From IMG/VR virus record IMGVR_UViG_3300021426_000066: a stretch of DNA of 64,000 nucleotides. One strand, given 5' to 3'. A program made the translations under genes and the position numbers. The stretch comes from a virus. Taxonomy: Duplodnaviria; Caudoviricetes. This document shows positions 1 to 64,000 of this stretch, piece after piece. The first letter of the stretch is position 1; each line of letters begins with the position of its first letter. The notes beneath the pieces are model-generated. The model searched no databases and was not told where the DNA came from. It saw nothing but the letters and a program-made list of their open reading frames with translations.

Positions 1-8638: not shown

Positions 8639-8806
8639 ATGTCTAAGAAACATCCAGGCAGAGATACTGATTATGCGAAATGGATTAGCCGTATGGCTAA
8701 ACTTGAGAACTCACTTAAAGCTGAACGTGAAAGACTTAAAAAGACTGAAAAGAAAGACGGAACTCATAAAGGTCATAAAAGAGCAGAAAGAGAGGGCGAA
8801 GAATAA
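8639..8806 (+). CDS. Small basic hypothetical protein (55 aa, not in track)
   Basis: AAGGAG RBS, MSKKHPGRDTDY...EGEE*, TAATG overlap with next gene. Confidence 0.55.
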   Translation: MSKKHPGRDTDYAKWISRMAKLENSLKAERERLKKTEKKDGTHKGHKRAEREGEE

Positions 8807-9894
8807 TGTATTGGGATTCGGCAGCGACAACCCCAGTAAAACTGGAAGTATTGGATGCCATGTTACCTTATTTTACTGATAAGTTTTTTAATCCCTCATC
8901 AATTTATGAACCCGCCAGAGAAGTAAGGAGAGATATAGAAAAGGCCAGAGCAATTGTGGCTGAATCAATTAACGCAGATCCCGAAGAAATCTATTTTACT
9001 TCGGGCGGTAGTGAAGCTAATAATTGGGCGATCATGTGTTGTGGGTGGCATCCTCCTATTATCTCTACAATTGAGCATCATTCATTGATGAAAGCCGCTC
9101 AGTATTATTCACCAATTGAAGTCGATCCGTATGGAAGAATTGTTATTACAGATTTTGAACAGAAGGTGCATGAGATTCCTAAGACAGAGCCTGTATCAAT
9201 TCAGATGGTGAATAATGAAATCGGAACTATACAGGATATTAAACGACTGGTAGAGATTGCCCACGAGAAAAAGCTGTTATTTCACACAGATGCAGTACAG
9301 GCTTATGGGAAAATTCCTATTGACGTTAAGGTATTAGACGTAGATATGTTATCAGCCTCTGGTCATAAGATTGGCGCTCCCAAAGGTATTGGATTTTTAT
9401 ATGTTAAAAAGGGTGTGAAGATTCAGCCTTGGATTGAGGGGAGTCAGGAACGAGGACTGAGAGGTGGGACCGAGAATGTACCTTATATCATGGGATTAGC
9501 TAAAGCAGTTGAGCTGATAGATTATAACGAACAAATTAAATTTCAAGAGTTATATGATTATGCTGTAAATCAAGCTTTAGCGTTTGCTAACATCAATGGA
9601 TATTCACTGAAAAGAATATACAATATTCTCAGTCTTACCATAAAAGCAAAGATTGACGGCAAGCAGCTTATTGGTTTGCTTCATGATAGGGGTCAGTATG
9701 TATCCGCAGGATCGGCATGTAATTCATACAGTAATGAACCAAGCCATGTATTAAAAGCAATCGGCCTTACTGATAGCGAAGCGACTAGAACAATTAGAAT
9801 CAGTTTCTTTGAAGGCATGACCAAAGAAGATATAGACACATTATTTAAAGATATACGAGAGTGTATTGAAACTCTGAAGCTGCTTGGAGGATGA
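8806..9894 (+). CDS. iscS: Cysteine desulfurase (IscS/NifS, PLP-dependent)
   Basis: DSAATT, FTSGGSEANN, VNNEIG, HTDAVQA, SGHKIGAPKG (PLP Lys), RGGTEN, SAGSAC (catalytic Cys). Confidence 0.93.
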   Translation: MYWDSAATTPVKLEVLDAMLPYFTDKFFNPSSIYEPAREVRRDIEKARAIVAESINADPEEIYFTSGGSEANNWAIMCCGWHPPIISTIEHHSLMKAAQYYSPIEVDPYGRIVITDFEQKVHEIPKTEPVSIQMVNNEIGTIQDIKRLVEIAHEKKLLFHTDAVQAYGKIPIDVKVLDVDMLSASGHKIGAPKGIGFLYVKKGVKIQPWIEGSQERGLRGGTENVPYIMGLAKAVELIDYNEQIKFQELYDYAVNQALAFANINGYSLKRIYNILSLTIKAKIDGKQLIGLLHDRGQYVSAGSACNSYSNEPSHVLKAIGLTDSEATRTIRISFFEGMTKEDIDTLFKDIRECIETLKLLGG

Positions 9895-9895
9895 G

Positions 9896-10093
9896 ATGAG
9901 AGATCCTAATAGACTTAATGACTTTTATGATGAAATGAAGAAGTTACATAAAGATAACTATTCTGATTGGAGATTTGGGCAGTTAATGTGTAACTTCTTC
10001 GGATGGTTATATGACAAATATAAAATAGATTGTTTCTTTCCTGAAGAGGATAAGATGCTTGAATATTTTAAAGAATTTTGCGAGGAGAAATAA
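9896..10093 (+). CDS. Phage hypothetical protein (MRDPNR...DWRFGQL type)
   Basis: GGAGG RBS; recurring phage motif RDP.R / DWRFGQL. Confidence 0.6.
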   Translation: MRDPNRLNDFYDEMKKLHKDNYSDWRFGQLMCNFFGWLYDKYKIDCFFPEEDKMLEYFKEFCEEK

Positions 10094-10095
10094 TT

Positions 10096-10818
10096 ATGCC
10101 AACTAAAACAATTTCAGCAGAGATTCTTGGGACATTGTATAAAGATCCCTCATTAACAACTGACGCTATAACGACATGGGCAACAGGGATTACAACAACA
10201 GGGATTCCTAATGTGAACTATACGAATAATATTACAATACCTACTAATCCACATTCAGATTGGGTGCAAGATCAGGGTGTGACAATGAGTGCGACATATA
10301 CATTTACACCGTTTGGATTTCATCCTGAATGGAATTGCAAGCCAGATAATTTAAATGATTTTCTAATTGGCGTGAATCCCTATATTGTTAATATTGACAT
10401 CATTGTCCCTGATAAAGTAGTAGAAGTAACCATTTATGATGGCGCTACCCATATTTATAAACAGGTTTGCCGAGAGCCAGATGAATTTGATTTAACATTT
10501 GCTCTTGCACTTGCGTGGACCAAATACAAGAACGAAGTATTTAATTTGGATTATACACTAGAGGGTATTGAAGATGCTGCTCATGAATATATGTGGAAGT
10601 ACAAAAAGCCCCTTAAAGAATTTAATAGAGCAATTAAAGCTTATAATAAATGGTTTAAAGAAGAAACCAGAAAAGAAGTTGAAGAAGAGGAGCGTCAAGC
10701 AATCATCGAAAGACGCAGAGCAAAAAATAAGAAGCGTAAAGAAAAGATGAAGACCAGAAAGAAGCAGGAAGAAATCAACACTATTGCTGAAGCAATTAAA
10801 AAAGCGAGAGAGAACTAA
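10096..10818 (+). CDS. Hypothetical protein with C-terminal charged coil
   Basis: GAGGAG RBS, long ORF. Confidence 0.6.
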   Translation: MPTKTISAEILGTLYKDPSLTTDAITTWATGITTTGIPNVNYTNNITIPTNPHSDWVQDQGVTMSATYTFTPFGFHPEWNCKPDNLNDFLIGVNPYIVNIDIIVPDKVVEVTIYDGATHIYKQVCREPDEFDLTFALALAWTKYKNEVFNLDYTLEGIEDAAHEYMWKYKKPLKEFNRAIKAYNKWFKEETRKEVEEEERQAIIERRRAKNKKRKEKMKTRKKQEEINTIAEAIKKAREN

Positions 10819-10822
10819 GATC

Positions 10823-11089
10823 ATGAGTAAGATGCTGAATGGCTCGCGTTTGATCAGCATTGCGGAACTGCGTAAGATTGCAAACTATTATCATGTGCAG
10901 ACAGATGACCTTATGAGAGAACCTGCGGTGTCTTATGATACCAATGTGATTCGGGCTTTCATGTGGAAAGTGAATTCGGATGCTGCACGGGAAGCACTGC
11001 GCACAGCAGATGAGCTGGCGGACATGATTATTTTTCACGCGAATGTGCGTGAGAACGCGAAAGAGATGTCCGAAACCTGGGAGATGTAA
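10823..11089 (+). CDS. N-terminally truncated XRE-family HTH regulator fragment, host-like composition
   Basis: MSKMLNGSR...ELRKIANYYHVQTDDLM is the second half of an XRE HTH; about 47% GC by hand count. Confidence 0.55.
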   Translation: MSKMLNGSRLISIAELRKIANYYHVQTDDLMREPAVSYDTNVIRAFMWKVNSDAAREALRTADELADMIIFHANVRENAKEMSETWEM

Positions 11090-11139
11090 TCATGGATACT
11101 CTGTTTCGTGATTCATAAATTCACATAAGGAGCAAAAGG

Positions 11140-11625
11140 ATGAAATATACAATTAGAGAAGGAGTTTGGGAAACCAACTCCTCCTCTGTCCATTCAATAT
11201 CTATCAGTAATAAAGGTTTAAGAAAGTGCAGGCTGAAGCCCAGAGAAGACGGCTATATTCATGTGCAGGCTAGATACTTTGGAAGAGAATTAAACTATTA
11301 TCCCAACCAGAAAGACAAGCTTACATATCTCCTGGTCTGTGTTGCGTATTGCTGTGGGTGTGCATACAGATCTGCTGATTATGAACGCTTTTATGATGAC
11401 TACAGATTTAAATACATCGAAGAAGCTGTAAGGCACTACTATGAAGAAACGACTGGCAGACATGATTGTCTGGGGATTAGAGTGGACAATCTTGAAAAAG
11501 CAGAATTGGACCATCAGTCTATACCAGAATATGGGGATCTGCCTTTTGTCAATGTATGGGATGAGGTGTCCATTCAGAATTTTATTTTCAATAGTTACAT
11601 TTCTTTAAAGACAGATGGAGATTAA
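11140..11625 (+). CDS. ETNSSS-motif protein 1 (unknown function)
   Basis: MKYTIREGVWETNSSSVHSI; YFGR, DHQS and DGD motifs; AAGGAG RBS. Confidence 0.8.
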   Translation: MKYTIREGVWETNSSSVHSISISNKGLRKCRLKPREDGYIHVQARYFGRELNYYPNQKDKLTYLLVCVAYCCGCAYRSADYERFYDDYRFKYIEEAVRHYYEETTGRHDCLGIRVDNLEKAELDHQSIPEYGDLPFVNVWDEVSIQNFIFNSYISLKTDGD

Positions 11626-11634
11626 GGAGTAAAT

Positions 11635-12333
11635 ATGAAATATACTATTCGACAGGGAGTGTGGGAAACAAATTCATCTAGTATGCACTCAATTGCTGTT
11701 ATGAAAAGCGATGAAGAATATACCAGAACAGAAATTCTGAACGAAGTGTATATCAGAAAAGGCGTACTGGATTTTTGGGACGATGAAAAATTATACTTCG
11801 GAAGATATCCATTCCGCATCTTAACTACTTTTCTTGAGAAACTGCAATATGCTGCCGCTAGTATGGGTGATTATTGGAACGGTTCATACGAAGAAGTTTC
11901 TAATAGAATTGAAGCATTGGTTGGTCTAGTTCATGAAATACTCCCTGAAGTAAAAGAAATTAAATGGCCCAAACATTATGAAAATGCATATAGGGATCAA
12001 GAGGGCAATAAACTCAGTTATGATGATTTGAAATATGATTATTATTTCAGCGAGGCCCATGATCATTGTATGTATTATTATGAGCGAGATGGTCAAAAAT
12101 ATCCCGCTGTTAAGGACGATGATTATGAATATGAACTGAATTATTATGGTCAGGTTGACCATCAAAGTGCAGGATTACTTAGTAGCTTTTTGAAAAAGGA
12201 AGGTATTGGTTTAAAAGATTTCCTTCTTAAGAAAAAGTATATCGTGATTATTGATGGTGACGAGTATTTAGAATGGAACAAATATAAAAAAGCCAATATT
12301 ATTAATATAGATGCGATTGACCACGAATATTGA
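11635..12333 (+). CDS. ETNSSS-motif protein 2 (unknown function)
   Basis: MKYTIRQGVWETNSSSMHSI; YFGR, DHQS and DGD motifs; AAGGAG RBS. Confidence 0.8.
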   Translation: MKYTIRQGVWETNSSSMHSIAVMKSDEEYTRTEILNEVYIRKGVLDFWDDEKLYFGRYPFRILTTFLEKLQYAAASMGDYWNGSYEEVSNRIEALVGLVHEILPEVKEIKWPKHYENAYRDQEGNKLSYDDLKYDYYFSEAHDHCMYYYERDGQKYPAVKDDDYEYELNYYGQVDHQSAGLLSSFLKKEGIGLKDFLLKKKYIVIIDGDEYLEWNKYKKANIINIDAIDHEY

Positions 12334-12341
12334 GGATAAGA

Positions 12342-13277
12342 ATGAGAACTAAGATAGCAGAATATCAGAATGGTAATGTTAATGTAATTCGCTTTGATGA
12401 TGGTACGGTCATTAGATATTCAGAGGACGATGAATTTCGATTTGATTTTCCCGAAAATCTGGATGTTAAGATCAGCGACCGTTGTGATATAGGATGTCTC
12501 GTGTGCCACGAAGGAAGTACGAAAGATGGTAAAATAGCTGAAGATTTATTAAAACAGCCTTGGATTGATACTTTAAAGCCGTATACAGAGATTGCTCTGG
12601 GTGGAGGAAACGTGTTTGAGCATCCAGATTTTTTCTCTCTTCTTGAAAGGTTACGGACTCAGAAGGTATTCGCTAACATTACTGTGAACCAGATTCATTT
12701 CATGGAAAATCTGAATCTTATTCGTTGGCTTGTAAGGAAGAAATTAATTTGGGGAATTGGTGTGTCTCTTGCCTACTATGATGAAAAGTTATTTGAAGCA
12801 ATGAAAGAGTTTCCCAATGCTGTTCTTCATGTGATTGCAGGAATATTAACACAAGAAGATTTATGCAGACTCATGACACATCATGATCTAAAGATTTTGT
12901 TCCTTGGATATAAGAGACTTCGTAGAGGGCAGGAATATTACGACCACTATAATAAGAGTGTTGATAAACATTTAAAAGAGACCGAAGATATGTTACCCCT
13001 GATCCTCGAAGCATTTAAAGTGGTATCCTTTGACTGTCTGGCAATCGAACAGCTTCATATTAAGGATCATCTTCCTTCAAATGTATGGGAACATTTTTAT
13101 CAAGGCGATGATGGCACAATGACATTCTATATTGATGCTGTGAATGAACAATTTGCAACAAGCTCTACCACTCCTATTGAGCGTAGATGGGATTTTACGG
13201 ATTGCTCTAACGCTATCACTGAAATGTTTGATATTATTAAATATGTAGGAGACAAAACTCCAGATTTAGAGGTTTAA
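12342..13277 (+). CDS. Radical SAM protein
   Basis: CDIGCLVCHE (CxxxCxxC), IALGGGN, NITVN; no SPASM Cys array; ATG 12342 after GAGGA. Confidence 0.88.
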   Translation: MRTKIAEYQNGNVNVIRFDDGTVIRYSEDDEFRFDFPENLDVKISDRCDIGCLVCHEGSTKDGKIAEDLLKQPWIDTLKPYTEIALGGGNVFEHPDFFSLLERLRTQKVFANITVNQIHFMENLNLIRWLVRKKLIWGIGVSLAYYDEKLFEAMKEFPNAVLHVIAGILTQEDLCRLMTHHDLKILFLGYKRLRRGQEYYDHYNKSVDKHLKETEDMLPLILEAFKVVSFDCLAIEQLHIKDHLPSNVWEHFYQGDDGTMTFYIDAVNEQFATSSTTPIERRWDFTDCSNAITEMFDIIKYVGDKTPDLEV

Positions 13278-16200
13278 ATGAGTTACTTTGGAATACACAA
13301 TCATACGGACGCAGGTAGCAATCTGCGTCTGCGTGATTCAACCAATAAGGTTAATGATTTGATACAGTATGTTCATGATATTGGAATGAAAGGTCTGGCT
13401 ATTACAGATCACGAATCAATAGCTGCACATCTGAAAGCGTTAAAGTATTATGAGCAACATATGAATGAGGATGAATGGAACGGTTTTAAGCTTGCGTTAG
13501 GTAATGAGATATATCTTTGCACAAGTTCAACAACGGCAGAAAATGCCAAAGATAACATTTATCCTCATTTTATTTTAATTGCTTTAGATGCAGAAGGGCA
13601 TAAAGGGATTAGAGAGTTAAGTACGAAAGCCTGGGTCAATAATTCTTTTATGTCTGTGATGTATAGAGTTCCTACTTATTATGAAGATTTATTTGATATG
13701 TTGCAAACATATAGGGGACATGTAATTGGTTCAAGTGCCTGTTTGGGTGGAAGTGTGCCAAGAGCAATTTTAAAATATAAAGATAATCCTAATAGCAATG
13801 ATTGGGATGGTATTAAATATTGGATTAATACCATGGACAACATTTTTGGTCGAGGATTCTTCTTTTTAGAACTACAGCCGTCTGATTCAGAAGAACAGAT
13901 TTATGTAAATGAAAAGTTAGTGCAGTTGTCTAAAGAAACCAATGTACCATATATTATTAGTACTGATGCTCATTATCTTACCAAAGAAGATAGAAACGTT
14001 CACAAAGCTTTTCTTAACTCACAAGACGGAGACAGAGAAGTTGACGAGTTCTATGCAACAACTTACGTTATGACTCCAGAGGAAATTCATTCCTATATGG
14101 ATAAGTATTTGGGGTATGAAACGGTTCAGTTGGGGCTGAATAATACGAATCTGATTTATGATAAGGTTCAATATTACAAACTGACAAAAGACTTGGAAAT
14201 CCCTTATATTCCGCTTGATACAACAGAACCAGATGAAACCCTTTATAAGAAGTATAGAGATAGTATTCCGTTGTTCAAGAATCTGTGGGAATCAGATTTT
14301 GACGGTGACCGTCATATGCTGAGAGAACTGCTTAAAGCAATTGAATCTCATGACAATTATCAGACGGAACTTGGATACTTTAAAGTTAATGAATGTCTGG
14401 ATTATCTCATTAAATCCTCTGAAGTTAATAAAGTTCATTGGTCCGCGTATTTGATGCAGGAAAGAGATTATATCAATATTGCATGGAATACAGGTAGCTT
14501 GGTTGGAGCAGGTCGTGGATCTGGCGTTGGATTTTGTTTATTGTATTTACTTGGAATCACTCAAATTGATCCGCTGAAAGAAAAAACACAGACATTTCCA
14601 TGGCGCTTCCTGAACCCTTATCGTCAGAGTGTACTTGATATTGATACCGACATTGAGGGTTCAAAAAGAGATATTGTCATTCAGGCATTAAAAGATACTT
14701 ATGGCGTAGACAGAGTATCAAAAGTTTTGACTTATCAGACAGAACAGAGTAGAAGTGCTATTCTTACTGCTGCTCGTGGACTTGGGATTGATAATGATAC
14801 CGCTTCGTATATTGCTTCATTGGTCGTGTTTGATAGAGGCATGGCCCGTTCCTTGTCTACCATGTATTATGGTAATGAAGAGTATAAACCCTCTGCTGAA
14901 TTTGTACGAGAGATGAATGCTCACCCAGATTTATGGGAAACAGCTAGAAAGATCGAAGGATTAATTTGCGGCTGCGGGCAGCATGCGGGAGGAGTCATCA
15001 TATGTGACAAGCCGTTGACCGAATCAACTGGATTAATGAGAACCAAGTCTGGTGATATTGTTACACAATATGATCTCCACTTATTAGAGGATGTTTCGCT
15101 CATAAAAATCGATTTGTTGGCAATTGATGCACTTGAAAAGATGCACGCCGAACTGGATCTGCTTCTTGAGTATGGCGAAATTGAGTGGCAAGGTTCGTTA
15201 CGAGATACATACGAAAAGTACGTTGGTGTGTATACTTTGGAGCGTGATGCGGAAGATATGTGGCAAATGTTATGGGAACATAAGGTCTTGTCATTCTTTC
15301 AGATGGAAAAAGAATCTGGCAAAAAAGCTATTGCTCTCGCAAAACCGCATTCTGTTGATGACCTTGCAACCCTTAATTCTGTCATTCGCCTGATGGCTCA
15401 GGAAAAAGGAGCAGAACAGCCTCTACAGAAATACGCTCGTTTTAAGAATGATATTAATGAGTGGTATAAAGAGATGACTGCGTATGGGTTGACACAGGAA
15501 GAGCAAGATATTCTCAAAGAAATAATTGGAACTTCGTATGGAATATGTGAGGCGCAGGAATATCTCGTACTACTTGTAAACCATCCTAAAATTGGTGGAT
15601 TTGACATAGCATGGGGAGACAAACTTAGGAAGGCCGTTGCAAAAAAGCAAGCTAGAGATTTTGATAAGCTGGAAAAAGAGTTCTTTACCAACGCTAAAGA
15701 AAAAAGTTTAAGTCAAAATCTGACCAATTATGTTTGGAATGTATTAATTATGACTCAGCGAGGCTACGGTTTTAATAAGGCTCATACTCTGTCGTATTCC
15801 ATAGTCGGATTGCAGGAACTCAACCTTGCCTACAAATATAATATCTTATACTGGAACACAGCCAATCTCATTGTAGACTCTGGGGCATATAATGAATCTG
15901 CAAATGACTCTACCAATTACGGTAAGATGGGATCAGCTATTGCTAACATTAAAAAAGAGGGAGTACATATTGCATTCCCACTTATCAACTCTGCTGAGTT
16001 CAGTTTTAAGCCAGATTTAGATAACAATCAAATTATTTTTGGCTTAAAAGGAATCAATGGAATTAATACAGAATTGTCGCAAACTATTATTAATATGCGT
16101 CCCTTCAAATCAATGGATGATTTTGCAGAGAGATTGCTTGATACCAAAATTGTAAAGCCTAATCAGATGATTAAACTTATGAAGGCTGGCTGCTTTACAG

Positions 16201-17189
16201 AACTTGATTGTCCAGATAGAACAAAAACGATGAGATGGTATCTGGATAAATACAAGATCGAAAAAGTAGATAAGTTGACACTGGCTCAATTAGGCAGGAT
16301 GAAAGAATGGCATATCATTCCTCAGTCGTTGCAGAAATCAGTTCAAATGCTCTCTCTTAAATCCTATATTCTGGATGACGAGGGTTTATATGAGATATTC
16401 AACGATCCAAATAAAAAACCTCTAAAGAGAGGATATCACGATAGATATTATATTCTGGATGATCAGGCTCAGAATTACTATTATGACTTCTTTTCTGATG
16501 ATTGTATCGTGAAAGTGGTTAATGAACATTACGTTGTGTCAGAAAAGAAGATTATCAAAGAAGCTGATAAACTACTTGAACCATTGAGAAAATGGTTCTC
16601 TAGCCAAGAAGCCATTGATAAATATAATCAGGCGCTGATAGACGAAGCCTGGGATACATATGCTGCTGGCACACCCGCTAAATGGTCTATGGAAGCACTT
16701 TGCTATTATGATTCTGAACATGAGCTGGAACATGTAGATGAGAAGCAATATGGCATTGTTAATTTCAATAAGTTACCAGAAGAACCAAATGTGTATGACT
16801 GGTACACTAGAAAAATTAACGATGAGTGGAAACAAATGCCTAAATATCAGATTGTAAGAATTGCGGGGACCGTTCTTCATGCTGATAATCCTCATCATAC
16901 GGTTACGCTTCTTACTAAATATGGTCCCGTCCTGTGTAAACTGAATAAAGGACATTATGCTTTTTATAGTAAACGTATTTCTGTAATTGGTGATGATGGT
17001 AAGAAAACAGTACTGGAAGATTCATGGCTGAAACGTGGCAATCTGCTTCTGGTTTCTGGCATTCGTAGAGACGATCAATTCTGGCCCATGATTTACAATG
17101 ACACTATATATAAACACACAATTAATTTTATTAAGGAAGTAAATGCAGATGGAACACTTAATCTGCAAGTTGAAAGGACGAAAATATAA
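13278..17189 (+). CDS. dnaE: DNA polymerase III alpha subunit (phage DnaE)
   Basis: PHP domain HNHT...AITDHE, GRGSG, LDIDTD, HAGG, KIDLL, YGFNKAH. Confidence 0.95.
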   Translation: MSYFGIHNHTDAGSNLRLRDSTNKVNDLIQYVHDIGMKGLAITDHESIAAHLKALKYYEQHMNEDEWNGFKLALGNEIYLCTSSTTAENAKDNIYPHFILIALDAEGHKGIRELSTKAWVNNSFMSVMYRVPTYYEDLFDMLQTYRGHVIGSSACLGGSVPRAILKYKDNPNSNDWDGIKYWINTMDNIFGRGFFFLELQPSDSEEQIYVNEKLVQLSKETNVPYIISTDAHYLTKEDRNVHKAFLNSQDGDREVDEFYATTYVMTPEEIHSYMDKYLGYETVQLGLNNTNLIYDKVQYYKLTKDLEIPYIPLDTTEPDETLYKKYRDSIPLFKNLWESDFDGDRHMLRELLKAIESHDNYQTELGYFKVNECLDYLIKSSEVNKVHWSAYLMQERDYINIAWNTGSLVGAGRGSGVGFCLLYLLGITQIDPLKEKTQTFPWRFLNPYRQSVLDIDTDIEGSKRDIVIQALKDTYGVDRVSKVLTYQTEQSRSAILTAARGLGIDNDTASYIASLVVFDRGMARSLSTMYYGNEEYKPSAEFVREMNAHPDLWETARKIEGLICGCGQHAGGVIICDKPLTESTGLMRTKSGDIVTQYDLHLLEDVSLIKIDLLAIDALEKMHAELDLLLEYGEIEWQGSLRDTYEKYVGVYTLERDAEDMWQMLWEHKVLSFFQMEKESGKKAIALAKPHSVDDLATLNSVIRLMAQEKGAEQPLQKYARFKNDINEWYKEMTAYGLTQEEQDILKEIIGTSYGICEAQEYLVLLVNHPKIGGFDIAWGDKLRKAVAKKQARDFDKLEKEFFTNAKEKSLSQNLTNYVWNVLIMTQRGYGFNKAHTLSYSIVGLQELNLAYKYNILYWNTANLIVDSGAYNESANDSTNYGKMGSAIANIKKEGVHIAFPLINSAEFSFKPDLDNNQIIFGLKGINGINTELSQTIINMRPFKSMDDFAERLLDTKIVKPNQMIKLMKAGCFTELDCPDRTKTMRWYLDKYKIEKVDKLTLAQLGRMKEWHIIPQSLQKSVQMLSLKSYILDDEGLYEIFNDPNKKPLKRGYHDRYYILDDQAQNYYYDFFSDDCIVKVVNEHYVVSEKKIIKEADKLLEPLRKWFSSQEAIDKYNQALIDEAWDTYAAGTPAKWSMEALCYYDSEHELEHVDEKQYGIVNFNKLPEEPNVYDWYTRKINDEWKQMPKYQIVRIAGTVLHADNPHHTVTLLTKYGPVLCKLNKGHYAFYSKRISVIGDDGKKTVLEDSWLKRGNLLLVSGIRRDDQFWPMIYNDTIYKHTINFIKEVNADGTLNLQVERTKI

Positions 17190-17671
17190 TGTATACGGTT
17201 GATACTTGTCCTCATTATGGATGTGGGGATTGCAAATATTTTAGAGTGGATGCAGATAGGAATGAGAGCTTATGTAAAAGAATCGACCACAAAAAGGTCA
17301 AATTTGCAATCCCCTGGTTTAAATCGTATGACTGTGGGCAGCATTTTCATCTACCTTGTAATGATTTTGAACCGAAACATATGGAATATGCAGATGCAAA
17401 GGAATGGTCTGGATTTGACAATTTCTGGAATGCTTATAAAGAAGCTTGGTTACCGTATAAAAACGAGCATAAATTAACTTGGTTCTGCCTAAACGATGAC
17501 AAGAATGTTAGATACGGTGTCCCTATTAAATCTTTTGTCGAAGGAACTATGATTCAAAATGATAAGCTGATGGCAGTAAAAAAAGCTTATTACAAACGAG
17601 TAAAAGATTTTATTGGATATGAACTATTATATGAAGATATAAAAGATGGAGTAGATTTAAATGGCTGTTAA
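17189..17671 (+). CDS. Cys-rich hypothetical protein
   Basis: CPHYGCGDC...C...C...C; overlaps both neighbours. Confidence 0.6.
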   Translation: MYTVDTCPHYGCGDCKYFRVDADRNESLCKRIDHKKVKFAIPWFKSYDCGQHFHLPCNDFEPKHMEYADAKEWSGFDNFWNAYKEAWLPYKNEHKLTWFCLNDDKNVRYGVPIKSFVEGTMIQNDKLMAVKKAYYKRVKDFIGYELLYEDIKDGVDLNGC

Positions 17672-19928
17672 TACAAGAATTGAAATCATTTGTTCCGTTG
17701 AAAATATTCGTTTCTATAAAAATGGATGGGGGATTCTGGTTGTCTCTATTGATAAAACCATTAGTGGGAAACCTGCTGTGGATAGCAATAATGAATTGAT
17801 TATTAAAGGCAACATGCCAGAGGTACAAAGCAATACTCAATATCATGTAGTTGCAGATTTTACTCCAGACCCTAAGTGGGGAGATCAGTATACGATTGTT
17901 CAAATCTATTCTGAAATTGTGTTTGATAAAAACGATAAAGGCGCTCAAAAAAGATATCTGCAAGCATTATTTACTCCCAAGCAATTTGAAACTTTATATA
18001 AAACCTTGGATGATCCGTATCAAGTATTGGAAGATGCTGATGCTGCCGCTTTGGTTCAGTGCAAATACATTGGAATGCATACTGCGATGGAGATGATTAA
18101 TAAATTTCGTACCAATATGGCACTAGGACGTATTTTTACTGAACTGGCTGAATATGATCTTACTAACAACATGATTGAACGTCTGATGAACAAATACCAT
18201 TCTCCAGACATTATTATTGAAAAAGTGAGAGACAATCCTTATGTTCTGGCTGATGAAATTGATGGAGTGGGCTGGGTAAAAGCTGACACACTAGCGAGAA
18301 AAGGTGGAATATCAGAATTTGATCCAAGACGTATTGGAGCATACATTCGTAAGTATCTGAAAGATGTGGGTGAATCTGGGCAGTCATGGATTACTACAGA
18401 TGAACTGCTTGGGGCAATCTTAGATGCATTGGGTGAGGATGTTCCTGACCAGAATATTACTCAATCTATTCAGAACATGGCAGATGATCTCTGGTATAAC
18501 GAAGACAAAACCAAAATTGGTTTAAAATACTACTATACGATGGAGTATAAGGTTGCCGAGGAATTAATTAGACTCAGAGACGCTGAACCCAATATTACAG
18601 AAGCGGATTATAAAGATTGGCAAAAAAAATTGCATCAGATGGAAGAAGAACAGGGATGGGAATTTACTGAAGAACAGATCAATGGTATTTATCTTGCTCT
18701 TAAAGAAAATGTAGTACTAATCACAGGTATGGCTGGTACAGGAAAATCCTCTTTGGTAAATGGTATTCTTGCCGTTCTTAATTCTTATAATTATGTACAG
18801 TGTGCGCTGTCTGGTCGTGCTGCCTCCAGATTATCAGAAATAACTGGCAAAGCTGGTTTTACTATTCATAGACTGCTTGGTTATCCCTCTTTTGATCCAG
18901 ATGCTAAACAGAATTTTTATTATCACGACGAAAGACCCTTGCCGTATGAGGTGTTTATCCTTGATGAAATATCAATGGTTAATACGGTACTATTCTATGA
19001 TTTGATTAGGGCGATTCCAAGTGGAGCAAAGCTGATTTGTTTGGGTGATCATGGACAGTTAGAAGCCATTGGTTCTGGTAATATTGCTCACGATATGATT
19101 AATTCTCCAGAAATTCCCACAATTATCCTTTCAAAAATTCATCGGCAGGCTGAAGCATCTGGCATTATTTCTGAAGCATTTAAGGTGAGACATGGTCAGC
19201 AAATTGTAGAAAAGGACTATGCGGGGAAATTGATCAAAGGTGAATTACAAGATCTAACAATCAATGCCTACTCTGATGCCAGCAACACTTATTACAATAT
19301 TATGGCAGCTTATTCAACTGCTATGGCTGATCCCGATTTTGATATGATGAAAACACAGGTTCTCGTTCCTATTAAGTCCAGAGGTAGTGCTTGTACTTAT
19401 GAACTGAACAATGCCATTCAGGAACTTGTTAATCCTAAGAAGAAGGGTAAAAGAGAAATTACATTGTATATGAGTTCTGGTCATCCCTATGTGCTGAGAG
19501 AGGGAGATAAGATTATCAACACTTCCAATAACTATAAACTCGATCCTGTAGTCTATAACGGCAATATCGGTGTTATCAAGAGTATTGATGAGATTAATGA
19601 TGAAATAATTGCCGAATTTGTTGGGATAGGAGTAGTCACTATTCCTTCTAATTATTGGAGAGGATTGGAATTAGGATATTGCATCACTGTACATAAGGGA
19701 CAGGGCAGTCAGTGGCCTCATGTTATTTTTGGTCTGGACTATTCTGCATACTCTCTTTTGAGCAGAGAATTGCTTTATACGGCGATCACCAGAGCAGAAA
19801 AGAAATGTGAACTTGTGGTTCAGACATCTGCTTTACGTTATGCAACGGTAGTTGAAAGCGTCAGCAAAAAGCAGACCCATCTATATGAAATCTTACATGA
19901 ACTTGCACATCCAAAGTTAGTTTTTTAA
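17661..19928 (+). CDS. recD2: RecD2-like SF1B helicase
   Basis: GMAGTGKS, TIHRLL, DEISMV, GDHGQL, HRQ, TVHKGQGS, LLYTAITRA; N-terminal OB/HhH region. Confidence 0.92.
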   Translation: MAVNTRIEIICSVENIRFYKNGWGILVVSIDKTISGKPAVDSNNELIIKGNMPEVQSNTQYHVVADFTPDPKWGDQYTIVQIYSEIVFDKNDKGAQKRYLQALFTPKQFETLYKTLDDPYQVLEDADAAALVQCKYIGMHTAMEMINKFRTNMALGRIFTELAEYDLTNNMIERLMNKYHSPDIIIEKVRDNPYVLADEIDGVGWVKADTLARKGGISEFDPRRIGAYIRKYLKDVGESGQSWITTDELLGAILDALGEDVPDQNITQSIQNMADDLWYNEDKTKIGLKYYYTMEYKVAEELIRLRDAEPNITEADYKDWQKKLHQMEEEQGWEFTEEQINGIYLALKENVVLITGMAGTGKSSLVNGILAVLNSYNYVQCALSGRAASRLSEITGKAGFTIHRLLGYPSFDPDAKQNFYYHDERPLPYEVFILDEISMVNTVLFYDLIRAIPSGAKLICLGDHGQLEAIGSGNIAHDMINSPEIPTIILSKIHRQAEASGIISEAFKVRHGQQIVEKDYAGKLIKGELQDLTINAYSDASNTYYNIMAAYSTAMADPDFDMMKTQVLVPIKSRGSACTYELNNAIQELVNPKKKGKREITLYMSSGHPYVLREGDKIINTSNNYKLDPVVYNGNIGVIKSIDEINDEIIAEFVGIGVVTIPSNYWRGLELGYCITVHKGQGSQWPHVIFGLDYSAYSLLSRELLYTAITRAEKKCELVVQTSALRYATVVESVSKKQTHLYEILHELAHPKLVF

Positions 19929-19947
19929 CAGTAGACAAATTAAATTA

Positions 19948-19976
19948 TTGACAATGAGGATGTGATTTGATACAAT
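19948..19976 (+). promoter_or_regulatory. Sigma-A promoter
   Basis: TTGACA-17 bp-TACAAT in an intergenic gap. Confidence 0.75.
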
Positions 19977-20003
19977 ATGGTAGGCTAGAAAGGAGTGTAT
20001 GCT

Positions 20004-20207
20004 ATGCAAAGAATAGAGCGATCTGTTTCAGAAGAACAGTACAAAATGCTACAAGGGATGACACCAAAGCAGGTTAATGACTATATTGAAGACATTGCCT
20101 GTCATTCTGGATTCCATCCTGCGGGATATGGCTTTAGTAACCCTGGTTTTTTCAAGAGTGAAAATGACTATAAAGTTGTTTGGTATTGCTACGATAGCTG
20201 TGACTAA
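20004..20207 (+). CDS. Hypothetical protein
   Basis: AGGAG RBS downstream of the promoter. Confidence 0.55.
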   Translation: MQRIERSVSEEQYKMLQGMTPKQVNDYIEDIACHSGFHPAGYGFSNPGFFKSENDYKVVWYCYDSCD

Positions 20208-20242
20208 ATATAATAGACAAATTAAAATACGGAGGACGAACA

Positions 20243-20551
20243 ATGCTTGAATACGATGCTGATTTTTCTGTGAATTTACATTTTGAGATCGATGAGGAAC
20301 AGGCATTCAAACAGGGTGGCATTAGTTTAGCAGATGTTAAAAAGAATATTGAAGAATTACCTGAATGGATCATGGGTGCGTTAAATGAATTTATTGAGTT
20401 CGGTGAAAACGATAGCGTTACAGTAATGCCATATGATTATGAGGTGGTTTTGAATGGGAAAGTAATCGATCTGGATGATATTGAAGACGAAGAAAACAAT
20501 GAAGAAGACGAAGACCTTGATAACTCTGAAACAGTGGAGACGCATAAATGA
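20243..20551 (+). CDS. Highly acidic hypothetical protein
   Basis: GGAGG RBS; D/E-rich throughout. Confidence 0.6.
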   Translation: MLEYDADFSVNLHFEIDEEQAFKQGGISLADVKKNIEELPEWIMGALNEFIEFGENDSVTVMPYDYEVVLNGKVIDLDDIEDEENNEEDEDLDNSETVETHK

Positions 20552-21216
20552 TTAAAGTAGAAAATATAGATGTATGGGGATTTGAACATGCAATCAGAGG
20601 CGCACGAAATCCTATGAACAGTTGGGATAAGAGTGATAGTAGACATGCAAATAAATTAGATGCTCAGACTATACAAGATATGAGAGAAGGCATGTTTATT
20701 CTTGGCGAAAACGATTTGAATCTAATGAAAAAATTATATAAAGCAGGAACAGAACATAGGAAATATCTCCGTCAGATTTTCGTCAGCATGGATATCACAG
20801 CACCTCTATACTGGTGGAAAGAAGCGGACACGTACAAGGTCGGTACAGTTGCTAATTCCTGTTCTACGATGCACAAGATTGCCGCTAAAGAATTTGAATT
20901 AGATGATTTCAGCCATGAGCATTTATTTGGAGAAGTTGATAAAAGATATGCAAATCAGCCGATAGGTGCATTGCAAATAATTATTGAGTGTTTGAATCAC
21001 TGGCGAAAAAATTATTTGGAAACTAAGGATAAGAATGACTGGTGGCAGATGATTCAGCTACTTCCATCTTCTTATAATCAGAGAAGAACTATTACCATGA
21101 ACTATGAAAATGTGGTAAGCATGATTAAGCAGAGAACTAATCACCGATTAGATGAATGGAATGACTTTGTGGAAATCTTGAAAGGACTTCCGTATATTAA
21201 AGAAATTATGGAGTAA
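20548..21216 (+). CDS. ThyX-like flavin-dependent thymidylate synthase (divergent phage type)
   Basis: AIRGARNP, HRKYLRQI, APLYWWKE.DTY, STMH, QLLPSSYNQ, R.NHRL.EW. Confidence 0.65.
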   Translation: MIKVENIDVWGFEHAIRGARNPMNSWDKSDSRHANKLDAQTIQDMREGMFILGENDLNLMKKLYKAGTEHRKYLRQIFVSMDITAPLYWWKEADTYKVGTVANSCSTMHKIAAKEFELDDFSHEHLFGEVDKRYANQPIGALQIIIECLNHWRKNYLETKDKNDWWQMIQLLPSSYNQRRTITMNYENVVSMIKQRTNHRLDEWNDFVEILKGLPYIKEIME

Positions 21217-21234
21217 AATGGGAGACGAAGAAAA

Positions 21235-21345
21235 ATGAATTGGTTATTACTATTTGCTTTCGGAGTGGGGATGTTCTCATTAGGAGCAATGGTTGGCATT
21301 GTTCTTTATGAAGATGATGATAATTGGAGGCCAAGAGGATGGTAG
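21235..21345 (+). CDS. 36-aa single-pass membrane peptide (not in track)
   Basis: MNWLLLFAFGVGMFSLGAMVGIVLYEDDDNWRPRGW*; GGAG upstream. Confidence 0.5.
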   Translation: MNWLLLFAFGVGMFSLGAMVGIVLYEDDDNWRPRGW

Positions 21346-21647
21346 ATAAGCTAAAATATCATGAAGAGTTATGTAGTATGCTTCATGAAATCTATGCAAA
21401 GAAAAATCATGATTATGGAGATTCATTTGGAAAATCCTTTAAAGAGTGGGGAATGACCGCAGCCATGGTACGAATGTCTGATAAATGGAATCGGCTTAAG
21501 ACATTAGCCATGTTGCCAGATGACGAGAAGAAAGTGATGGATGAAAACATTACAGATACAATGTTTGATTTGGCTAATTATCTTTTAATGACTTGTATGG
21601 AGTTAAAGATTCGCCGTGAGGGACTGACACAAGATGAAGATATTTAA
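21339..21647 (+). CDS. DUF1599 / nucleotide-modification-associated domain 1 protein
   Basis: KKNHDYGDSF, RMSDKWNRL, DTMFDLANY. Confidence 0.8.
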   Translation: MVDKLKYHEELCSMLHEIYAKKNHDYGDSFGKSFKEWGMTAAMVRMSDKWNRLKTLAMLPDDEKKVMDENITDTMFDLANYLLMTCMELKIRREGLTQDEDI

Positions 21648-22038
21648 AGTTTATCTCGCTGGTGCATGTAAGTACGAACCAGATGAAGGAGAAGGTTGGA
21701 GAAATACTGTTACGGAAGAATGGAGTGATTTAGGTATCTCTTTCATTAATCCACTTCATTATTTCAGATACTCTGAAAGTTGGCATCAGAGCCATAAACA
21801 GGTTAAACAGTTCTATTTCTCAAAGATTAAAACTTGTGATGTTGTCTTAGTTAATCTGAATAATAGTGATTCTTCCTGTGGTACTTGCCAAGAAGTACAA
21901 TATGCTATTGATCAGGGAATTCCAGTTATTGGATTTGGACATGAAAACGTATACAACTGGCTAGAAGTAGACTGTCAATGCATCTTTGATAAAGCGGAAG
22001 ATGCTATGGAATATATCTATAATTATTATGTTGTTTAA
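21634..22038 (+). CDS. Nucleoside 2-deoxyribosyltransferase-like protein
   Basis: VYLAG, FINP, CDVVLV, S.GT..EVQYA. Confidence 0.75.
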   Translation: MKIFKVYLAGACKYEPDEGEGWRNTVTEEWSDLGISFINPLHYFRYSESWHQSHKQVKQFYFSKIKTCDVVLVNLNNSDSSCGTCQEVQYAIDQGIPVIGFGHENVYNWLEVDCQCIFDKAEDAMEYIYNYYVV

Positions 22039-22047
22039 GGAGACGAT

Positions 22048-24048
22048 ATGCCAGACATTAAAACCTATTCTGCGAAATCTATCAAACTAATGATAGACAA
22101 ATTAAATGAATACCGTGATGCATATTACAATCGTGCAGCCCCCATCGTATCCGATGCTGAATATGACAGATTGTATGATGAACTTGAACAGGCTGAGAAA
22201 ACTACAGGAATTGTAATGAGTAACTCTCCCACACAGACTGTTGGATATCCTGTCAAGAGCGAACTGTTAAAGGTTAAGCACTCGCATCCTATGCTGAGTC
22301 TAGCTAAAACAAAGAATCTGGTAGAATTTGCGGGGTATTGTGGTAATAAACCAGATATGGTTAGTCTCAAACTTGACGGATTAACTTGCTTGCTAACTTA
22401 TGAAAACGGCAGATTAGTCCAAGCCGAGACGAGAGGTAATGGTGAAATTGGTGAATTAATCACGGATAATGCACAAGCTTTTCTGAATGTTCCACTTACC
22501 ATCCCTCATAAATCTCATATTGAAATTGAGGGTGAGGCTATTATTACTAACAACGACTTCAAAAAGATTAATTCACTTCTTCCCATCAGCCAGCAGTTTT
22601 CAAATCCTCGTAATCTGGCAAGTGGTTCTGTAAGACAGCTTGATAGCAGAATTACAGCGGATCGTAAAGTACGGTTTATTGCATGGAAAGTACCTTATCT
22701 AACTGAAATTGCTGATGATAAAAACATCAATAATTTCGGAGAAAGATTGGAATATGTTCTGTCGTTAGGTTTTGATATTGTACCGTTTTTCTATGTATCT
22801 AAATCAGAGCCTTTTGAGTATTATATCAACAGGCTTAAGGACTCAGCCAAAATTTATAATTATCCTTATGATGGTTTTGTCCATACTTATCTAGATATTA
22901 AGTATGGCGAATCTCTGGGAAATACAGGGCATCATCCTAGACATAGTTTTGTACTCAAAGAACAGGATGAAGAGTATGAGACGGTTTTGAGAGAGATTGA
23001 ATGGGGGATGGGGAAGAGTGGACAACTGACCCCAGTGGCCGTATTCGATCCAGTTGATTTAGATGGTGCGGTAACCAATAAGGCATCTGTCCACAACGTT
23101 AGTATTCTTACCAAACTTGAATTGAATCCTGGGGATAGAATTACGGTATATCGAGCGAACATGGTGATTCCGCAGGTAAAACGTAATATCAGTGCTGAAG
23201 AAAGAACTGAACATTTGTACATTAGAGTGCCGAGTGTTTGCCCAGTCTGTGGAGGTAATACAGAAATTAAACGAGATAATAATTCTAACGTTCTTATTTG
23301 CACTAATCCAGATTGTAAGGGTAAATTGCTTGGCAAACTGAAGCATTTTTGTTCTAAGGACGCTATGGATATTCAGGGATTATCAGAGCAGACATTACAG
23401 AAATTCATTGATTTTGGATGGTTGAATTCTATTTCTGATATCTACAAGCTGAAAGATTACAAAGCACAGATGACATCTCTTGACGGCTTTGGTGCTAAGT
23501 CTGTAAACAATCTACTTAAAGCGATTGAAGATAGCAAGAATACAACTCTTGATAGATTTATCAATTCTTTATCTATTCCCAACATTGGGAAAGAAGCTGC
23601 CAAGACTATTGCAAAAGCTTTTGACTACAGTTTCCTTAAGTTTGGTATTTCTTGTAATAGTTATTATAACTGGCAGAGCCTGCCTGATTTTGGAGAAACA
23701 ATGGAGAAAAGCATTAAGCGATTTTGGAAAGACAACAAGGATTGGGTAACAAGTCTTGGATGCAAGATGGACTTTAGTAATCCCCATGAGAACAAAACTA
23801 CTAAGATTAATGATGCTGTTGCTGGCAAGACATTCGTAATTACTGGTAAGCTGAACCACTTTAAAAATCGTGATGAATTGGTCAAAAAGATTGAAGAATA
23901 TGGTGGCAAGGTTGCAGGATCAGTTAGTAAGAATACAGATTATCTTATTAATAATGATATTACTTCTATGAGTGGTAAAAACAAAAAAGCCAAAGAATTG
24001 GGAGTAAAGATCATTACCGAAGCTCAATTTCTGAGCGAGGGAGCATAA
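22048..24048 (+). CDS. ligA: NAD-dependent DNA ligase
   Basis: KLDG adenylation motif, TRGNGEIGE, NPRNLASGS, CPVC zinc finger, HhH, C-terminal BRCT. Confidence 0.95.
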   Translation: MPDIKTYSAKSIKLMIDKLNEYRDAYYNRAAPIVSDAEYDRLYDELEQAEKTTGIVMSNSPTQTVGYPVKSELLKVKHSHPMLSLAKTKNLVEFAGYCGNKPDMVSLKLDGLTCLLTYENGRLVQAETRGNGEIGELITDNAQAFLNVPLTIPHKSHIEIEGEAIITNNDFKKINSLLPISQQFSNPRNLASGSVRQLDSRITADRKVRFIAWKVPYLTEIADDKNINNFGERLEYVLSLGFDIVPFFYVSKSEPFEYYINRLKDSAKIYNYPYDGFVHTYLDIKYGESLGNTGHHPRHSFVLKEQDEEYETVLREIEWGMGKSGQLTPVAVFDPVDLDGAVTNKASVHNVSILTKLELNPGDRITVYRANMVIPQVKRNISAEERTEHLYIRVPSVCPVCGGNTEIKRDNNSNVLICTNPDCKGKLLGKLKHFCSKDAMDIQGLSEQTLQKFIDFGWLNSISDIYKLKDYKAQMTSLDGFGAKSVNNLLKAIEDSKNTTLDRFINSLSIPNIGKEAAKTIAKAFDYSFLKFGISCNSYYNWQSLPDFGETMEKSIKRFWKDNKDWVTSLGCKMDFSNPHENKTTKINDAVAGKTFVITGKLNHFKNRDELVKKIEEYGGKVAGSVSKNTDYLINNDITSMSGKNKKAKELGVKIITEAQFLSEGA

Positions 24049-24057
24049 GGAGGAAAT

Positions 24058-24288
24058 ATGGAAAAAACAAAGAACAAATATCAGTGGGTTCCTACAAGGG
24101 TCCATACGAGAAAGATCGACCGTATGGTTGCTCATAATGTGATGGAAGAAAATGATTATAAGAAAGTCAATAAGCATGATTACAATACATATCGTACTGC
24201 AAGTGGTATGACCATTCAGGAAAGAATTGGAAGTTTCTTCTCGACTCACTGGAGATCTGCTGCTAACGATTATCAGGAGAAGAATTAA
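24058..24288 (+). CDS. Hypothetical protein
   Basis: AAGGAGG RBS. Confidence 0.6.
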   Translation: MEKTKNKYQWVPTRVHTRKIDRMVAHNVMEENDYKKVNKHDYNTYRTASGMTIQERIGSFFSTHWRSAANDYQEKN

Positions 24289-24308
24289 TTACTGAAAGGG
24301 GATTTTAG

Positions 24309-24509
24309 ATGAAAGTAATTTTTTACAGCACTCATTGCCCAAAGTGTCATGTTCTTGAAGCAAAACTTAAAGAAAAGAATGTTGAATACGAAGAGAACAA
24401 TAATGTAGATGACATGATTAAAACAGGATATCGTACTGCTCCGTTACTTGAAGTTGACGGAGAAGTGATGGATTTTACGTCTGCTATCAAATGGGTAAAT
24501 GAGAGGTAA
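24309..24509 (+). CDS. NrdH/glutaredoxin-like redoxin
   Basis: YSTHCPKC, TAP motif; directly upstream of nrdD. Confidence 0.8.
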   Translation: MKVIFYSTHCPKCHVLEAKLKEKNVEYEENNNVDDMIKTGYRTAPLLEVDGEVMDFTSAIKWVNER

Positions 24510-24514
24510 TTGAA

Positions 24515-26440
24515 ATGGACATTGAACTGAAACTTACTAAAGACTTTGAAAGGTGTTTGGAAGATTTAAAGAAAAAATATGGTGAAGATTTTGAATATAT
24601 TAATGGTCTTCATCCTAGCCAGTTAGATTTTTCAGAGTTTATAGATAATTTTGTGGATAAGGGTACTCTTGCTGATAAGAGCATTGACCCGAATGCTAAC
24701 GCTAGAAACAAAGATATCCGCAGTTTTATGACAGAGAAGGGGAAAAGTGAGGATAAACTTTTTGGGTTAAATAAAATCTTTTCGACAATCAAAAAGCAAT
24801 GGGGGCTGCGTACTGCTAAACAGTGGCTGGAGCAGGAATTTAGCAGAGGATTCTATTTGAATGATAGTACTACCGCAAGTTATTTTCCTTATTGCTGGGC
24901 AAACGATTTTACTCGACTTGCTACAGAGGGACTGTTCTTTTTAAATAGCTATAATAATCAACCTCCAAAGCATTTAACCACGTACATTGATGATGTTATT
25001 GAATTCGTTTCATTCCTTTCTAATAGACAGTCTGGAGCTGTTGGTATGCCTAATGTCCTTATTTGGGGATGGTGGTTCTGGAAAAAAGATGTTGAATCTG
25101 GTGATTATATCAGAGATCCCAAGTACTACTGGAGACAACAGTGTCAGAAATTAATTTTTAGACTTAATCAGCCGTTTTTGAGAATTGATCAGAGTGCTTT
25201 TACAAATGTTTCGATCTTTGACAGGCCATATCTTGAATCATTGTTTGGTGGAATTGTTTTCCCTGATGGAACAATGGCTATTGATCATATTGAAGATCTG
25301 ATTGAAGCACAGAAAGAATTTATGCGTGTAGTCGATGAGACTAGAAGTATACAGATGTTTACTTATCCTGTGTTGACTTATAGCTTACTCTTCCAGGATG
25401 GTAAATTTGTAGATGAAGATTTCGCTAGATGGTGCAGTAACCATAATATCAAGTGGTCCGATTCTAACTTTTTTGTTAGTGACAACGTAGGTGTTCTCAG
25501 TAATTGTTGTAGACTGTTAAGTGATACATCAAAGCTTGATGCCTTTATTAATAGTATCGGTGGTACGGCTTTATCCGTTGGTTCTTGTCGTGTAAGTACA
25601 ATTAATCTGGTTAGAATTGCTTATGAGAGCGAGTTAGATAAAAAGAAATATCTTCGCATTCTGAAACAGAGAGTGCTTCTTGATTGCAAAGCCCTTTATT
25701 CTATGAGACATATTCTCAAGAGGAACATTGAAAAAGGGTTACTTCCAAACTATCAGGATGGCGCAGTTGAACTTGATAAGCAGTTCTGTACCATTGGCGG
25801 CATTGGAATGTATGAAGTAATGGATATGTTTGGACTAATTGATACGGATGAATTTGGATGTAAATCATATTCTAATGAAGCTGTTGATTTTGCAACCAAG
25901 ATTCTGGACGTGATGAATGAAGTAAAAGATAGTTTTGAGTGTGATTTTACTTTTAACATTGAAATGATCCCCGCAGAAAATTGTGCTGGTGTTATTTGTC
26001 AAGCTGATAATCTCCTTTATGAGCAGAATAAATATTTCATTTATTCTAATCAGTGGATTCCTCTTATGGAAAAATGCACAATTCAGGAAAAATGTAGGCT
26101 TGGATCACTGTTTGATGCGAAATGCGGTGGTGGATGCATTGCTCATATTGACATTGAAAACAGGTTCCCTAATGAAGAAACCGCGTGGGATATGCTGAAT
26201 TACGTTGCTTCTCATGGGGTAATCTACTTTGCATTCACAACCAAGATCTCTGTTTGCGAGGATGGGCATGCATTTATTAGTGAGAAGATCTGTCCTGTTT
26301 GTGATAAACCAATTGCTGATACATATAGCCGTGTAGTTGGATTTTACACTCCTGTATCTGGCTATCAAAAAATTCGCAGAAAAGAGTTCGACAAGCGTAA
26401 GTGGATGGATGTTTTAACCAAGGACGGGATCATGCAATGA
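24515..26440 (+). CDS. nrdD: Anaerobic (class III) ribonucleotide reductase
   Basis: SNCCRL, IPAE, CPVC, glycyl-radical loop SRVVGF; no recognisable ATP cone. Confidence 0.93.
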   Translation: MDIELKLTKDFERCLEDLKKKYGEDFEYINGLHPSQLDFSEFIDNFVDKGTLADKSIDPNANARNKDIRSFMTEKGKSEDKLFGLNKIFSTIKKQWGLRTAKQWLEQEFSRGFYLNDSTTASYFPYCWANDFTRLATEGLFFLNSYNNQPPKHLTTYIDDVIEFVSFLSNRQSGAVGMPNVLIWGWWFWKKDVESGDYIRDPKYYWRQQCQKLIFRLNQPFLRIDQSAFTNVSIFDRPYLESLFGGIVFPDGTMAIDHIEDLIEAQKEFMRVVDETRSIQMFTYPVLTYSLLFQDGKFVDEDFARWCSNHNIKWSDSNFFVSDNVGVLSNCCRLLSDTSKLDAFINSIGGTALSVGSCRVSTINLVRIAYESELDKKKYLRILKQRVLLDCKALYSMRHILKRNIEKGLLPNYQDGAVELDKQFCTIGGIGMYEVMDMFGLIDTDEFGCKSYSNEAVDFATKILDVMNEVKDSFECDFTFNIEMIPAENCAGVICQADNLLYEQNKYFIYSNQWIPLMEKCTIQEKCRLGSLFDAKCGGGCIAHIDIENRFPNEETAWDMLNYVASHGVIYFAFTTKISVCEDGHAFISEKICPVCDKPIADTYSRVVGFYTPVSGYQKIRRKEFDKRKWMDVLTKDGIMQ

Positions 26441-26922
26441 TGATTACTCTTAAAGGTATTATTGATGAGGACTTTGTAAATTATAAAGTCCCGTCAATGA
26501 CTCTGATGTTTCCGTACTGTGACTTTAAATGTGATAAAGAATATGGGCAATCTGTATGTCAGAATTCTCAACTGTTTTCTGGACCAGAGATAAAAATAGA
26601 TACGGTAACACTTTGTCAGAGATATATAGATAATCCTATAACTCATGCAGTGGTTATCCAGGGGTTGGAACCATTTGACAGTTTTCCAGAGTTACATGTA
26701 TTTATTATGACATTACGACATGTGTTTTGTTGTGATGATCCTATTGTAATTTATACGGGATATAACAAAAGTGAAATTATTTTTAAGGTGTCTGAATTAC
26801 AAAAAGATAAGAACATCATTATTAAATATGGTCGTTATATTCCTGAACAGAAGCCTCATTATGATGAAGTGTTAGGCGTGAAACTAGCATCAGACAATCA
26901 GTATGCTGAAAGGATTAGTTAG
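26437..26922 (+). CDS. nrdG: NrdG activase (radical SAM)
   Basis: CDFKC...CQN, GLEPF, IYTGY, LASDNQ. Confidence 0.88.
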   Translation: MMITLKGIIDEDFVNYKVPSMTLMFPYCDFKCDKEYGQSVCQNSQLFSGPEIKIDTVTLCQRYIDNPITHAVVIQGLEPFDSFPELHVFIMTLRHVFCCDDPIVIYTGYNKSEIIFKVSELQKDKNIIIKYGRYIPEQKPHYDEVLGVKLASDNQYAERIS

Positions 26923-26927
26923 TAAAA

Positions 26928-26951
26928 GAGCAGTAGTGAGCGCTACTGCTC
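26928..26951. terminator. Hairpin terminator between nrdG and the antisense toxin-like gene
   Basis: GAGCAGTAGT-GAGC-GCTACTGCTC preceded by AAAA (U-tract on the - strand). Confidence 0.65.
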
Positions 26952-26985
26952 CGAATAGGAAAAAAAGGAGAAAATGGCTACGATA

Positions 26986-27063
26986 TTAACGAGGTAAACG
27001 CCAAGCTAATATCATAATAATGGTCTGGAAAACCATTATAGCTAATGTTGCTTCTGCATACAT
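26986..27063 (-). CDS. 25-aa hydrophobic type I toxin-like peptide (not in track)
   Basis: MYAEATLAIMVFQTIIMILAWRLPR*; RBS GGAAGGTGA; own promoter and structured leader. Confidence 0.65.
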   Translation of the reverse strand: MYAEATLAIMVFQTIIMILAWRLPR

Positions 27064-27137
27064 AAGCTGTCACCTTCCCTTCTGAGGTTCCTGCCTCAGT
27101 TATGGCGAACCGAGGCGGGAATTCCACCTCAGAAGAT

Positions 27138-27166
27138 ACAGTAACACAATTTAATAATGTTGTAAA
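27138..27166 (-). promoter_or_regulatory. Sigma-A promoter for the toxin-like gene
   Basis: On the - strand TTTACA-17 bp-TACTGT with extended TG. Confidence 0.5.
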
Positions 27167-27179
27167 TAAGGATAATTAT

Positions 27180-27455
27180 ATGGAAGAAAGTAAAGAAAAC
27201 GTCATTGAATTCTTAACTGGCGAATCTCACGCTATCGTGACATTCAACCAGAGGAAATACGTTAATAAAATGAAACGTCTGGCGGCTAAATTTCCTAAAG
27301 AGTGTGAATGGATCGTTGAAAACAAAGATGGAAGCGTATGTGCAAAGATACCACTCACATGGATTAAGATATCTCATCCACGACAGGTATCTGAAGCACA
27401 GCGTGAAGCTGCCAGAGACAGACTGCTAAATAGTCGTAAAAACGAAAAGAGGTAA
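27180..27455 (+). CDS. Phage hypothetical protein
   Basis: ENVIEF...NKDGS...P..WIKI..PR; start moved to ATG 27180 after AAGGA. Confidence 0.6.
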   Translation: MEESKENVIEFLTGESHAIVTFNQRKYVNKMKRLAAKFPKECEWIVENKDGSVCAKIPLTWIKISHPRQVSEAQREAARDRLLNSRKNEKR

Positions 27456-28264
27456 TGATGGCAATTTATGTATGTTCTGACATTCATGGTCAATACGACC
27501 TTTATAAGCAAATGTTAGACGAAATTAAATTCTCTGATGAAGATGAATTATATATTCTAGGAGATGTAATTGATAGAGGAAAAGACGGAATAAAAATATT
27601 GCAAGATATCATTGGTAAGCCCAATATTACTTGTCTCATGGGTAACCATGAATTAATGATGCTTCATTACTTTACAGGCGGTAATACTGGATCAGCATGG
27701 AGAAGATCCGATAATGGCAGTGATGATACTCTGAAAGATTTTGCCGCTTTAAATAACGAAGAACAGCAAAAAATTCTTAATTATCTGGAAGATATGTTTC
27801 TCCAGGTAGAAATACCAATCAATCAAGAGATATATCTTTTATCCCATTCTTCGTTTATTGAGGGTGGCACTACTAAAGCGCACAAAGTTGGTTTTAATAA
27901 TCAATTAATAGAAGATGTTGTTTGGAATTCCCCTTGGAGGTTTTGGGAATATACTCCATTAGATGTCTATCAAGAAGATGGTAGAATTCATATTATAGGT
28001 CATGTTCCTGTGCAAGCGCTGCGTGAAGAAGAGTGGCCCGAAGGAATTATGCCTCAGATGCCTTGTCCCTATATTGATGACGAACATCATATTATTAATA
28101 TTGATTTAGGGTGTGTTTTTTTAGATATGGATATACCAGAGATTGACCATGGGTATTTATGTGTAATGAATCTGACAGAGTATGCATCTGGTAACAGGAA
28201 CTCCTTTATGTATTTTACGAAACCAGAGGATGATAATAATGGCAAGTATTATAGTCCCGAATAA
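27455..28264 (+). CDS. Calcineurin-like metallophosphoesterase (Ser/Thr phosphatase type)
   Basis: SDIHG, GDVIDRG, GNHE, GHVP, IDLGC. Confidence 0.9.
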   Translation: MMAIYVCSDIHGQYDLYKQMLDEIKFSDEDELYILGDVIDRGKDGIKILQDIIGKPNITCLMGNHELMMLHYFTGGNTGSAWRRSDNGSDDTLKDFAALNNEEQQKILNYLEDMFLQVEIPINQEIYLLSHSSFIEGGTTKAHKVGFNNQLIEDVVWNSPWRFWEYTPLDVYQEDGRIHIIGHVPVQALREEEWPEGIMPQMPCPYIDDEHHIINIDLGCVFLDMDIPEIDHGYLCVMNLTEYASGNRNSFMYFTKPEDDNNGKYYSPE

Positions 28265-28613
28265 ATATGAGTTAAGTTATCATGTAACAGCGAACAAATT
28301 AATTTCAAATGGTTTTAAAAAGAATGGGGATGTTTACCATAGAAAAAAGTGGCTGAGTGACTTGGTTTATGTTGAGATCGAAATTGACTTGAAAGAAAGA
28401 TGGATGGTCTATTTCGTAAAAACAAGCAATTTTGATAATTACTATGCACACTTCTATGAACCGCCAGAAGATATGCAGGATAACGAAGTGTATCAGAATA
28501 TTGTCAATAAATTTAATCGATACATGGACGCATTGTGTTGGTTTAGGATTTTATGGCGAAAAGATTATAAACCACAGAAAAGAATTGGGAGAAAGAGAGG
28601 CAAGTATAGATGA
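28239..28613 (+). CDS. Hypothetical protein
   Basis: GAGGA RBS before ATG 28239. Confidence 0.55.
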   Translation: MASIIVPNKYELSYHVTANKLISNGFKKNGDVYHRKKWLSDLVYVEIEIDLKERWMVYFVKTSNFDNYYAHFYEPPEDMQDNEVYQNIVNKFNRYMDALCWFRILWRKDYKPQKRIGRKRGKYR

Positions 28614-28614
28614 C

Positions 28615-28782
28615 ATGAAATTTATAATCATTGGAATTGTAGTTGTATTCATTCTTGTTCTTGGCTTCTTTGAATGTCTGGCATTGATTAAAACTCCAGA
28701 GGAAAAAGAGTGCGAAGACCAAGAACAGATGGAATACCTTAAAAAATGGAGAGAGGAAAATGAGCAGAAGATTAGTAAATAA
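28615..28782 (+). CDS. Small membrane protein
   Basis: MKFIIIGIVVVFILVLGFF hydrophobic N-terminus, DQEQMEYLKKW tail. Confidence 0.55.
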   Translation: MKFIIIGIVVVFILVLGFFECLALIKTPEEKECEDQEQMEYLKKWREENEQKISK

Positions 28783-28939
28783 CTCCGCACGTTGTGAAGG
28801 ATGCGTGTATTGTTTAATGGTTAAACAGAATAATCTTGATTACGTGCGGTGCAATAATAGAGAACGAACATGGATGTATGGACAGCATATTGAGCCATGT
28901 GGGGAGTACAGAAAGGATAAAGTTAATGCAGATAGTTAA
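28760..28939 (+). CDS. 59-aa Cys-rich protein (not in track)
   Basis: GAGG RBS; CEGCVYC...C...C; fills the gap before dUTPase. Confidence 0.5.
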   Translation: MSRRLVNNSARCEGCVYCLMVKQNNLDYVRCNNRERTWMYGQHIEPCGEYRKDKVNADS

Positions 28940-29357
28940 AGTTATGTATCATGATGATGAACTGGAGAAAATTAAGAAAATTAGTGCTGGTGATTGGACG
29001 GATCTTCGTTCCGCTGAAGACGTTGATATGAAGCAAGGAGAATGGCGCTTAATTGATCTGGGGGTAAGTATGCAGTTGCCTGAGGGGTATGAAGCCATTC
29101 TCGCAGCGAGAAGCAGCCTGTTCAAGAATACAGGGTTATTAGTTGCAAATGGAATTGGCGTGGTTGATCATAGTTACTGCGGTCCAGAGGATCATTGGAA
29201 GCTTTCAGTCTATGCTACTCGTGATACTCATGTCAGCAAAAATGATAGAATCGCTCAGTTCAGAATTCAGAGGATACAGCCTGAAGTATTCTTTAAGACC
29301 GTTGATAAACTGGAGAATCCAAATCGTGAAGGCTTTGGTTCTACGGGTGTTAAATAA
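28926..29357 (+). CDS. dut: Trimeric dUTPase
   Basis: DLRSA, ARSS, GVVDHSYCG, RIAQF, REGFGSTG; likely start ATG 28926. Confidence 0.92.
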   Translation: MQIVKVMYHDDELEKIKKISAGDWTDLRSAEDVDMKQGEWRLIDLGVSMQLPEGYEAILAARSSLFKNTGLLVANGIGVVDHSYCGPEDHWKLSVYATRDTHVSKNDRIAQFRIQRIQPEVFFKTVDKLENPNREGFGSTGVK

Positions 29358-29362
29358 ATAGG

Positions 29363-29382
29363 GGCGACCAATAATGGTCGCC
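29363..29382 (+). terminator. Hairpin after dut
   Basis: GGCGACC-AATAAT-GGTCGCC. Confidence 0.55.
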
Positions 29383-29399
29383 TTAGCATAATTCACCTG

Positions 29400-29465
29400 C
29401 CTTTCTAGGAGTGCTAAAAAGTTGGTGTTCGGGAACGCAATAGTCACACTCCTAGGAAGGTTTTA
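29400..29465 (+). promoter_or_regulatory. Long leader hairpin with T-tract upstream of the integrase
   Basis: CCTTTCTAGGAGTG...CACTCCTAGGAAGG followed by TTTT. Confidence 0.5.
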
Positions 29466-29522
29466 TTATACTCGTTTACCATTATAAAGGAGGGCATATG
29501 TATTAATACAAATACAAACATC

Positions 29523-30731
29523 TTGGCAAATTTGCAAGAAGCTGTAGAAAATGGTATAATATCTAATACAGTTATGGCAAAACTGCAAAATGATGTAGAA
29601 ATGGCTAAAAAGAAGAAATACTTAGACATGCATCAAAACAAAATTTATCAGGGTAAAGACGGACGTTGGTATACCAGAATGCCCAAAGCTGGAGGTGGTA
29701 CAAAACAGACAGCATTTCGTTCTCTGGAAGATGCACAAAAAGCGATTATTTCATTTTATTCTATAGTAGATAGTAACCCTACTATTAAAGAGTTATTTGA
29801 TGAATGTCAGCTAGAGCGTCTGGAACGAAACAAAATAGTATCTGGAACATATCAAAGAAACAAACTGATTTTTAATCAATTCTATTCTGAATTTGGGAAC
29901 ACACGTATTAAAGATGTGACTGTACGTGAGATAGCAAACTTTATTGAAGATACTGTGTATAAGCATAATTTAACCGCAGCGGGCTTCAAAAAAGTTAAGG
30001 GCGTTATGATTTCTGTGCTGAAATACGCTGTGAAGAAAGAGTATATTGATTATACTTTTGACGCGGTAAAGCCTCATCTGGATATTTCACAGAGTGACTT
30101 ATCTGAAGATAAGATGACAGATGAATCAGAGGTATATAGTGAAGATGAGACAATCAGATTACGGAATTATCTCTATAACAGCACAATGATTCATGACCTT
30201 GCCCTGTTGCTTTTCTTACTGACAGGATTAAGAAATGGTGAATTAACTGCTCTTAAATGGGAAGACTACAATGGTGAAAGCTTATTCATTCACAGGATGG
30301 AACGAACTGAGTATGACTTGAATGGTGAAAAACATTTTATCATTTTGGATGAACATACGAAAACCCAGAAGGGTACGAGAGAAGTTCCACTTGTAAAACC
30401 TGCAATTGATCTGCTTGAGAGAATGCGTAAGATTAACCCAGATGGAGTCTATATCTTTGAAGATGAAGAGCATAGAAGAATCACATCAGAAAATCTGAGA
30501 AAAAGATTGGTTACTGTATGTAAGAAAATCGGAATCAGATATCGTTCTCCCCATAGAATCAGAAAAACATTTATCACAATCCTTCTTGACGGTGGAATGT
30601 CACCCACTCTTGTGAGTGATATTGTTGGTCATAAAAATCCCACTACTACATTACAGTACTATAAATATAGAAGAGCGTCTAACCAGACAATTCTTGAAAA
30701 ATACGATCCTGTATTTACAGAGATTGGCTAA
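29523..30731 (+). CDS. int: Tyrosine integrase
   Basis: TGLRNGEL (R), HTKT (K), HRIRKT (HxxR), VGH, YY; possible ATT start at 29502. Confidence 0.93.
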   Translation: MANLQEAVENGIISNTVMAKLQNDVEMAKKKKYLDMHQNKIYQGKDGRWYTRMPKAGGGTKQTAFRSLEDAQKAIISFYSIVDSNPTIKELFDECQLERLERNKIVSGTYQRNKLIFNQFYSEFGNTRIKDVTVREIANFIEDTVYKHNLTAAGFKKVKGVMISVLKYAVKKEYIDYTFDAVKPHLDISQSDLSEDKMTDESEVYSEDETIRLRNYLYNSTMIHDLALLLFLLTGLRNGELTALKWEDYNGESLFIHRMERTEYDLNGEKHFIILDEHTKTQKGTREVPLVKPAIDLLERMRKINPDGVYIFEDEEHRRITSENLRKRLVTVCKKIGIRYRSPHRIRKTFITILLDGGMSPTLVSDIVGHKNPTTTLQYYKYRRASNQTILEKYDPVFTEIG

Positions 30732-30936
30732 TTTGTAGCAGTTTTTGTAGCACTTGACCCCATTCGTTTTTAAGTAACTGCTACAAAGTGCTACAAATTA
30801 GCCCTAAATTAAATAAAACCCACGGTTTTACGTGGTTTCTCAATGCGGGAGAAGGGACTTGAACCCGTGGTAAAAGTCCGAAAACCCCAGTGTTTAAGCC
30901 AAATTTAAGGAACCATGGGTGCTACAAAGTGCTACA
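30732..30936. mobile_element. attP site: tRNA 3'-end core with arm-type repeats
   Basis: Core TGCGGGAGAAGGGACTTGAACCC (30844-30866) is the reverse complement of a tRNA T-arm/acceptor end; TGCTACAAA repeats at 30732 and 30744 (inverted), 30779, 30789, 30920, 30930. Confidence 0.88.
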
Positions 30937-31058
30937 GCCATAAAATTGTGACAAAAAAGGAGGAGCAGTTTTGCCATAACTCTTCCTCGATAAAAGTGTG
31001 TATATAATCTTTTAAACATAGTCAGTTTGACAGCTTATATATGAATTTTTATTCGGTC

Positions 31059-31092
31059 AAAAAAAGGGAATGACCATCAGGCCATCCCCTTA
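31059..31092 (-). terminator. Terminator at the end of the late (- strand) arm
   Basis: AAGGGGATGGCC...GGTCATTCCCTT hairpin followed by a T-tract on the - strand. Confidence 0.55.
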
Positions 31093-32063
31093 GTATTAAA
31101 TACATACTTTAAGCTAATCCAAGTTTTAGATACAGAATCATATCCCCAAATATTCCCGTCAACGATGAATGTCTTCGTAATCTTAACTTTTGTTCCCTTT
31201 TTGAGAATCTTTAGAACATCACCGTTCACAGGTGCTTTTCTCGCATTAAGCAGTTTTGCAATGACTTTACCAGAATCAGCTTTTTGAGTCTTAATAGCGT
31301 ATTTCTTAATATACTTCAGACTCGCCCAACCTTCGCCATTTACATATGCCCATCCGTCCTGTTCTTTGGTGATATAGACATAATCTCCCTTTTTAAGAGT
31401 GCTAACGACCTTGTTACCAGTACCTGCTTTGGAGCGGATATTCAGCCCCTCAGAGGTGACTTCACCAATAGATTCAACGGTAACGGTAGTGGTTGTAGCA
31501 GCACCAGTGGGAGAAGAAGTGGCTACAGAACCAGAGGTTTCTTTCTTTGCGGCAGGAACAGAATATACATATTCTACATGTCCGATACCGCGGGGACGTT
31601 TTGGATCATTTCCAACGAATAAAATACAGTCACCGACCTTTAATACCTCTGGGTTCATAATATGTCCGTCTTTAATAGTGACATCTACAAATTCAAATAA
31701 GTCACTTTCGTAAATCGCTGCTGTATTGAGTAGCCAGGATCCAATATCCAGCCCAATCTTCCTCATAGTAGCCATCCCAGAAGAAGAACAATCAGAGTAA
31801 TATTTGCCATCTTTATACTTGGTAAAGACATAACTTCTACGACTCTGATTGTAATAATTTCTACCAATAATGATATCGTATGTTGCTACGAACTTTTTCC
31901 TTAAGCTGTCCGTCATCTTCTTGTGACGCTTGACACAGCATATTCCTTTATGCTTACCATTAGGGGCTAACTTTTTATATCTCTCTTGAGAATATTCATA
32001 CAGGTTTTTGATAGAGGGTCTGCCACCCCCATGACCACAAATTTTAATATCTTTGTCTGTCAT
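31077..32063 (-). CDS. Endolysin: NlpC/P60-like peptidase plus two SH3b domains
   Basis: SDCSS catalytic Cys, GD..LF, GHVEY; LNIRSKAG and LNARKAP SH3b repeats. Confidence 0.8.
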   Translation of the reverse strand: MTDKDIKICGHGGGRPSIKNLYEYSQERYKKLAPNGKHKGICCVKRHKKMTDSLRKKFVATYDIIIGRNYYNQSRRSYVFTKYKDGKYYSDCSSSGMATMRKIGLDIGSWLLNTAAIYESDLFEFVDVTIKDGHIMNPEVLKVGDCILFVGNDPKRPRGIGHVEYVYSVPAAKKETSGSVATSSPTGAATTTTVTVESIGEVTSEGLNIRSKAGTGNKVVSTLKKGDYVYITKEQDGWAYVNGEGWASLKYIKKYAIKTQKADSGKVIAKLLNARKAPVNGDVLKILKKGTKVKITKTFIVDGNIWGYDSVSKTWISLKYVFNTKGMA

Positions 32064-32428
32064 TAATTCTCACCAACCTTTCTATTATATCCATATTCAG
32101 CATCAGAACTCCTAAATCCATTAACCAGATTTTCTTCCAGTTTCCATGCAACGTCTGCGTCCATAATCGTGTCAGCTATTATAATAGACTCAATATCGTC
32201 TCTGCCTTCAACAGCAATGCTATATTCAACAGAATTGCTATACTTTCCAATTTCGGGATCAACCCCCATACGAACATGACCGTTCTCTTTGTATTCCTCG
32301 AATTGCATTACTCTGACATAGAACTTAGGAGTTCTTATTAATTTATTTTCGTACACAGCAGTAGTTGGTATAATATCAACTATAATTTCATACCATGTCA
32401 ATTTTTCATTATCCTTGTTATCCATCAT
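32063..32428 (-). CDS. Hypothetical protein, possibly a degenerate GIY-YIG fold
   Basis: WYEI...KFYV and E..LV..F.S...YGYN pattern. Confidence 0.45.
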   Translation of the reverse strand: MMDNKDNEKLTWYEIIVDIIPTTAVYENKLIRTPKFYVRVMQFEEYKENGHVRMGVDPEIGKYSNSVEYSIAVEGRDDIESIIIADTIMDADVAWKLEENLVNGFRSSDAEYGYNRKVGEN

Positions 32429-32431
32429 ATG

Positions 32432-32800
32432 TTATCCCTCAATATTCGTGGTAACAGGAACTTCAAAGGCATTAACAGTTGCCTGTGCGATAGTATCCAG
32501 TTCCTGACAAACACTTTCAATAAACGTTTCTACTTCAGGTGTTACTTTAATGCCTTTCTTCTGAAGATATTTAACGACGTACATCTTCTTATCTACACCA
32601 GACATAGGCTCAGACTGTGCAAGCTTTTCTGCGGCCTGCACCCCAATTGCAACAATGTTATAAAGACGCTTTTCAATTAACCAAGGGATCATTTGTTCTC
32701 GCACCCACGGTAAAACATAATATGCTACCAGAATAGAGATAATACTTGCTACGACTTCAAATAAGTTGCTCAGAATTACGGTAAGAATTGCTTCAGCCAT
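32432..32800 (-). CDS. Holin (LL-H-like)
   Basis: N-terminal TM, VQAAEKL, G.DKK.YV, FIESV. Confidence 0.8.
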   Translation of the reverse strand: MAEAILTVILSNLFEVVASIISILVAYYVLPWVREQMIPWLIEKRLYNIVAIGVQAAEKLAQSEPMSGVDKKMYVVKYLQKKGIKVTPEVETFIESVCQELDTIAQATVNAFEVPVTTNIEG

Positions 32801-32815
32801 TGTTTTATCCTCCTA

Positions 32816-33316
32816 TTAATCTTTTTCTGCTTTGATGGGTAAGGCTAAGACTTCTGGATATACTTTTTCATCCACGATGCCATCCCCACCTGCTTCTTTG
32901 TATCTACGAACCAGATCACAAAAACGATCCAGTTCAGTTTGATTGATATAACCCTGTCTGGTTACATCATGATAAATCCGAAAAATTGTTCCACGATATG
33001 TGTCAATTATGGTTTGGGCCTGTGTGTCCTGCACTTGTTGTACCATACCGACCAGTTTCTTGACTTCATCTGCAACTTCATTAAGTTTGGAATATTGCCA
33101 CCGATCATGTGATTCCAGAGTTGAAATTCTCTTCTCAACTTCGGCATCTTTATCTTCAGCTTCATTTCTGATCTTGTGATAACCATTCAGCCTGTCCAAG
33201 ATCCATTTTCCAGATTCGTATACTGCTTTTACAAATAAATACACCAGTGCGATTGATAAGATCACGATCAGCACTGGTGATTCGGTCGCCATAATCAGCG
33301 ATATTAAATTTCCCAT
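32816..33316 (-). CDS. Holin-like membrane protein
   Basis: TM plus coiled coil, YKEAGGDG...LPI motif; lies in the lysis cassette. Confidence 0.6.
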   Translation of the reverse strand: MGNLISLIMATESPVLIVILSIALVYLFVKAVYESGKWILDRLNGYHKIRNEAEDKDAEVEKRISTLESHDRWQYSKLNEVADEVKKLVGMVQQVQDTQAQTIIDTYRGTIFRIYHDVTRQGYINQTELDRFCDLVRRYKEAGGDGIVDEKVYPEVLALPIKAEKD

Positions 33317-33331
33317 TGGATCATTCCTCCA

Positions 33332-34288
33332 TTATTTCTTAAAGGCTTTTGCTGCCTTTAGTGTAGCTTGGTCAAATTTTCCTGTTACAGAAACGCCAAG
33401 AGTTTTCTGAGTTGCTTTCACCTTGTTTTCCGTGTTCTGACCAAATTGACCATCTACTGTAATGTCTTTAATTGAGTCATCAATCCAATTCAGCAAACGC
33501 TGCATTCGTTTTAGTTGAGTAGGATAGTTGGTAAGGCTGGTCATCCCATCACCTTTTTGGAAATAGCCTCTGGGTGGCATAACGGGATAAATGTCCTTAT
33601 AACTTTCCTTCTTGTTAACTTGTTTCTTAGTCTCTTCCTTTTTACTGGCTTCTTTTTCAGGAACTTTCGATTCAGTCTCTTTCTCTTGAGAGAGAGGAGT
33701 CATGAACCATTTCAGATCCTTTTCTCCAGTTAATCTGTTTAAATCAACTTTTCCTCGTATTCCATCTGCGATACCTTTATCTGTGTATTGGTGTAATTCC
33801 ACACCTTGATGGCAAGGATATTTGGAATTATACGTGCCAGTATTCTTTCCGTAACGGCACTCCCACCAAACACAGTTATTACCTCGATTATCAATGAGTT
33901 CTTTGTATTTGGTGTATTGGGAATACTGAGTATAGAGCATTGTCTTCGTGCCTTGCTTGTTAAGCCACGACAGGGCCTCTGCGACATTGCTTCTATCATT
34001 GTTACGTTCAATATCCAAGATGTAGCCAATAAAGTATTTGCCTACTTTCTTCTTACAGACAGATACAAGATATTTAGCTTGGTTTAATTCATTGCCTTTT
34101 TTAAGGAAGGTGTAAATCCAATATGGTATCTTGTATTTCTCACAGTAAGAGATGAAAGTGTTTAAATACGAATCAATAAAATTTGTTCCTTCTGTACCTT
34201 TGGTAATCATAAAGGGATGATTCTTCTTTACAGGACTCCAGTTGATAACTGGATCATGATGACTAATATCAGGGATTATTTGAGACAT
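33332..34288 (-). CDS. Endolysin: GH25 muramidase plus peptidoglycan-binding domain
   Basis: DISHH, KGTEG, LDIE, HQYT, VDLN; C-terminal VDGQFGQNT...TG.FD..T. Confidence 0.88.
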   Translation of the reverse strand: MSQIIPDISHHDPVINWSPVKKNHPFMITKGTEGTNFIDSYLNTFISYCEKYKIPYWIYTFLKKGNELNQAKYLVSVCKKKVGKYFIGYILDIERNNDRSNVAEALSWLNKQGTKTMLYTQYSQYTKYKELIDNRGNNCVWWECRYGKNTGTYNSKYPCHQGVELHQYTDKGIADGIRGKVDLNRLTGEKDLKWFMTPLSQEKETESKVPEKEASKKEETKKQVNKKESYKDIYPVMPPRGYFQKGDGMTSLTNYPTQLKRMQRLLNWIDDSIKDITVDGQFGQNTENKVKATQKTLGVSVTGKFDQATLKAAKAFKK

Positions 34289-34311
34289 TTTGCACCTCCC
34301 TTCTAAAAAGA

Positions 34312-34335
34312 GAAGAGCCGTTTATACGGCTCTTC
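34312..34335 (-). terminator. Intrinsic terminator after the giant fibre gene
   Basis: GAAGAGCCGT-TTAT-ACGGCTCTTC with a T-tract on the - strand. Confidence 0.7.
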
Positions 34336-34362
34336 GTTATTGTAATTGTACTGTTTTGATTG

Positions 34363-37300
34363 TTAAGCCATAGCTTCAATTCTTTGCTTTAGTTGCTCAT
34401 TCTCTTGCGAGAGTTGCTCGACTTGCTTGATAAGCTTTTGAATTTGCTTTTCATGGTCTTGTTCAACAGCAAGCATAGCGGGAACAATATGACGAATATT
34501 CCAGTTTTCGACTCGATTATTATCATATATGGCTGCGATAGGATAATATTGTGCTACATCTTCAGCTATTAAACCAGGTACGTCTAACCCTTCGTAGCAG
34601 TCCCCCTCCACCAGGTATCCTTCATTATATTTAAAAGATACAACTGGAATATCTAATACTTTTTGATAGTCCGTCAGAGGCTGAATGTCATGCTTATAGC
34701 GTTTTGATGAATTCGCTGCTGCCGTCACTCTTCCAGAGGTACTAATAAATAAATTACCTGCTCCACCAGAAGTGGTACTAGATGGGGCAATCGTCGGAAG
34801 ATAAAGATATCCGTTACCATTCTGTGTATAAATAACCCATTTTCCAAGCGTGTTAGAATATAATCCAAAGTTCCCCGTAGACGAATCAGAAGCATACAAG
34901 CTTCCTTCATGATGAGAGTTCTTGACTTTAAAATATACACCCGTACCTGCTGAGGTGGAAATTACGGCATTTCCCGCAGAAACAGTAAGCCATGTAGTAT
35001 TACTGGGCTGTAGATATATACTTCCTCTAGATGCAATAGATACCGTATTTCCTTCAAGATGCGTTGAGCCAATTTGATCTTTAAATGATCCATATCCAAA
35101 TAAAATTTCATTATTTGCATTTACACCACAGAGTATTCTGTTTGTATTATCGTTAAATTTTGAATATATATACTTGGCATTAGTATCTATTGCTATATGA
35201 CCGCCAGTATATAATTCATCAGATACCTTTAACCGACCACTGGCTGTCTCTTTGATATATGAAGTGACAGACGCAGATTTATTATAATGAAAGCTGATTG
35301 CACCACCACTGGTAGCAGAACTCGCGAGATGTACTTCTCCATTAGTTGCTAACCAACATCCAAAATGATCTGTGTCATTATATGCTGTGCGGCCTCCCGT
35401 ACCAAGCCCACCAGTAACATATGTATTGGCTGTGACATAAAGGGCATGATTAACTGAAACATCATTATATAATTTTAAAGTGCCTGAAGCAGATTCATGG
35501 ATATATGAAGTTGCAGTTGTTGCTTGGTTGTAATAGAAATATATATAAGATCCACCATTGGCTGGCCCAACCAAAAATGCATTGCCTGCATTGTTTAGCC
35601 AAACTCCTGTTTTACCATCAGCGGCTTGGGTTTTACCATTTGTTCCAACACCAGTTGTGACAGTAACTCTGCCACCTACGTCAAGATTACCAGTTTCTAT
35701 AGTATAATTCCCATTATTAAACGTAACACCATTTAATTTAGTCTTATCACTTGCAGACATTATACCTGCGACAGATGCCGTAGCTTCTGGCATAACAAAT
35801 TCCCTAATTGCTCCATTATGATACCAATAGGTAGGAAGAGTGTTGGAGAATTCAAATTGTTCTGTAGTTCTAGCATAGCCAATCTGTTTGTATATGAATC
35901 CATCAGCGCTAGTGGGCAGCTCTTGCGTCCACCATGTATCTGCTAAATAAAAAAGACCTGTTGCAATATCATAAGTGCCTTTAATATACAAAGGTTGGTA
36001 TGGTGTTAATGTTGCTCCACAGTTACTACTGTATCTAAAGTTGAGAGCGATTCCATGAGAAGTAACAATATTATCACCATTCTGTGCGCCTGATGCATAA
36101 TTAGAGCTAGAAGCAAGATAATAAATCTTACCTAATTGGAAACCTGTCGTGTTTCTAGTTTTAGTCGTATCAGTACCATGATCCGTTGTGAAGCTCTGCC
36201 AGTTACCATCCGCATCCTGCATGACTAAACTATACTGCTTCATACCATTAGTACCTGCTGTGAGTCTGGTATAGTAATCTCTGACGGTATAAGTGTCGTT
36301 ATAGTCGCCTGTCTCTTGAAGCCCTTGATTAGCACCATCAAAACTCGTTAAACCAGCATAGTTTGTAGAACCAGTCCCAGGTACATCGGCATACTTCAAA
36401 GCATCTTCAAACATCGTTACAGTACAGTTTTCTGCCTCAAGGATGTCTACTCGAACAGTACGAGGATATGAAGATGAGACAGAATTTGCACTATATAGGA
36501 AACTAATACCAAGTAAGTGACCATAAGCTGATGCACCTACTTCGGTTGCTCTATACAAGTTATGATAGTAGAACGTCCTATAACTCGTACTTAAATGAGA
36601 GTTAAAGATGCTGTACGCAACATAACTATTTTCATAACCGTATATTTCAACATCAGCATAGCCATGATAATAGTTTTGATTAGGAACATCTACTTTAATT
36701 CTGTATTTGACTTTCCATACGCCATGGTATTGATCAGGTTTTACTGAAGCAAAATAAAAAGACGTACTCTCCATATTATTTGCTGACCCATACAAACCAG
36801 CATAAGTCTTTGTTCCACCACCAATAGGAGAGATATCACTATAATCTAAAACAATGTTATCGGTTAATGCCTTGCCATTGATTTGTCTGGTATTGGGAAC
36901 AGGAGTGTAGCCAAGTGCCGTTGTTACATTGGATGAAGTGAGTTCGCCTCTAATAGTGGCAGATGATTTATTCTCAACATTGCTTAAGCCAATATCAGTT
37001 TTGGTAACATTGTGAGGGTTACCAGAGGTTAACTGAGAGTGGTCATATGCTATCTTGCCACGATCTCCACGATATGCTGAGGAGGAATTTTCACCCAGAG
37101 CCAATGAAGCAGAGATTTCTACATAAGCCGATCCAGACCAACGATAAGTTTTATTGGTAGATAAGTCTACATATATCTTACTTGATTCTCCTGTGAGTTG
37201 ATTTGTATGAGCAGACTCTTTGTACATCTTATTGTTATAGTAATACGCTTCAATTACATCATCAACATAACTGGGCAATTGAGAGGAGAGGATAAGACCA

Positions 37301-40300
37301 TTAGAATCAAGTTCAGCAACCTGAGATGCTACTTTAAGCGTACCATCTGATTCCATGTAGATAGGTTGAGTGACTGAACCTAATGCAGTTTGTGGTGCGG
37401 CATGGGCAACTTGCTGCCAAGCGTTCCAAGCGGTTTGAGACGAAGTACGATAATACATGGTGTTTTTAGTTGTACTGGCATTGTAATGCATATAAATCTG
37501 CGCTGCATAATCAGGGGTAGTGTTTCCTGACGGTTTACGATAAGCCATTGTAAATACTTCACCATAGCCATAAGTGGTTGGACCATTAGTCAAAGAACCA
37601 GTAATATTAGTAACACTTGTATCATAAATTGTGTTTAAATCAGATGGTGATGATTTTAACGGAACATTGCCAGAGGCTGTTCCTGTAACGTTACCTGTAA
37701 CATTGCCAGTCAAAGCCCCATAAAAAGTCGAGGCTTCAACTTCTGTTGCTACACCGTTTCCGTTACAAAATTTATATCTATTAATTTTCGCATCCGATGT
37801 ACCATCGTGCCATTTATAGCCCACATAAAGTGTTGTTGCACTGGATGGCTTAGCTGCAAAACGTATTTCATTTTGAGCAACGATACTTAAATAATTAGCA
37901 ATAGTTGCAGTTGATGCGCTACTAGCTGTAACCGCATTACCATTCAAAGTTACGCTCCCGTTAGAATCAGCATATACAATCCACTTATTATGTTTCCTAG
38001 AATAAATACCACCGTAACCTGATGAACCAACAATAAATGCTACCTGATTAGGGTTGGTAGATTGAGTGTTATTTACTTCAACACCACATTCACCTGCTCT
38101 GGTAATATAGAGACTGTTGGAAAGAGGAACTGATGAACCCGCTGTGAGGGGTAAATCAAGTGAAGCATGACCTGTCAACGAACCTGAAAATGTAGTGGCA
38201 TGAATGCCTCCAGCATTATCTAAATAAATATTTGTATCAAAAGCAGTAGAACTCGATCCTCGCTGTCCAAAATATAAGAGACCGCCTTTGTCTCGAATCT
38301 CCCAATCATTCAGCGAATCAGTGAGGGATCCTCTTTGAAAGATAATTGCAGGAGAATTTCCTGAAGAGACAGATAAGGTTAAGTCACCTGTAAGAGTTCC
38401 ACCAGATAAAGGTAATGCATAATTCATATAATTACCAGCATGTAAAACTGCTTGTGTATCCCAATAAAAACTACCATCACCACTAAAAGTAAGTCTCTTA
38501 TAAGTATCTCCACTTTTTACTCTAAATTCAGCTTTAGTGTTGGTATGACTAGTTCCCGGTATATAATAATGCACATACACCGTTCCATCTGTGTCACTAT
38601 ATAAATTATGGTAATAGTGAGCGGGAAATCTAGACCATCTAACATCCTGATTAAATAATAGATTGCCAGACAGTGTTCCACCAGTAAGAGGGAGAGCATA
38701 TGAAGAGTAATTAACAGAATCTAATAATCGTCTCCATGACTCCCATTCTGTAGTTACTCCCATTCTAGTAAAAATACCAGTATCATTAAACGCTATTTCA
38801 TGCGCTTTCCCTCCTGAAGAATCGGCCCATCCTCGTAAACCCACAATATAAGAATATGTATCATTGGATGGATTATTTACCGTCGCTTTATTTTTTAAGC
38901 CAACGAATACAATTTTATTTTTATAATCGTTCGGAGCAGTTGCTACTGAGCGATTATCGCCTAAAGTAATTAATGCTTTGGCCTCATCTGCTGTCGTTGC
39001 TTTGGTCGCAGATCCAACACTTACGTTAGTCACATTAATCCATTTTTGTGTGCCACCATTGGCAAAACCATCAATTGTAAGAAGATAAGAAGTTGAAGTT
39101 GCTTCGGGTAAGGCAGTGCTATTAGACCATTTGATTGACCCCGTCATAGTACCGCCTGTGAGGGGCAAATAATTTGCACCATTTGCTGGCGTATATCCCA
39201 GAGCAGTAGTCACATTGCTACTCGTTAATTCACCACGGATGGTTGCTGAGGATTTGTTCTCAACATTACCGAGGCCAAGACCTGCTTTAGTGACATTTAT
39301 TGTTTTACCCTCAGTTCCATCATAAGAATTAAGCGTTGTAGAATTAAGCTGAACTGTTAATGTGGGTTTGGGGTTGTAGTTGGTTTTATAAGGAACTTGG
39401 ATGCAGGTTACGCCGTTGTCGGGTTCAGGGATAACAGAAGCTGCATCCTTAGCTGTAAACTGAAATTCAAATAATGATAAATCAATATTAGTTAATTTGC
39501 CTAAAGATTCATTTATAACATCCGCACTAACAGTGGGATAATAGATAAATGAAGATGCCCTTAAAGCAATAGCCACATATTCCGTGGAATTCTTTGTATA
39601 TTTAAATAAATAAACATTTGGATGCCAACCACCATTATCTACTACTCCTTGCATACAAAGTTCGTCACTATAGATATAAAAGACTATGCTTAAATCAATA
39701 GGACATGAGCTATTATATGCGAAACCTGTAATATGGACTATGGGCATTAGATTTGACGACACAAACTTAATACCAGTATATAAAATAATTTCATCCACCT
39801 GAGAGCTAGAATATGTACTGGCAACATTAATTCCTTGGTTTTTTATTTGTAAATAATTGTTGGATTTTAATGCCGTAGCAGTTAATAATCCAGTACTTGG
39901 ATTAGCATATATAGAATTATTTCTCAATGCAATATTAGTGCCACTTGCTCCAGTATTTGTATTTGCAAAATAACTCATTAAAAGTGGCAAATCGTAATTT
40001 TGTGAATATAATGTCTGCGTTACTTTGGTATCAGTAAACACGGCATTGCTAGGTACGTCAGCCTCAACCGTATGACCATTTACTACATCAGCACTACCAG
40101 AATAAAGCCTTACTTGTCCTTTCCTGTATGCAAAAATAGGATGGACAGCTTGGAACAAGAAGTAATTTGCTCCAGAGGATTGATTTCCTAACCGACCAAG
40201 AGTTATATAAGCTTTACCATCATCCGAAGTAGGAAGAGTATCTGTTATGATGGATGGATCTACTGTAGCTGTGTTACCAGAGATGGTCACAACTAAATAG

Positions 40301-43300
40301 ATCATCTTCTTGGCAGATGAAGTGAAGCCAGATTTAAGATTGCCAAGGTTGAGGTCAAAATACTGCATCAACATATTTGCATAATTACTGCCACCTTGTG
40401 ATATTGCGCCAGTTGTATAAAGAATAGGATAAGAGAGATCAAATGTTACTCCTGAAGCAATTTCTTCATAACCATCTTTATCACCCACAATCCACCTGTT
40501 TGCGGCAATTGCTTTCTTGGCATAAGTATTATTACGATAGTGTAAATATTCAGGATAAGTATTTGAATTTTGCATCATATCCACAACCCAATACGTTCCG
40601 TCATATGTAAAGTTATATATCTGGCCTGCCTTGATATAACCACCATCGGGAATTATCGTATATGAACCGTTGTAAATAAATCTAATAGACTTAGCACCTG
40701 TATTATTGACATTAAGTGTCAAATTTTCTCTTGCACCGGTATTTGTATTATCAAAATATACAGAAATACGAGTACCTTTAACAAGGTCATCAGCAGTAAA
40801 AGCAGTACAGGTTACTACTTTGGCTGTTGCATTTGCTGCTGAAGAACAAGTACCTGTGAACTGTTTAGCGTTGCCAACTTTAGCTGATAATTGGTCTAAG
40901 GCATTTTGCGTAGCCGTGCTAATAGGCTTATTTGCGTCAGAGGTATTATCCACATTTCCTAAGCCTACATTGGTTTTAGAGAGCGTGTATGATCCAAGTT
41001 GAGTGCCAACAGAATTTTTATAGGAGAGGGTGGAACCTGAGAGTGTGATATCTGAGACTAAATCTTCAGGTGCTGGTGTCCAATCTGTGGGTTTGTTGCC
41101 ACGTTCGAGTTTGACTTTAGATACAGTAATGTTGTTATCTTTAGTAGCACCTGCAAGGCCACAGTAAATTAAGAGTGTTAAATCTTTCGTCGCTGCTTTA
41201 GTCACTTTAATTGTCGCAGATGCTCGTCCATTTATTATTTCTCCAGTACAAGTGTTAGAACAACCACCGTCAGTAGTATTGTAAAGATAAAAAGTAACTG
41301 ATGTAACATTACCTGCAATCACATCGATATCTGCCGATGCAACAAATTCATCATTTACTGCATAAGGAAGTTCGTATAAATTCCAACTTCTATAAAAATA
41401 TTGATTTGTGGCAACTCCATATGAAACTGGAAGATAAGAATCTTTTACCAGATTTCTCCCGCCAATCTCAGCGTTACCAACAGCATTTTGCACAAAGGCT
41501 GTGGTGGCTATTTGAGCAGAATTTGTTCCACTAGCTGCAGTAGGTGCTTTTGGTGTTCCTGTTAGTTCTGGGGAGTCGATTCTTTTTACCTTTAAGGTAT
41601 CAGTAGAAGAATCATAAGTGAAATCATTATCATATGTTGCACGTTTATTATTACTATTTATCCAACTCATCCAAATAGGGCGATCACCTGCAGAGCTAGC
41701 TACAGAGGTATCAAGATTAGTAGCGGTAACCGCTGTCGTAGCTGTAGTAGCTGATGTAGCGTTGCCGTAAAAGTTTGGAGCGACCATGCCGTTATCTCGT
41801 AGTGTAAGTTCAACGGTTGCGGTAGCATTTGCATCATCACCTGTTAATGGGGCTTCAGGATCATAAGTGTTTAATACTCCATGCCCAATGAATTTGAAAA
41901 CTTGTTCACTCATATACTGTGAGCTATTGTATGCAAAATTTTGATATACATCTACAAAATAGTTTCCACCAGTTGTTCCGATGCGTATTAAACGAATCTT
42001 TGATACTACCTGACCTGTAATTGCGCTAATTTGTGTGATTCGTGCGCCTGCATCTCGTACAGAAATATTAAATTCACCAATAGTTGGCGAACCTGATGCC
42101 CAACCGCCAGTAATGTATAATGAAAAATTGGGATACCCCGCAGCATCGTTTCCAATTTTAGCGATTCTGTACCAACCGACAGCTTTACCTACTCCAGCGG
42201 GCATCGTAGCTGTTCCCATAGTAAATGTATCTAACTTATCTTTATCTTCTGCTGACATCAAACCCGCTACCGAAGAAGTCGCTTCGTTAGCTACGAAAGG
42301 TCTGATAGCACCGTCCTTAAACCAAAGAGGCGTACTATATCCAACAAAATCAAATGTATAATTACTGTAGGTGAATCCAAGATAGATATAAATTTTACCA
42401 TCTTCAGTTGTTGGTAATGTTTGTGTATACCATGTATCATCAAGATAGAAGAGTCCTGAGGCATTGTTATATGTTCCCACTAAATATATTGGAGCATATG
42501 CAGTAAGTGTCTGTCCGCAATTAAATGAATATCGAGCATCCACACCATATTGAAAAGCTCTGGTAACATCATTACCGTATCGACTGCCACTTGCCCAGTT
42601 ACTGCTAGTATCGGCATAATATAGTTTTCCTAGTTTAAAGCCAGTAGTATTTTTGGTCTTTGAAGTTCCTGTACCATAGTCTGTTGTAAAGCTTTGATAA
42701 TTACCCGAAGAGTCTTCCATAATTAAACTATATTGTTTAATACCATTTGTACCCGCTAAAGGTTTTGTATAATAAGCAGTTGTAAAATATGGATAGGTAT
42801 TTCGATCTCCTGAAACACTATACCCTTGTGTTGTACCATCAAATGCAACACGGGTAGCGTTTACGCCATTGGCTGTATTACCATAATTGGTAGTATTAGC
42901 ACCAGGCATATCAGCAAACAGTGTCATTGAATCCAAAAAAGTTAATGTACAATTTTCCTCTTCTAAAATTTCAATCTCAATAATTCTTGAATTTGCTGCT
43001 ACATGAGGATTGTAAGATGATTGAAAACGGAACCCCAACAGATGATTATAATTATTATTAAGCCCTGTCTCCGTTGCAGCGTGATATACATGGCTATATA
43101 ATGGGCGATATGAAGTATTATTAATTGCATTGTAGGTTTTATAAGCGGCATAAGTATTCCTCACACCGTCAATCGTCACTTCGCTATATTGATAACCGTT
43201 TGAAATACCATTGATAGTTGCTTTTAATCTATATGAGATACGCCATGATTTATTATAGTTTTCTGGTTTGACTGTAGCAAAATACAAGTAGCCTGCTGGA

Positions 43301-43557
43301 TCACTATTTGAAGAGCAGTAAACATTCGTATAGGTCTGTTTCTTTAATGGTTGAATTTCCGAATAATCATATGTTGGTTTAATATATGGAAGGTCTTTCC
43401 ATAAATCCGTACCATTCCCCAGCTTCATCCAACCATGACGCAATCCACCAGAGGTATAAAGTGCCTCACCAGCTTTGGGAATAGTTGTAGTTGCTTCCCA
43501 TTCTGCTTCAGTCTTATAAGGATGTTTGAAGCGGACTTGCAAGTTTGTATCTGCCAT
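34363..43557 (-). CDS. Giant modular tail fibre/adhesin (3064 aa) with C-terminal peptidase S74 chaperone
   Basis: LPLTGGTL fibre repeats, GGRNL...KLERGNKPTDWTPAPED carbohydrate-binding module, SSKRYKHDI...GLIAEDV S74 domain. Confidence 0.85.
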   Translation of the reverse strand: MADTNLQVRFKHPYKTEAEWEATTTIPKAGEALYTSGGLRHGWMKLGNGTDLWKDLPYIKPTYDYSEIQPLKKQTYTNVYCSSNSDPAGYLYFATVKPENYNKSWRISYRLKATINGISNGYQYSEVTIDGVRNTYAAYKTYNAINNTSYRPLYSHVYHAATETGLNNNYNHLLGFRFQSSYNPHVAANSRIIEIEILEEENCTLTFLDSMTLFADMPGANTTNYGNTANGVNATRVAFDGTTQGYSVSGDRNTYPYFTTAYYTKPLAGTNGIKQYSLIMEDSSGNYQSFTTDYGTGTSKTKNTTGFKLGKLYYADTSSNWASGSRYGNDVTRAFQYGVDARYSFNCGQTLTAYAPIYLVGTYNNASGLFYLDDTWYTQTLPTTEDGKIYIYLGFTYSNYTFDFVGYSTPLWFKDGAIRPFVANEATSSVAGLMSAEDKDKLDTFTMGTATMPAGVGKAVGWYRIAKIGNDAAGYPNFSLYITGGWASGSPTIGEFNISVRDAGARITQISAITGQVVSKIRLIRIGTTGGNYFVDVYQNFAYNSSQYMSEQVFKFIGHGVLNTYDPEAPLTGDDANATATVELTLRDNGMVAPNFYGNATSATTATTAVTATNLDTSVASSAGDRPIWMSWINSNNKRATYDNDFTYDSSTDTLKVKRIDSPELTGTPKAPTAASGTNSAQIATTAFVQNAVGNAEIGGRNLVKDSYLPVSYGVATNQYFYRSWNLYELPYAVNDEFVASADIDVIAGNVTSVTFYLYNTTDGGCSNTCTGEIINGRASATIKVTKAATKDLTLLIYCGLAGATKDNNITVSKVKLERGNKPTDWTPAPEDLVSDITLSGSTLSYKNSVGTQLGSYTLSKTNVGLGNVDNTSDANKPISTATQNALDQLSAKVGNAKQFTGTCSSAANATAKVVTCTAFTADDLVKGTRISVYFDNTNTGARENLTLNVNNTGAKSIRFIYNGSYTIIPDGGYIKAGQIYNFTYDGTYWVVDMMQNSNTYPEYLHYRNNTYAKKAIAANRWIVGDKDGYEEIASGVTFDLSYPILYTTGAISQGGSNYANMLMQYFDLNLGNLKSGFTSSAKKMIYLVVTISGNTATVDPSIITDTLPTSDDGKAYITLGRLGNQSSGANYFLFQAVHPIFAYRKGQVRLYSGSADVVNGHTVEADVPSNAVFTDTKVTQTLYSQNYDLPLLMSYFANTNTGASGTNIALRNNSIYANPSTGLLTATALKSNNYLQIKNQGINVASTYSSSQVDEIILYTGIKFVSSNLMPIVHITGFAYNSSCPIDLSIVFYIYSDELCMQGVVDNGGWHPNVYLFKYTKNSTEYVAIALRASSFIYYPTVSADVINESLGKLTNIDLSLFEFQFTAKDAASVIPEPDNGVTCIQVPYKTNYNPKPTLTVQLNSTTLNSYDGTEGKTINVTKAGLGLGNVENKSSATIRGELTSSNVTTALGYTPANGANYLPLTGGTMTGSIKWSNSTALPEATSTSYLLTIDGFANGGTQKWINVTNVSVGSATKATTADEAKALITLGDNRSVATAPNDYKNKIVFVGLKNKATVNNPSNDTYSYIVGLRGWADSSGGKAHEIAFNDTGIFTRMGVTTEWESWRRLLDSVNYSSYALPLTGGTLSGNLLFNQDVRWSRFPAHYYHNLYSDTDGTVYVHYYIPGTSHTNTKAEFRVKSGDTYKRLTFSGDGSFYWDTQAVLHAGNYMNYALPLSGGTLTGDLTLSVSSGNSPAIIFQRGSLTDSLNDWEIRDKGGLLYFGQRGSSSTAFDTNIYLDNAGGIHATTFSGSLTGHASLDLPLTAGSSVPLSNSLYITRAGECGVEVNNTQSTNPNQVAFIVGSSGYGGIYSRKHNKWIVYADSNGSVTLNGNAVTASSASTATIANYLSIVAQNEIRFAAKPSSATTLYVGYKWHDGTSDAKINRYKFCNGNGVATEVEASTFYGALTGNVTGNVTGTASGNVPLKSSPSDLNTIYDTSVTNITGSLTNGPTTYGYGEVFTMAYRKPSGNTTPDYAAQIYMHYNASTTKNTMYYRTSSQTAWNAWQQVAHAAPQTALGSVTQPIYMESDGTLKVASQVAELDSNGLILSSQLPSYVDDVIEAYYYNNKMYKESAHTNQLTGESSKIYVDLSTNKTYRWSGSAYVEISASLALGENSSSAYRGDRGKIAYDHSQLTSGNPHNVTKTDIGLSNVENKSSATIRGELTSSNVTTALGYTPVPNTRQINGKALTDNIVLDYSDISPIGGGTKTYAGLYGSANNMESTSFYFASVKPDQYHGVWKVKYRIKVDVPNQNYYHGYADVEIYGYENSYVAYSIFNSHLSTSYRTFYYHNLYRATEVGASAYGHLLGISFLYSANSVSSSYPRTVRVDILEAENCTVTMFEDALKYADVPGTGSTNYAGLTSFDGANQGLQETGDYNDTYTVRDYYTRLTAGTNGMKQYSLVMQDADGNWQSFTTDHGTDTTKTRNTTGFQLGKIYYLASSSNYASGAQNGDNIVTSHGIALNFRYSSNCGATLTPYQPLYIKGTYDIATGLFYLADTWWTQELPTSADGFIYKQIGYARTTEQFEFSNTLPTYWYHNGAIREFVMPEATASVAGIMSASDKTKLNGVTFNNGNYTIETGNLDVGGRVTVTTGVGTNGKTQAADGKTGVWLNNAGNAFLVGPANGGSYIYFYYNQATTATSYIHESASGTLKLYNDVSVNHALYVTANTYVTGGLGTGGRTAYNDTDHFGCWLATNGEVHLASSATSGGAISFHYNKSASVTSYIKETASGRLKVSDELYTGGHIAIDTNAKYIYSKFNDNTNRILCGVNANNEILFGYGSFKDQIGSTHLEGNTVSIASRGSIYLQPSNTTWLTVSAGNAVISTSAGTGVYFKVKNSHHEGSLYASDSSTGNFGLYSNTLGKWVIYTQNGNGYLYLPTIAPSSTTSGGAGNLFISTSGRVTAAANSSKRYKHDIQPLTDYQKVLDIPVVSFKYNEGYLVEGDCYEGLDVPGLIAEDVAQYYPIAAIYDNNRVENWNIRHIVPAMLAVEQDHEKQIQKLIKQVEQLSQENEQLKQRIEAMA

Positions 43558-43605
43558 AAAGGATTCCTCCTTTCTTGTTTAATTTTCAATTATATATATG
43601 TAAAA

Positions 43606-43687
43606 AGGAGACTCCCTGAGTCTCTTCGATTATTCAGTCATTATAAAAGTCAGCTACACAGAATGGTTAAAACTGTATAGCTGACTT
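43606..43687 (-). terminator. Two tandem hairpins upstream of the giant fibre gene
   Basis: AAGTCAGCTACACAG/CTGTATAGCTGACTT (43647-43687) and AGGAGACTC/GAGTCTCTT (43606-43626), each followed by T on the - strand. Confidence 0.5.
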
Positions 43688-43741
43688 ATGGTTATATTTA
43701 GATTTTGTAATGTTCATTGTATTCTTGATGCTCCTCTTAAA

Positions 43742-45070
43742 TTAACTAAAATTACCGTCCAAAATAAGTACATCGCCCGAATCTTGCGTTAAGTATCTTG
43801 CGTTAACAGCAGAGGCGACAAGATTAACATTCCCCGTACCATCAAAATTAACCGCAGCAGCAGTTACAGCTTGAGAAATACTAAAACTACGACTATTGGC
43901 TAATTGCGTAGCCTTAGCTGCTGTATCTGTATTTGTAATGAAATTCTTATCATTGGTTAATTCAGATACTTTTGTAGGTACAATAATATCAACTGCTCTA
44001 TTAGCATCAGGCGTTAATGCAGTACCGTTCTTCTTCACTGTAACAATAACATTCTTTTCTGCATCAACTGGTGCATGAGAGCCAATTGCAAAATCATAAG
44101 CAACCTTTCCATGATCTCCACGAAAAGCTGTGGAGGATGTCTCACCCAGCGCAAGTGACGGTGAAATCTCAACATATGCTGAACCACTCCATCTATAAGT
44201 AAGATTAGTAGCTTTATCTACATAAATTTTACTTGTTTCACCAGTACCAGGGAAGCTTGCTTTATTGGTATATTCAAGAACATCATCAACATAACTAGGT
44301 AACTGAGACGAAGGTACTTTTCCTGTTGAATCCAGTTCTGCCACACCAGAGGCGGCACCCTTCTGACTTGTGGGGATCGCACTTACATCAGCCGCAGTTA
44401 TAGTTACATCAGCGGTTAAAGCATGACCATTGACTGTTCTTCCTGTAGGGACTTTCCCACTCAAAGCATCAGTAATTGCTTTTCTGGTCATAGTACCATC
44501 TGTACTATCGCCTGTTGACCCATATAATTTAACAATACCCGCTACAGTTTCACTAGCCGTTTCATAAGTCGTATCACCAGAAGTAATGGTAATAGTATCA
44601 TTTTCTGCATTAGCCGTAATAGATACGTTCGCCCCACCTTGGATAGTTAAAGTGTCTGTCTTACTATCAGCAGCAATAGTGGTAGTACCAACCGTAATAT
44701 TACTAAATGCATTCTGGTTAACCTCAGCACCAGTTGCTATACCCGCAAGTTTTGTTTTTTCCGCACTTGTATAATCGTTGGAAGATAGTCCTTTTCCAGT
44801 TTCTTTATCAACTTTATTGCCTAAAGCTGTGTTAATAGGAGATAAAGCCGTATTAATTAAACTATTAATTTCCGAAGTAGAAAGACCAAGGTATGGCAAC
44901 GAACTGTAGGCCGTCGTACCATCACCAATTTTAGCCCTTGGCGTTGAGTCTAATTCAATGCACATTTCGCCACGAAGAGGGATCAAAGCAGCATTTGCAG
45001 CTAATTCCCAGTCCGCTTTTGACTTCGCGCATAAAAGTATCCTCGTATTAAGCGTGGTCGTATTAGGCAT
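43742..45070 (-). CDS. Tail fibre / minor tail protein
   Basis: GEMCIE...KIGDG N-terminal domain, KVDKETGKGLSSNDYT, SSQLPSYVDDV, FDGTGNV modules. Confidence 0.75.
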   Translation of the reverse strand: MPNTTTLNTRILLCAKSKADWELAANAALIPLRGEMCIELDSTPRAKIGDGTTAYSSLPYLGLSTSEINSLINTALSPINTALGNKVDKETGKGLSSNDYTSAEKTKLAGIATGAEVNQNAFSNITVGTTTIAADSKTDTLTIQGGANVSITANAENDTITITSGDTTYETASETVAGIVKLYGSTGDSTDGTMTRKAITDALSGKVPTGRTVNGHALTADVTITAADVSAIPTSQKGAASGVAELDSTGKVPSSQLPSYVDDVLEYTNKASFPGTGETSKIYVDKATNLTYRWSGSAYVEISPSLALGETSSTAFRGDHGKVAYDFAIGSHAPVDAEKNVIVTVKKNGTALTPDANRAVDIIVPTKVSELTNDKNFITNTDTAAKATQLANSRSFSISQAVTAAAVNFDGTGNVNLVASAVNARYLTQDSGDVLILDGNFS

Positions 45071-45085
45071 AATTCACCTCCTTAA

Positions 45086-45355
45086 TTATATATTCGCATT
45101 AATTAAGTCTATTTTTTCCCAATCTCTGCCTATACAATAATAATGTAAATCATCTTGATTCCATCTATAAGTAGCATTATCAGTTGTATCAATATAGAGA
45201 TGATTAACATTTCCAACAACTGGGAAGTGTAAATAACTATCCACAGCCTCAACTTCAAAATCAGAGGAATCAGCTATCATCTTTTCTATTAATTTCTTGA
45301 CCTCATCCGTATACACTTGCATACCAGAATAGTCAATAACCTTTTTTGAAGCCAT
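45086..45355 (-). CDS. Small tail-associated protein
   Basis: FP.VG...LYID...TYRW module also seen in the fibre genes. Confidence 0.6.
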   Translation of the reverse strand: MASKKVIDYSGMQVYTDEVKKLIEKMIADSSDFEVEAVDSYLHFPVVGNVNHLYIDTTDNATYRWNQDDLHYYCIGRDWEKIDLINANI

Positions 45356-45423
45356 AATTTTCCCTCCTATAAAATAATCTCCTTGTATTCCTTATAATCC
45401 TGTTACACCCAATTAAATATGAC

Positions 45424-46059
45424 TTAAGGCGTAGTCGCAAATAACGCCTGTATTTCAGCAGTAGTAGCTGATTCGATGACAGGAATATCCAATGCTGAGA
45501 TTCTATCAGATACATACTGCTCAGTAGCATACCCAGCCAGAGATACCGAAGTATCTCCAATCATCACCATCTCATTATCAATAAGCATATATTCCTTATA
45601 CTTATCATTTCCAGTAACGGTGTTATCTTTAATCAGATAAATCACATTCGGATTAGCATCTGCTACGGCAGGCAATGTATCAACAATCTGCGCCCTAACC
45701 ATATTGGCAGCAGCCACAGCTTGATTAACTATAGTCTGTACCTCTGCTTCAGTAACTAAATCTACAACAGCAACACTACTATCCATAACATTACCATTAG
45801 CATCAAATACAGCCACGTTACCGCTAGTAGCAGATACCACTTTTCTCATAAGAGCATCAAGGTTCTGATGAGGAATGGTAATACTATAAGCTGGACTTGC
45901 TCCAACACTTAATGGCTCAGATTCTTTATAAAATAATAACTGTGTGCTATCTTGAGATAACGTCACAGTTTGAATTGATTGAGCATGAATTGTATTTATT
46001 AATTGTTTAATCAAACCATCATATGTGGTCAGATTATCCAATGAAATATATTTAGCCAT
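45424..46059 (-). CDS. Tail-associated structural protein
   Basis: VDTLP...NVIYLIK...YKEY...IGDTSVSL module. Confidence 0.6.
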   Translation of the reverse strand: MAKYISLDNLTTYDGLIKQLINTIHAQSIQTVTLSQDSTQLLFYKESEPLSVGASPAYSITIPHQNLDALMRKVVSATSGNVAVFDANGNVMDSSVAVVDLVTEAEVQTIVNQAVAAANMVRAQIVDTLPAVADANPNVIYLIKDNTVTGNDKYKEYMLIDNEMVMIGDTSVSLAGYATEQYVSDRISALDIPVIESATTAEIQALFATTP

Positions 46060-46076
46060 AATTTTTCTCCTTACTT

Positions 46077-46967
46077 CTATTCATTAAATAATCGAGCAAC
46101 TGATTCGTTATCTTCACTCTGCATAGATTCTCCTAAACGTATATCGAACCTCGTATTAAATGTCTCGTCAAATACATCGTAGACAATAGTCTCAACACCT
46201 TCTCTGAGAACAGATTGAATGTACTCAAGAGCTTCTTCTCTGGTCATAATATCCAGAGCCTGTATCTTTGCATCAAAATCAGATTCAGTCATATATCCTT
46301 GACTTTTTACCCATTCTTGGGTTGCATAGTATTCTGTCTCAGCAACATTACTTGTGTTATCGACTGTATAATTGGTTATTGATGTGTTAGTAATAACTTT
46401 GATGGTCGTATTTTCATCTTCAGTGCCAACATCATTATGTTCAATCATAATTACATGGTCGCCATTGCTTTGGAAAATAGTAATCAAACCATCACAAACC
46501 TTATATGAACCGTTAACCTTATATAATCCATTATCCAGTTCTGATAGTACGACAGGATCTGCTACGTTTCCGTATAGCTGTTCTATGGGCCTATGCCCTA
46601 TCTGGTCATAATCAATATCTCCCGCACTATATACACTAATAGGAGTCACATAATATCTTGCACCATTATGGTTAACAATATATGCTCTGTATGTTCCAGA
46701 TGATGTATCTAAAATCGAGACAAGCTGCCCCTGGTATGTATCCAAAGCACGATTCAAAAATTCTTCCGCAGTCGCTATATTTACAAAACGATATACTTTA
46801 GAGTGAATAGGGATTAAATCAAAGTCCTCATTAATTAACAGCATTTCCTGAGTATCAGAACATAATACTATATCCCATTGATTGACAGTACCTGCATTAA
46901 TTGCATCCTGAACCTTTTGCTTTGAAGCAAAGAAAAATCGAGAATGTAATGAGTAGTCACTTGCCAT
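46077..46967 (-). CDS. Putative structural protein
   Basis: AGGTGA RBS, located in the tail cluster. Confidence 0.55.
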   Translation of the reverse strand: MASDYSLHSRFFFASKQKVQDAINAGTVNQWDIVLCSDTQEMLLINEDFDLIPIHSKVYRFVNIATAEEFLNRALDTYQGQLVSILDTSSGTYRAYIVNHNGARYYVTPISVYSAGDIDYDQIGHRPIEQLYGNVADPVVLSELDNGLYKVNGSYKVCDGLITIFQSNGDHVIMIEHNDVGTEDENTTIKVITNTSITNYTVDNTSNVAETEYYATQEWVKSQGYMTESDFDAKIQALDIMTREEALEYIQSVLREGVETIVYDVFDETFNTRFDIRLGESMQSEDNESVARLFNE

Positions 46968-46981
46968 ATCATCACCTTCTT

Positions 46982-47662
46982 TTAAATCTTCTGAATAGAA
47001 ATATTACCGTTCTCCGCAGAAGATCCACCAAGTTCAACGAGAATCTGATTTAATTGTGCTAAATCTACTCCCGTACCAACCGCTCTACCATCAGATGTTC
47101 CATACAGTTTACCCTCAGCCTGATCTACCATTAAGCCATCAAATTTATTCTGGCTCATAGAAGACGCAAGATCAGCCAAAGCAGCCGCCATCTTTTTGTT
47201 TTCAATATATAAAGAAGCAAGAGTGGATAATTCATGGTCACTAGGTGTAAGCCACGAAGAAATAGGAACAACTTTCATATAAGCAGTACCCGCACTCTGT
47301 CTTACTCTTTCAATCGTATTACCATCTTGGTCCAGTTCCGCTTTAACAAAAGTAAGACTAAATTCAACTTCCCCACATTCCTTGGTTAAATCAGTAGTCA
47401 TAGTGGTATCAGGAAGAGTGTATAATAAATAATCATCCTTATAATTATCATCAGCTAAAGTCAGTTCATATAAACCACTTGAGTTACTAATAGGAAGCTT
47501 ATATTCAAATACACCACTAAAGTCTGCCATTTCATATTCATCGTTGTATAACTTCGGGACAACAAATCTTAATGCGTCAATAGAATTAGAACGTTCTGTA
47601 ATCGCCCCTGTAGATTCGGTCAGCACAATACTGTTATCATTACGAAATAAGTAAGTATTCAT
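46982..47662 (-). CDS. BppU-N-like baseplate-associated protein
   Basis: LRFVVPK...LT...GEVEFSL pattern; GGAGG RBS. Confidence 0.5.
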   Translation of the reverse strand: MNTYLFRNDNSIVLTESTGAITERSNSIDALRFVVPKLYNDEYEMADFSGVFEYKLPISNSSGLYELTLADDNYKDDYLLYTLPDTTMTTDLTKECGEVEFSLTFVKAELDQDGNTIERVRQSAGTAYMKVVPISSWLTPSDHELSTLASLYIENKKMAAALADLASSMSQNKFDGLMVDQAEGKLYGTSDGRAVGTGVDLAQLNQILVELGGSSAENGNISIQKI

Positions 47663-47676
47663 AAAAGCCTCCCTTC

Positions 47677-47823
47677 TTACTGTTGTTCGCCAATAATATA
47701 TTCATATTCTTCTAAGGTAATCTTCTTAGAAGCCAACATCGTCTGTAATTGTGTTTTTGTGAGTTTACCCTTTTCATATAATGCCTTTAACGTTTCTATA
47801 ACATCATCATATCTCTGTGCCAT
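47677..47823 (-). CDS. XkdX-like small tail protein (48 aa, not in track)
   Basis: MAQRYDDVIETLKALYEKG...KKITLEEYEYIIGEQQ*. Confidence 0.65.
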   Translation of the reverse strand: MAQRYDDVIETLKALYEKGKLTKTQLQTMLASKKITLEEYEYIIGEQQ

Positions 47824-47824
47824 A

Positions 47825-48157
47825 TTAAAAGCCCCTTTCTATCAGTTCCATCAGGAAATCCTCTTTAATTTCTTGAACAGACTTGAAATCTCTGTCTTTA
47901 ATTTGGTTGTATTCATTTTCATGTATCTCAACAAGAGTTACAGTATGATACATCCCCTCTGACGGAAAAGGTAATAACTCACTTGTATTATAAATTTTCT
48001 CATTATCTGATAAAAAACCTTGGGCCTCTCTTAAACTGCACCTGAGCGGAATCCCATTTACAGCTTGAAACTTAACGTAAGTAGGCCCATCTTTTTCATC
48101 GTAATGCAGTAAATCAATTACTTTACGATTCCAAATTATCTTAAAATATTTAATCAT
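47825..48157 (-). CDS. Tail fibre assembly-type hypothetical protein
   Basis: AAGGAG RBS; lies between the adhesin and the XkdX-like gene. Confidence 0.55.
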   Translation of the reverse strand: MIKYFKIIWNRKVIDLLHYDEKDGPTYVKFQAVNGIPLRCSLREAQGFLSDNEKIYNTSELLPFPSEGMYHTVTLVEIHENEYNQIKDRDFKSVQEIKEDFLMELIERGF

Positions 48158-48180
48158 AGGATTTCACTCCTTATATAAAA

Positions 48181-48210
48181 TAGAGCATGTACACATAGGT
48201 ACATGCTCTA
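48181..48210 (-). terminator. Hairpin terminator after the adhesin gene
   Basis: TAGAGCATGTAC-ACATAG-GTACATGCTCTA followed by TTTT on the - strand. Confidence 0.65.
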
Positions 48211-48217
48211 GTAAACA

Positions 48218-51200
48218 TTATAACGAGAATTCTAAGCAAATTCCCGAATTTCCAGTAGGTGACCAATAATCTCTAGTACCAGGGGCATTGTAGCTATCAA
48301 TACCAACGATATAATGCCATGTGTAGGTATAAGCAGGCATGGCAGATCTCGTCATGTACTTACCTAATGTACCATCAGGGAATCTACGTTCTCTGTCAGC
48401 GGCAGTCAGCAGATAGTCAATGGTGTAGTTACCATTGCTGTCTGGCTCACCTGCTTCTTGGTCATAAGGTGCATAGTTAGATGTAGATACCAGAGACAGG
48501 ATAGCGGGAAGAGCAAAATAGCAATCGCCTGTTGCTACAGTTGCCGTACTTTCTGTCGTACCAGAATCAGTATAACCCTCATTAGCACTAATACGGCATT
48601 GCTTGATTAACTGTCTCCATAATACAGGAACAGCATTATAGAAACGAGTGTTCAAAATACGATAGTTCTGTTTGCTTAACCAACCGCCAGCATTCGTACC
48701 ATACATAATTGGCATAGGATTACTTAACAGATGACTCATTAAGAACGTCATACTTGTTCTTGCACCAGAACCATCAGATAAATAATACCGTCTCAATCCA
48801 CACATTTCCGCCGTAATCGTTTCTCTGGGCCATAATGCCATATCACGACAAGCTTGATCTCCTAAATCAGCATAATACAACTTCGCAGAGTAAATTGTAC
48901 CCTGTGCATAAGAACTGATAGCACCATCATCATCAATAGCTGCTCCGAATACCAGAGTAGCATGATTAGTGGTAACACTTCTTGTAGCACTAAGTGTGCT
49001 ATAAACAATAGCTTCATTAGGCTGGTTACCTGCATAGATGTGCAGAGTATTGTCACCTGCTAAGTGACGTAATACAACAATATCTCTTACATCTCCAGCA
49101 CCCACAGAGGCACTATTTGTACCCCAGATGACTTTATAACCATTCGTAGATCTGAGTCTGAATCCATTACTACCATAACCTTGATAGCATTGGAAGAGTA
49201 CGCTGTTATTACTTGTGGCGCTATTCCACTTATAGTCAACAACGAGTGTCCAATCTTTATCTTCATCAAGTAAAGGAATCTCTGTATCATAATAATCGTT
49301 GGCCGCACCTGTAAATGTTCTTTCCGTAGGAAGAAGATTTACAGATTCAATATTATCATACTCATAGTCGATTCCCATTGTGAAACTAATTCGATCTTTA
49401 GAATTAACTGTAATAGGTAATTGACCATTACGCTTATTCTGAAGAACAGCGTAAATTTGAGTCGGTGTCATATCAGCCAGACTCATTTCTTTAAGTGCAT
49501 CCTCATTGTATCTATAAGTCTCATAATCTGCTTCAATATCAATATCGCCTGTGATGATAGGATAGGTCTTCCAACCTTTGAACAGATTATAAACATAGGA
49601 AGGCTCCTGAGCAGTATAAGTGGGCATAGGACCATTATATTGAGCCGTAGAACCATAAGCGCCAGTCTTCGTATCTAACACAGTGCCATCAATATTAAGG
49701 AATCTTACTGTATATAAATGATCTGTCTCAGAATAAACAGCGCTAATTGTTCTATTGCTACGAATATTATTCAGAGATAAATCCCAACCTGTAAACGTAT
49801 AATCCTTAAGAATGGTCTTACCATCTTCCATATAAACAACCATTGTAGGAGTTGCAATAGGATTCTCTGCACGAGTAACAGGATCGACAGCATTATTGCC
49901 TTCGATAATGTGCTGAACATCAAATACTTTACCTTCAGGGTCAATATCAGGATTCTTAAATGTGACTGTGTATGCCTGTAAGATTGCAGCAGACGGTACA
50001 TCAATAACCAGATCCTGCCAAGCAGCGTGATAGCTGTCAAGCGTAAAGGTATCGGTAGCCGCAAGATGAGCAGTACCAGTCAGCACAGATTGAGTAGTTT
50101 CATAACCAGAGGCATCAACACCTGCTAAGTCAAGCAGCGTTTTCAGCCAAGCATCACTTACTGTCCAATCAACATTGGTCGCTCTGAGTCTGCGAAGATT
50201 CGTTGAATTGGTAATCATCTCAACAGTATCTACAATAGGGCAATTCTCAACGACAATACGAATCAGATTCGTATAATCAGCAATTCTGAGATCTGTTAAA
50301 TAAAGCAGATTCTTCAGCGTGATAGAAGAGATTGCAGGCAGATATGCTGTAGAAATCTTACCACCAGATGCAAATGTAATACCTGTAAACGATGTTCCAT
50401 TTGCATAGAATGTTTCAAGATTAGGGCATCCGCTTAAATCCAAAGCACCAGTAAGGTTAGGACAATTACGGACATCCAGAGTCTTCAGCAGAGTGTTATT
50501 ACCCATATTAAGAGTAGTTAAAAACGAGTTACTATATCCTTCTGTCGTGTTACCAATAGTCAGCGTCTGTAATTTTTCTGCCTTGGAGAAGTCATTATCA
50601 TGGATATAACAAGCACTCAGGTCACCAACAGACTGAATCTTGGAAGCACCATAGATAAGAATAGCAGTATCATCCATGGTATCAAAAGGACACTCAATAT
50701 CATATTCCACACCCGCTTTCGCACGAACCTGAGTACGAGACGTAGCACCGTGCATTACAGACAGATACATATTTGCATAAGGAGTCAGATGTAAGGTATA
50801 GTTGGGTTTAACGACAGCTTCTTGTGGTGTATTACATCTAATCATTATCTGGTCAGAGGTTGCCGTATTACCAAACCATCTGGTAGCCATATACATAACT
50901 TGGTCACGGATAAATTGTCTTCTATGATATTTCTTGCGTCCATTTAACATCTGGGTCAGGAATCTGGGCGTAGGAGCATAGAACCTGCCTTTTCCCAAAT
51001 AGGAATTAATATACTTGGTCTGAATGTCAAGTCTCCACAATTCTTCGGGGAACTGATTCTGCCAATTATCAAACTCATTAATCATGCCCTCAGCATTCCA
51101 GCAGTTAGCTGATTCACGGTCAATGAACATAGCTTGCAGTTCATCATGGAATAAATCTCTGACACGGCAGAAGAATGTAGACGTAGCACCATTAAACACA

Positions 51201-52111
51201 TAACCAGAATTCGGGTCACCTGGTGTACGATAATCTGTATCTTCCATACCATAAGGCATTGTCATTTCGCCACTATTATTTATGCCAAGTGCCGAGTCAA
51301 AATCATATCCCCAGAACTCAAATCTATATTCTCCATCTTCACATTTATGCCTCCACCAGAAAGTGTTCTTTGCTCTGTTATCAATCATCGTCCACTGTTC
51401 AGTAAACAGCCAGAAATACAGAGCAGAATCAAGCACAAAATAATCACCTAAGTGGTCATGGAAGTCTTGATCAGTGGAGTTAACAACAAACTTATAAAAA
51501 TCTCTGAATGCCTCAAGATTCGTCTCATGGTCTTCAGTAGTAATGTTTTTCATCTCATAACGCAGACCATAAGTTTCGGTTTTTCCTTCATTGAACGTAT
51601 CTGCTTCCAGACTGGCAATGGCTTCTGCACCACCAGGGAATGTAGAGTTTGGAAGAGTGTTATCCATAATTTCTACACAGAATTCTTTAGGATCGTTCTT
51701 ATCTACAACACGAGTTTTATCTGTCTTTTTGGAATCACCAATATTACCAATAGCATAGAAATGCCAATCTGTATCGTCATACTCTCTATGAGTAGTTAAG
51801 TCTGGATCGTTCTCTCTTACAAACACAACAGCATTATAGAATTCCATCGTATTCTTTACTTTAGAATCATTCTGTTGTGCAAGAGATTGATAAGGAAGAT
51901 AACGATTATATCTCTTTTGAAGAAGAGCGTTATTTGCATTCTCAGAACTCGCGATATTCACCTTCAAATTCATGTAGTCAACAGGTACGGACGTTCTGGA
52001 AAGACTTACTTTGCTTGCGGTTGTTCCGTCACCAAGCGTAATCACCGTAGTATCTGTATTCATAATGAAATCCAGATTTCGTCCAGCAGCAGCATATTCA
52101 TTCGAGGTAGT
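48218..52111 (-). CDS. Exon 2 of the intron-split giant virion protein (CotH-kinase-like, LRR, LamG-like, C-terminal lectin-like domain)
   Basis: Frame is open from 52111 ([16 protein letters not shown]) into the track ORF; DNRAKN and YDFDSALG motifs; LxxLDxxNCPNL repeats. Confidence 0.8.
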
Positions 52112-52385
52112 CTTATTGTTACTCTTTTTAAAATAAAAAGGGATGAGTCATTTCTGCTCATCTCTGCATTTTCATTGTTAGATTATATATGCAGAACAGA
52201 TCATACCATTACCCTATTAGGGTACTCCCGTACATATAAATGTCACCATTTATATTGTGATCGTTACGGACTATTTAGTTTCATCTAAATAAGTTGCCCA
52301 CGGTATTGCCTATCTCTAGGTGTCCACCGTTTTGAGAGAGTTTGCTGTATATATTGCTATATAGAGGGGCATAACTTTTCAGTTC
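52112..52385 (-). ncRNA. Group I intron (IA-like), 274 nt, no internal ORF
   Basis: 5' exon ends GGGT and pairs with GCCC (U-G); terminal G; P3 ACTCTC/GGGAGT, P4 ACGGT/ACCGT, P7 GATCA/TGATC, P8 TACCCT/AGGGTA, P9 hairpins; removal restores the frame. Confidence 0.9.
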
Positions 52386-55300
52386 ACCCTGTCCCGAATG
52401 AGATGCACCAGTAGCTGTCCAGTTATCTAATACTGGATCGCCATTTGTATAAATACACTGAATTGTAGTATCAGTTACTTTATCTTTCTTATCGTTCGTA
52501 AAATGAGGACAATCAAGTTTGAAGATACGAAGATCTGGACAAGCTTCAGCCAAATGTTCAGGTGTCAGATTGTTATTCTCGTCATAAATCTGATTACGAT
52601 TATATCTGTTAATCATTTCCTCAGCGCTTCTCGCATCAGCAATGAAGTTATTCAGAATATCCTTGTCAGAGAGAGAAGAGTTATAACACTTCATTCTATA
52701 AATCCATACGTCACATTCAGTAGAACCAATTGTAATATCTACAGGTGTCTCCTGTGTAAAGGAGTCATCGCTTGTATAGACCATAGGACGAAGAGCAACA
52801 CCATCTTCATAACTCATAACCATAGGAATGGTTGCAGTATCTTTGTTAATATTGAATTCAAATTCAATTATATCTTCCTCAGAGTAAGGAATCATTAAGC
52901 TGTTAACAGAAGAAGTTAAATATGCTTGATGAGGTTGCATTTGAAGCCCAACAATATTAGTATCTCCAGAACGACATGTCAGCCAAGTGGTAGACACATC
53001 CCTTACATTAGTTGTTTTGAAAATAAGCTTGAATTCCTTACCATTCTTCTTAGCGTCATCGCCAAACAGCTTATAATCAAACGTTGCCGTAGTACCTGCT
53101 TTGACACAGAAATATTGGTCACCATTACTGTCAATCTGATATCCACCATTAGTCCAGTCAAAGTTGTTGGATACAGACATATGATAAGTATCGTTGCTCC
53201 AGATTCTATCTGCACTATTATTACTATAACCAACAGGATTAAAGTCTAACTGCAAATTCGCTGTAATAGGAGCAATATCAATATCAAGTTCTTCAACAGT
53301 GACTCTAATGGTCTTGACAGTTTCACGGCAAGTAATGGTTAATGTATGTACGCCCGCAGTAGCACTCTTATAACTCCATGTATGCGTACCGTTAGTAACA
53401 GTCTGTGTTCCGATACTAACTCCATCAACTGCTAATGTAACAGTAGGTGTTTCGGTATTAGGATCATAAATGGAATAAACAATATTAGTCGTATCATACT
53501 GTTGTGCAGTAATAGCCTGTCTATTTGTACCAATTACAGGCACATCAGATGTCTCATCGAACCAAATAATATCTTTGTAAATATGATCTGTTTCAATATC
53601 GCTACCACTAATATTAGCAGTAATATAAGCATCCAATAAATGCGCTCCATGCGTCTGGGCAGGAATGGTATATCCCATAGGAAGACCAGAGGATGAAGTT
53701 GTTACTGTACCAATTTCCGTACCATCTAATTTAAAATGAACAACTTTACTAATACTACCGTAAGGCGTATAGTCAAAACTTACAGGTCCAATAGGATAAG
53801 TAAAGCTGTCATTGAACGAAGATTCCAGACGTACATCAACCATCTGTACCGTCCAAGTACGAGTGGCAAGAGTACCATTATCATCAGTAATACTTAATGT
53901 AATTTTCTGTGTACCTAAAGATACAAAATCAGTTACATCAAATGAGTATTCCTGATTAGATGCAAGAGTCTGTGTTCCAAGAACCGTATTACCGATTCTC
54001 CAAGTAGCAGTACCGCCAATATCAATGTTAGAACTATCCAATGATCTGTAATGATATCTTAAGATAACTTTCGATCCTGTTAATGCGACAACTGGAGTTG
54101 TAGTAACATAGGAAATTGTAATCGTAGAAGAAGTCTGCTGACCACCTCCACCACCTCCAACAACTTTAACTGCACATACCGCCGTAGCATTCGCACGAAC
54201 AAATTCGTCACCCTCATATGTCCAGAGAGTAAGCATATACTTTTCAGCATCACTTAAGCTGTCATCAGTATCATAAGTAATGTAATACTTTTCATTCGAT
54301 CCACCACTGACATCAATATTATCAATTGCAGTTTCAAGTTCTGCAATTTTAGTACCAATAGTAGTAATATTACTCTTGTTACTGTTAGCAGTAGATGCTA
54401 TTTCATTCATTGCAAGCTGAATAGAAGATACTGTAGTAGTATTTGCTTTGTCTGCTAACAGCGTATCAACCTCAGATGCAGTATAATACTCATCTCCATC
54501 CAGCTTACCCTCAAGAGTGGCAATAGACTGATTAATAGTGGATAAACTACTATCAATCTGAGCCTTGGTGTAATAATCATCTAGTGCAGTAGTAATAGCT
54601 TCAGAGATTTCAATATCCTGAGATAAATCAAACTGAGCAAGCTGAGTACCATTATCTGTAAAAGTAATAAAATGCGTTACAGGATTATAGGTAATAGCCA
54701 GATGTGTTGCCAGATTATCTACTTCCGTTTTGGTATAATAATCATCCAAAGCTGTTTCAATCTGACCCGCAACTTCTGTAGTCATATCCGCACGAACTGC
54801 TTCTTCAACAGACTCTGCAACATTATCTTTAATCTGGTTAAATTCATCTATCTTTTGGCTAACACTATCTACTGCATTTGTAGCCGTGGTAGCAGCATTC
54901 TTAGCATCAGTCACAGCATTATCAATCTGAATCAGATAAGATTGCCATCCATCAGTAGGCTCAATTAATTCATCGTATGATAATGCCTCTAAAACTGTAA
55001 GCTGAGAATTTGCTCTGGACTTCCAACGGTATGTTCCCGCTGAAGTAGTACCAGTAGCTTGAATTTCAAATTTTAAAGTTCCTGCAACCTGTGTCATAGC
55101 ATCATTCACAAGCATATGGAACATAATATAATCTGTACTATAAGAAACATTACAAGCAGTAGTAATAAATCCCTGTGATTGAGAATTGACTATATAGAAA
55201 CGAATAGTCATCTGCATTAAGTCAATTCCCTCAACATATCTTGGCATACGGAAGCCAATCAATTGAGCATTACTTTCCTGTGTAATGTTAATTTGATTCG

Positions 55301-55511
55301 GGGCCATCGTAATATTTTTGGCGGCATCAACAGTAGAAACAGCCTGATCATCCTTGTATTCGTCATACCAAGAATAAATATTATTTGAAACTTTAACATA
55401 GTCTGTCGCAGATTCAGGTTCGTTATCTGTTTCTGTCACGTTAGTGACCTCTTCTGTCGATTCAGAATCATCACTTATCAAATCACTAAAATTTGAAGGC
55501 ATAGGCTTCAT
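52386..55511 (-). CDS. Exon 1 (1042 aa) of the intron-split giant virion protein
   Basis: BppU-like N-terminus, YYTK.E.D repeats, Ig-like and LamG-like segments; ends ...HSGQG at a codon boundary. Confidence 0.8.
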
Positions 55512-55581
55512 ACCTCCTTTCTCTTAATATGATTTATATTAGTCTATTTTTATAATATTCCAATCATATATATACTATTAA

Positions 55582-56385
55582 TTAAATGCATACAGCATAT
55601 AAATGAAAAGGACCAGAACTACAATTATCAGTATTGGTAAATAATAAAGATCTAACCACATATTGTGTTGCCTCTTTAACAACAGGCATATTTTGATTTA
55701 AAATTACATCATATTTAACACCAGGCGTTGCTTGATCTTCAACAAACACATTTATGGAATATAATTCTGCCGCTACACTGCCATCTAATTTTCCACAAAA
55801 ACCAATAATATGTTTATCTCCAATTAAACTACTAAGCGTTGGATTTGTATCATAGACAGATCTTCCCGTAAAACCATAATAGTGAGAATTAACTGATTCT
55901 GCCCCCCTGTAACCAGCCAATGGACTTCCTCCACCATATATTTCTCCATCCAGTTCAATAATAGTGATTTTACTACCACCATCCATTCCATCCAGCTTCG
56001 CTTTATCCTCAGCACTCATCAAACCACTAGCACTACTGGTGGCCTCACTATAAGTAGTATCCGTAAATACGGCATTCACAGGTACACTCTTATTAATAGT
56101 ATATCCAGAATCTTTAACAGTATATCCATCTACACCCCATGTCAGAACATGGTTTTCAGTAGTACCTGAAGCCTTGCCTTTAATTTGTGCATCGTTAGTT
56201 ACATTATCAATTCCTAACTCTTCCTTAGTGGTCGTAATAGGAAAGTAGTTATTATTTTCATCAACGAAATATAACTCATGGGTATCAGAGGTAATGACAA
56301 GATCATTAGCATTGATAGTACCATTAGCTATATTCGTTGGAATATTAGCTTTTTCTGTAGTAAAAAATCTTGTTTGATTTATCAT
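55582..56385 (-). CDS. Tail-associated protein
   Basis: Shares VP.NAVFTDT and EATSS..GLMSAEDK.KLD linkers with the giant fibre. Confidence 0.6.
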   Translation of the reverse strand: MINQTRFFTTEKANIPTNIANGTINANDLVITSDTHELYFVDENNNYFPITTTKEELGIDNVTNDAQIKGKASGTTENHVLTWGVDGYTVKDSGYTINKSVPVNAVFTDTTYSEATSSASGLMSAEDKAKLDGMDGGSKITIIELDGEIYGGGSPLAGYRGAESVNSHYYGFTGRSVYDTNPTLSSLIGDKHIIGFCGKLDGSVAAELYSINVFVEDQATPGVKYDVILNQNMPVVKEATQYVVRSLLFTNTDNCSSGPFHLYAVCI

Positions 56386-56406
56386 TTTGTTACCTCCTAA
56401 AATGCT

Positions 56407-56763
56407 TTATCCCAATTTCATCAAAAGGACCCTGTATGATACCGTTCTATCTGCCGTTGTGTCATCATTAAACAGAAACACCCTTAGTTTTCCGTTCGTA
56501 ATGATTGCGTTCGGATAATTGTTTACAGTGTTTTGTATTTGATAAAGCCCCTGTCCTCGTTTTATGCCTATGTCTTCCTGATTCACGGAAATGATCTGAT
56601 ATGCGCTTGTATCAGAAATATGCCTTAATTCGATTTCGGCCGTTGCTGTTCCTTGTTTTGCGGATGTTGCTTTCGGAACTAATTGGGTCCCGCTGACGAT
56701 TACGAAATCATCTTTTGTATAAACGGTTACCTTTGTTTTATCATCATTAAATGCGTATGCCAT
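56407..56763 (-). CDS. Hypothetical tail-region protein
   Basis: GGAGGGGTGA RBS. Confidence 0.55.
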   Translation of the reverse strand: MAYAFNDDKTKVTVYTKDDFVIVSGTQLVPKATSAKQGTATAEIELRHISDTSAYQIISVNQEDIGIKRGQGLYQIQNTVNNYPNAIITNGKLRVFLFNDDTTADRTVSYRVLLMKLG

Positions 56764-56776
56764 TTCTCACCCCTCC

Positions 56777-58441
56777 TTACTTCCGCAAAATCATTTCAAT
56801 TACATCATTGCTACCCGCAGTAATTGATGTGGTAAAAGTAACTGTAATTACTAAATTGGCATAAGTAGCTGTATACTCATTGGCATTCAGCTTTAAACCG
56901 TTAAGATATATTTCAAGGAAGTGTTCGTCATCGGTGTCATATGTATAGCCAGTAGGAGAGAAGGTGATTGCCGATACTGTACCAGAAGTTAATGTCTGAA
57001 CATCTTTATATATTCTACGCTGATAAGTAAGAGTACCTGATGCAACCACATTACCTTGCCAGTCTATTGTGAGAGCATTAGAGGAGAGATTTTCTGTACC
57101 ATTACCTACTATTACTGCATAAATATTGTTTTGGTCTTCTACATTATATTTCCCAAGAGCGGTTTGAGAATTTGAACTAGCAACAGTTCCTTGATTTTGA
57201 GCGTGAGCGTAATCTCCGACTGCCTTAGTTTGATATCCTATAGCAAAAGCATTTGACCCTAAAGCAGAATCTTCTCCAATGGTAATCCAAAGATAAACAC
57301 CACTTTTATTAAGATGGGGGCCACTTGGATTAGGGTCTGTGCCTTGTGGATACTGAAAAGTTAATACACTTCCATTAACCGAATAATCGCATTTTCCTTG
57401 TATGCTCGTATCCGTCTCATAAACATGCACAACCCCTGCCCCAGATACTCCTAACTCAACTTTAGTAATTTTATCATAATCTGAAGATGGTATTTCTGTA
57501 ACCATGTCAGCGAGATCTATCGTTTTGGTTTGATAATTGGTGTAACTGCCATAGCTAACATAATAATGATTGGCAACATTTTCTTCCATACTTCCAACGC
57601 TTCTTAAACTTCCTGTAGCTGTACCATTAACAATATTAGAATTGTTTGCGGTAAGTGCCGCATTAATTACCTCATCTGCTCTTGTCTGAATTACCGTATA
57701 TTGTGCATCAGCAGCATCTTGGATGTCTCCTCGTTGTTCTGAAGCTGCAGATTCAATGTTCGTTCTCTGCGTAGTTGCCTCTCCGTTAATTGTAGTTTTC
57801 AAAGTATCAGCCTCAGAGCGAATATTGGATAACAGTTGATCTGCACTACCTGTTTCATTTTCATTAGAAAATGCATCAAGAGCAGTTTGAGCATTAGTGT
57901 TAAATGTATTTAATGCAGAACTAGATTCTTGTTGCCAAGTATCGAAATTAGTATTAATTCGTTCAATTGCTTCATTTCCAGCTACAATAGATGCACGAAT
58001 ATCAGCCAGTCTTTGTCTTGCATTATCAATCAGCCCGTTTAATTCTCCAAAATCATAAACCTTTAATACCACATCATCCGTATAAACACTCTCAGGTACT
58101 TTGATATAGAATGGAAGAGTACTAATCTGTTCATGAGTAGTAGGATGTTTGATATCGATCTGAGCATGATGTTTACCAGAGAACGCTACCAAAGACTCTG
58201 GTAGAGTAATGCTTACTGTATTATTTTCTGTCGAGAACTCCATAGCTTCTTGATAATAGTTTCCACCATACCCAGCTACCTTAAGCCAAGCATCGTAATC
58301 TTGAGTTGGAAGTATAAAAGGCTGTCCGTTATCAGTTAATGTAACCACTAATTTATGCGTATCTTTGTTATATTGTGGTATCTGAACCATAATTGAATTG
58401 TTTTTCTTTATGTCCAGACTTATTTCATGCGTAACAATCAT
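56777..58441 (-). CDS. Baseplate upper protein (BppU-N) with YadA-like head repeats
   Basis: PQYNKDTHKLVV.LTDNG N-terminus; coiled coil; AFAIGYQTKAVGDYAHAQNQGT repeats. Confidence 0.7.
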   Translation of the reverse strand: MIVTHEISLDIKKNNSIMVQIPQYNKDTHKLVVTLTDNGQPFILPTQDYDAWLKVAGYGGNYYQEAMEFSTENNTVSITLPESLVAFSGKHHAQIDIKHPTTHEQISTLPFYIKVPESVYTDDVVLKVYDFGELNGLIDNARQRLADIRASIVAGNEAIERINTNFDTWQQESSSALNTFNTNAQTALDAFSNENETGSADQLLSNIRSEADTLKTTINGEATTQRTNIESAASEQRGDIQDAADAQYTVIQTRADEVINAALTANNSNIVNGTATGSLRSVGSMEENVANHYYVSYGSYTNYQTKTIDLADMVTEIPSSDYDKITKVELGVSGAGVVHVYETDTSIQGKCDYSVNGSVLTFQYPQGTDPNPSGPHLNKSGVYLWITIGEDSALGSNAFAIGYQTKAVGDYAHAQNQGTVASSNSQTALGKYNVEDQNNIYAVIVGNGTENLSSNALTIDWQGNVVASGTLTYQRRIYKDVQTLTSGTVSAITFSPTGYTYDTDDEHFLEIYLNGLKLNANEYTATYANLVITVTFTTSITAGSNDVIEMILRK

Positions 58442-58455
58442 TTTCTCACCTACCT

Positions 58456-59259
58456 TTAAAATCCAACCTTAATAGCTGGCGTATATTTTATTTCAATATC
58501 ACACGCTAAACTTGGTGTGAAAATGTTTCTTGTGTCATCATATAAATTAAATATTCTGGGAAATACAAAATTGAAATCCTGTGATAAATCATGATTACTG
58601 TCAGTAGATTCTATAAGTAAATATTTCCCAGATATAGTAAGAACCTCTCCATTGGAGCAATTCTCAACCCGCATTATTCTGCTATCCCGACTATTGATTA
58701 ACGAAAATTCGCCGCTCTCTTTTAATGTGATAACAACATCTGGAATGATATATCCCTCTTCATATGACACATCATCAATAATAAAAGAACTCTCCGCTTC
58801 ATTCTCAAAGCGGAGAGTAATGTCTTCCATATATGCGTAAGGTGCGTCAGCAGTAAAAGTCAATTGAAGACCAACAATATTACCACCTAATAGTTCTTCT
58901 TGGGATGTAAAATATCCATTCCAGTAAATATCTTCAAATCCATCAGACAACACCTTGAATTTACAATACTTCGTCCTTCTACACAGCCATCTTTGTAAGG
59001 CCGATACCTCATACGGAGTCATGTAATACATATCATCACTTTCGCAAGGATTCTTACATATCCCGAATGAAGCAGAAAAAGGACTATCATAGGTAGAAGA
59101 GAAGAGATCAAATTTATCACTTGTTAGAGACTTTGCAGAAGAAAATGTTAGGCTTGCACCTGATGGAACTTCACCATTCTGCATGCCAGAAAAGGATGTC
59201 ATAACGCATCCAAAATCAGATAGTCGTTTACCATCAAATTCAAAATCTACTGCATACAT
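58456..59259 (-). CDS. Distal tail (Dit)-like protein
   Basis: DFEFDGKRLSDFG, RWL, FTADAPYAY, FNFVFPR. Confidence 0.7.
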   Translation of the reverse strand: MYAVDFEFDGKRLSDFGCVMTSFSGMQNGEVPSGASLTFSSAKSLTSDKFDLFSSTYDSPFSASFGICKNPCESDDMYYMTPYEVSALQRWLCRRTKYCKFKVLSDGFEDIYWNGYFTSQEELLGGNIVGLQLTFTADAPYAYMEDITLRFENEAESSFIIDDVSYEEGYIIPDVVITLKESGEFSLINSRDSRIMRVENCSNGEVLTISGKYLLIESTDSNHDLSQDFNFVFPRIFNLYDDTRNIFTPSLACDIEIKYTPAIKVGF

Positions 59260-59265
59260 ATATAA

Positions 59266-59724
59266 TTACTCCTTCGTTTCGTTTTCAGATGAAGAAAACT
59301 TTTCAAAGATATCTTGTAAGAGGAGATAATCTTTGGCTGTAATTTTAATATCTTCATCCTTTAAGGCTTCGAGATTAAGAGGCTTAAACTCAACTTCAAC
59401 CTCTTCAGACAGAAATTCACTAAACTTAATATTGAATTCCTCAGGCTTGGCAATGGCAATAGCACCCTTTTCTTTATCGACATATTTAATTTCGCCATTA
59501 TCTTCACGCTGAGCAAAGTCTTCAATGACTTTCTGCCTACGCTGATTAATAACCTCAATGGGTTTCGCAAAAGCATCAAGAATAGATGCGACATTGATTG
59601 CCAGCTTCAGAGATAATTCCGCTTCACCCAGTTTATTTAAAATAGGGTACAGAGAAAGAATCTGATCTGCCGTAAGATTGAAAGTTCTGGTTACATTAGT
59701 TGTGTTAGTTGCTGTGTTTTCCAT
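59266..59724 (-). CDS. DUF1617-like tail-associated protein
   Basis: R..VI..FA.R.DNGE motif; directly follows the Tal-like gene. Confidence 0.5.
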   Translation of the reverse strand: MENTATNTTNVTRTFNLTADQILSLYPILNKLGEAELSLKLAINVASILDAFAKPIEVINQRRQKVIEDFAQREDNGEIKYVDKEKGAIAIAKPEEFNIKFSEFLSEEVEVEFKPLNLEALKDEDIKITAKDYLLLQDIFEKFSSSENETKE

Positions 59725-59728
59725 AATA

Positions 59729-62700
59729 TTATTCTCCTTTTAATTCCTTGATTGTATTTTTAAGAGCAACAACTTGCTCTTCTAACTGCTCAATACGTTT
59801 CCGATTTTTTTGAATCATAAAAGTGTTGAACGGAATAAACTCGTTATAATTGATACGATACAGTTTTCCATTCGTCACATATTTCTGTGCTTCTTCAGAA
59901 GGCTTTGCAATAGATGTTAAATACACAGAACTATCTATTCCATATTTATCCATTTGTTTAATTACATCTTGAGCCATAAATCCTAAATGTTTATTGGGAT
60001 CATCACCAACTAAATAATTAAACGAAAAAGGTTGTATAGACATAAACAAATCTTCATATGATGTGGATAAAATTGACACATTCGTTTTAATTCTTTGGTC
60101 TGAACTACCAGAAGCAGCAAAATAATAGTCCGTATTCTTCCATTGGATGTGTCGGCTTGAGTTACTGGACCAAAATGCCATTTCTTCATTACTACTACCT
60201 ACAGCTACTGCTAAATTATAGTAACGAAGCATATTATGCCCAAGTTCAGTCTGAATACCACGCTCATCCGTAAATTTTAAATAATTGCTAGAAATAGCAT
60301 TATTAAAATTGATAGAATCCGTATAAAAAATAATTTTACGATTTATATACCAAGTGTTGTCCGTAGCGCCATTATTCGCTTCATAAGTATCTGAATTATT
60401 AAAATATATAAAATTCTTTTCACCTTGACCATCTAAGATATTACTAACTTTCCTACCCTGAGATGCATAATATCCGTCAAGGATGCCCACTTTAACTCCC
60501 AGATTGTCATGATATCTCCATGCGCCCGCAGAATCTGTACCAGAATTATTTATAACAGTTCCATCAATACATCCAGTAGAAGCAGTCGAGGTCATATAAA
60601 TATAATATTTATCTTTTGCTTTCATGGAAGTGGCATCAATAGTACCCTTTATATTTGCGCTAGTAGCAGTTAATGCCCCAGCAGCAGTAACTTTAAACGC
60701 ACCTTTCCCAAGAGCAATACCATCTGTTCCTATATAAAAGCCATTATTTGAAGTGTTTCCTAAAGAACTCATACCATAATAGATAGAAGCATGTGTTGCA
60801 TTCGTGCCAATAGTTATTTTATTGGTTGCGTTGGCTGCTCCAATCTGTCCAGACGTTGCTTTAATCGCCCCTGTTATATCCGCACCAGTAGCGGTTAAAG
60901 CACCAGCACTTGTTACTTTAAATGTATTGGATACAGACAAGCCGTTATCTCCAAAATACATAGCACCAGCAGTCCCCATCGTTTTGTTGGCTTTGTAAAT
61001 ACTCGTTGAATCAATTGTCCACGGACCGATTTTACCAGTACCATCATATTTAAAATAAATAATGCCCTGTTTACCTAAAGAAATATAATCTGTTCCAATA
61101 TACACTCCATCAACATTACTATTATAAGCAGAATGAGAACCAGAATACATTTTTCCAGTTGTAATGGTAAAGCCATTAGTGCCACCAATACGTCCAGTAT
61201 CCGCTTTAATTTCACCTTGTATATCAGCGCCTGTTGCGGTTAATTTTCCTGTCTTATCAACATAGAATTTATTAGTGACAGAGATCCCTTCGTCGCCAAG
61301 ATAAGCACTACCCGCAGTAGAAGACTTCCAACCACCTTCTTTATATAAAGCTTTCTTTGTAATCTTCCAAGGACCAATTGTACCTGCATCTGTAGCAGTT
61401 AAATTAGTAGCCGTGATACTTCCAGTAATATCCAGATTGCCATCATTATCAGCAGAGAATACTTCACTTCCAGCTTTGTTCTTTAAATGTAATCCATCCT
61501 CATCTACTTTAAAAGTGCCACCTTCATTATAAATAACAAGATTTTGACCTAGTACCAATCTACCAACTACAGTATCAGCAATAACCCCATATGCATCTTG
61601 AGTGACTCCATGTTCGTCAACATATGTAAACGCCCCCACACCAGTACGAATCTTATTCCAGTTATCATCTGTAATATATAATCCATTTTTAACAATCTTT
61701 AATTGTTGTGGTAAATATTCACCTGTGGAATCATCATATCCTCTGGCATAGAAGCCTGTAGAGTCATAAACGATTTCTTGAGCAATTGGATCATTGGCAA
61801 ATTTAGTCATAGTTGCCTTAAGTCCATCATTTACCCATTCATTAACTAACTTAGATGATTTATCATTTTCTTTTACTTTATTCTGGACAATACTATAAGA
61901 ACCAGCTATCGATCCAGCAGATTGCAAAACAGACTGAATATCTGACGCTCCAGACCATATTTTTTCTACCGTTGAGAAATCTATATTAATACTCTGTAAT
62001 TCATCAAAATTAATAGAATAGGAGAGTAGACGTAAATCATACAACTTATCATCTACAGACATCTTAATCCAGTTACCCACTTCAAAATCATCTTTAATAG
62101 GAGCAAACTCTGGTAATGCTAACAGATTATTCAAATTACCAGAAACATCAAATTGAAGATGAGATGCCTTATATAATTCTTTCTGTGCTGCATCAATTAA
62201 TTCACCTGCTCTACGCATAACAACACTATTATCTAATTCTGTCGAAATGTAATTATCGTTCTTATAAGAATCTTCTCTACGATAATTACAAAAGACTTTA
62301 TACAAGTCTTCGCCAAGATAATCAGCAAAATTTAAAGCATCCTTTGTCTGTTGTCTATAGGATTCTACTTTATTAAGCACAGATTGAATGATTGCTAAGT
62401 CTTCAGTTCTTTGAGGTATTTCACCTTTAATGCCTTGAGAAGCGTCCCCGTCCATGAATTTTAAATGCTCATTATAGAAATCCCAATATATCTGATTTAT
62501 TTTTGGCCCTTGCTGTTGAACAATATTTAAAACTTCAGAATAACAAGGTCTAACTATTTTGGTTAACTGACTCAAACTATATTCATGCAATTTCTTTTTA
62601 AAAGTATTGATTAGAGATGCAGGTGGTTTCTGATCATATTGCTTAATATAATCCAGTTCCTGGGTCAAAATAGCATTTAAATCTTCTAAAGAAGTATCTT

Positions 62701-64000
62701 TTCTTTTAACCATTGCTTCAATTTGCTGAGTGACATATTTTGCCATATTTCCATTTACGGTAATAGTTAAAGTACTTGTAGTTTTTGTATATTCAGATTC
62801 TTCCTTAGTCCCGACTTTATCTATTTGAGCAAGTTTCAGTTTACCCCTCCACGTACCATTACCAGTCTTTTTCGACGCTTGGGTATAAGATGAGTCTTGT
62901 CCAGAATTAACAACTTCAATAGTATAAAGTGAAGTGTTTATAATACATTTCACTCTTTGGATTAAAGCACTCTCAACACTACCCAATACCGCAGTACTAG
63001 GATCAAAAACAGCAATAGGAGAGAGATTCGCAACAGTTAACTTAGCAAAAGTTTGCTCCAGGGAATCTGCTGGACTAGATTTTAAATCTGGTACCATTGA
63101 GTCTCTATAGAATGCTTCTAAATCTAATAAGCTATAGAATTGAGATGCTAAAGACTGGTAGCCAATATACTGTGGCTTTAATTCAATAAAATCTTGTACT
63201 GTCTCTTTATTAAAAGTATCTTTACAAAACGCAATTAATTCATTGATTTGATTGACTTCGGTTGTAGTAAAATTATAGATTCCTTTACCGCTTGTACTAT
63301 CACCTTGATACCATAGATTATATTCGTTCTGATAATCTTGGATTTTTTGAACTAATTCAGGTGGCATCTCTGCCATATTTTCATCAGAGAATTGATAGAA
63401 ATAATCACTTCCATTTGGATTTTGATTTACTACGGCAGCATCAAAGAATTCGTCTCCACCTTTAACTTTAAAGCAATTAATCAGATTATCTTTATTTGAA
63501 GATACCTGGGCAGAATTTATTAAGTTATCCCTTGATACAAGTATTTTTGTAAACTTACCATAACCTTCTTTGATATTGGTTGAACCGCATTGAGGACATA
63601 TATGATGAAAATCTCCTCTATATCTGGTAGTAATATTCCTATCTTCTTGCATCTTTAATCTATAACTGCATTCATCATTCAAACAAACCGTATATAGATC
63701 ATAAAGAGAGATAATTCTGTTTTCAGAATCAAATTTAAACAGTACATGATAATTGTCTGCTAAGTCGCCTGTCATGATGTCGTAAACACTGGTATCATCC
63801 CATGTGAATTGATACCAGTCTTTTAATTCGACCAATGTTTGATCTACATGACCAATCGAGTAGTTGGGTAATTTATCTAACAGCCTATGCATAATAGATC
63901 TATGCTTTGTATTATAAAGATTCTTTTTAGCCGCCTCTAAAGCGTCTTTAGCATCTTTATACCCATCATCGTCTGGCGACATATTATCAAAAGCAGCCTG
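59729..64000 (-). CDS. Tal/central tail spike-like protein with S74 chaperone (5' end probably outside the window)
   Basis: Frame is open to the window edge; FEVGNWI..LRL Tal motif, G.I.AT.G.IG beta-helix repeats, SSDQRIK...LGFMAQDV. Confidence 0.75.
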   Translation of the reverse strand, partial: QAAFDNMSPDDDGYKDAKDALEAAKKNLYNTKHRSIMHRLLDKLPNYSIGHVDQTLVELKDWYQFTWDDTSVYDIMTGDLADNYHVLFKFDSENRIISLYDLYTVCLNDECSYRLKMQEDRNITTRYRGDFHHICPQCGSTNIKEGYGKFTKILVSRDNLINSAQVSSNKDNLINCFKVKGGDEFFDAAVVNQNPNGSDYFYQFSDENMAEMPPELVQKIQDYQNEYNLWYQGDSTSGKGIYNFTTTEVNQINELIAFCKDTFNKETVQDFIELKPQYIGYQSLASQFYSLLDLEAFYRDSMVPDLKSSPADSLEQTFAKLTVANLSPIAVFDPSTAVLGSVESALIQRVKCIINTSLYTIEVVNSGQDSSYTQASKKTGNGTWRGKLKLAQIDKVGTKEESEYTKTTSTLTITVNGNMAKYVTQQIEAMVKRKDTSLEDLNAILTQELDYIKQYDQKPPASLINTFKKKLHEYSLSQLTKIVRPCYSEVLNIVQQQGPKINQIYWDFYNEHLKFMDGDASQGIKGEIPQRTEDLAIIQSVLNKVESYRQQTKDALNFADYLGEDLYKVFCNYRREDSYKNDNYISTELDNSVVMRRAGELIDAAQKELYKASHLQFDVSGNLNNLLALPEFAPIKDDFEVGNWIKMSVDDKLYDLRLLSYSINFDELQSINIDFSTVEKIWSGASDIQSVLQSAGSIAGSYSIVQNKVKENDKSSKLVNEWVNDGLKATMTKFANDPIAQEIVYDSTGFYARGYDDSTGEYLPQQLKIVKNGLYITDDNWNKIRTGVGAFTYVDEHGVTQDAYGVIADTVVGRLVLGQNLVIYNEGGTFKVDEDGLHLKNKAGSEVFSADNDGNLDITGSITATNLTATDAGTIGPWKITKKALYKEGGWKSSTAGSAYLGDEGISVTNKFYVDKTGKLTATGADIQGEIKADTGRIGGTNGFTITTGKMYSGSHSAYNSNVDGVYIGTDYISLGKQGIIYFKYDGTGKIGPWTIDSTSIYKANKTMGTAGAMYFGDNGLSVSNTFKVTSAGALTATGADITGAIKATSGQIGAANATNKITIGTNATHASIYYGMSSLGNTSNNGFYIGTDGIALGKGAFKVTAAGALTATSANIKGTIDATSMKAKDKYYIYMTSTASTGCIDGTVINNSGTDSAGAWRYHDNLGVKVGILDGYYASQGRKVSNILDGQGEKNFIYFNNSDTYEANNGATDNTWYINRKIIFYTDSINFNNAISSNYLKFTDERGIQTELGHNMLRYYNLAVAVGSSNEEMAFWSSNSSRHIQWKNTDYYFAASGSSDQRIKTNVSILSTSYEDLFMSIQPFSFNYLVGDDPNKHLGFMAQDVIKQMDKYGIDSSVYLTSIAKPSEEAQKYVTNGKLYRINYNEFIPFNTFMIQKNRKRIEQLEEQVVALKNTIKELKGE

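Follow-up and report, generated by a model that had tools for sequence, protein, structure and literature searches.

A phage module that pairs a divergent radical-SAM-like enzyme with co-encoded proteins sharing an N-terminal tag

Genes of the locus and their products

The window analysed here, a 64,000-nucleotide stretch of DNA from a virus of the Caudoviricetes (IMG/VR record IMGVR_UViG_3300021426_000066), carries two tandem genes, g1 and g2, followed by a gene for a divergent radical-SAM-like enzyme (hereafter rSAM) and by a dnaE-type polymerase gene (Table 1). The program-made rSAM reading frame opens at TTG 12330; homologues start at the position equivalent to ATG 12342, which is preceded by GAGGA and lies 8 nt downstream of the g2 stop codon (TGA, 12331-12333). 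At its other end, the rSAM TAA (13275-13277) directly abuts the dnaE ATG at 13278. The window also encodes NrdD and a separate small NrdG-like protein.

Table 1. Features of the module and of its surroundings in the window
Feature	Coordinates	Strand	Basis
g1, short tag protein, 161 aa, body class 0, D-x-D motif at end	11140..11625	+	ORF with RBS
N-terminal tag of g1, residues 1-19	11140..11196	+	Logo of 153 tag sequences
g2, long tag protein, 232 aa, body class 0	11635..12333	+	ORF with RBS
N-terminal tag of g2, residues 1-19	11635..11691	+	Same tag as g1
Divergent radical-SAM-like enzyme (rSAM), 311 aa from ATG	12342..13277	+	phrog_16999 match; co-occurrence with tag genes
CxxxCxxC cluster-binding motif of rSAM, C52/C56/C59 (numbered from TTG)	12483..12506	+	Alignment of homologues
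dnaE-type polymerase, context only, outside the module	13278..17189	+	ATG abuts rSAM TAA
NifS-like cysteine desulfurase, context	8806..9894	+	TIGR03402 at 9e-103, below its cut-off

The products of g1 and g2 match each other with a BLASTP E value of 4e-11, nearly all of the signal being N-terminal, and otherwise have in common only the short motifs FGR, K..Y, DHQS and a terminal DGD. Among their first 20 codons, 18 encode identical residues and ten of these 18 differ synonymously; the tag serine codons read TCC-TCC-TCT versus TCA-TCT-AGT between the two genes. They are old paralogues with a common 19-residue N-terminal tag, and the synonymous divergence within it shows, at the level of sequence, that selection acts on the tag peptide. 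A preliminary description of this locus had noted the near-identical N-termini, the scattered short motifs and the synonymous 5' differences, and had drawn the same conclusion from them; the reading frames, the alignment and the codon counts bear it out on each point.

The tag consensus, M-K-x-x-I-R-x-G-V-F-E-T-N-S-S-S-x-H-S, is the only part retained across all classes of tag proteins (also called clients below). R6, E11, S14, S15 and H18 are present in 100% of 147-153 sequences from every client class, whereas body motifs vary; position 8 is occupied by G in 61% of sequences, by N in 21% and by S in 10%, and neither Pro nor Arg follows the serines. The core of the tag, (T/S)NSSS, is kept in every system examined, including the distant loci of Ma-LMM01, Lak, RM378, phiYS40, D479 and Arash, where it lies beside the local rSAM. 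In otherwise confident monomer models the tag is the segment of lowest confidence (pLDDT 48-54 for that of g1). At tag position 10 the aromatic residue is concordant within loci more often than expected from shuffling (0.83 versus 0.60; 0/2000 shuffles), but all-W loci arose only about twice on the rSAM tree and mixed loci exist, which leaves too few independent events for an argument from co-adaptation.

Beyond the tag, clients are acidic proteins of 95-320 aa that form a large family: g2 has 429 word-indexed matches and 2608 cluster representatives at E<=1e-3, which sets the family at no fewer than 2608 representatives clustered at 50% identity. Across 27 homologues of g1 the invariant residues are R6, N13, S14, S15, H18, K60, Y63, H125, Q126 and D161, and the class-0 bodies to which g1 and g2 belong retain a polar set comprising K69, Y72, D175-H176 and D207/D209. 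A metal site built from E, H and D residues had been proposed for these proteins at the outset. Substitutions of E11 and H18 in the distant, clearly related systems of Arash, RM378, phiYS40 and D479, and the absence of D175, H176 and D209 from some paralogues in which the tag is perfectly retained, weaken this idea. For class-1 clients, which are small acidic proteins of 95-146 aa, inspection of unaligned sequences without fold models revealed no enzyme-like motif set.

Both class-0 proteins give confident AF2 models (pLDDT 88 for g1, 92 for g2), that of g2 including a beta-hairpin domain inserted at about residues 112-168. When the g2 model was searched against the PDB (Foldseek), VIA-wide, BFVD and the ESM Atlas, and the g1 model against the PDB (Foldseek) and VIA-wide, matches were confined to family members or to Z<=3.3 (best PDB Z 3.3 for g2), and neither model had a solved-fold match. 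In its beta-hairpin the g2 insert weakly resembles zinc-ribbon-like elements (TFIIE, LeuRS), to no meaningful degree. Tag proteins matched no Pfam, NCBIfam or PADLOC family, a PDB sequence-profile search found nothing for them, and ESM Atlas feature searches returned only unnamed viral clusters. The PADLOC profiles (2023 library) had no match at E<=1 for g1, g2 or rSAM. In PHROGs, only the N-terminal 20-60 residues of g1 and g2 match, and weakly, phrog_28997 (5.6e-4 and 8.9e-3), which is annotated as of unknown function; this and the rSAM's phrog_16999 ('Fe-S oxidoreductase') are clustering labels that carry no described function, partner or motif. Resemblances to alkaline-phosphatase-type N-S-x3-H and D-H, Toprim E/DxD, 2H HxS and pyruvoyl Ser-Ser cleavage-site motifs were weighed, and membership of each of these groups was dropped for want of fold or profile support. 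The earlier statement that no characterised family matches thus agrees with the Pfam, NCBIfam, PADLOC, PDB profile and fold searches.

The rSAM is itself divergent. It matches phrog_16999 at 2.9e-38, while its Pfam Radical_SAM match (PF04055, residues 47-152; E 0.006) scores 17.2 bits, short of the cut-off of 29.5. In an alignment of 26 diverse homologues, C52-x3-C56-x2-C59 are the only invariant cysteines, and the enzyme therefore has no SPASM or twitch cluster; together with the coordinates given above, this upholds the initial description of a CxxxCxxC gene without SPASM domain set between g2 and dnaE. The residue before the third cysteine is F or Y in most homologues and V in the window, and a possible SAM-binding motif, E87-x-A-x-G-G-G-N, has N-L-N or N-G-N in relatives. 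Against NCBIfam the rSAM weakly matches SPASM, twitch and MoaA families over their N-terminal halves (E 1.8e-4 to 0.1), so that its best, if weak, matches are the rSAM cores of protein and peptide maturases and of MoaA. Its PDB profile matches are confined to the cluster region.

Pairing of tag proteins with the rSAM

The pairing of tag protein and rSAM is obligatory and directional to a near-absolute degree. Across 80 IMG/VR loci collected through the tag, the rSAM lies downstream on the same strand in 76, or in 76/77 with enough flank: three of the four exceptions are cut short by contig ends, and one (L053) truly has no rSAM. Conversely, all 80 loci collected through the rSAM have one to four tag ORFs upstream on the same strand; a strict pattern finds 153 such ORFs in 79 of these loci, and the two that it missed, in L155, are also upstream. 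Eight loci on bacterial genome contigs have a usable flank downstream, and the rSAM is present in seven of them. The co-occurrence check suggested with the preliminary description has thus come out in favour of a link between the tag family and an adjacent rSAM. Tag proteins (87/87) and the rSAM (81/87) are the only families common to the loci, the next being found in 23/87.

Natural fusions join the same components. A client and an rSAM form one 575-aa protein (P0180) on two contigs from two runs, the only fusion found in a search for longer proteins, and Arash gp146 combines a tag body at residues 4-134 (hhalign 92%) with an rSAM at 169-451 (99.3%). In the double-body proteins P0217 and P0245 the tag lies in the first half only, and GRxPF, DH and DGDEY in the second half only. 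We give little weight to a fusion of long and short clients (P0132), which lies on a single 1.4-kb contig and could reflect a lost stop codon. Because co-occurrence is near-absolute and reciprocal and is accompanied by fusions, the data support a real functional unit of tag proteins and rSAM. In a complex prediction for g1, g2 and rSAM a control with g2 replaced outscored the real complex, so the prediction counts neither for nor against binding.

Carriers include phages of gut Lachnospiraceae and Prevotella, cyanophages, thermophages and a Salmonella phage. Variants occur in the cultured phages Arash of Salmonella (gp146), Ma-LMM01 (gp128/gp130), phiYS40 of Thermus (161/162) and RM378 of Rhodothermus (p106/p108). 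These cases were recovered by motif reading at loci found through the rSAM; a tblastn search of g2 against 50,697 phage records had no match, because similarity outside the tag is low. A survey of the published literature on the motif, on phage rSAM counter-defence or hypermodification, and on Ma-LMM01 and Arash found no description of the module, and a promoter and terminator scan returned hits at chance level.

Candidate functions of the module

Other than the tag genes and the rSAM, no gene is consistently linked to the module, and no protease or exporter gene recurs. The neighbours, which include replication, nucleotide-modification, tRNA-repair, methylase and NAD-salvage genes, point to nucleic-acid metabolism or counter-defence. 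The NifS-like desulfurase, found near 7/87 loci, could possibly supply Fe-S clusters. The abutting stop and start codons in the window, the gene order shared with its nearest relatives (L001, whose dnaE homologue carries PHP/DNA_pol3_alpha, and L007-L011), and the replication module surrounding the locus would also suit a replication accessory specific to DnaE, either as a polymerase cofactor or as a replication-coupled base modifier. The distribution of the module largely refutes such a role, which we regard as very improbable: dnaE lies within 10 kb in just 17/87 loci, Ma-LMM01, Arash, RM378 and Lak have the module among different local neighbours, and the replicative polymerase of Ma-LMM01 is a family-A Pol I (gp178). 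Coupling to dnaE, initially put forward as part of the system, is therefore a trait of this lineage and does not extend to the module in general.

The interpretation that we favour, and to which we would give an even chance of being correct, is that the rSAM modifies the exposed tag loop and so matures its clients. The module would then be self-contained, with one divergent rSAM serving one to six co-encoded clients through a single tag. This tag would project as an exposed N-terminal arm and insert its (T/S)NSSS loop into the active site of the rSAM, where a 5'-deoxyadenosyl radical may abstract a hydrogen from one of the invariant Ser or Asn residues. The resulting permanent modification, perhaps the oxidation or dehydration of a serine, an epimerisation or a cross-link, would mature the clients, which are probably enzymes, given that class-0 bodies keep enzyme-like polar residues. 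In favour of maturation we count the co-occurrence and fusions described above, the invariance of the tag in all client classes and its synonymous divergence, its low pLDDT, the retention of (T/S)NSSS in distant systems, and the weak similarity of the rSAM to maturase and MoaA cores. A precedent for the maturation of a folded protein effector by rSAM enzymes exists in the action of HxsB/HxsC on HxsA (PMC13128918).

Several observations argue in the other direction. The Pfam Radical_SAM match of the enzyme is below threshold. The known Ser- or Cys-oxidising rSAMs, and most peptide-modifying ones, have an auxiliary cluster that the rSAM of the window lacks, and a substrate fused to its own enzyme, as in the client-rSAM fusion, is unusual. 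Moreover, the clients, at 95-320 aa, are folded proteins that conserve polar residues of their own, so the tag could be a catalytic loop and not a substrate. The main rival, a tentative one in our estimation, is an enzyme of several subunits to which the tag proteins contribute catalysis or specificity. They would assemble with the rSAM, possibly through N-terminal arm exchange, and the whole would act on a nucleotide, DNA, tRNA or a metabolite, with the tag serving as a catalytic or metal-binding loop or docking strand and not as the substrate. The K, Y, D-H and D-x-D(E) residues of class 0 are placed as is typical for alpha/beta active sites, the split of tag and body motifs in P0217 and P0245 fits complementation in trans, and the long-short and client-rSAM fusions, the conservation of distinct client classes in very distant phages and the nucleic-acid enzymes encoded nearby are all in keeping with a multi-subunit enzyme. 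Set against this, many paralogues have lost D-H or D-x-D while keeping a perfect tag, no enzyme-like motif set emerged from the unaligned, unmodelled class-1 clients, and distant systems that keep NSSS have other residues in place of E11 and H18, the tag's best candidates for metal ligands.

A further alternative borrows from the glycyl-radical enzymes: the rSAM would act as an activase and place a stable protein radical on the tag loop, to be used by the clients in catalysis. An activase-sized rSAM free of auxiliary clusters that serves several clients through a conserved loop would fit such radical storage. We nevertheless consider it improbable, as the tag contains no invariant glycine, its spacing is unlike that of the RVxG[FYW] finger motif, and the NCBIfam search detected no PflA/NrdG-type activase model at E<=1; in addition, phages that carry the module infect aerobes and an oxygenic cyanobacterium, and Ser or Asn C-alpha radicals are not known as stable cofactors.

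Returning to maturation of the clients, a bolder and rather speculative extension is that the rSAM turns part of (T/S)NSSS into a new, protein-derived catalytic residue, or changes it covalently in another way, and so switches on an undescribed enzyme family that counters host defences, nucleic-acid-based or other, or modifies nucleic acids. If true, an enzyme family with no solved-fold match would be in use by thousands of phage lineages. More generally, a large family with no Pfam, NCBIfam or PADLOC model is tied here to an rSAM clade of undescribed chemistry. Working out the module should yield either a new rSAM reaction with protein substrates or a radical enzyme of several subunits that is itself new. 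It should also give the function of a fold absent from solved structures and would probably uncover a new strategy by which phages intervene in nucleic-acid metabolism or counter defences. The question can be tested directly, because variants are found in cultured phages whose hosts are tractable or well studied.

Comparison with known systems

Four known systems resemble parts of the module. With the rSAM maturases of RiPPs (streptide SuiB/SuiA, sactipeptides and ranthipeptides) it shares one to six tandem genes with a conserved N-terminal segment and a variable remainder served by one rSAM, whose core moreover has its weak best matches in the SPASM/twitch group. Its clients, however, are folded proteins of 95-320 aa (as judged from the confident models of g1 and g2, both class 0) where RiPP precursors are short peptides with leader and core, and the conserved segment itself holds the invariant polar residues. 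SPASM and twitch domains, a detectable RRE, and a recurrent protease or exporter are likewise absent from the module.

The anSME/AtsB enzymes and their sulfatases offer an analogy in which one rSAM acts on several paralogous folded clients at a short invariant Ser motif near the N-terminus, the modified Ser becoming the sulfatases' catalytic residue. No sequence relationship to the module was detected. The anSMEs possess a SPASM domain and two auxiliary clusters compared with three cluster cysteines in all for the module's rSAM, the sulfatase motif is (C/S)-x-(P/A)-x-R and not (T/S)NSSS, and the module's clients are small, with models that match no solved fold, the alkaline-phosphatase fold included. 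Glycyl-radical activases with PflB, GrcA and NrdD similarly combine a small rSAM, also devoid of SPASM, with a conserved exposed loop on separate clients, among them small 'spare-part' proteins; they differ in the invariant glycine that the tag does not have and in belonging to activase families to which the module's rSAM has no similarity.

The HXS defence system, finally, parallels the module in the rSAM-dependent maturation of a folded effector, in its setting of phage-bacterium conflict and in a motif containing His and Ser (PMC13128918). The rSAM matches the HxsC model at E 0.14 and 11 bits, against a cut-off of 267.9, and no HxS repeats occur in the clients. HXS is a bacterial, periplasmic system with two rSAMs and HxS repeats, whereas the module is encoded by phages and combines one rSAM with a single N-terminal tag.

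Reciprocal pairing of tag proteins with a radical SAM enzyme

The association between the Ser-rich N-terminal tag and one divergent radical SAM-like enzyme (rSAM) is near-absolute in both directions, which bears out the co-occurrence check proposed in the preliminary description. A same-strand downstream rSAM homologue was found in 76 of 80 tag-anchored IMG/VR loci, three of the other four ending at a contig edge and one truly lacking it. Conversely, all 80 rSAM-anchored loci contained tag genes, with one to four each. The tag-anchored locus that truly lacks it, L053 (IMGVR_UViG_3300045988_153093), is the sole full-flank locus with a tag gene and no rSAM within 10 kb, and may have lost or relocated the enzyme. 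All tag genes recovered by the strict pattern (n=153, 79 loci) share the strand of the rSAM and precede it, their median distance to its start being 840 nt; two genes in L155 missed by this pattern are likewise upstream. The same pairing occurs on bacterial genome contigs (Lachnospiraceae, other Bacillota, Bacteroidales), where a single rSAM is preceded by as many as six tag genes; these are probably prophages or binned phage contigs.

Only the tag (87/87) and rSAM (81/87) families are common to the 87 loci compared, with the next family reaching 23/87 and NifS lying near the module in 7/87. The earlier sequence-level statements (ORFs, shared tag, synonymous codons and gene spacing) all hold. 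Coupling to dnaE as a feature of the module does not: dnaE is near it in 17 of the 87 loci, and the abutment is therefore a trait of this clade only. A ~500-aa protein, not consistently linked, adjoins the module in L155 and L004.

Tag conservation, client bodies and folds

Conservation was assessed over 153 distinct tag-bearing proteins ('clients') from ~100 loci. R6, E11, S14, S15 and H18 are present in 100%, N13 in 99%, S16 in 97% and T12 in 93%, and position 10 is aromatic without exception. The initiator Met sits 10 residues ahead of the invariant Glu in 149/163 cases. Beyond the tag, wide conservation is limited to Y72 (93%), K69 (83%), D209 (78%) and D175 (71%). When clustered without the tag, the bodies fall into two main classes: class 0, with an enzyme-like body of 145-320 aa, which contains the window's tag proteins g1 and g2, and class 1, whose bodies are small (95-146 aa), acidic and terminated by an F-G-x-Y-G-Y-D motif. 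The most frequent architecture is class 0, class 1, rSAM; the window deviates from it in that class 0 is represented twice and class 1 is absent.

A word-indexed search returned 429 relatives of g2, and an exhaustive profile search 2608 cluster representatives at E<=1e-3 (640 at E<=1e-10). No Pfam domain is present in any of the relatives listed, and those few that were named at source are all labelled 'hypothetical protein'. The tag proteins themselves matched nothing in Pfam, NCBIfam or PADLOC and, in PHROGs, one unknown-function family, weakly and in the N-terminal part only. AlphaFold models from family alignments are confident (g2 pLDDT 92, pTM 0.88; g1 pLDDT 88), least so in the conserved N-terminal 15-20 residues. 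Neither g2 nor g1 matched a solved structure (best Foldseek E 0.2 and 1.0), and VIA-align against 48,161 chains gave best Z of only 3.3 and 3.2, compared with the best Z of 7-8 that is typical of models for which Foldseek finds no clear match. Structurally similar entries in BFVD and the ESM Atlas were all unnamed viral proteins. The earlier statement that no characterised family matches thus stands. g1 also has a Cys-rich helix, present in its closest relatives and absent from remoter short-class members.

The rSAM has the canonical three-Cys motif and no further conserved Cys. Ahead of the motif lies a conserved N-terminal segment of ~40 residues (Y12, N14, G15, G25, T26). The enzyme resembles Pfam Radical_SAM, as well as the SPASM, twitch and MoaA families in their N-terminal halves, at sub-threshold level only. 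The ATG at 12342 is most likely its start, since homologues start there.

Genomic setting and cultured relatives

The window derives from a contig of an uncultured phage, in which the module is embedded in a co-directional block of replication and nucleotide-metabolism genes. These run from an AAA_24 ATPase, DnaB-type helicase, PD-(D/E)XK nuclease and NifS-like cysteine desulfurase through g1, g2, rSAM, DnaE and a RecD2-type helicase; further members are DUF1599, a nucleoside deoxyribosyltransferase-like gene, an NAD-dependent ligase and NrdD, and lastly a phosphoesterase, dUTPase and integrase. The NifS-like protein may supply sulfur to phage Fe-S enzymes. The ORF overlapping NrdD is probably a divergent NrdG-type activase, hence a second, separate radical SAM enzyme of the phage; this NrdG-like gene is distinct from the module rSAM. 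A candidate nucleotide-modification cluster hints that the phage modifies nucleotides. The phage is probably temperate.

Features in the window and in related loci
Locus	Coordinates	Feature	Details
Window	264-1178	3 tRNA genes	Asn-GTT (96 nt, unusually long), Ile-TAT, Leu-TAA
Window	8806-9894	NifS-like cysteine desulfurase	TIGR03402 9e-103, DndA model 1e-73, both sub-cut-off
Window	11140-11625	g1	161 aa
Window	11320-11365	g1 Cys-rich helix	residues ~61-75; four Cys within eight residues
Window	11635-12333	g2	232 aa
Window	12342-13277	rSAM
Window	13278-17189	dnaE
Window	20548-22038	Candidate nucleotide-modification cluster
Window	20548-21216	Cluster: 222-aa protein	no Pfam match
Window	21324-21647	Cluster: DUF1599	'nucleotide modification associated domain 1'
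Window	21634-22038	Cluster: nucleoside 2-deoxyribosyltransferase-like protein
Window	24515-26922	NrdD and overlapping downstream 173-aa ORF	NrdD: PF13597, 8e-83; ORF: odd cysteine spacing C-x3-C-x8-C-x-N, no Pfam match
Window	29523-30731	Tyrosine integrase	separates replication block (+) from lysis/structural block (-, from ~31077)
Window	34363-43557	3064-aa ORF	within structural block
L004	9681-11198	~500-aa protein	DUF2828/DUF7788
L155	3462-4943	~500-aa protein
L005 (Ma-LMM01)	3058-3858	gp131	266 aa, annotated 'histidyl tRNA synthetase'; directly upstream of gp130 and gp128
L087 (Salmonella phage Arash)	5431-6861	gp146 (OQ632216.1)	annotated 'methyltransferase'

Separate tag and rSAM genes are found in Ma-LMM01 (gp130 and gp128), Rhodothermus RM378 (p108 and p106), Thermus phiYS40 (162 and 161), Vibrio D479 and the Lak megaphages, where the rSAM is followed by four tag genes. 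Fusions also exist. In P0180 (575 aa; independent assemblies from two runs) a long tag protein and the rSAM form a single chain. Arash gp146 matches the profile of short tag proteins over residues 4-134 (hhalign 92%, E 6e-7) and that of the rSAM over residues 169-451 (99.3%, E 2e-20), making it a tractable cultured model of the module. In distant versions from cultured or named phages, E11, H18 and the aromatic residue are replaceable; the (T/S)-N-S-S-S run is retained in all those examined, which would mark it as the chemically essential core of the tag.

Proposed client maturation and known systems

The reading we favour, holding belief and doubt about equal, is that the rSAM would modify the NSSS loop of the tag and thereby mature the clients, because the facts, taken together, are easier to reconcile with a common substrate or handle of a single rSAM than with an ordinary active-site loop. 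Conservation of the tag is perfect in each client class, including the small acidic clients, in which an enzyme-like set of motifs was not found, and the tag invariably accompanies one rSAM. It is also under purifying selection in ancient paralogues and is predicted to pack poorly in monomers. A serious rival, possible if somewhat improbable, is a multi-subunit enzyme whose subunits exchange their N-terminal arms, because class-0 bodies retain an enzyme-like residue constellation and double-body proteins carry the tag in one half and the body motifs in the other. A glycyl-radical-type mechanism is unlikely, as the tag has no invariant Gly.

Neighbours of the module in other phages (DNA methylases, CCA-adding enzyme, NAD synthase, a PurZ-like adenylosuccinate synthetase homologue and polynucleotide kinase-phosphatase/RNA ligase) suggest a role in nucleic-acid metabolism or counter-defence, none being consistently linked to it. 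We found no description of the tag motif or its pairing with the rSAM in the literature. The reciprocal census is new, as are the division of the bodies into two classes, the universal (T/S)NSSS core, the finding of two clients without a solved-fold match, and the examples from cultured phages, among them the Arash fusion. The closest published concept is the rSAM maturation of the defence effector HxsA (PMC13128918).
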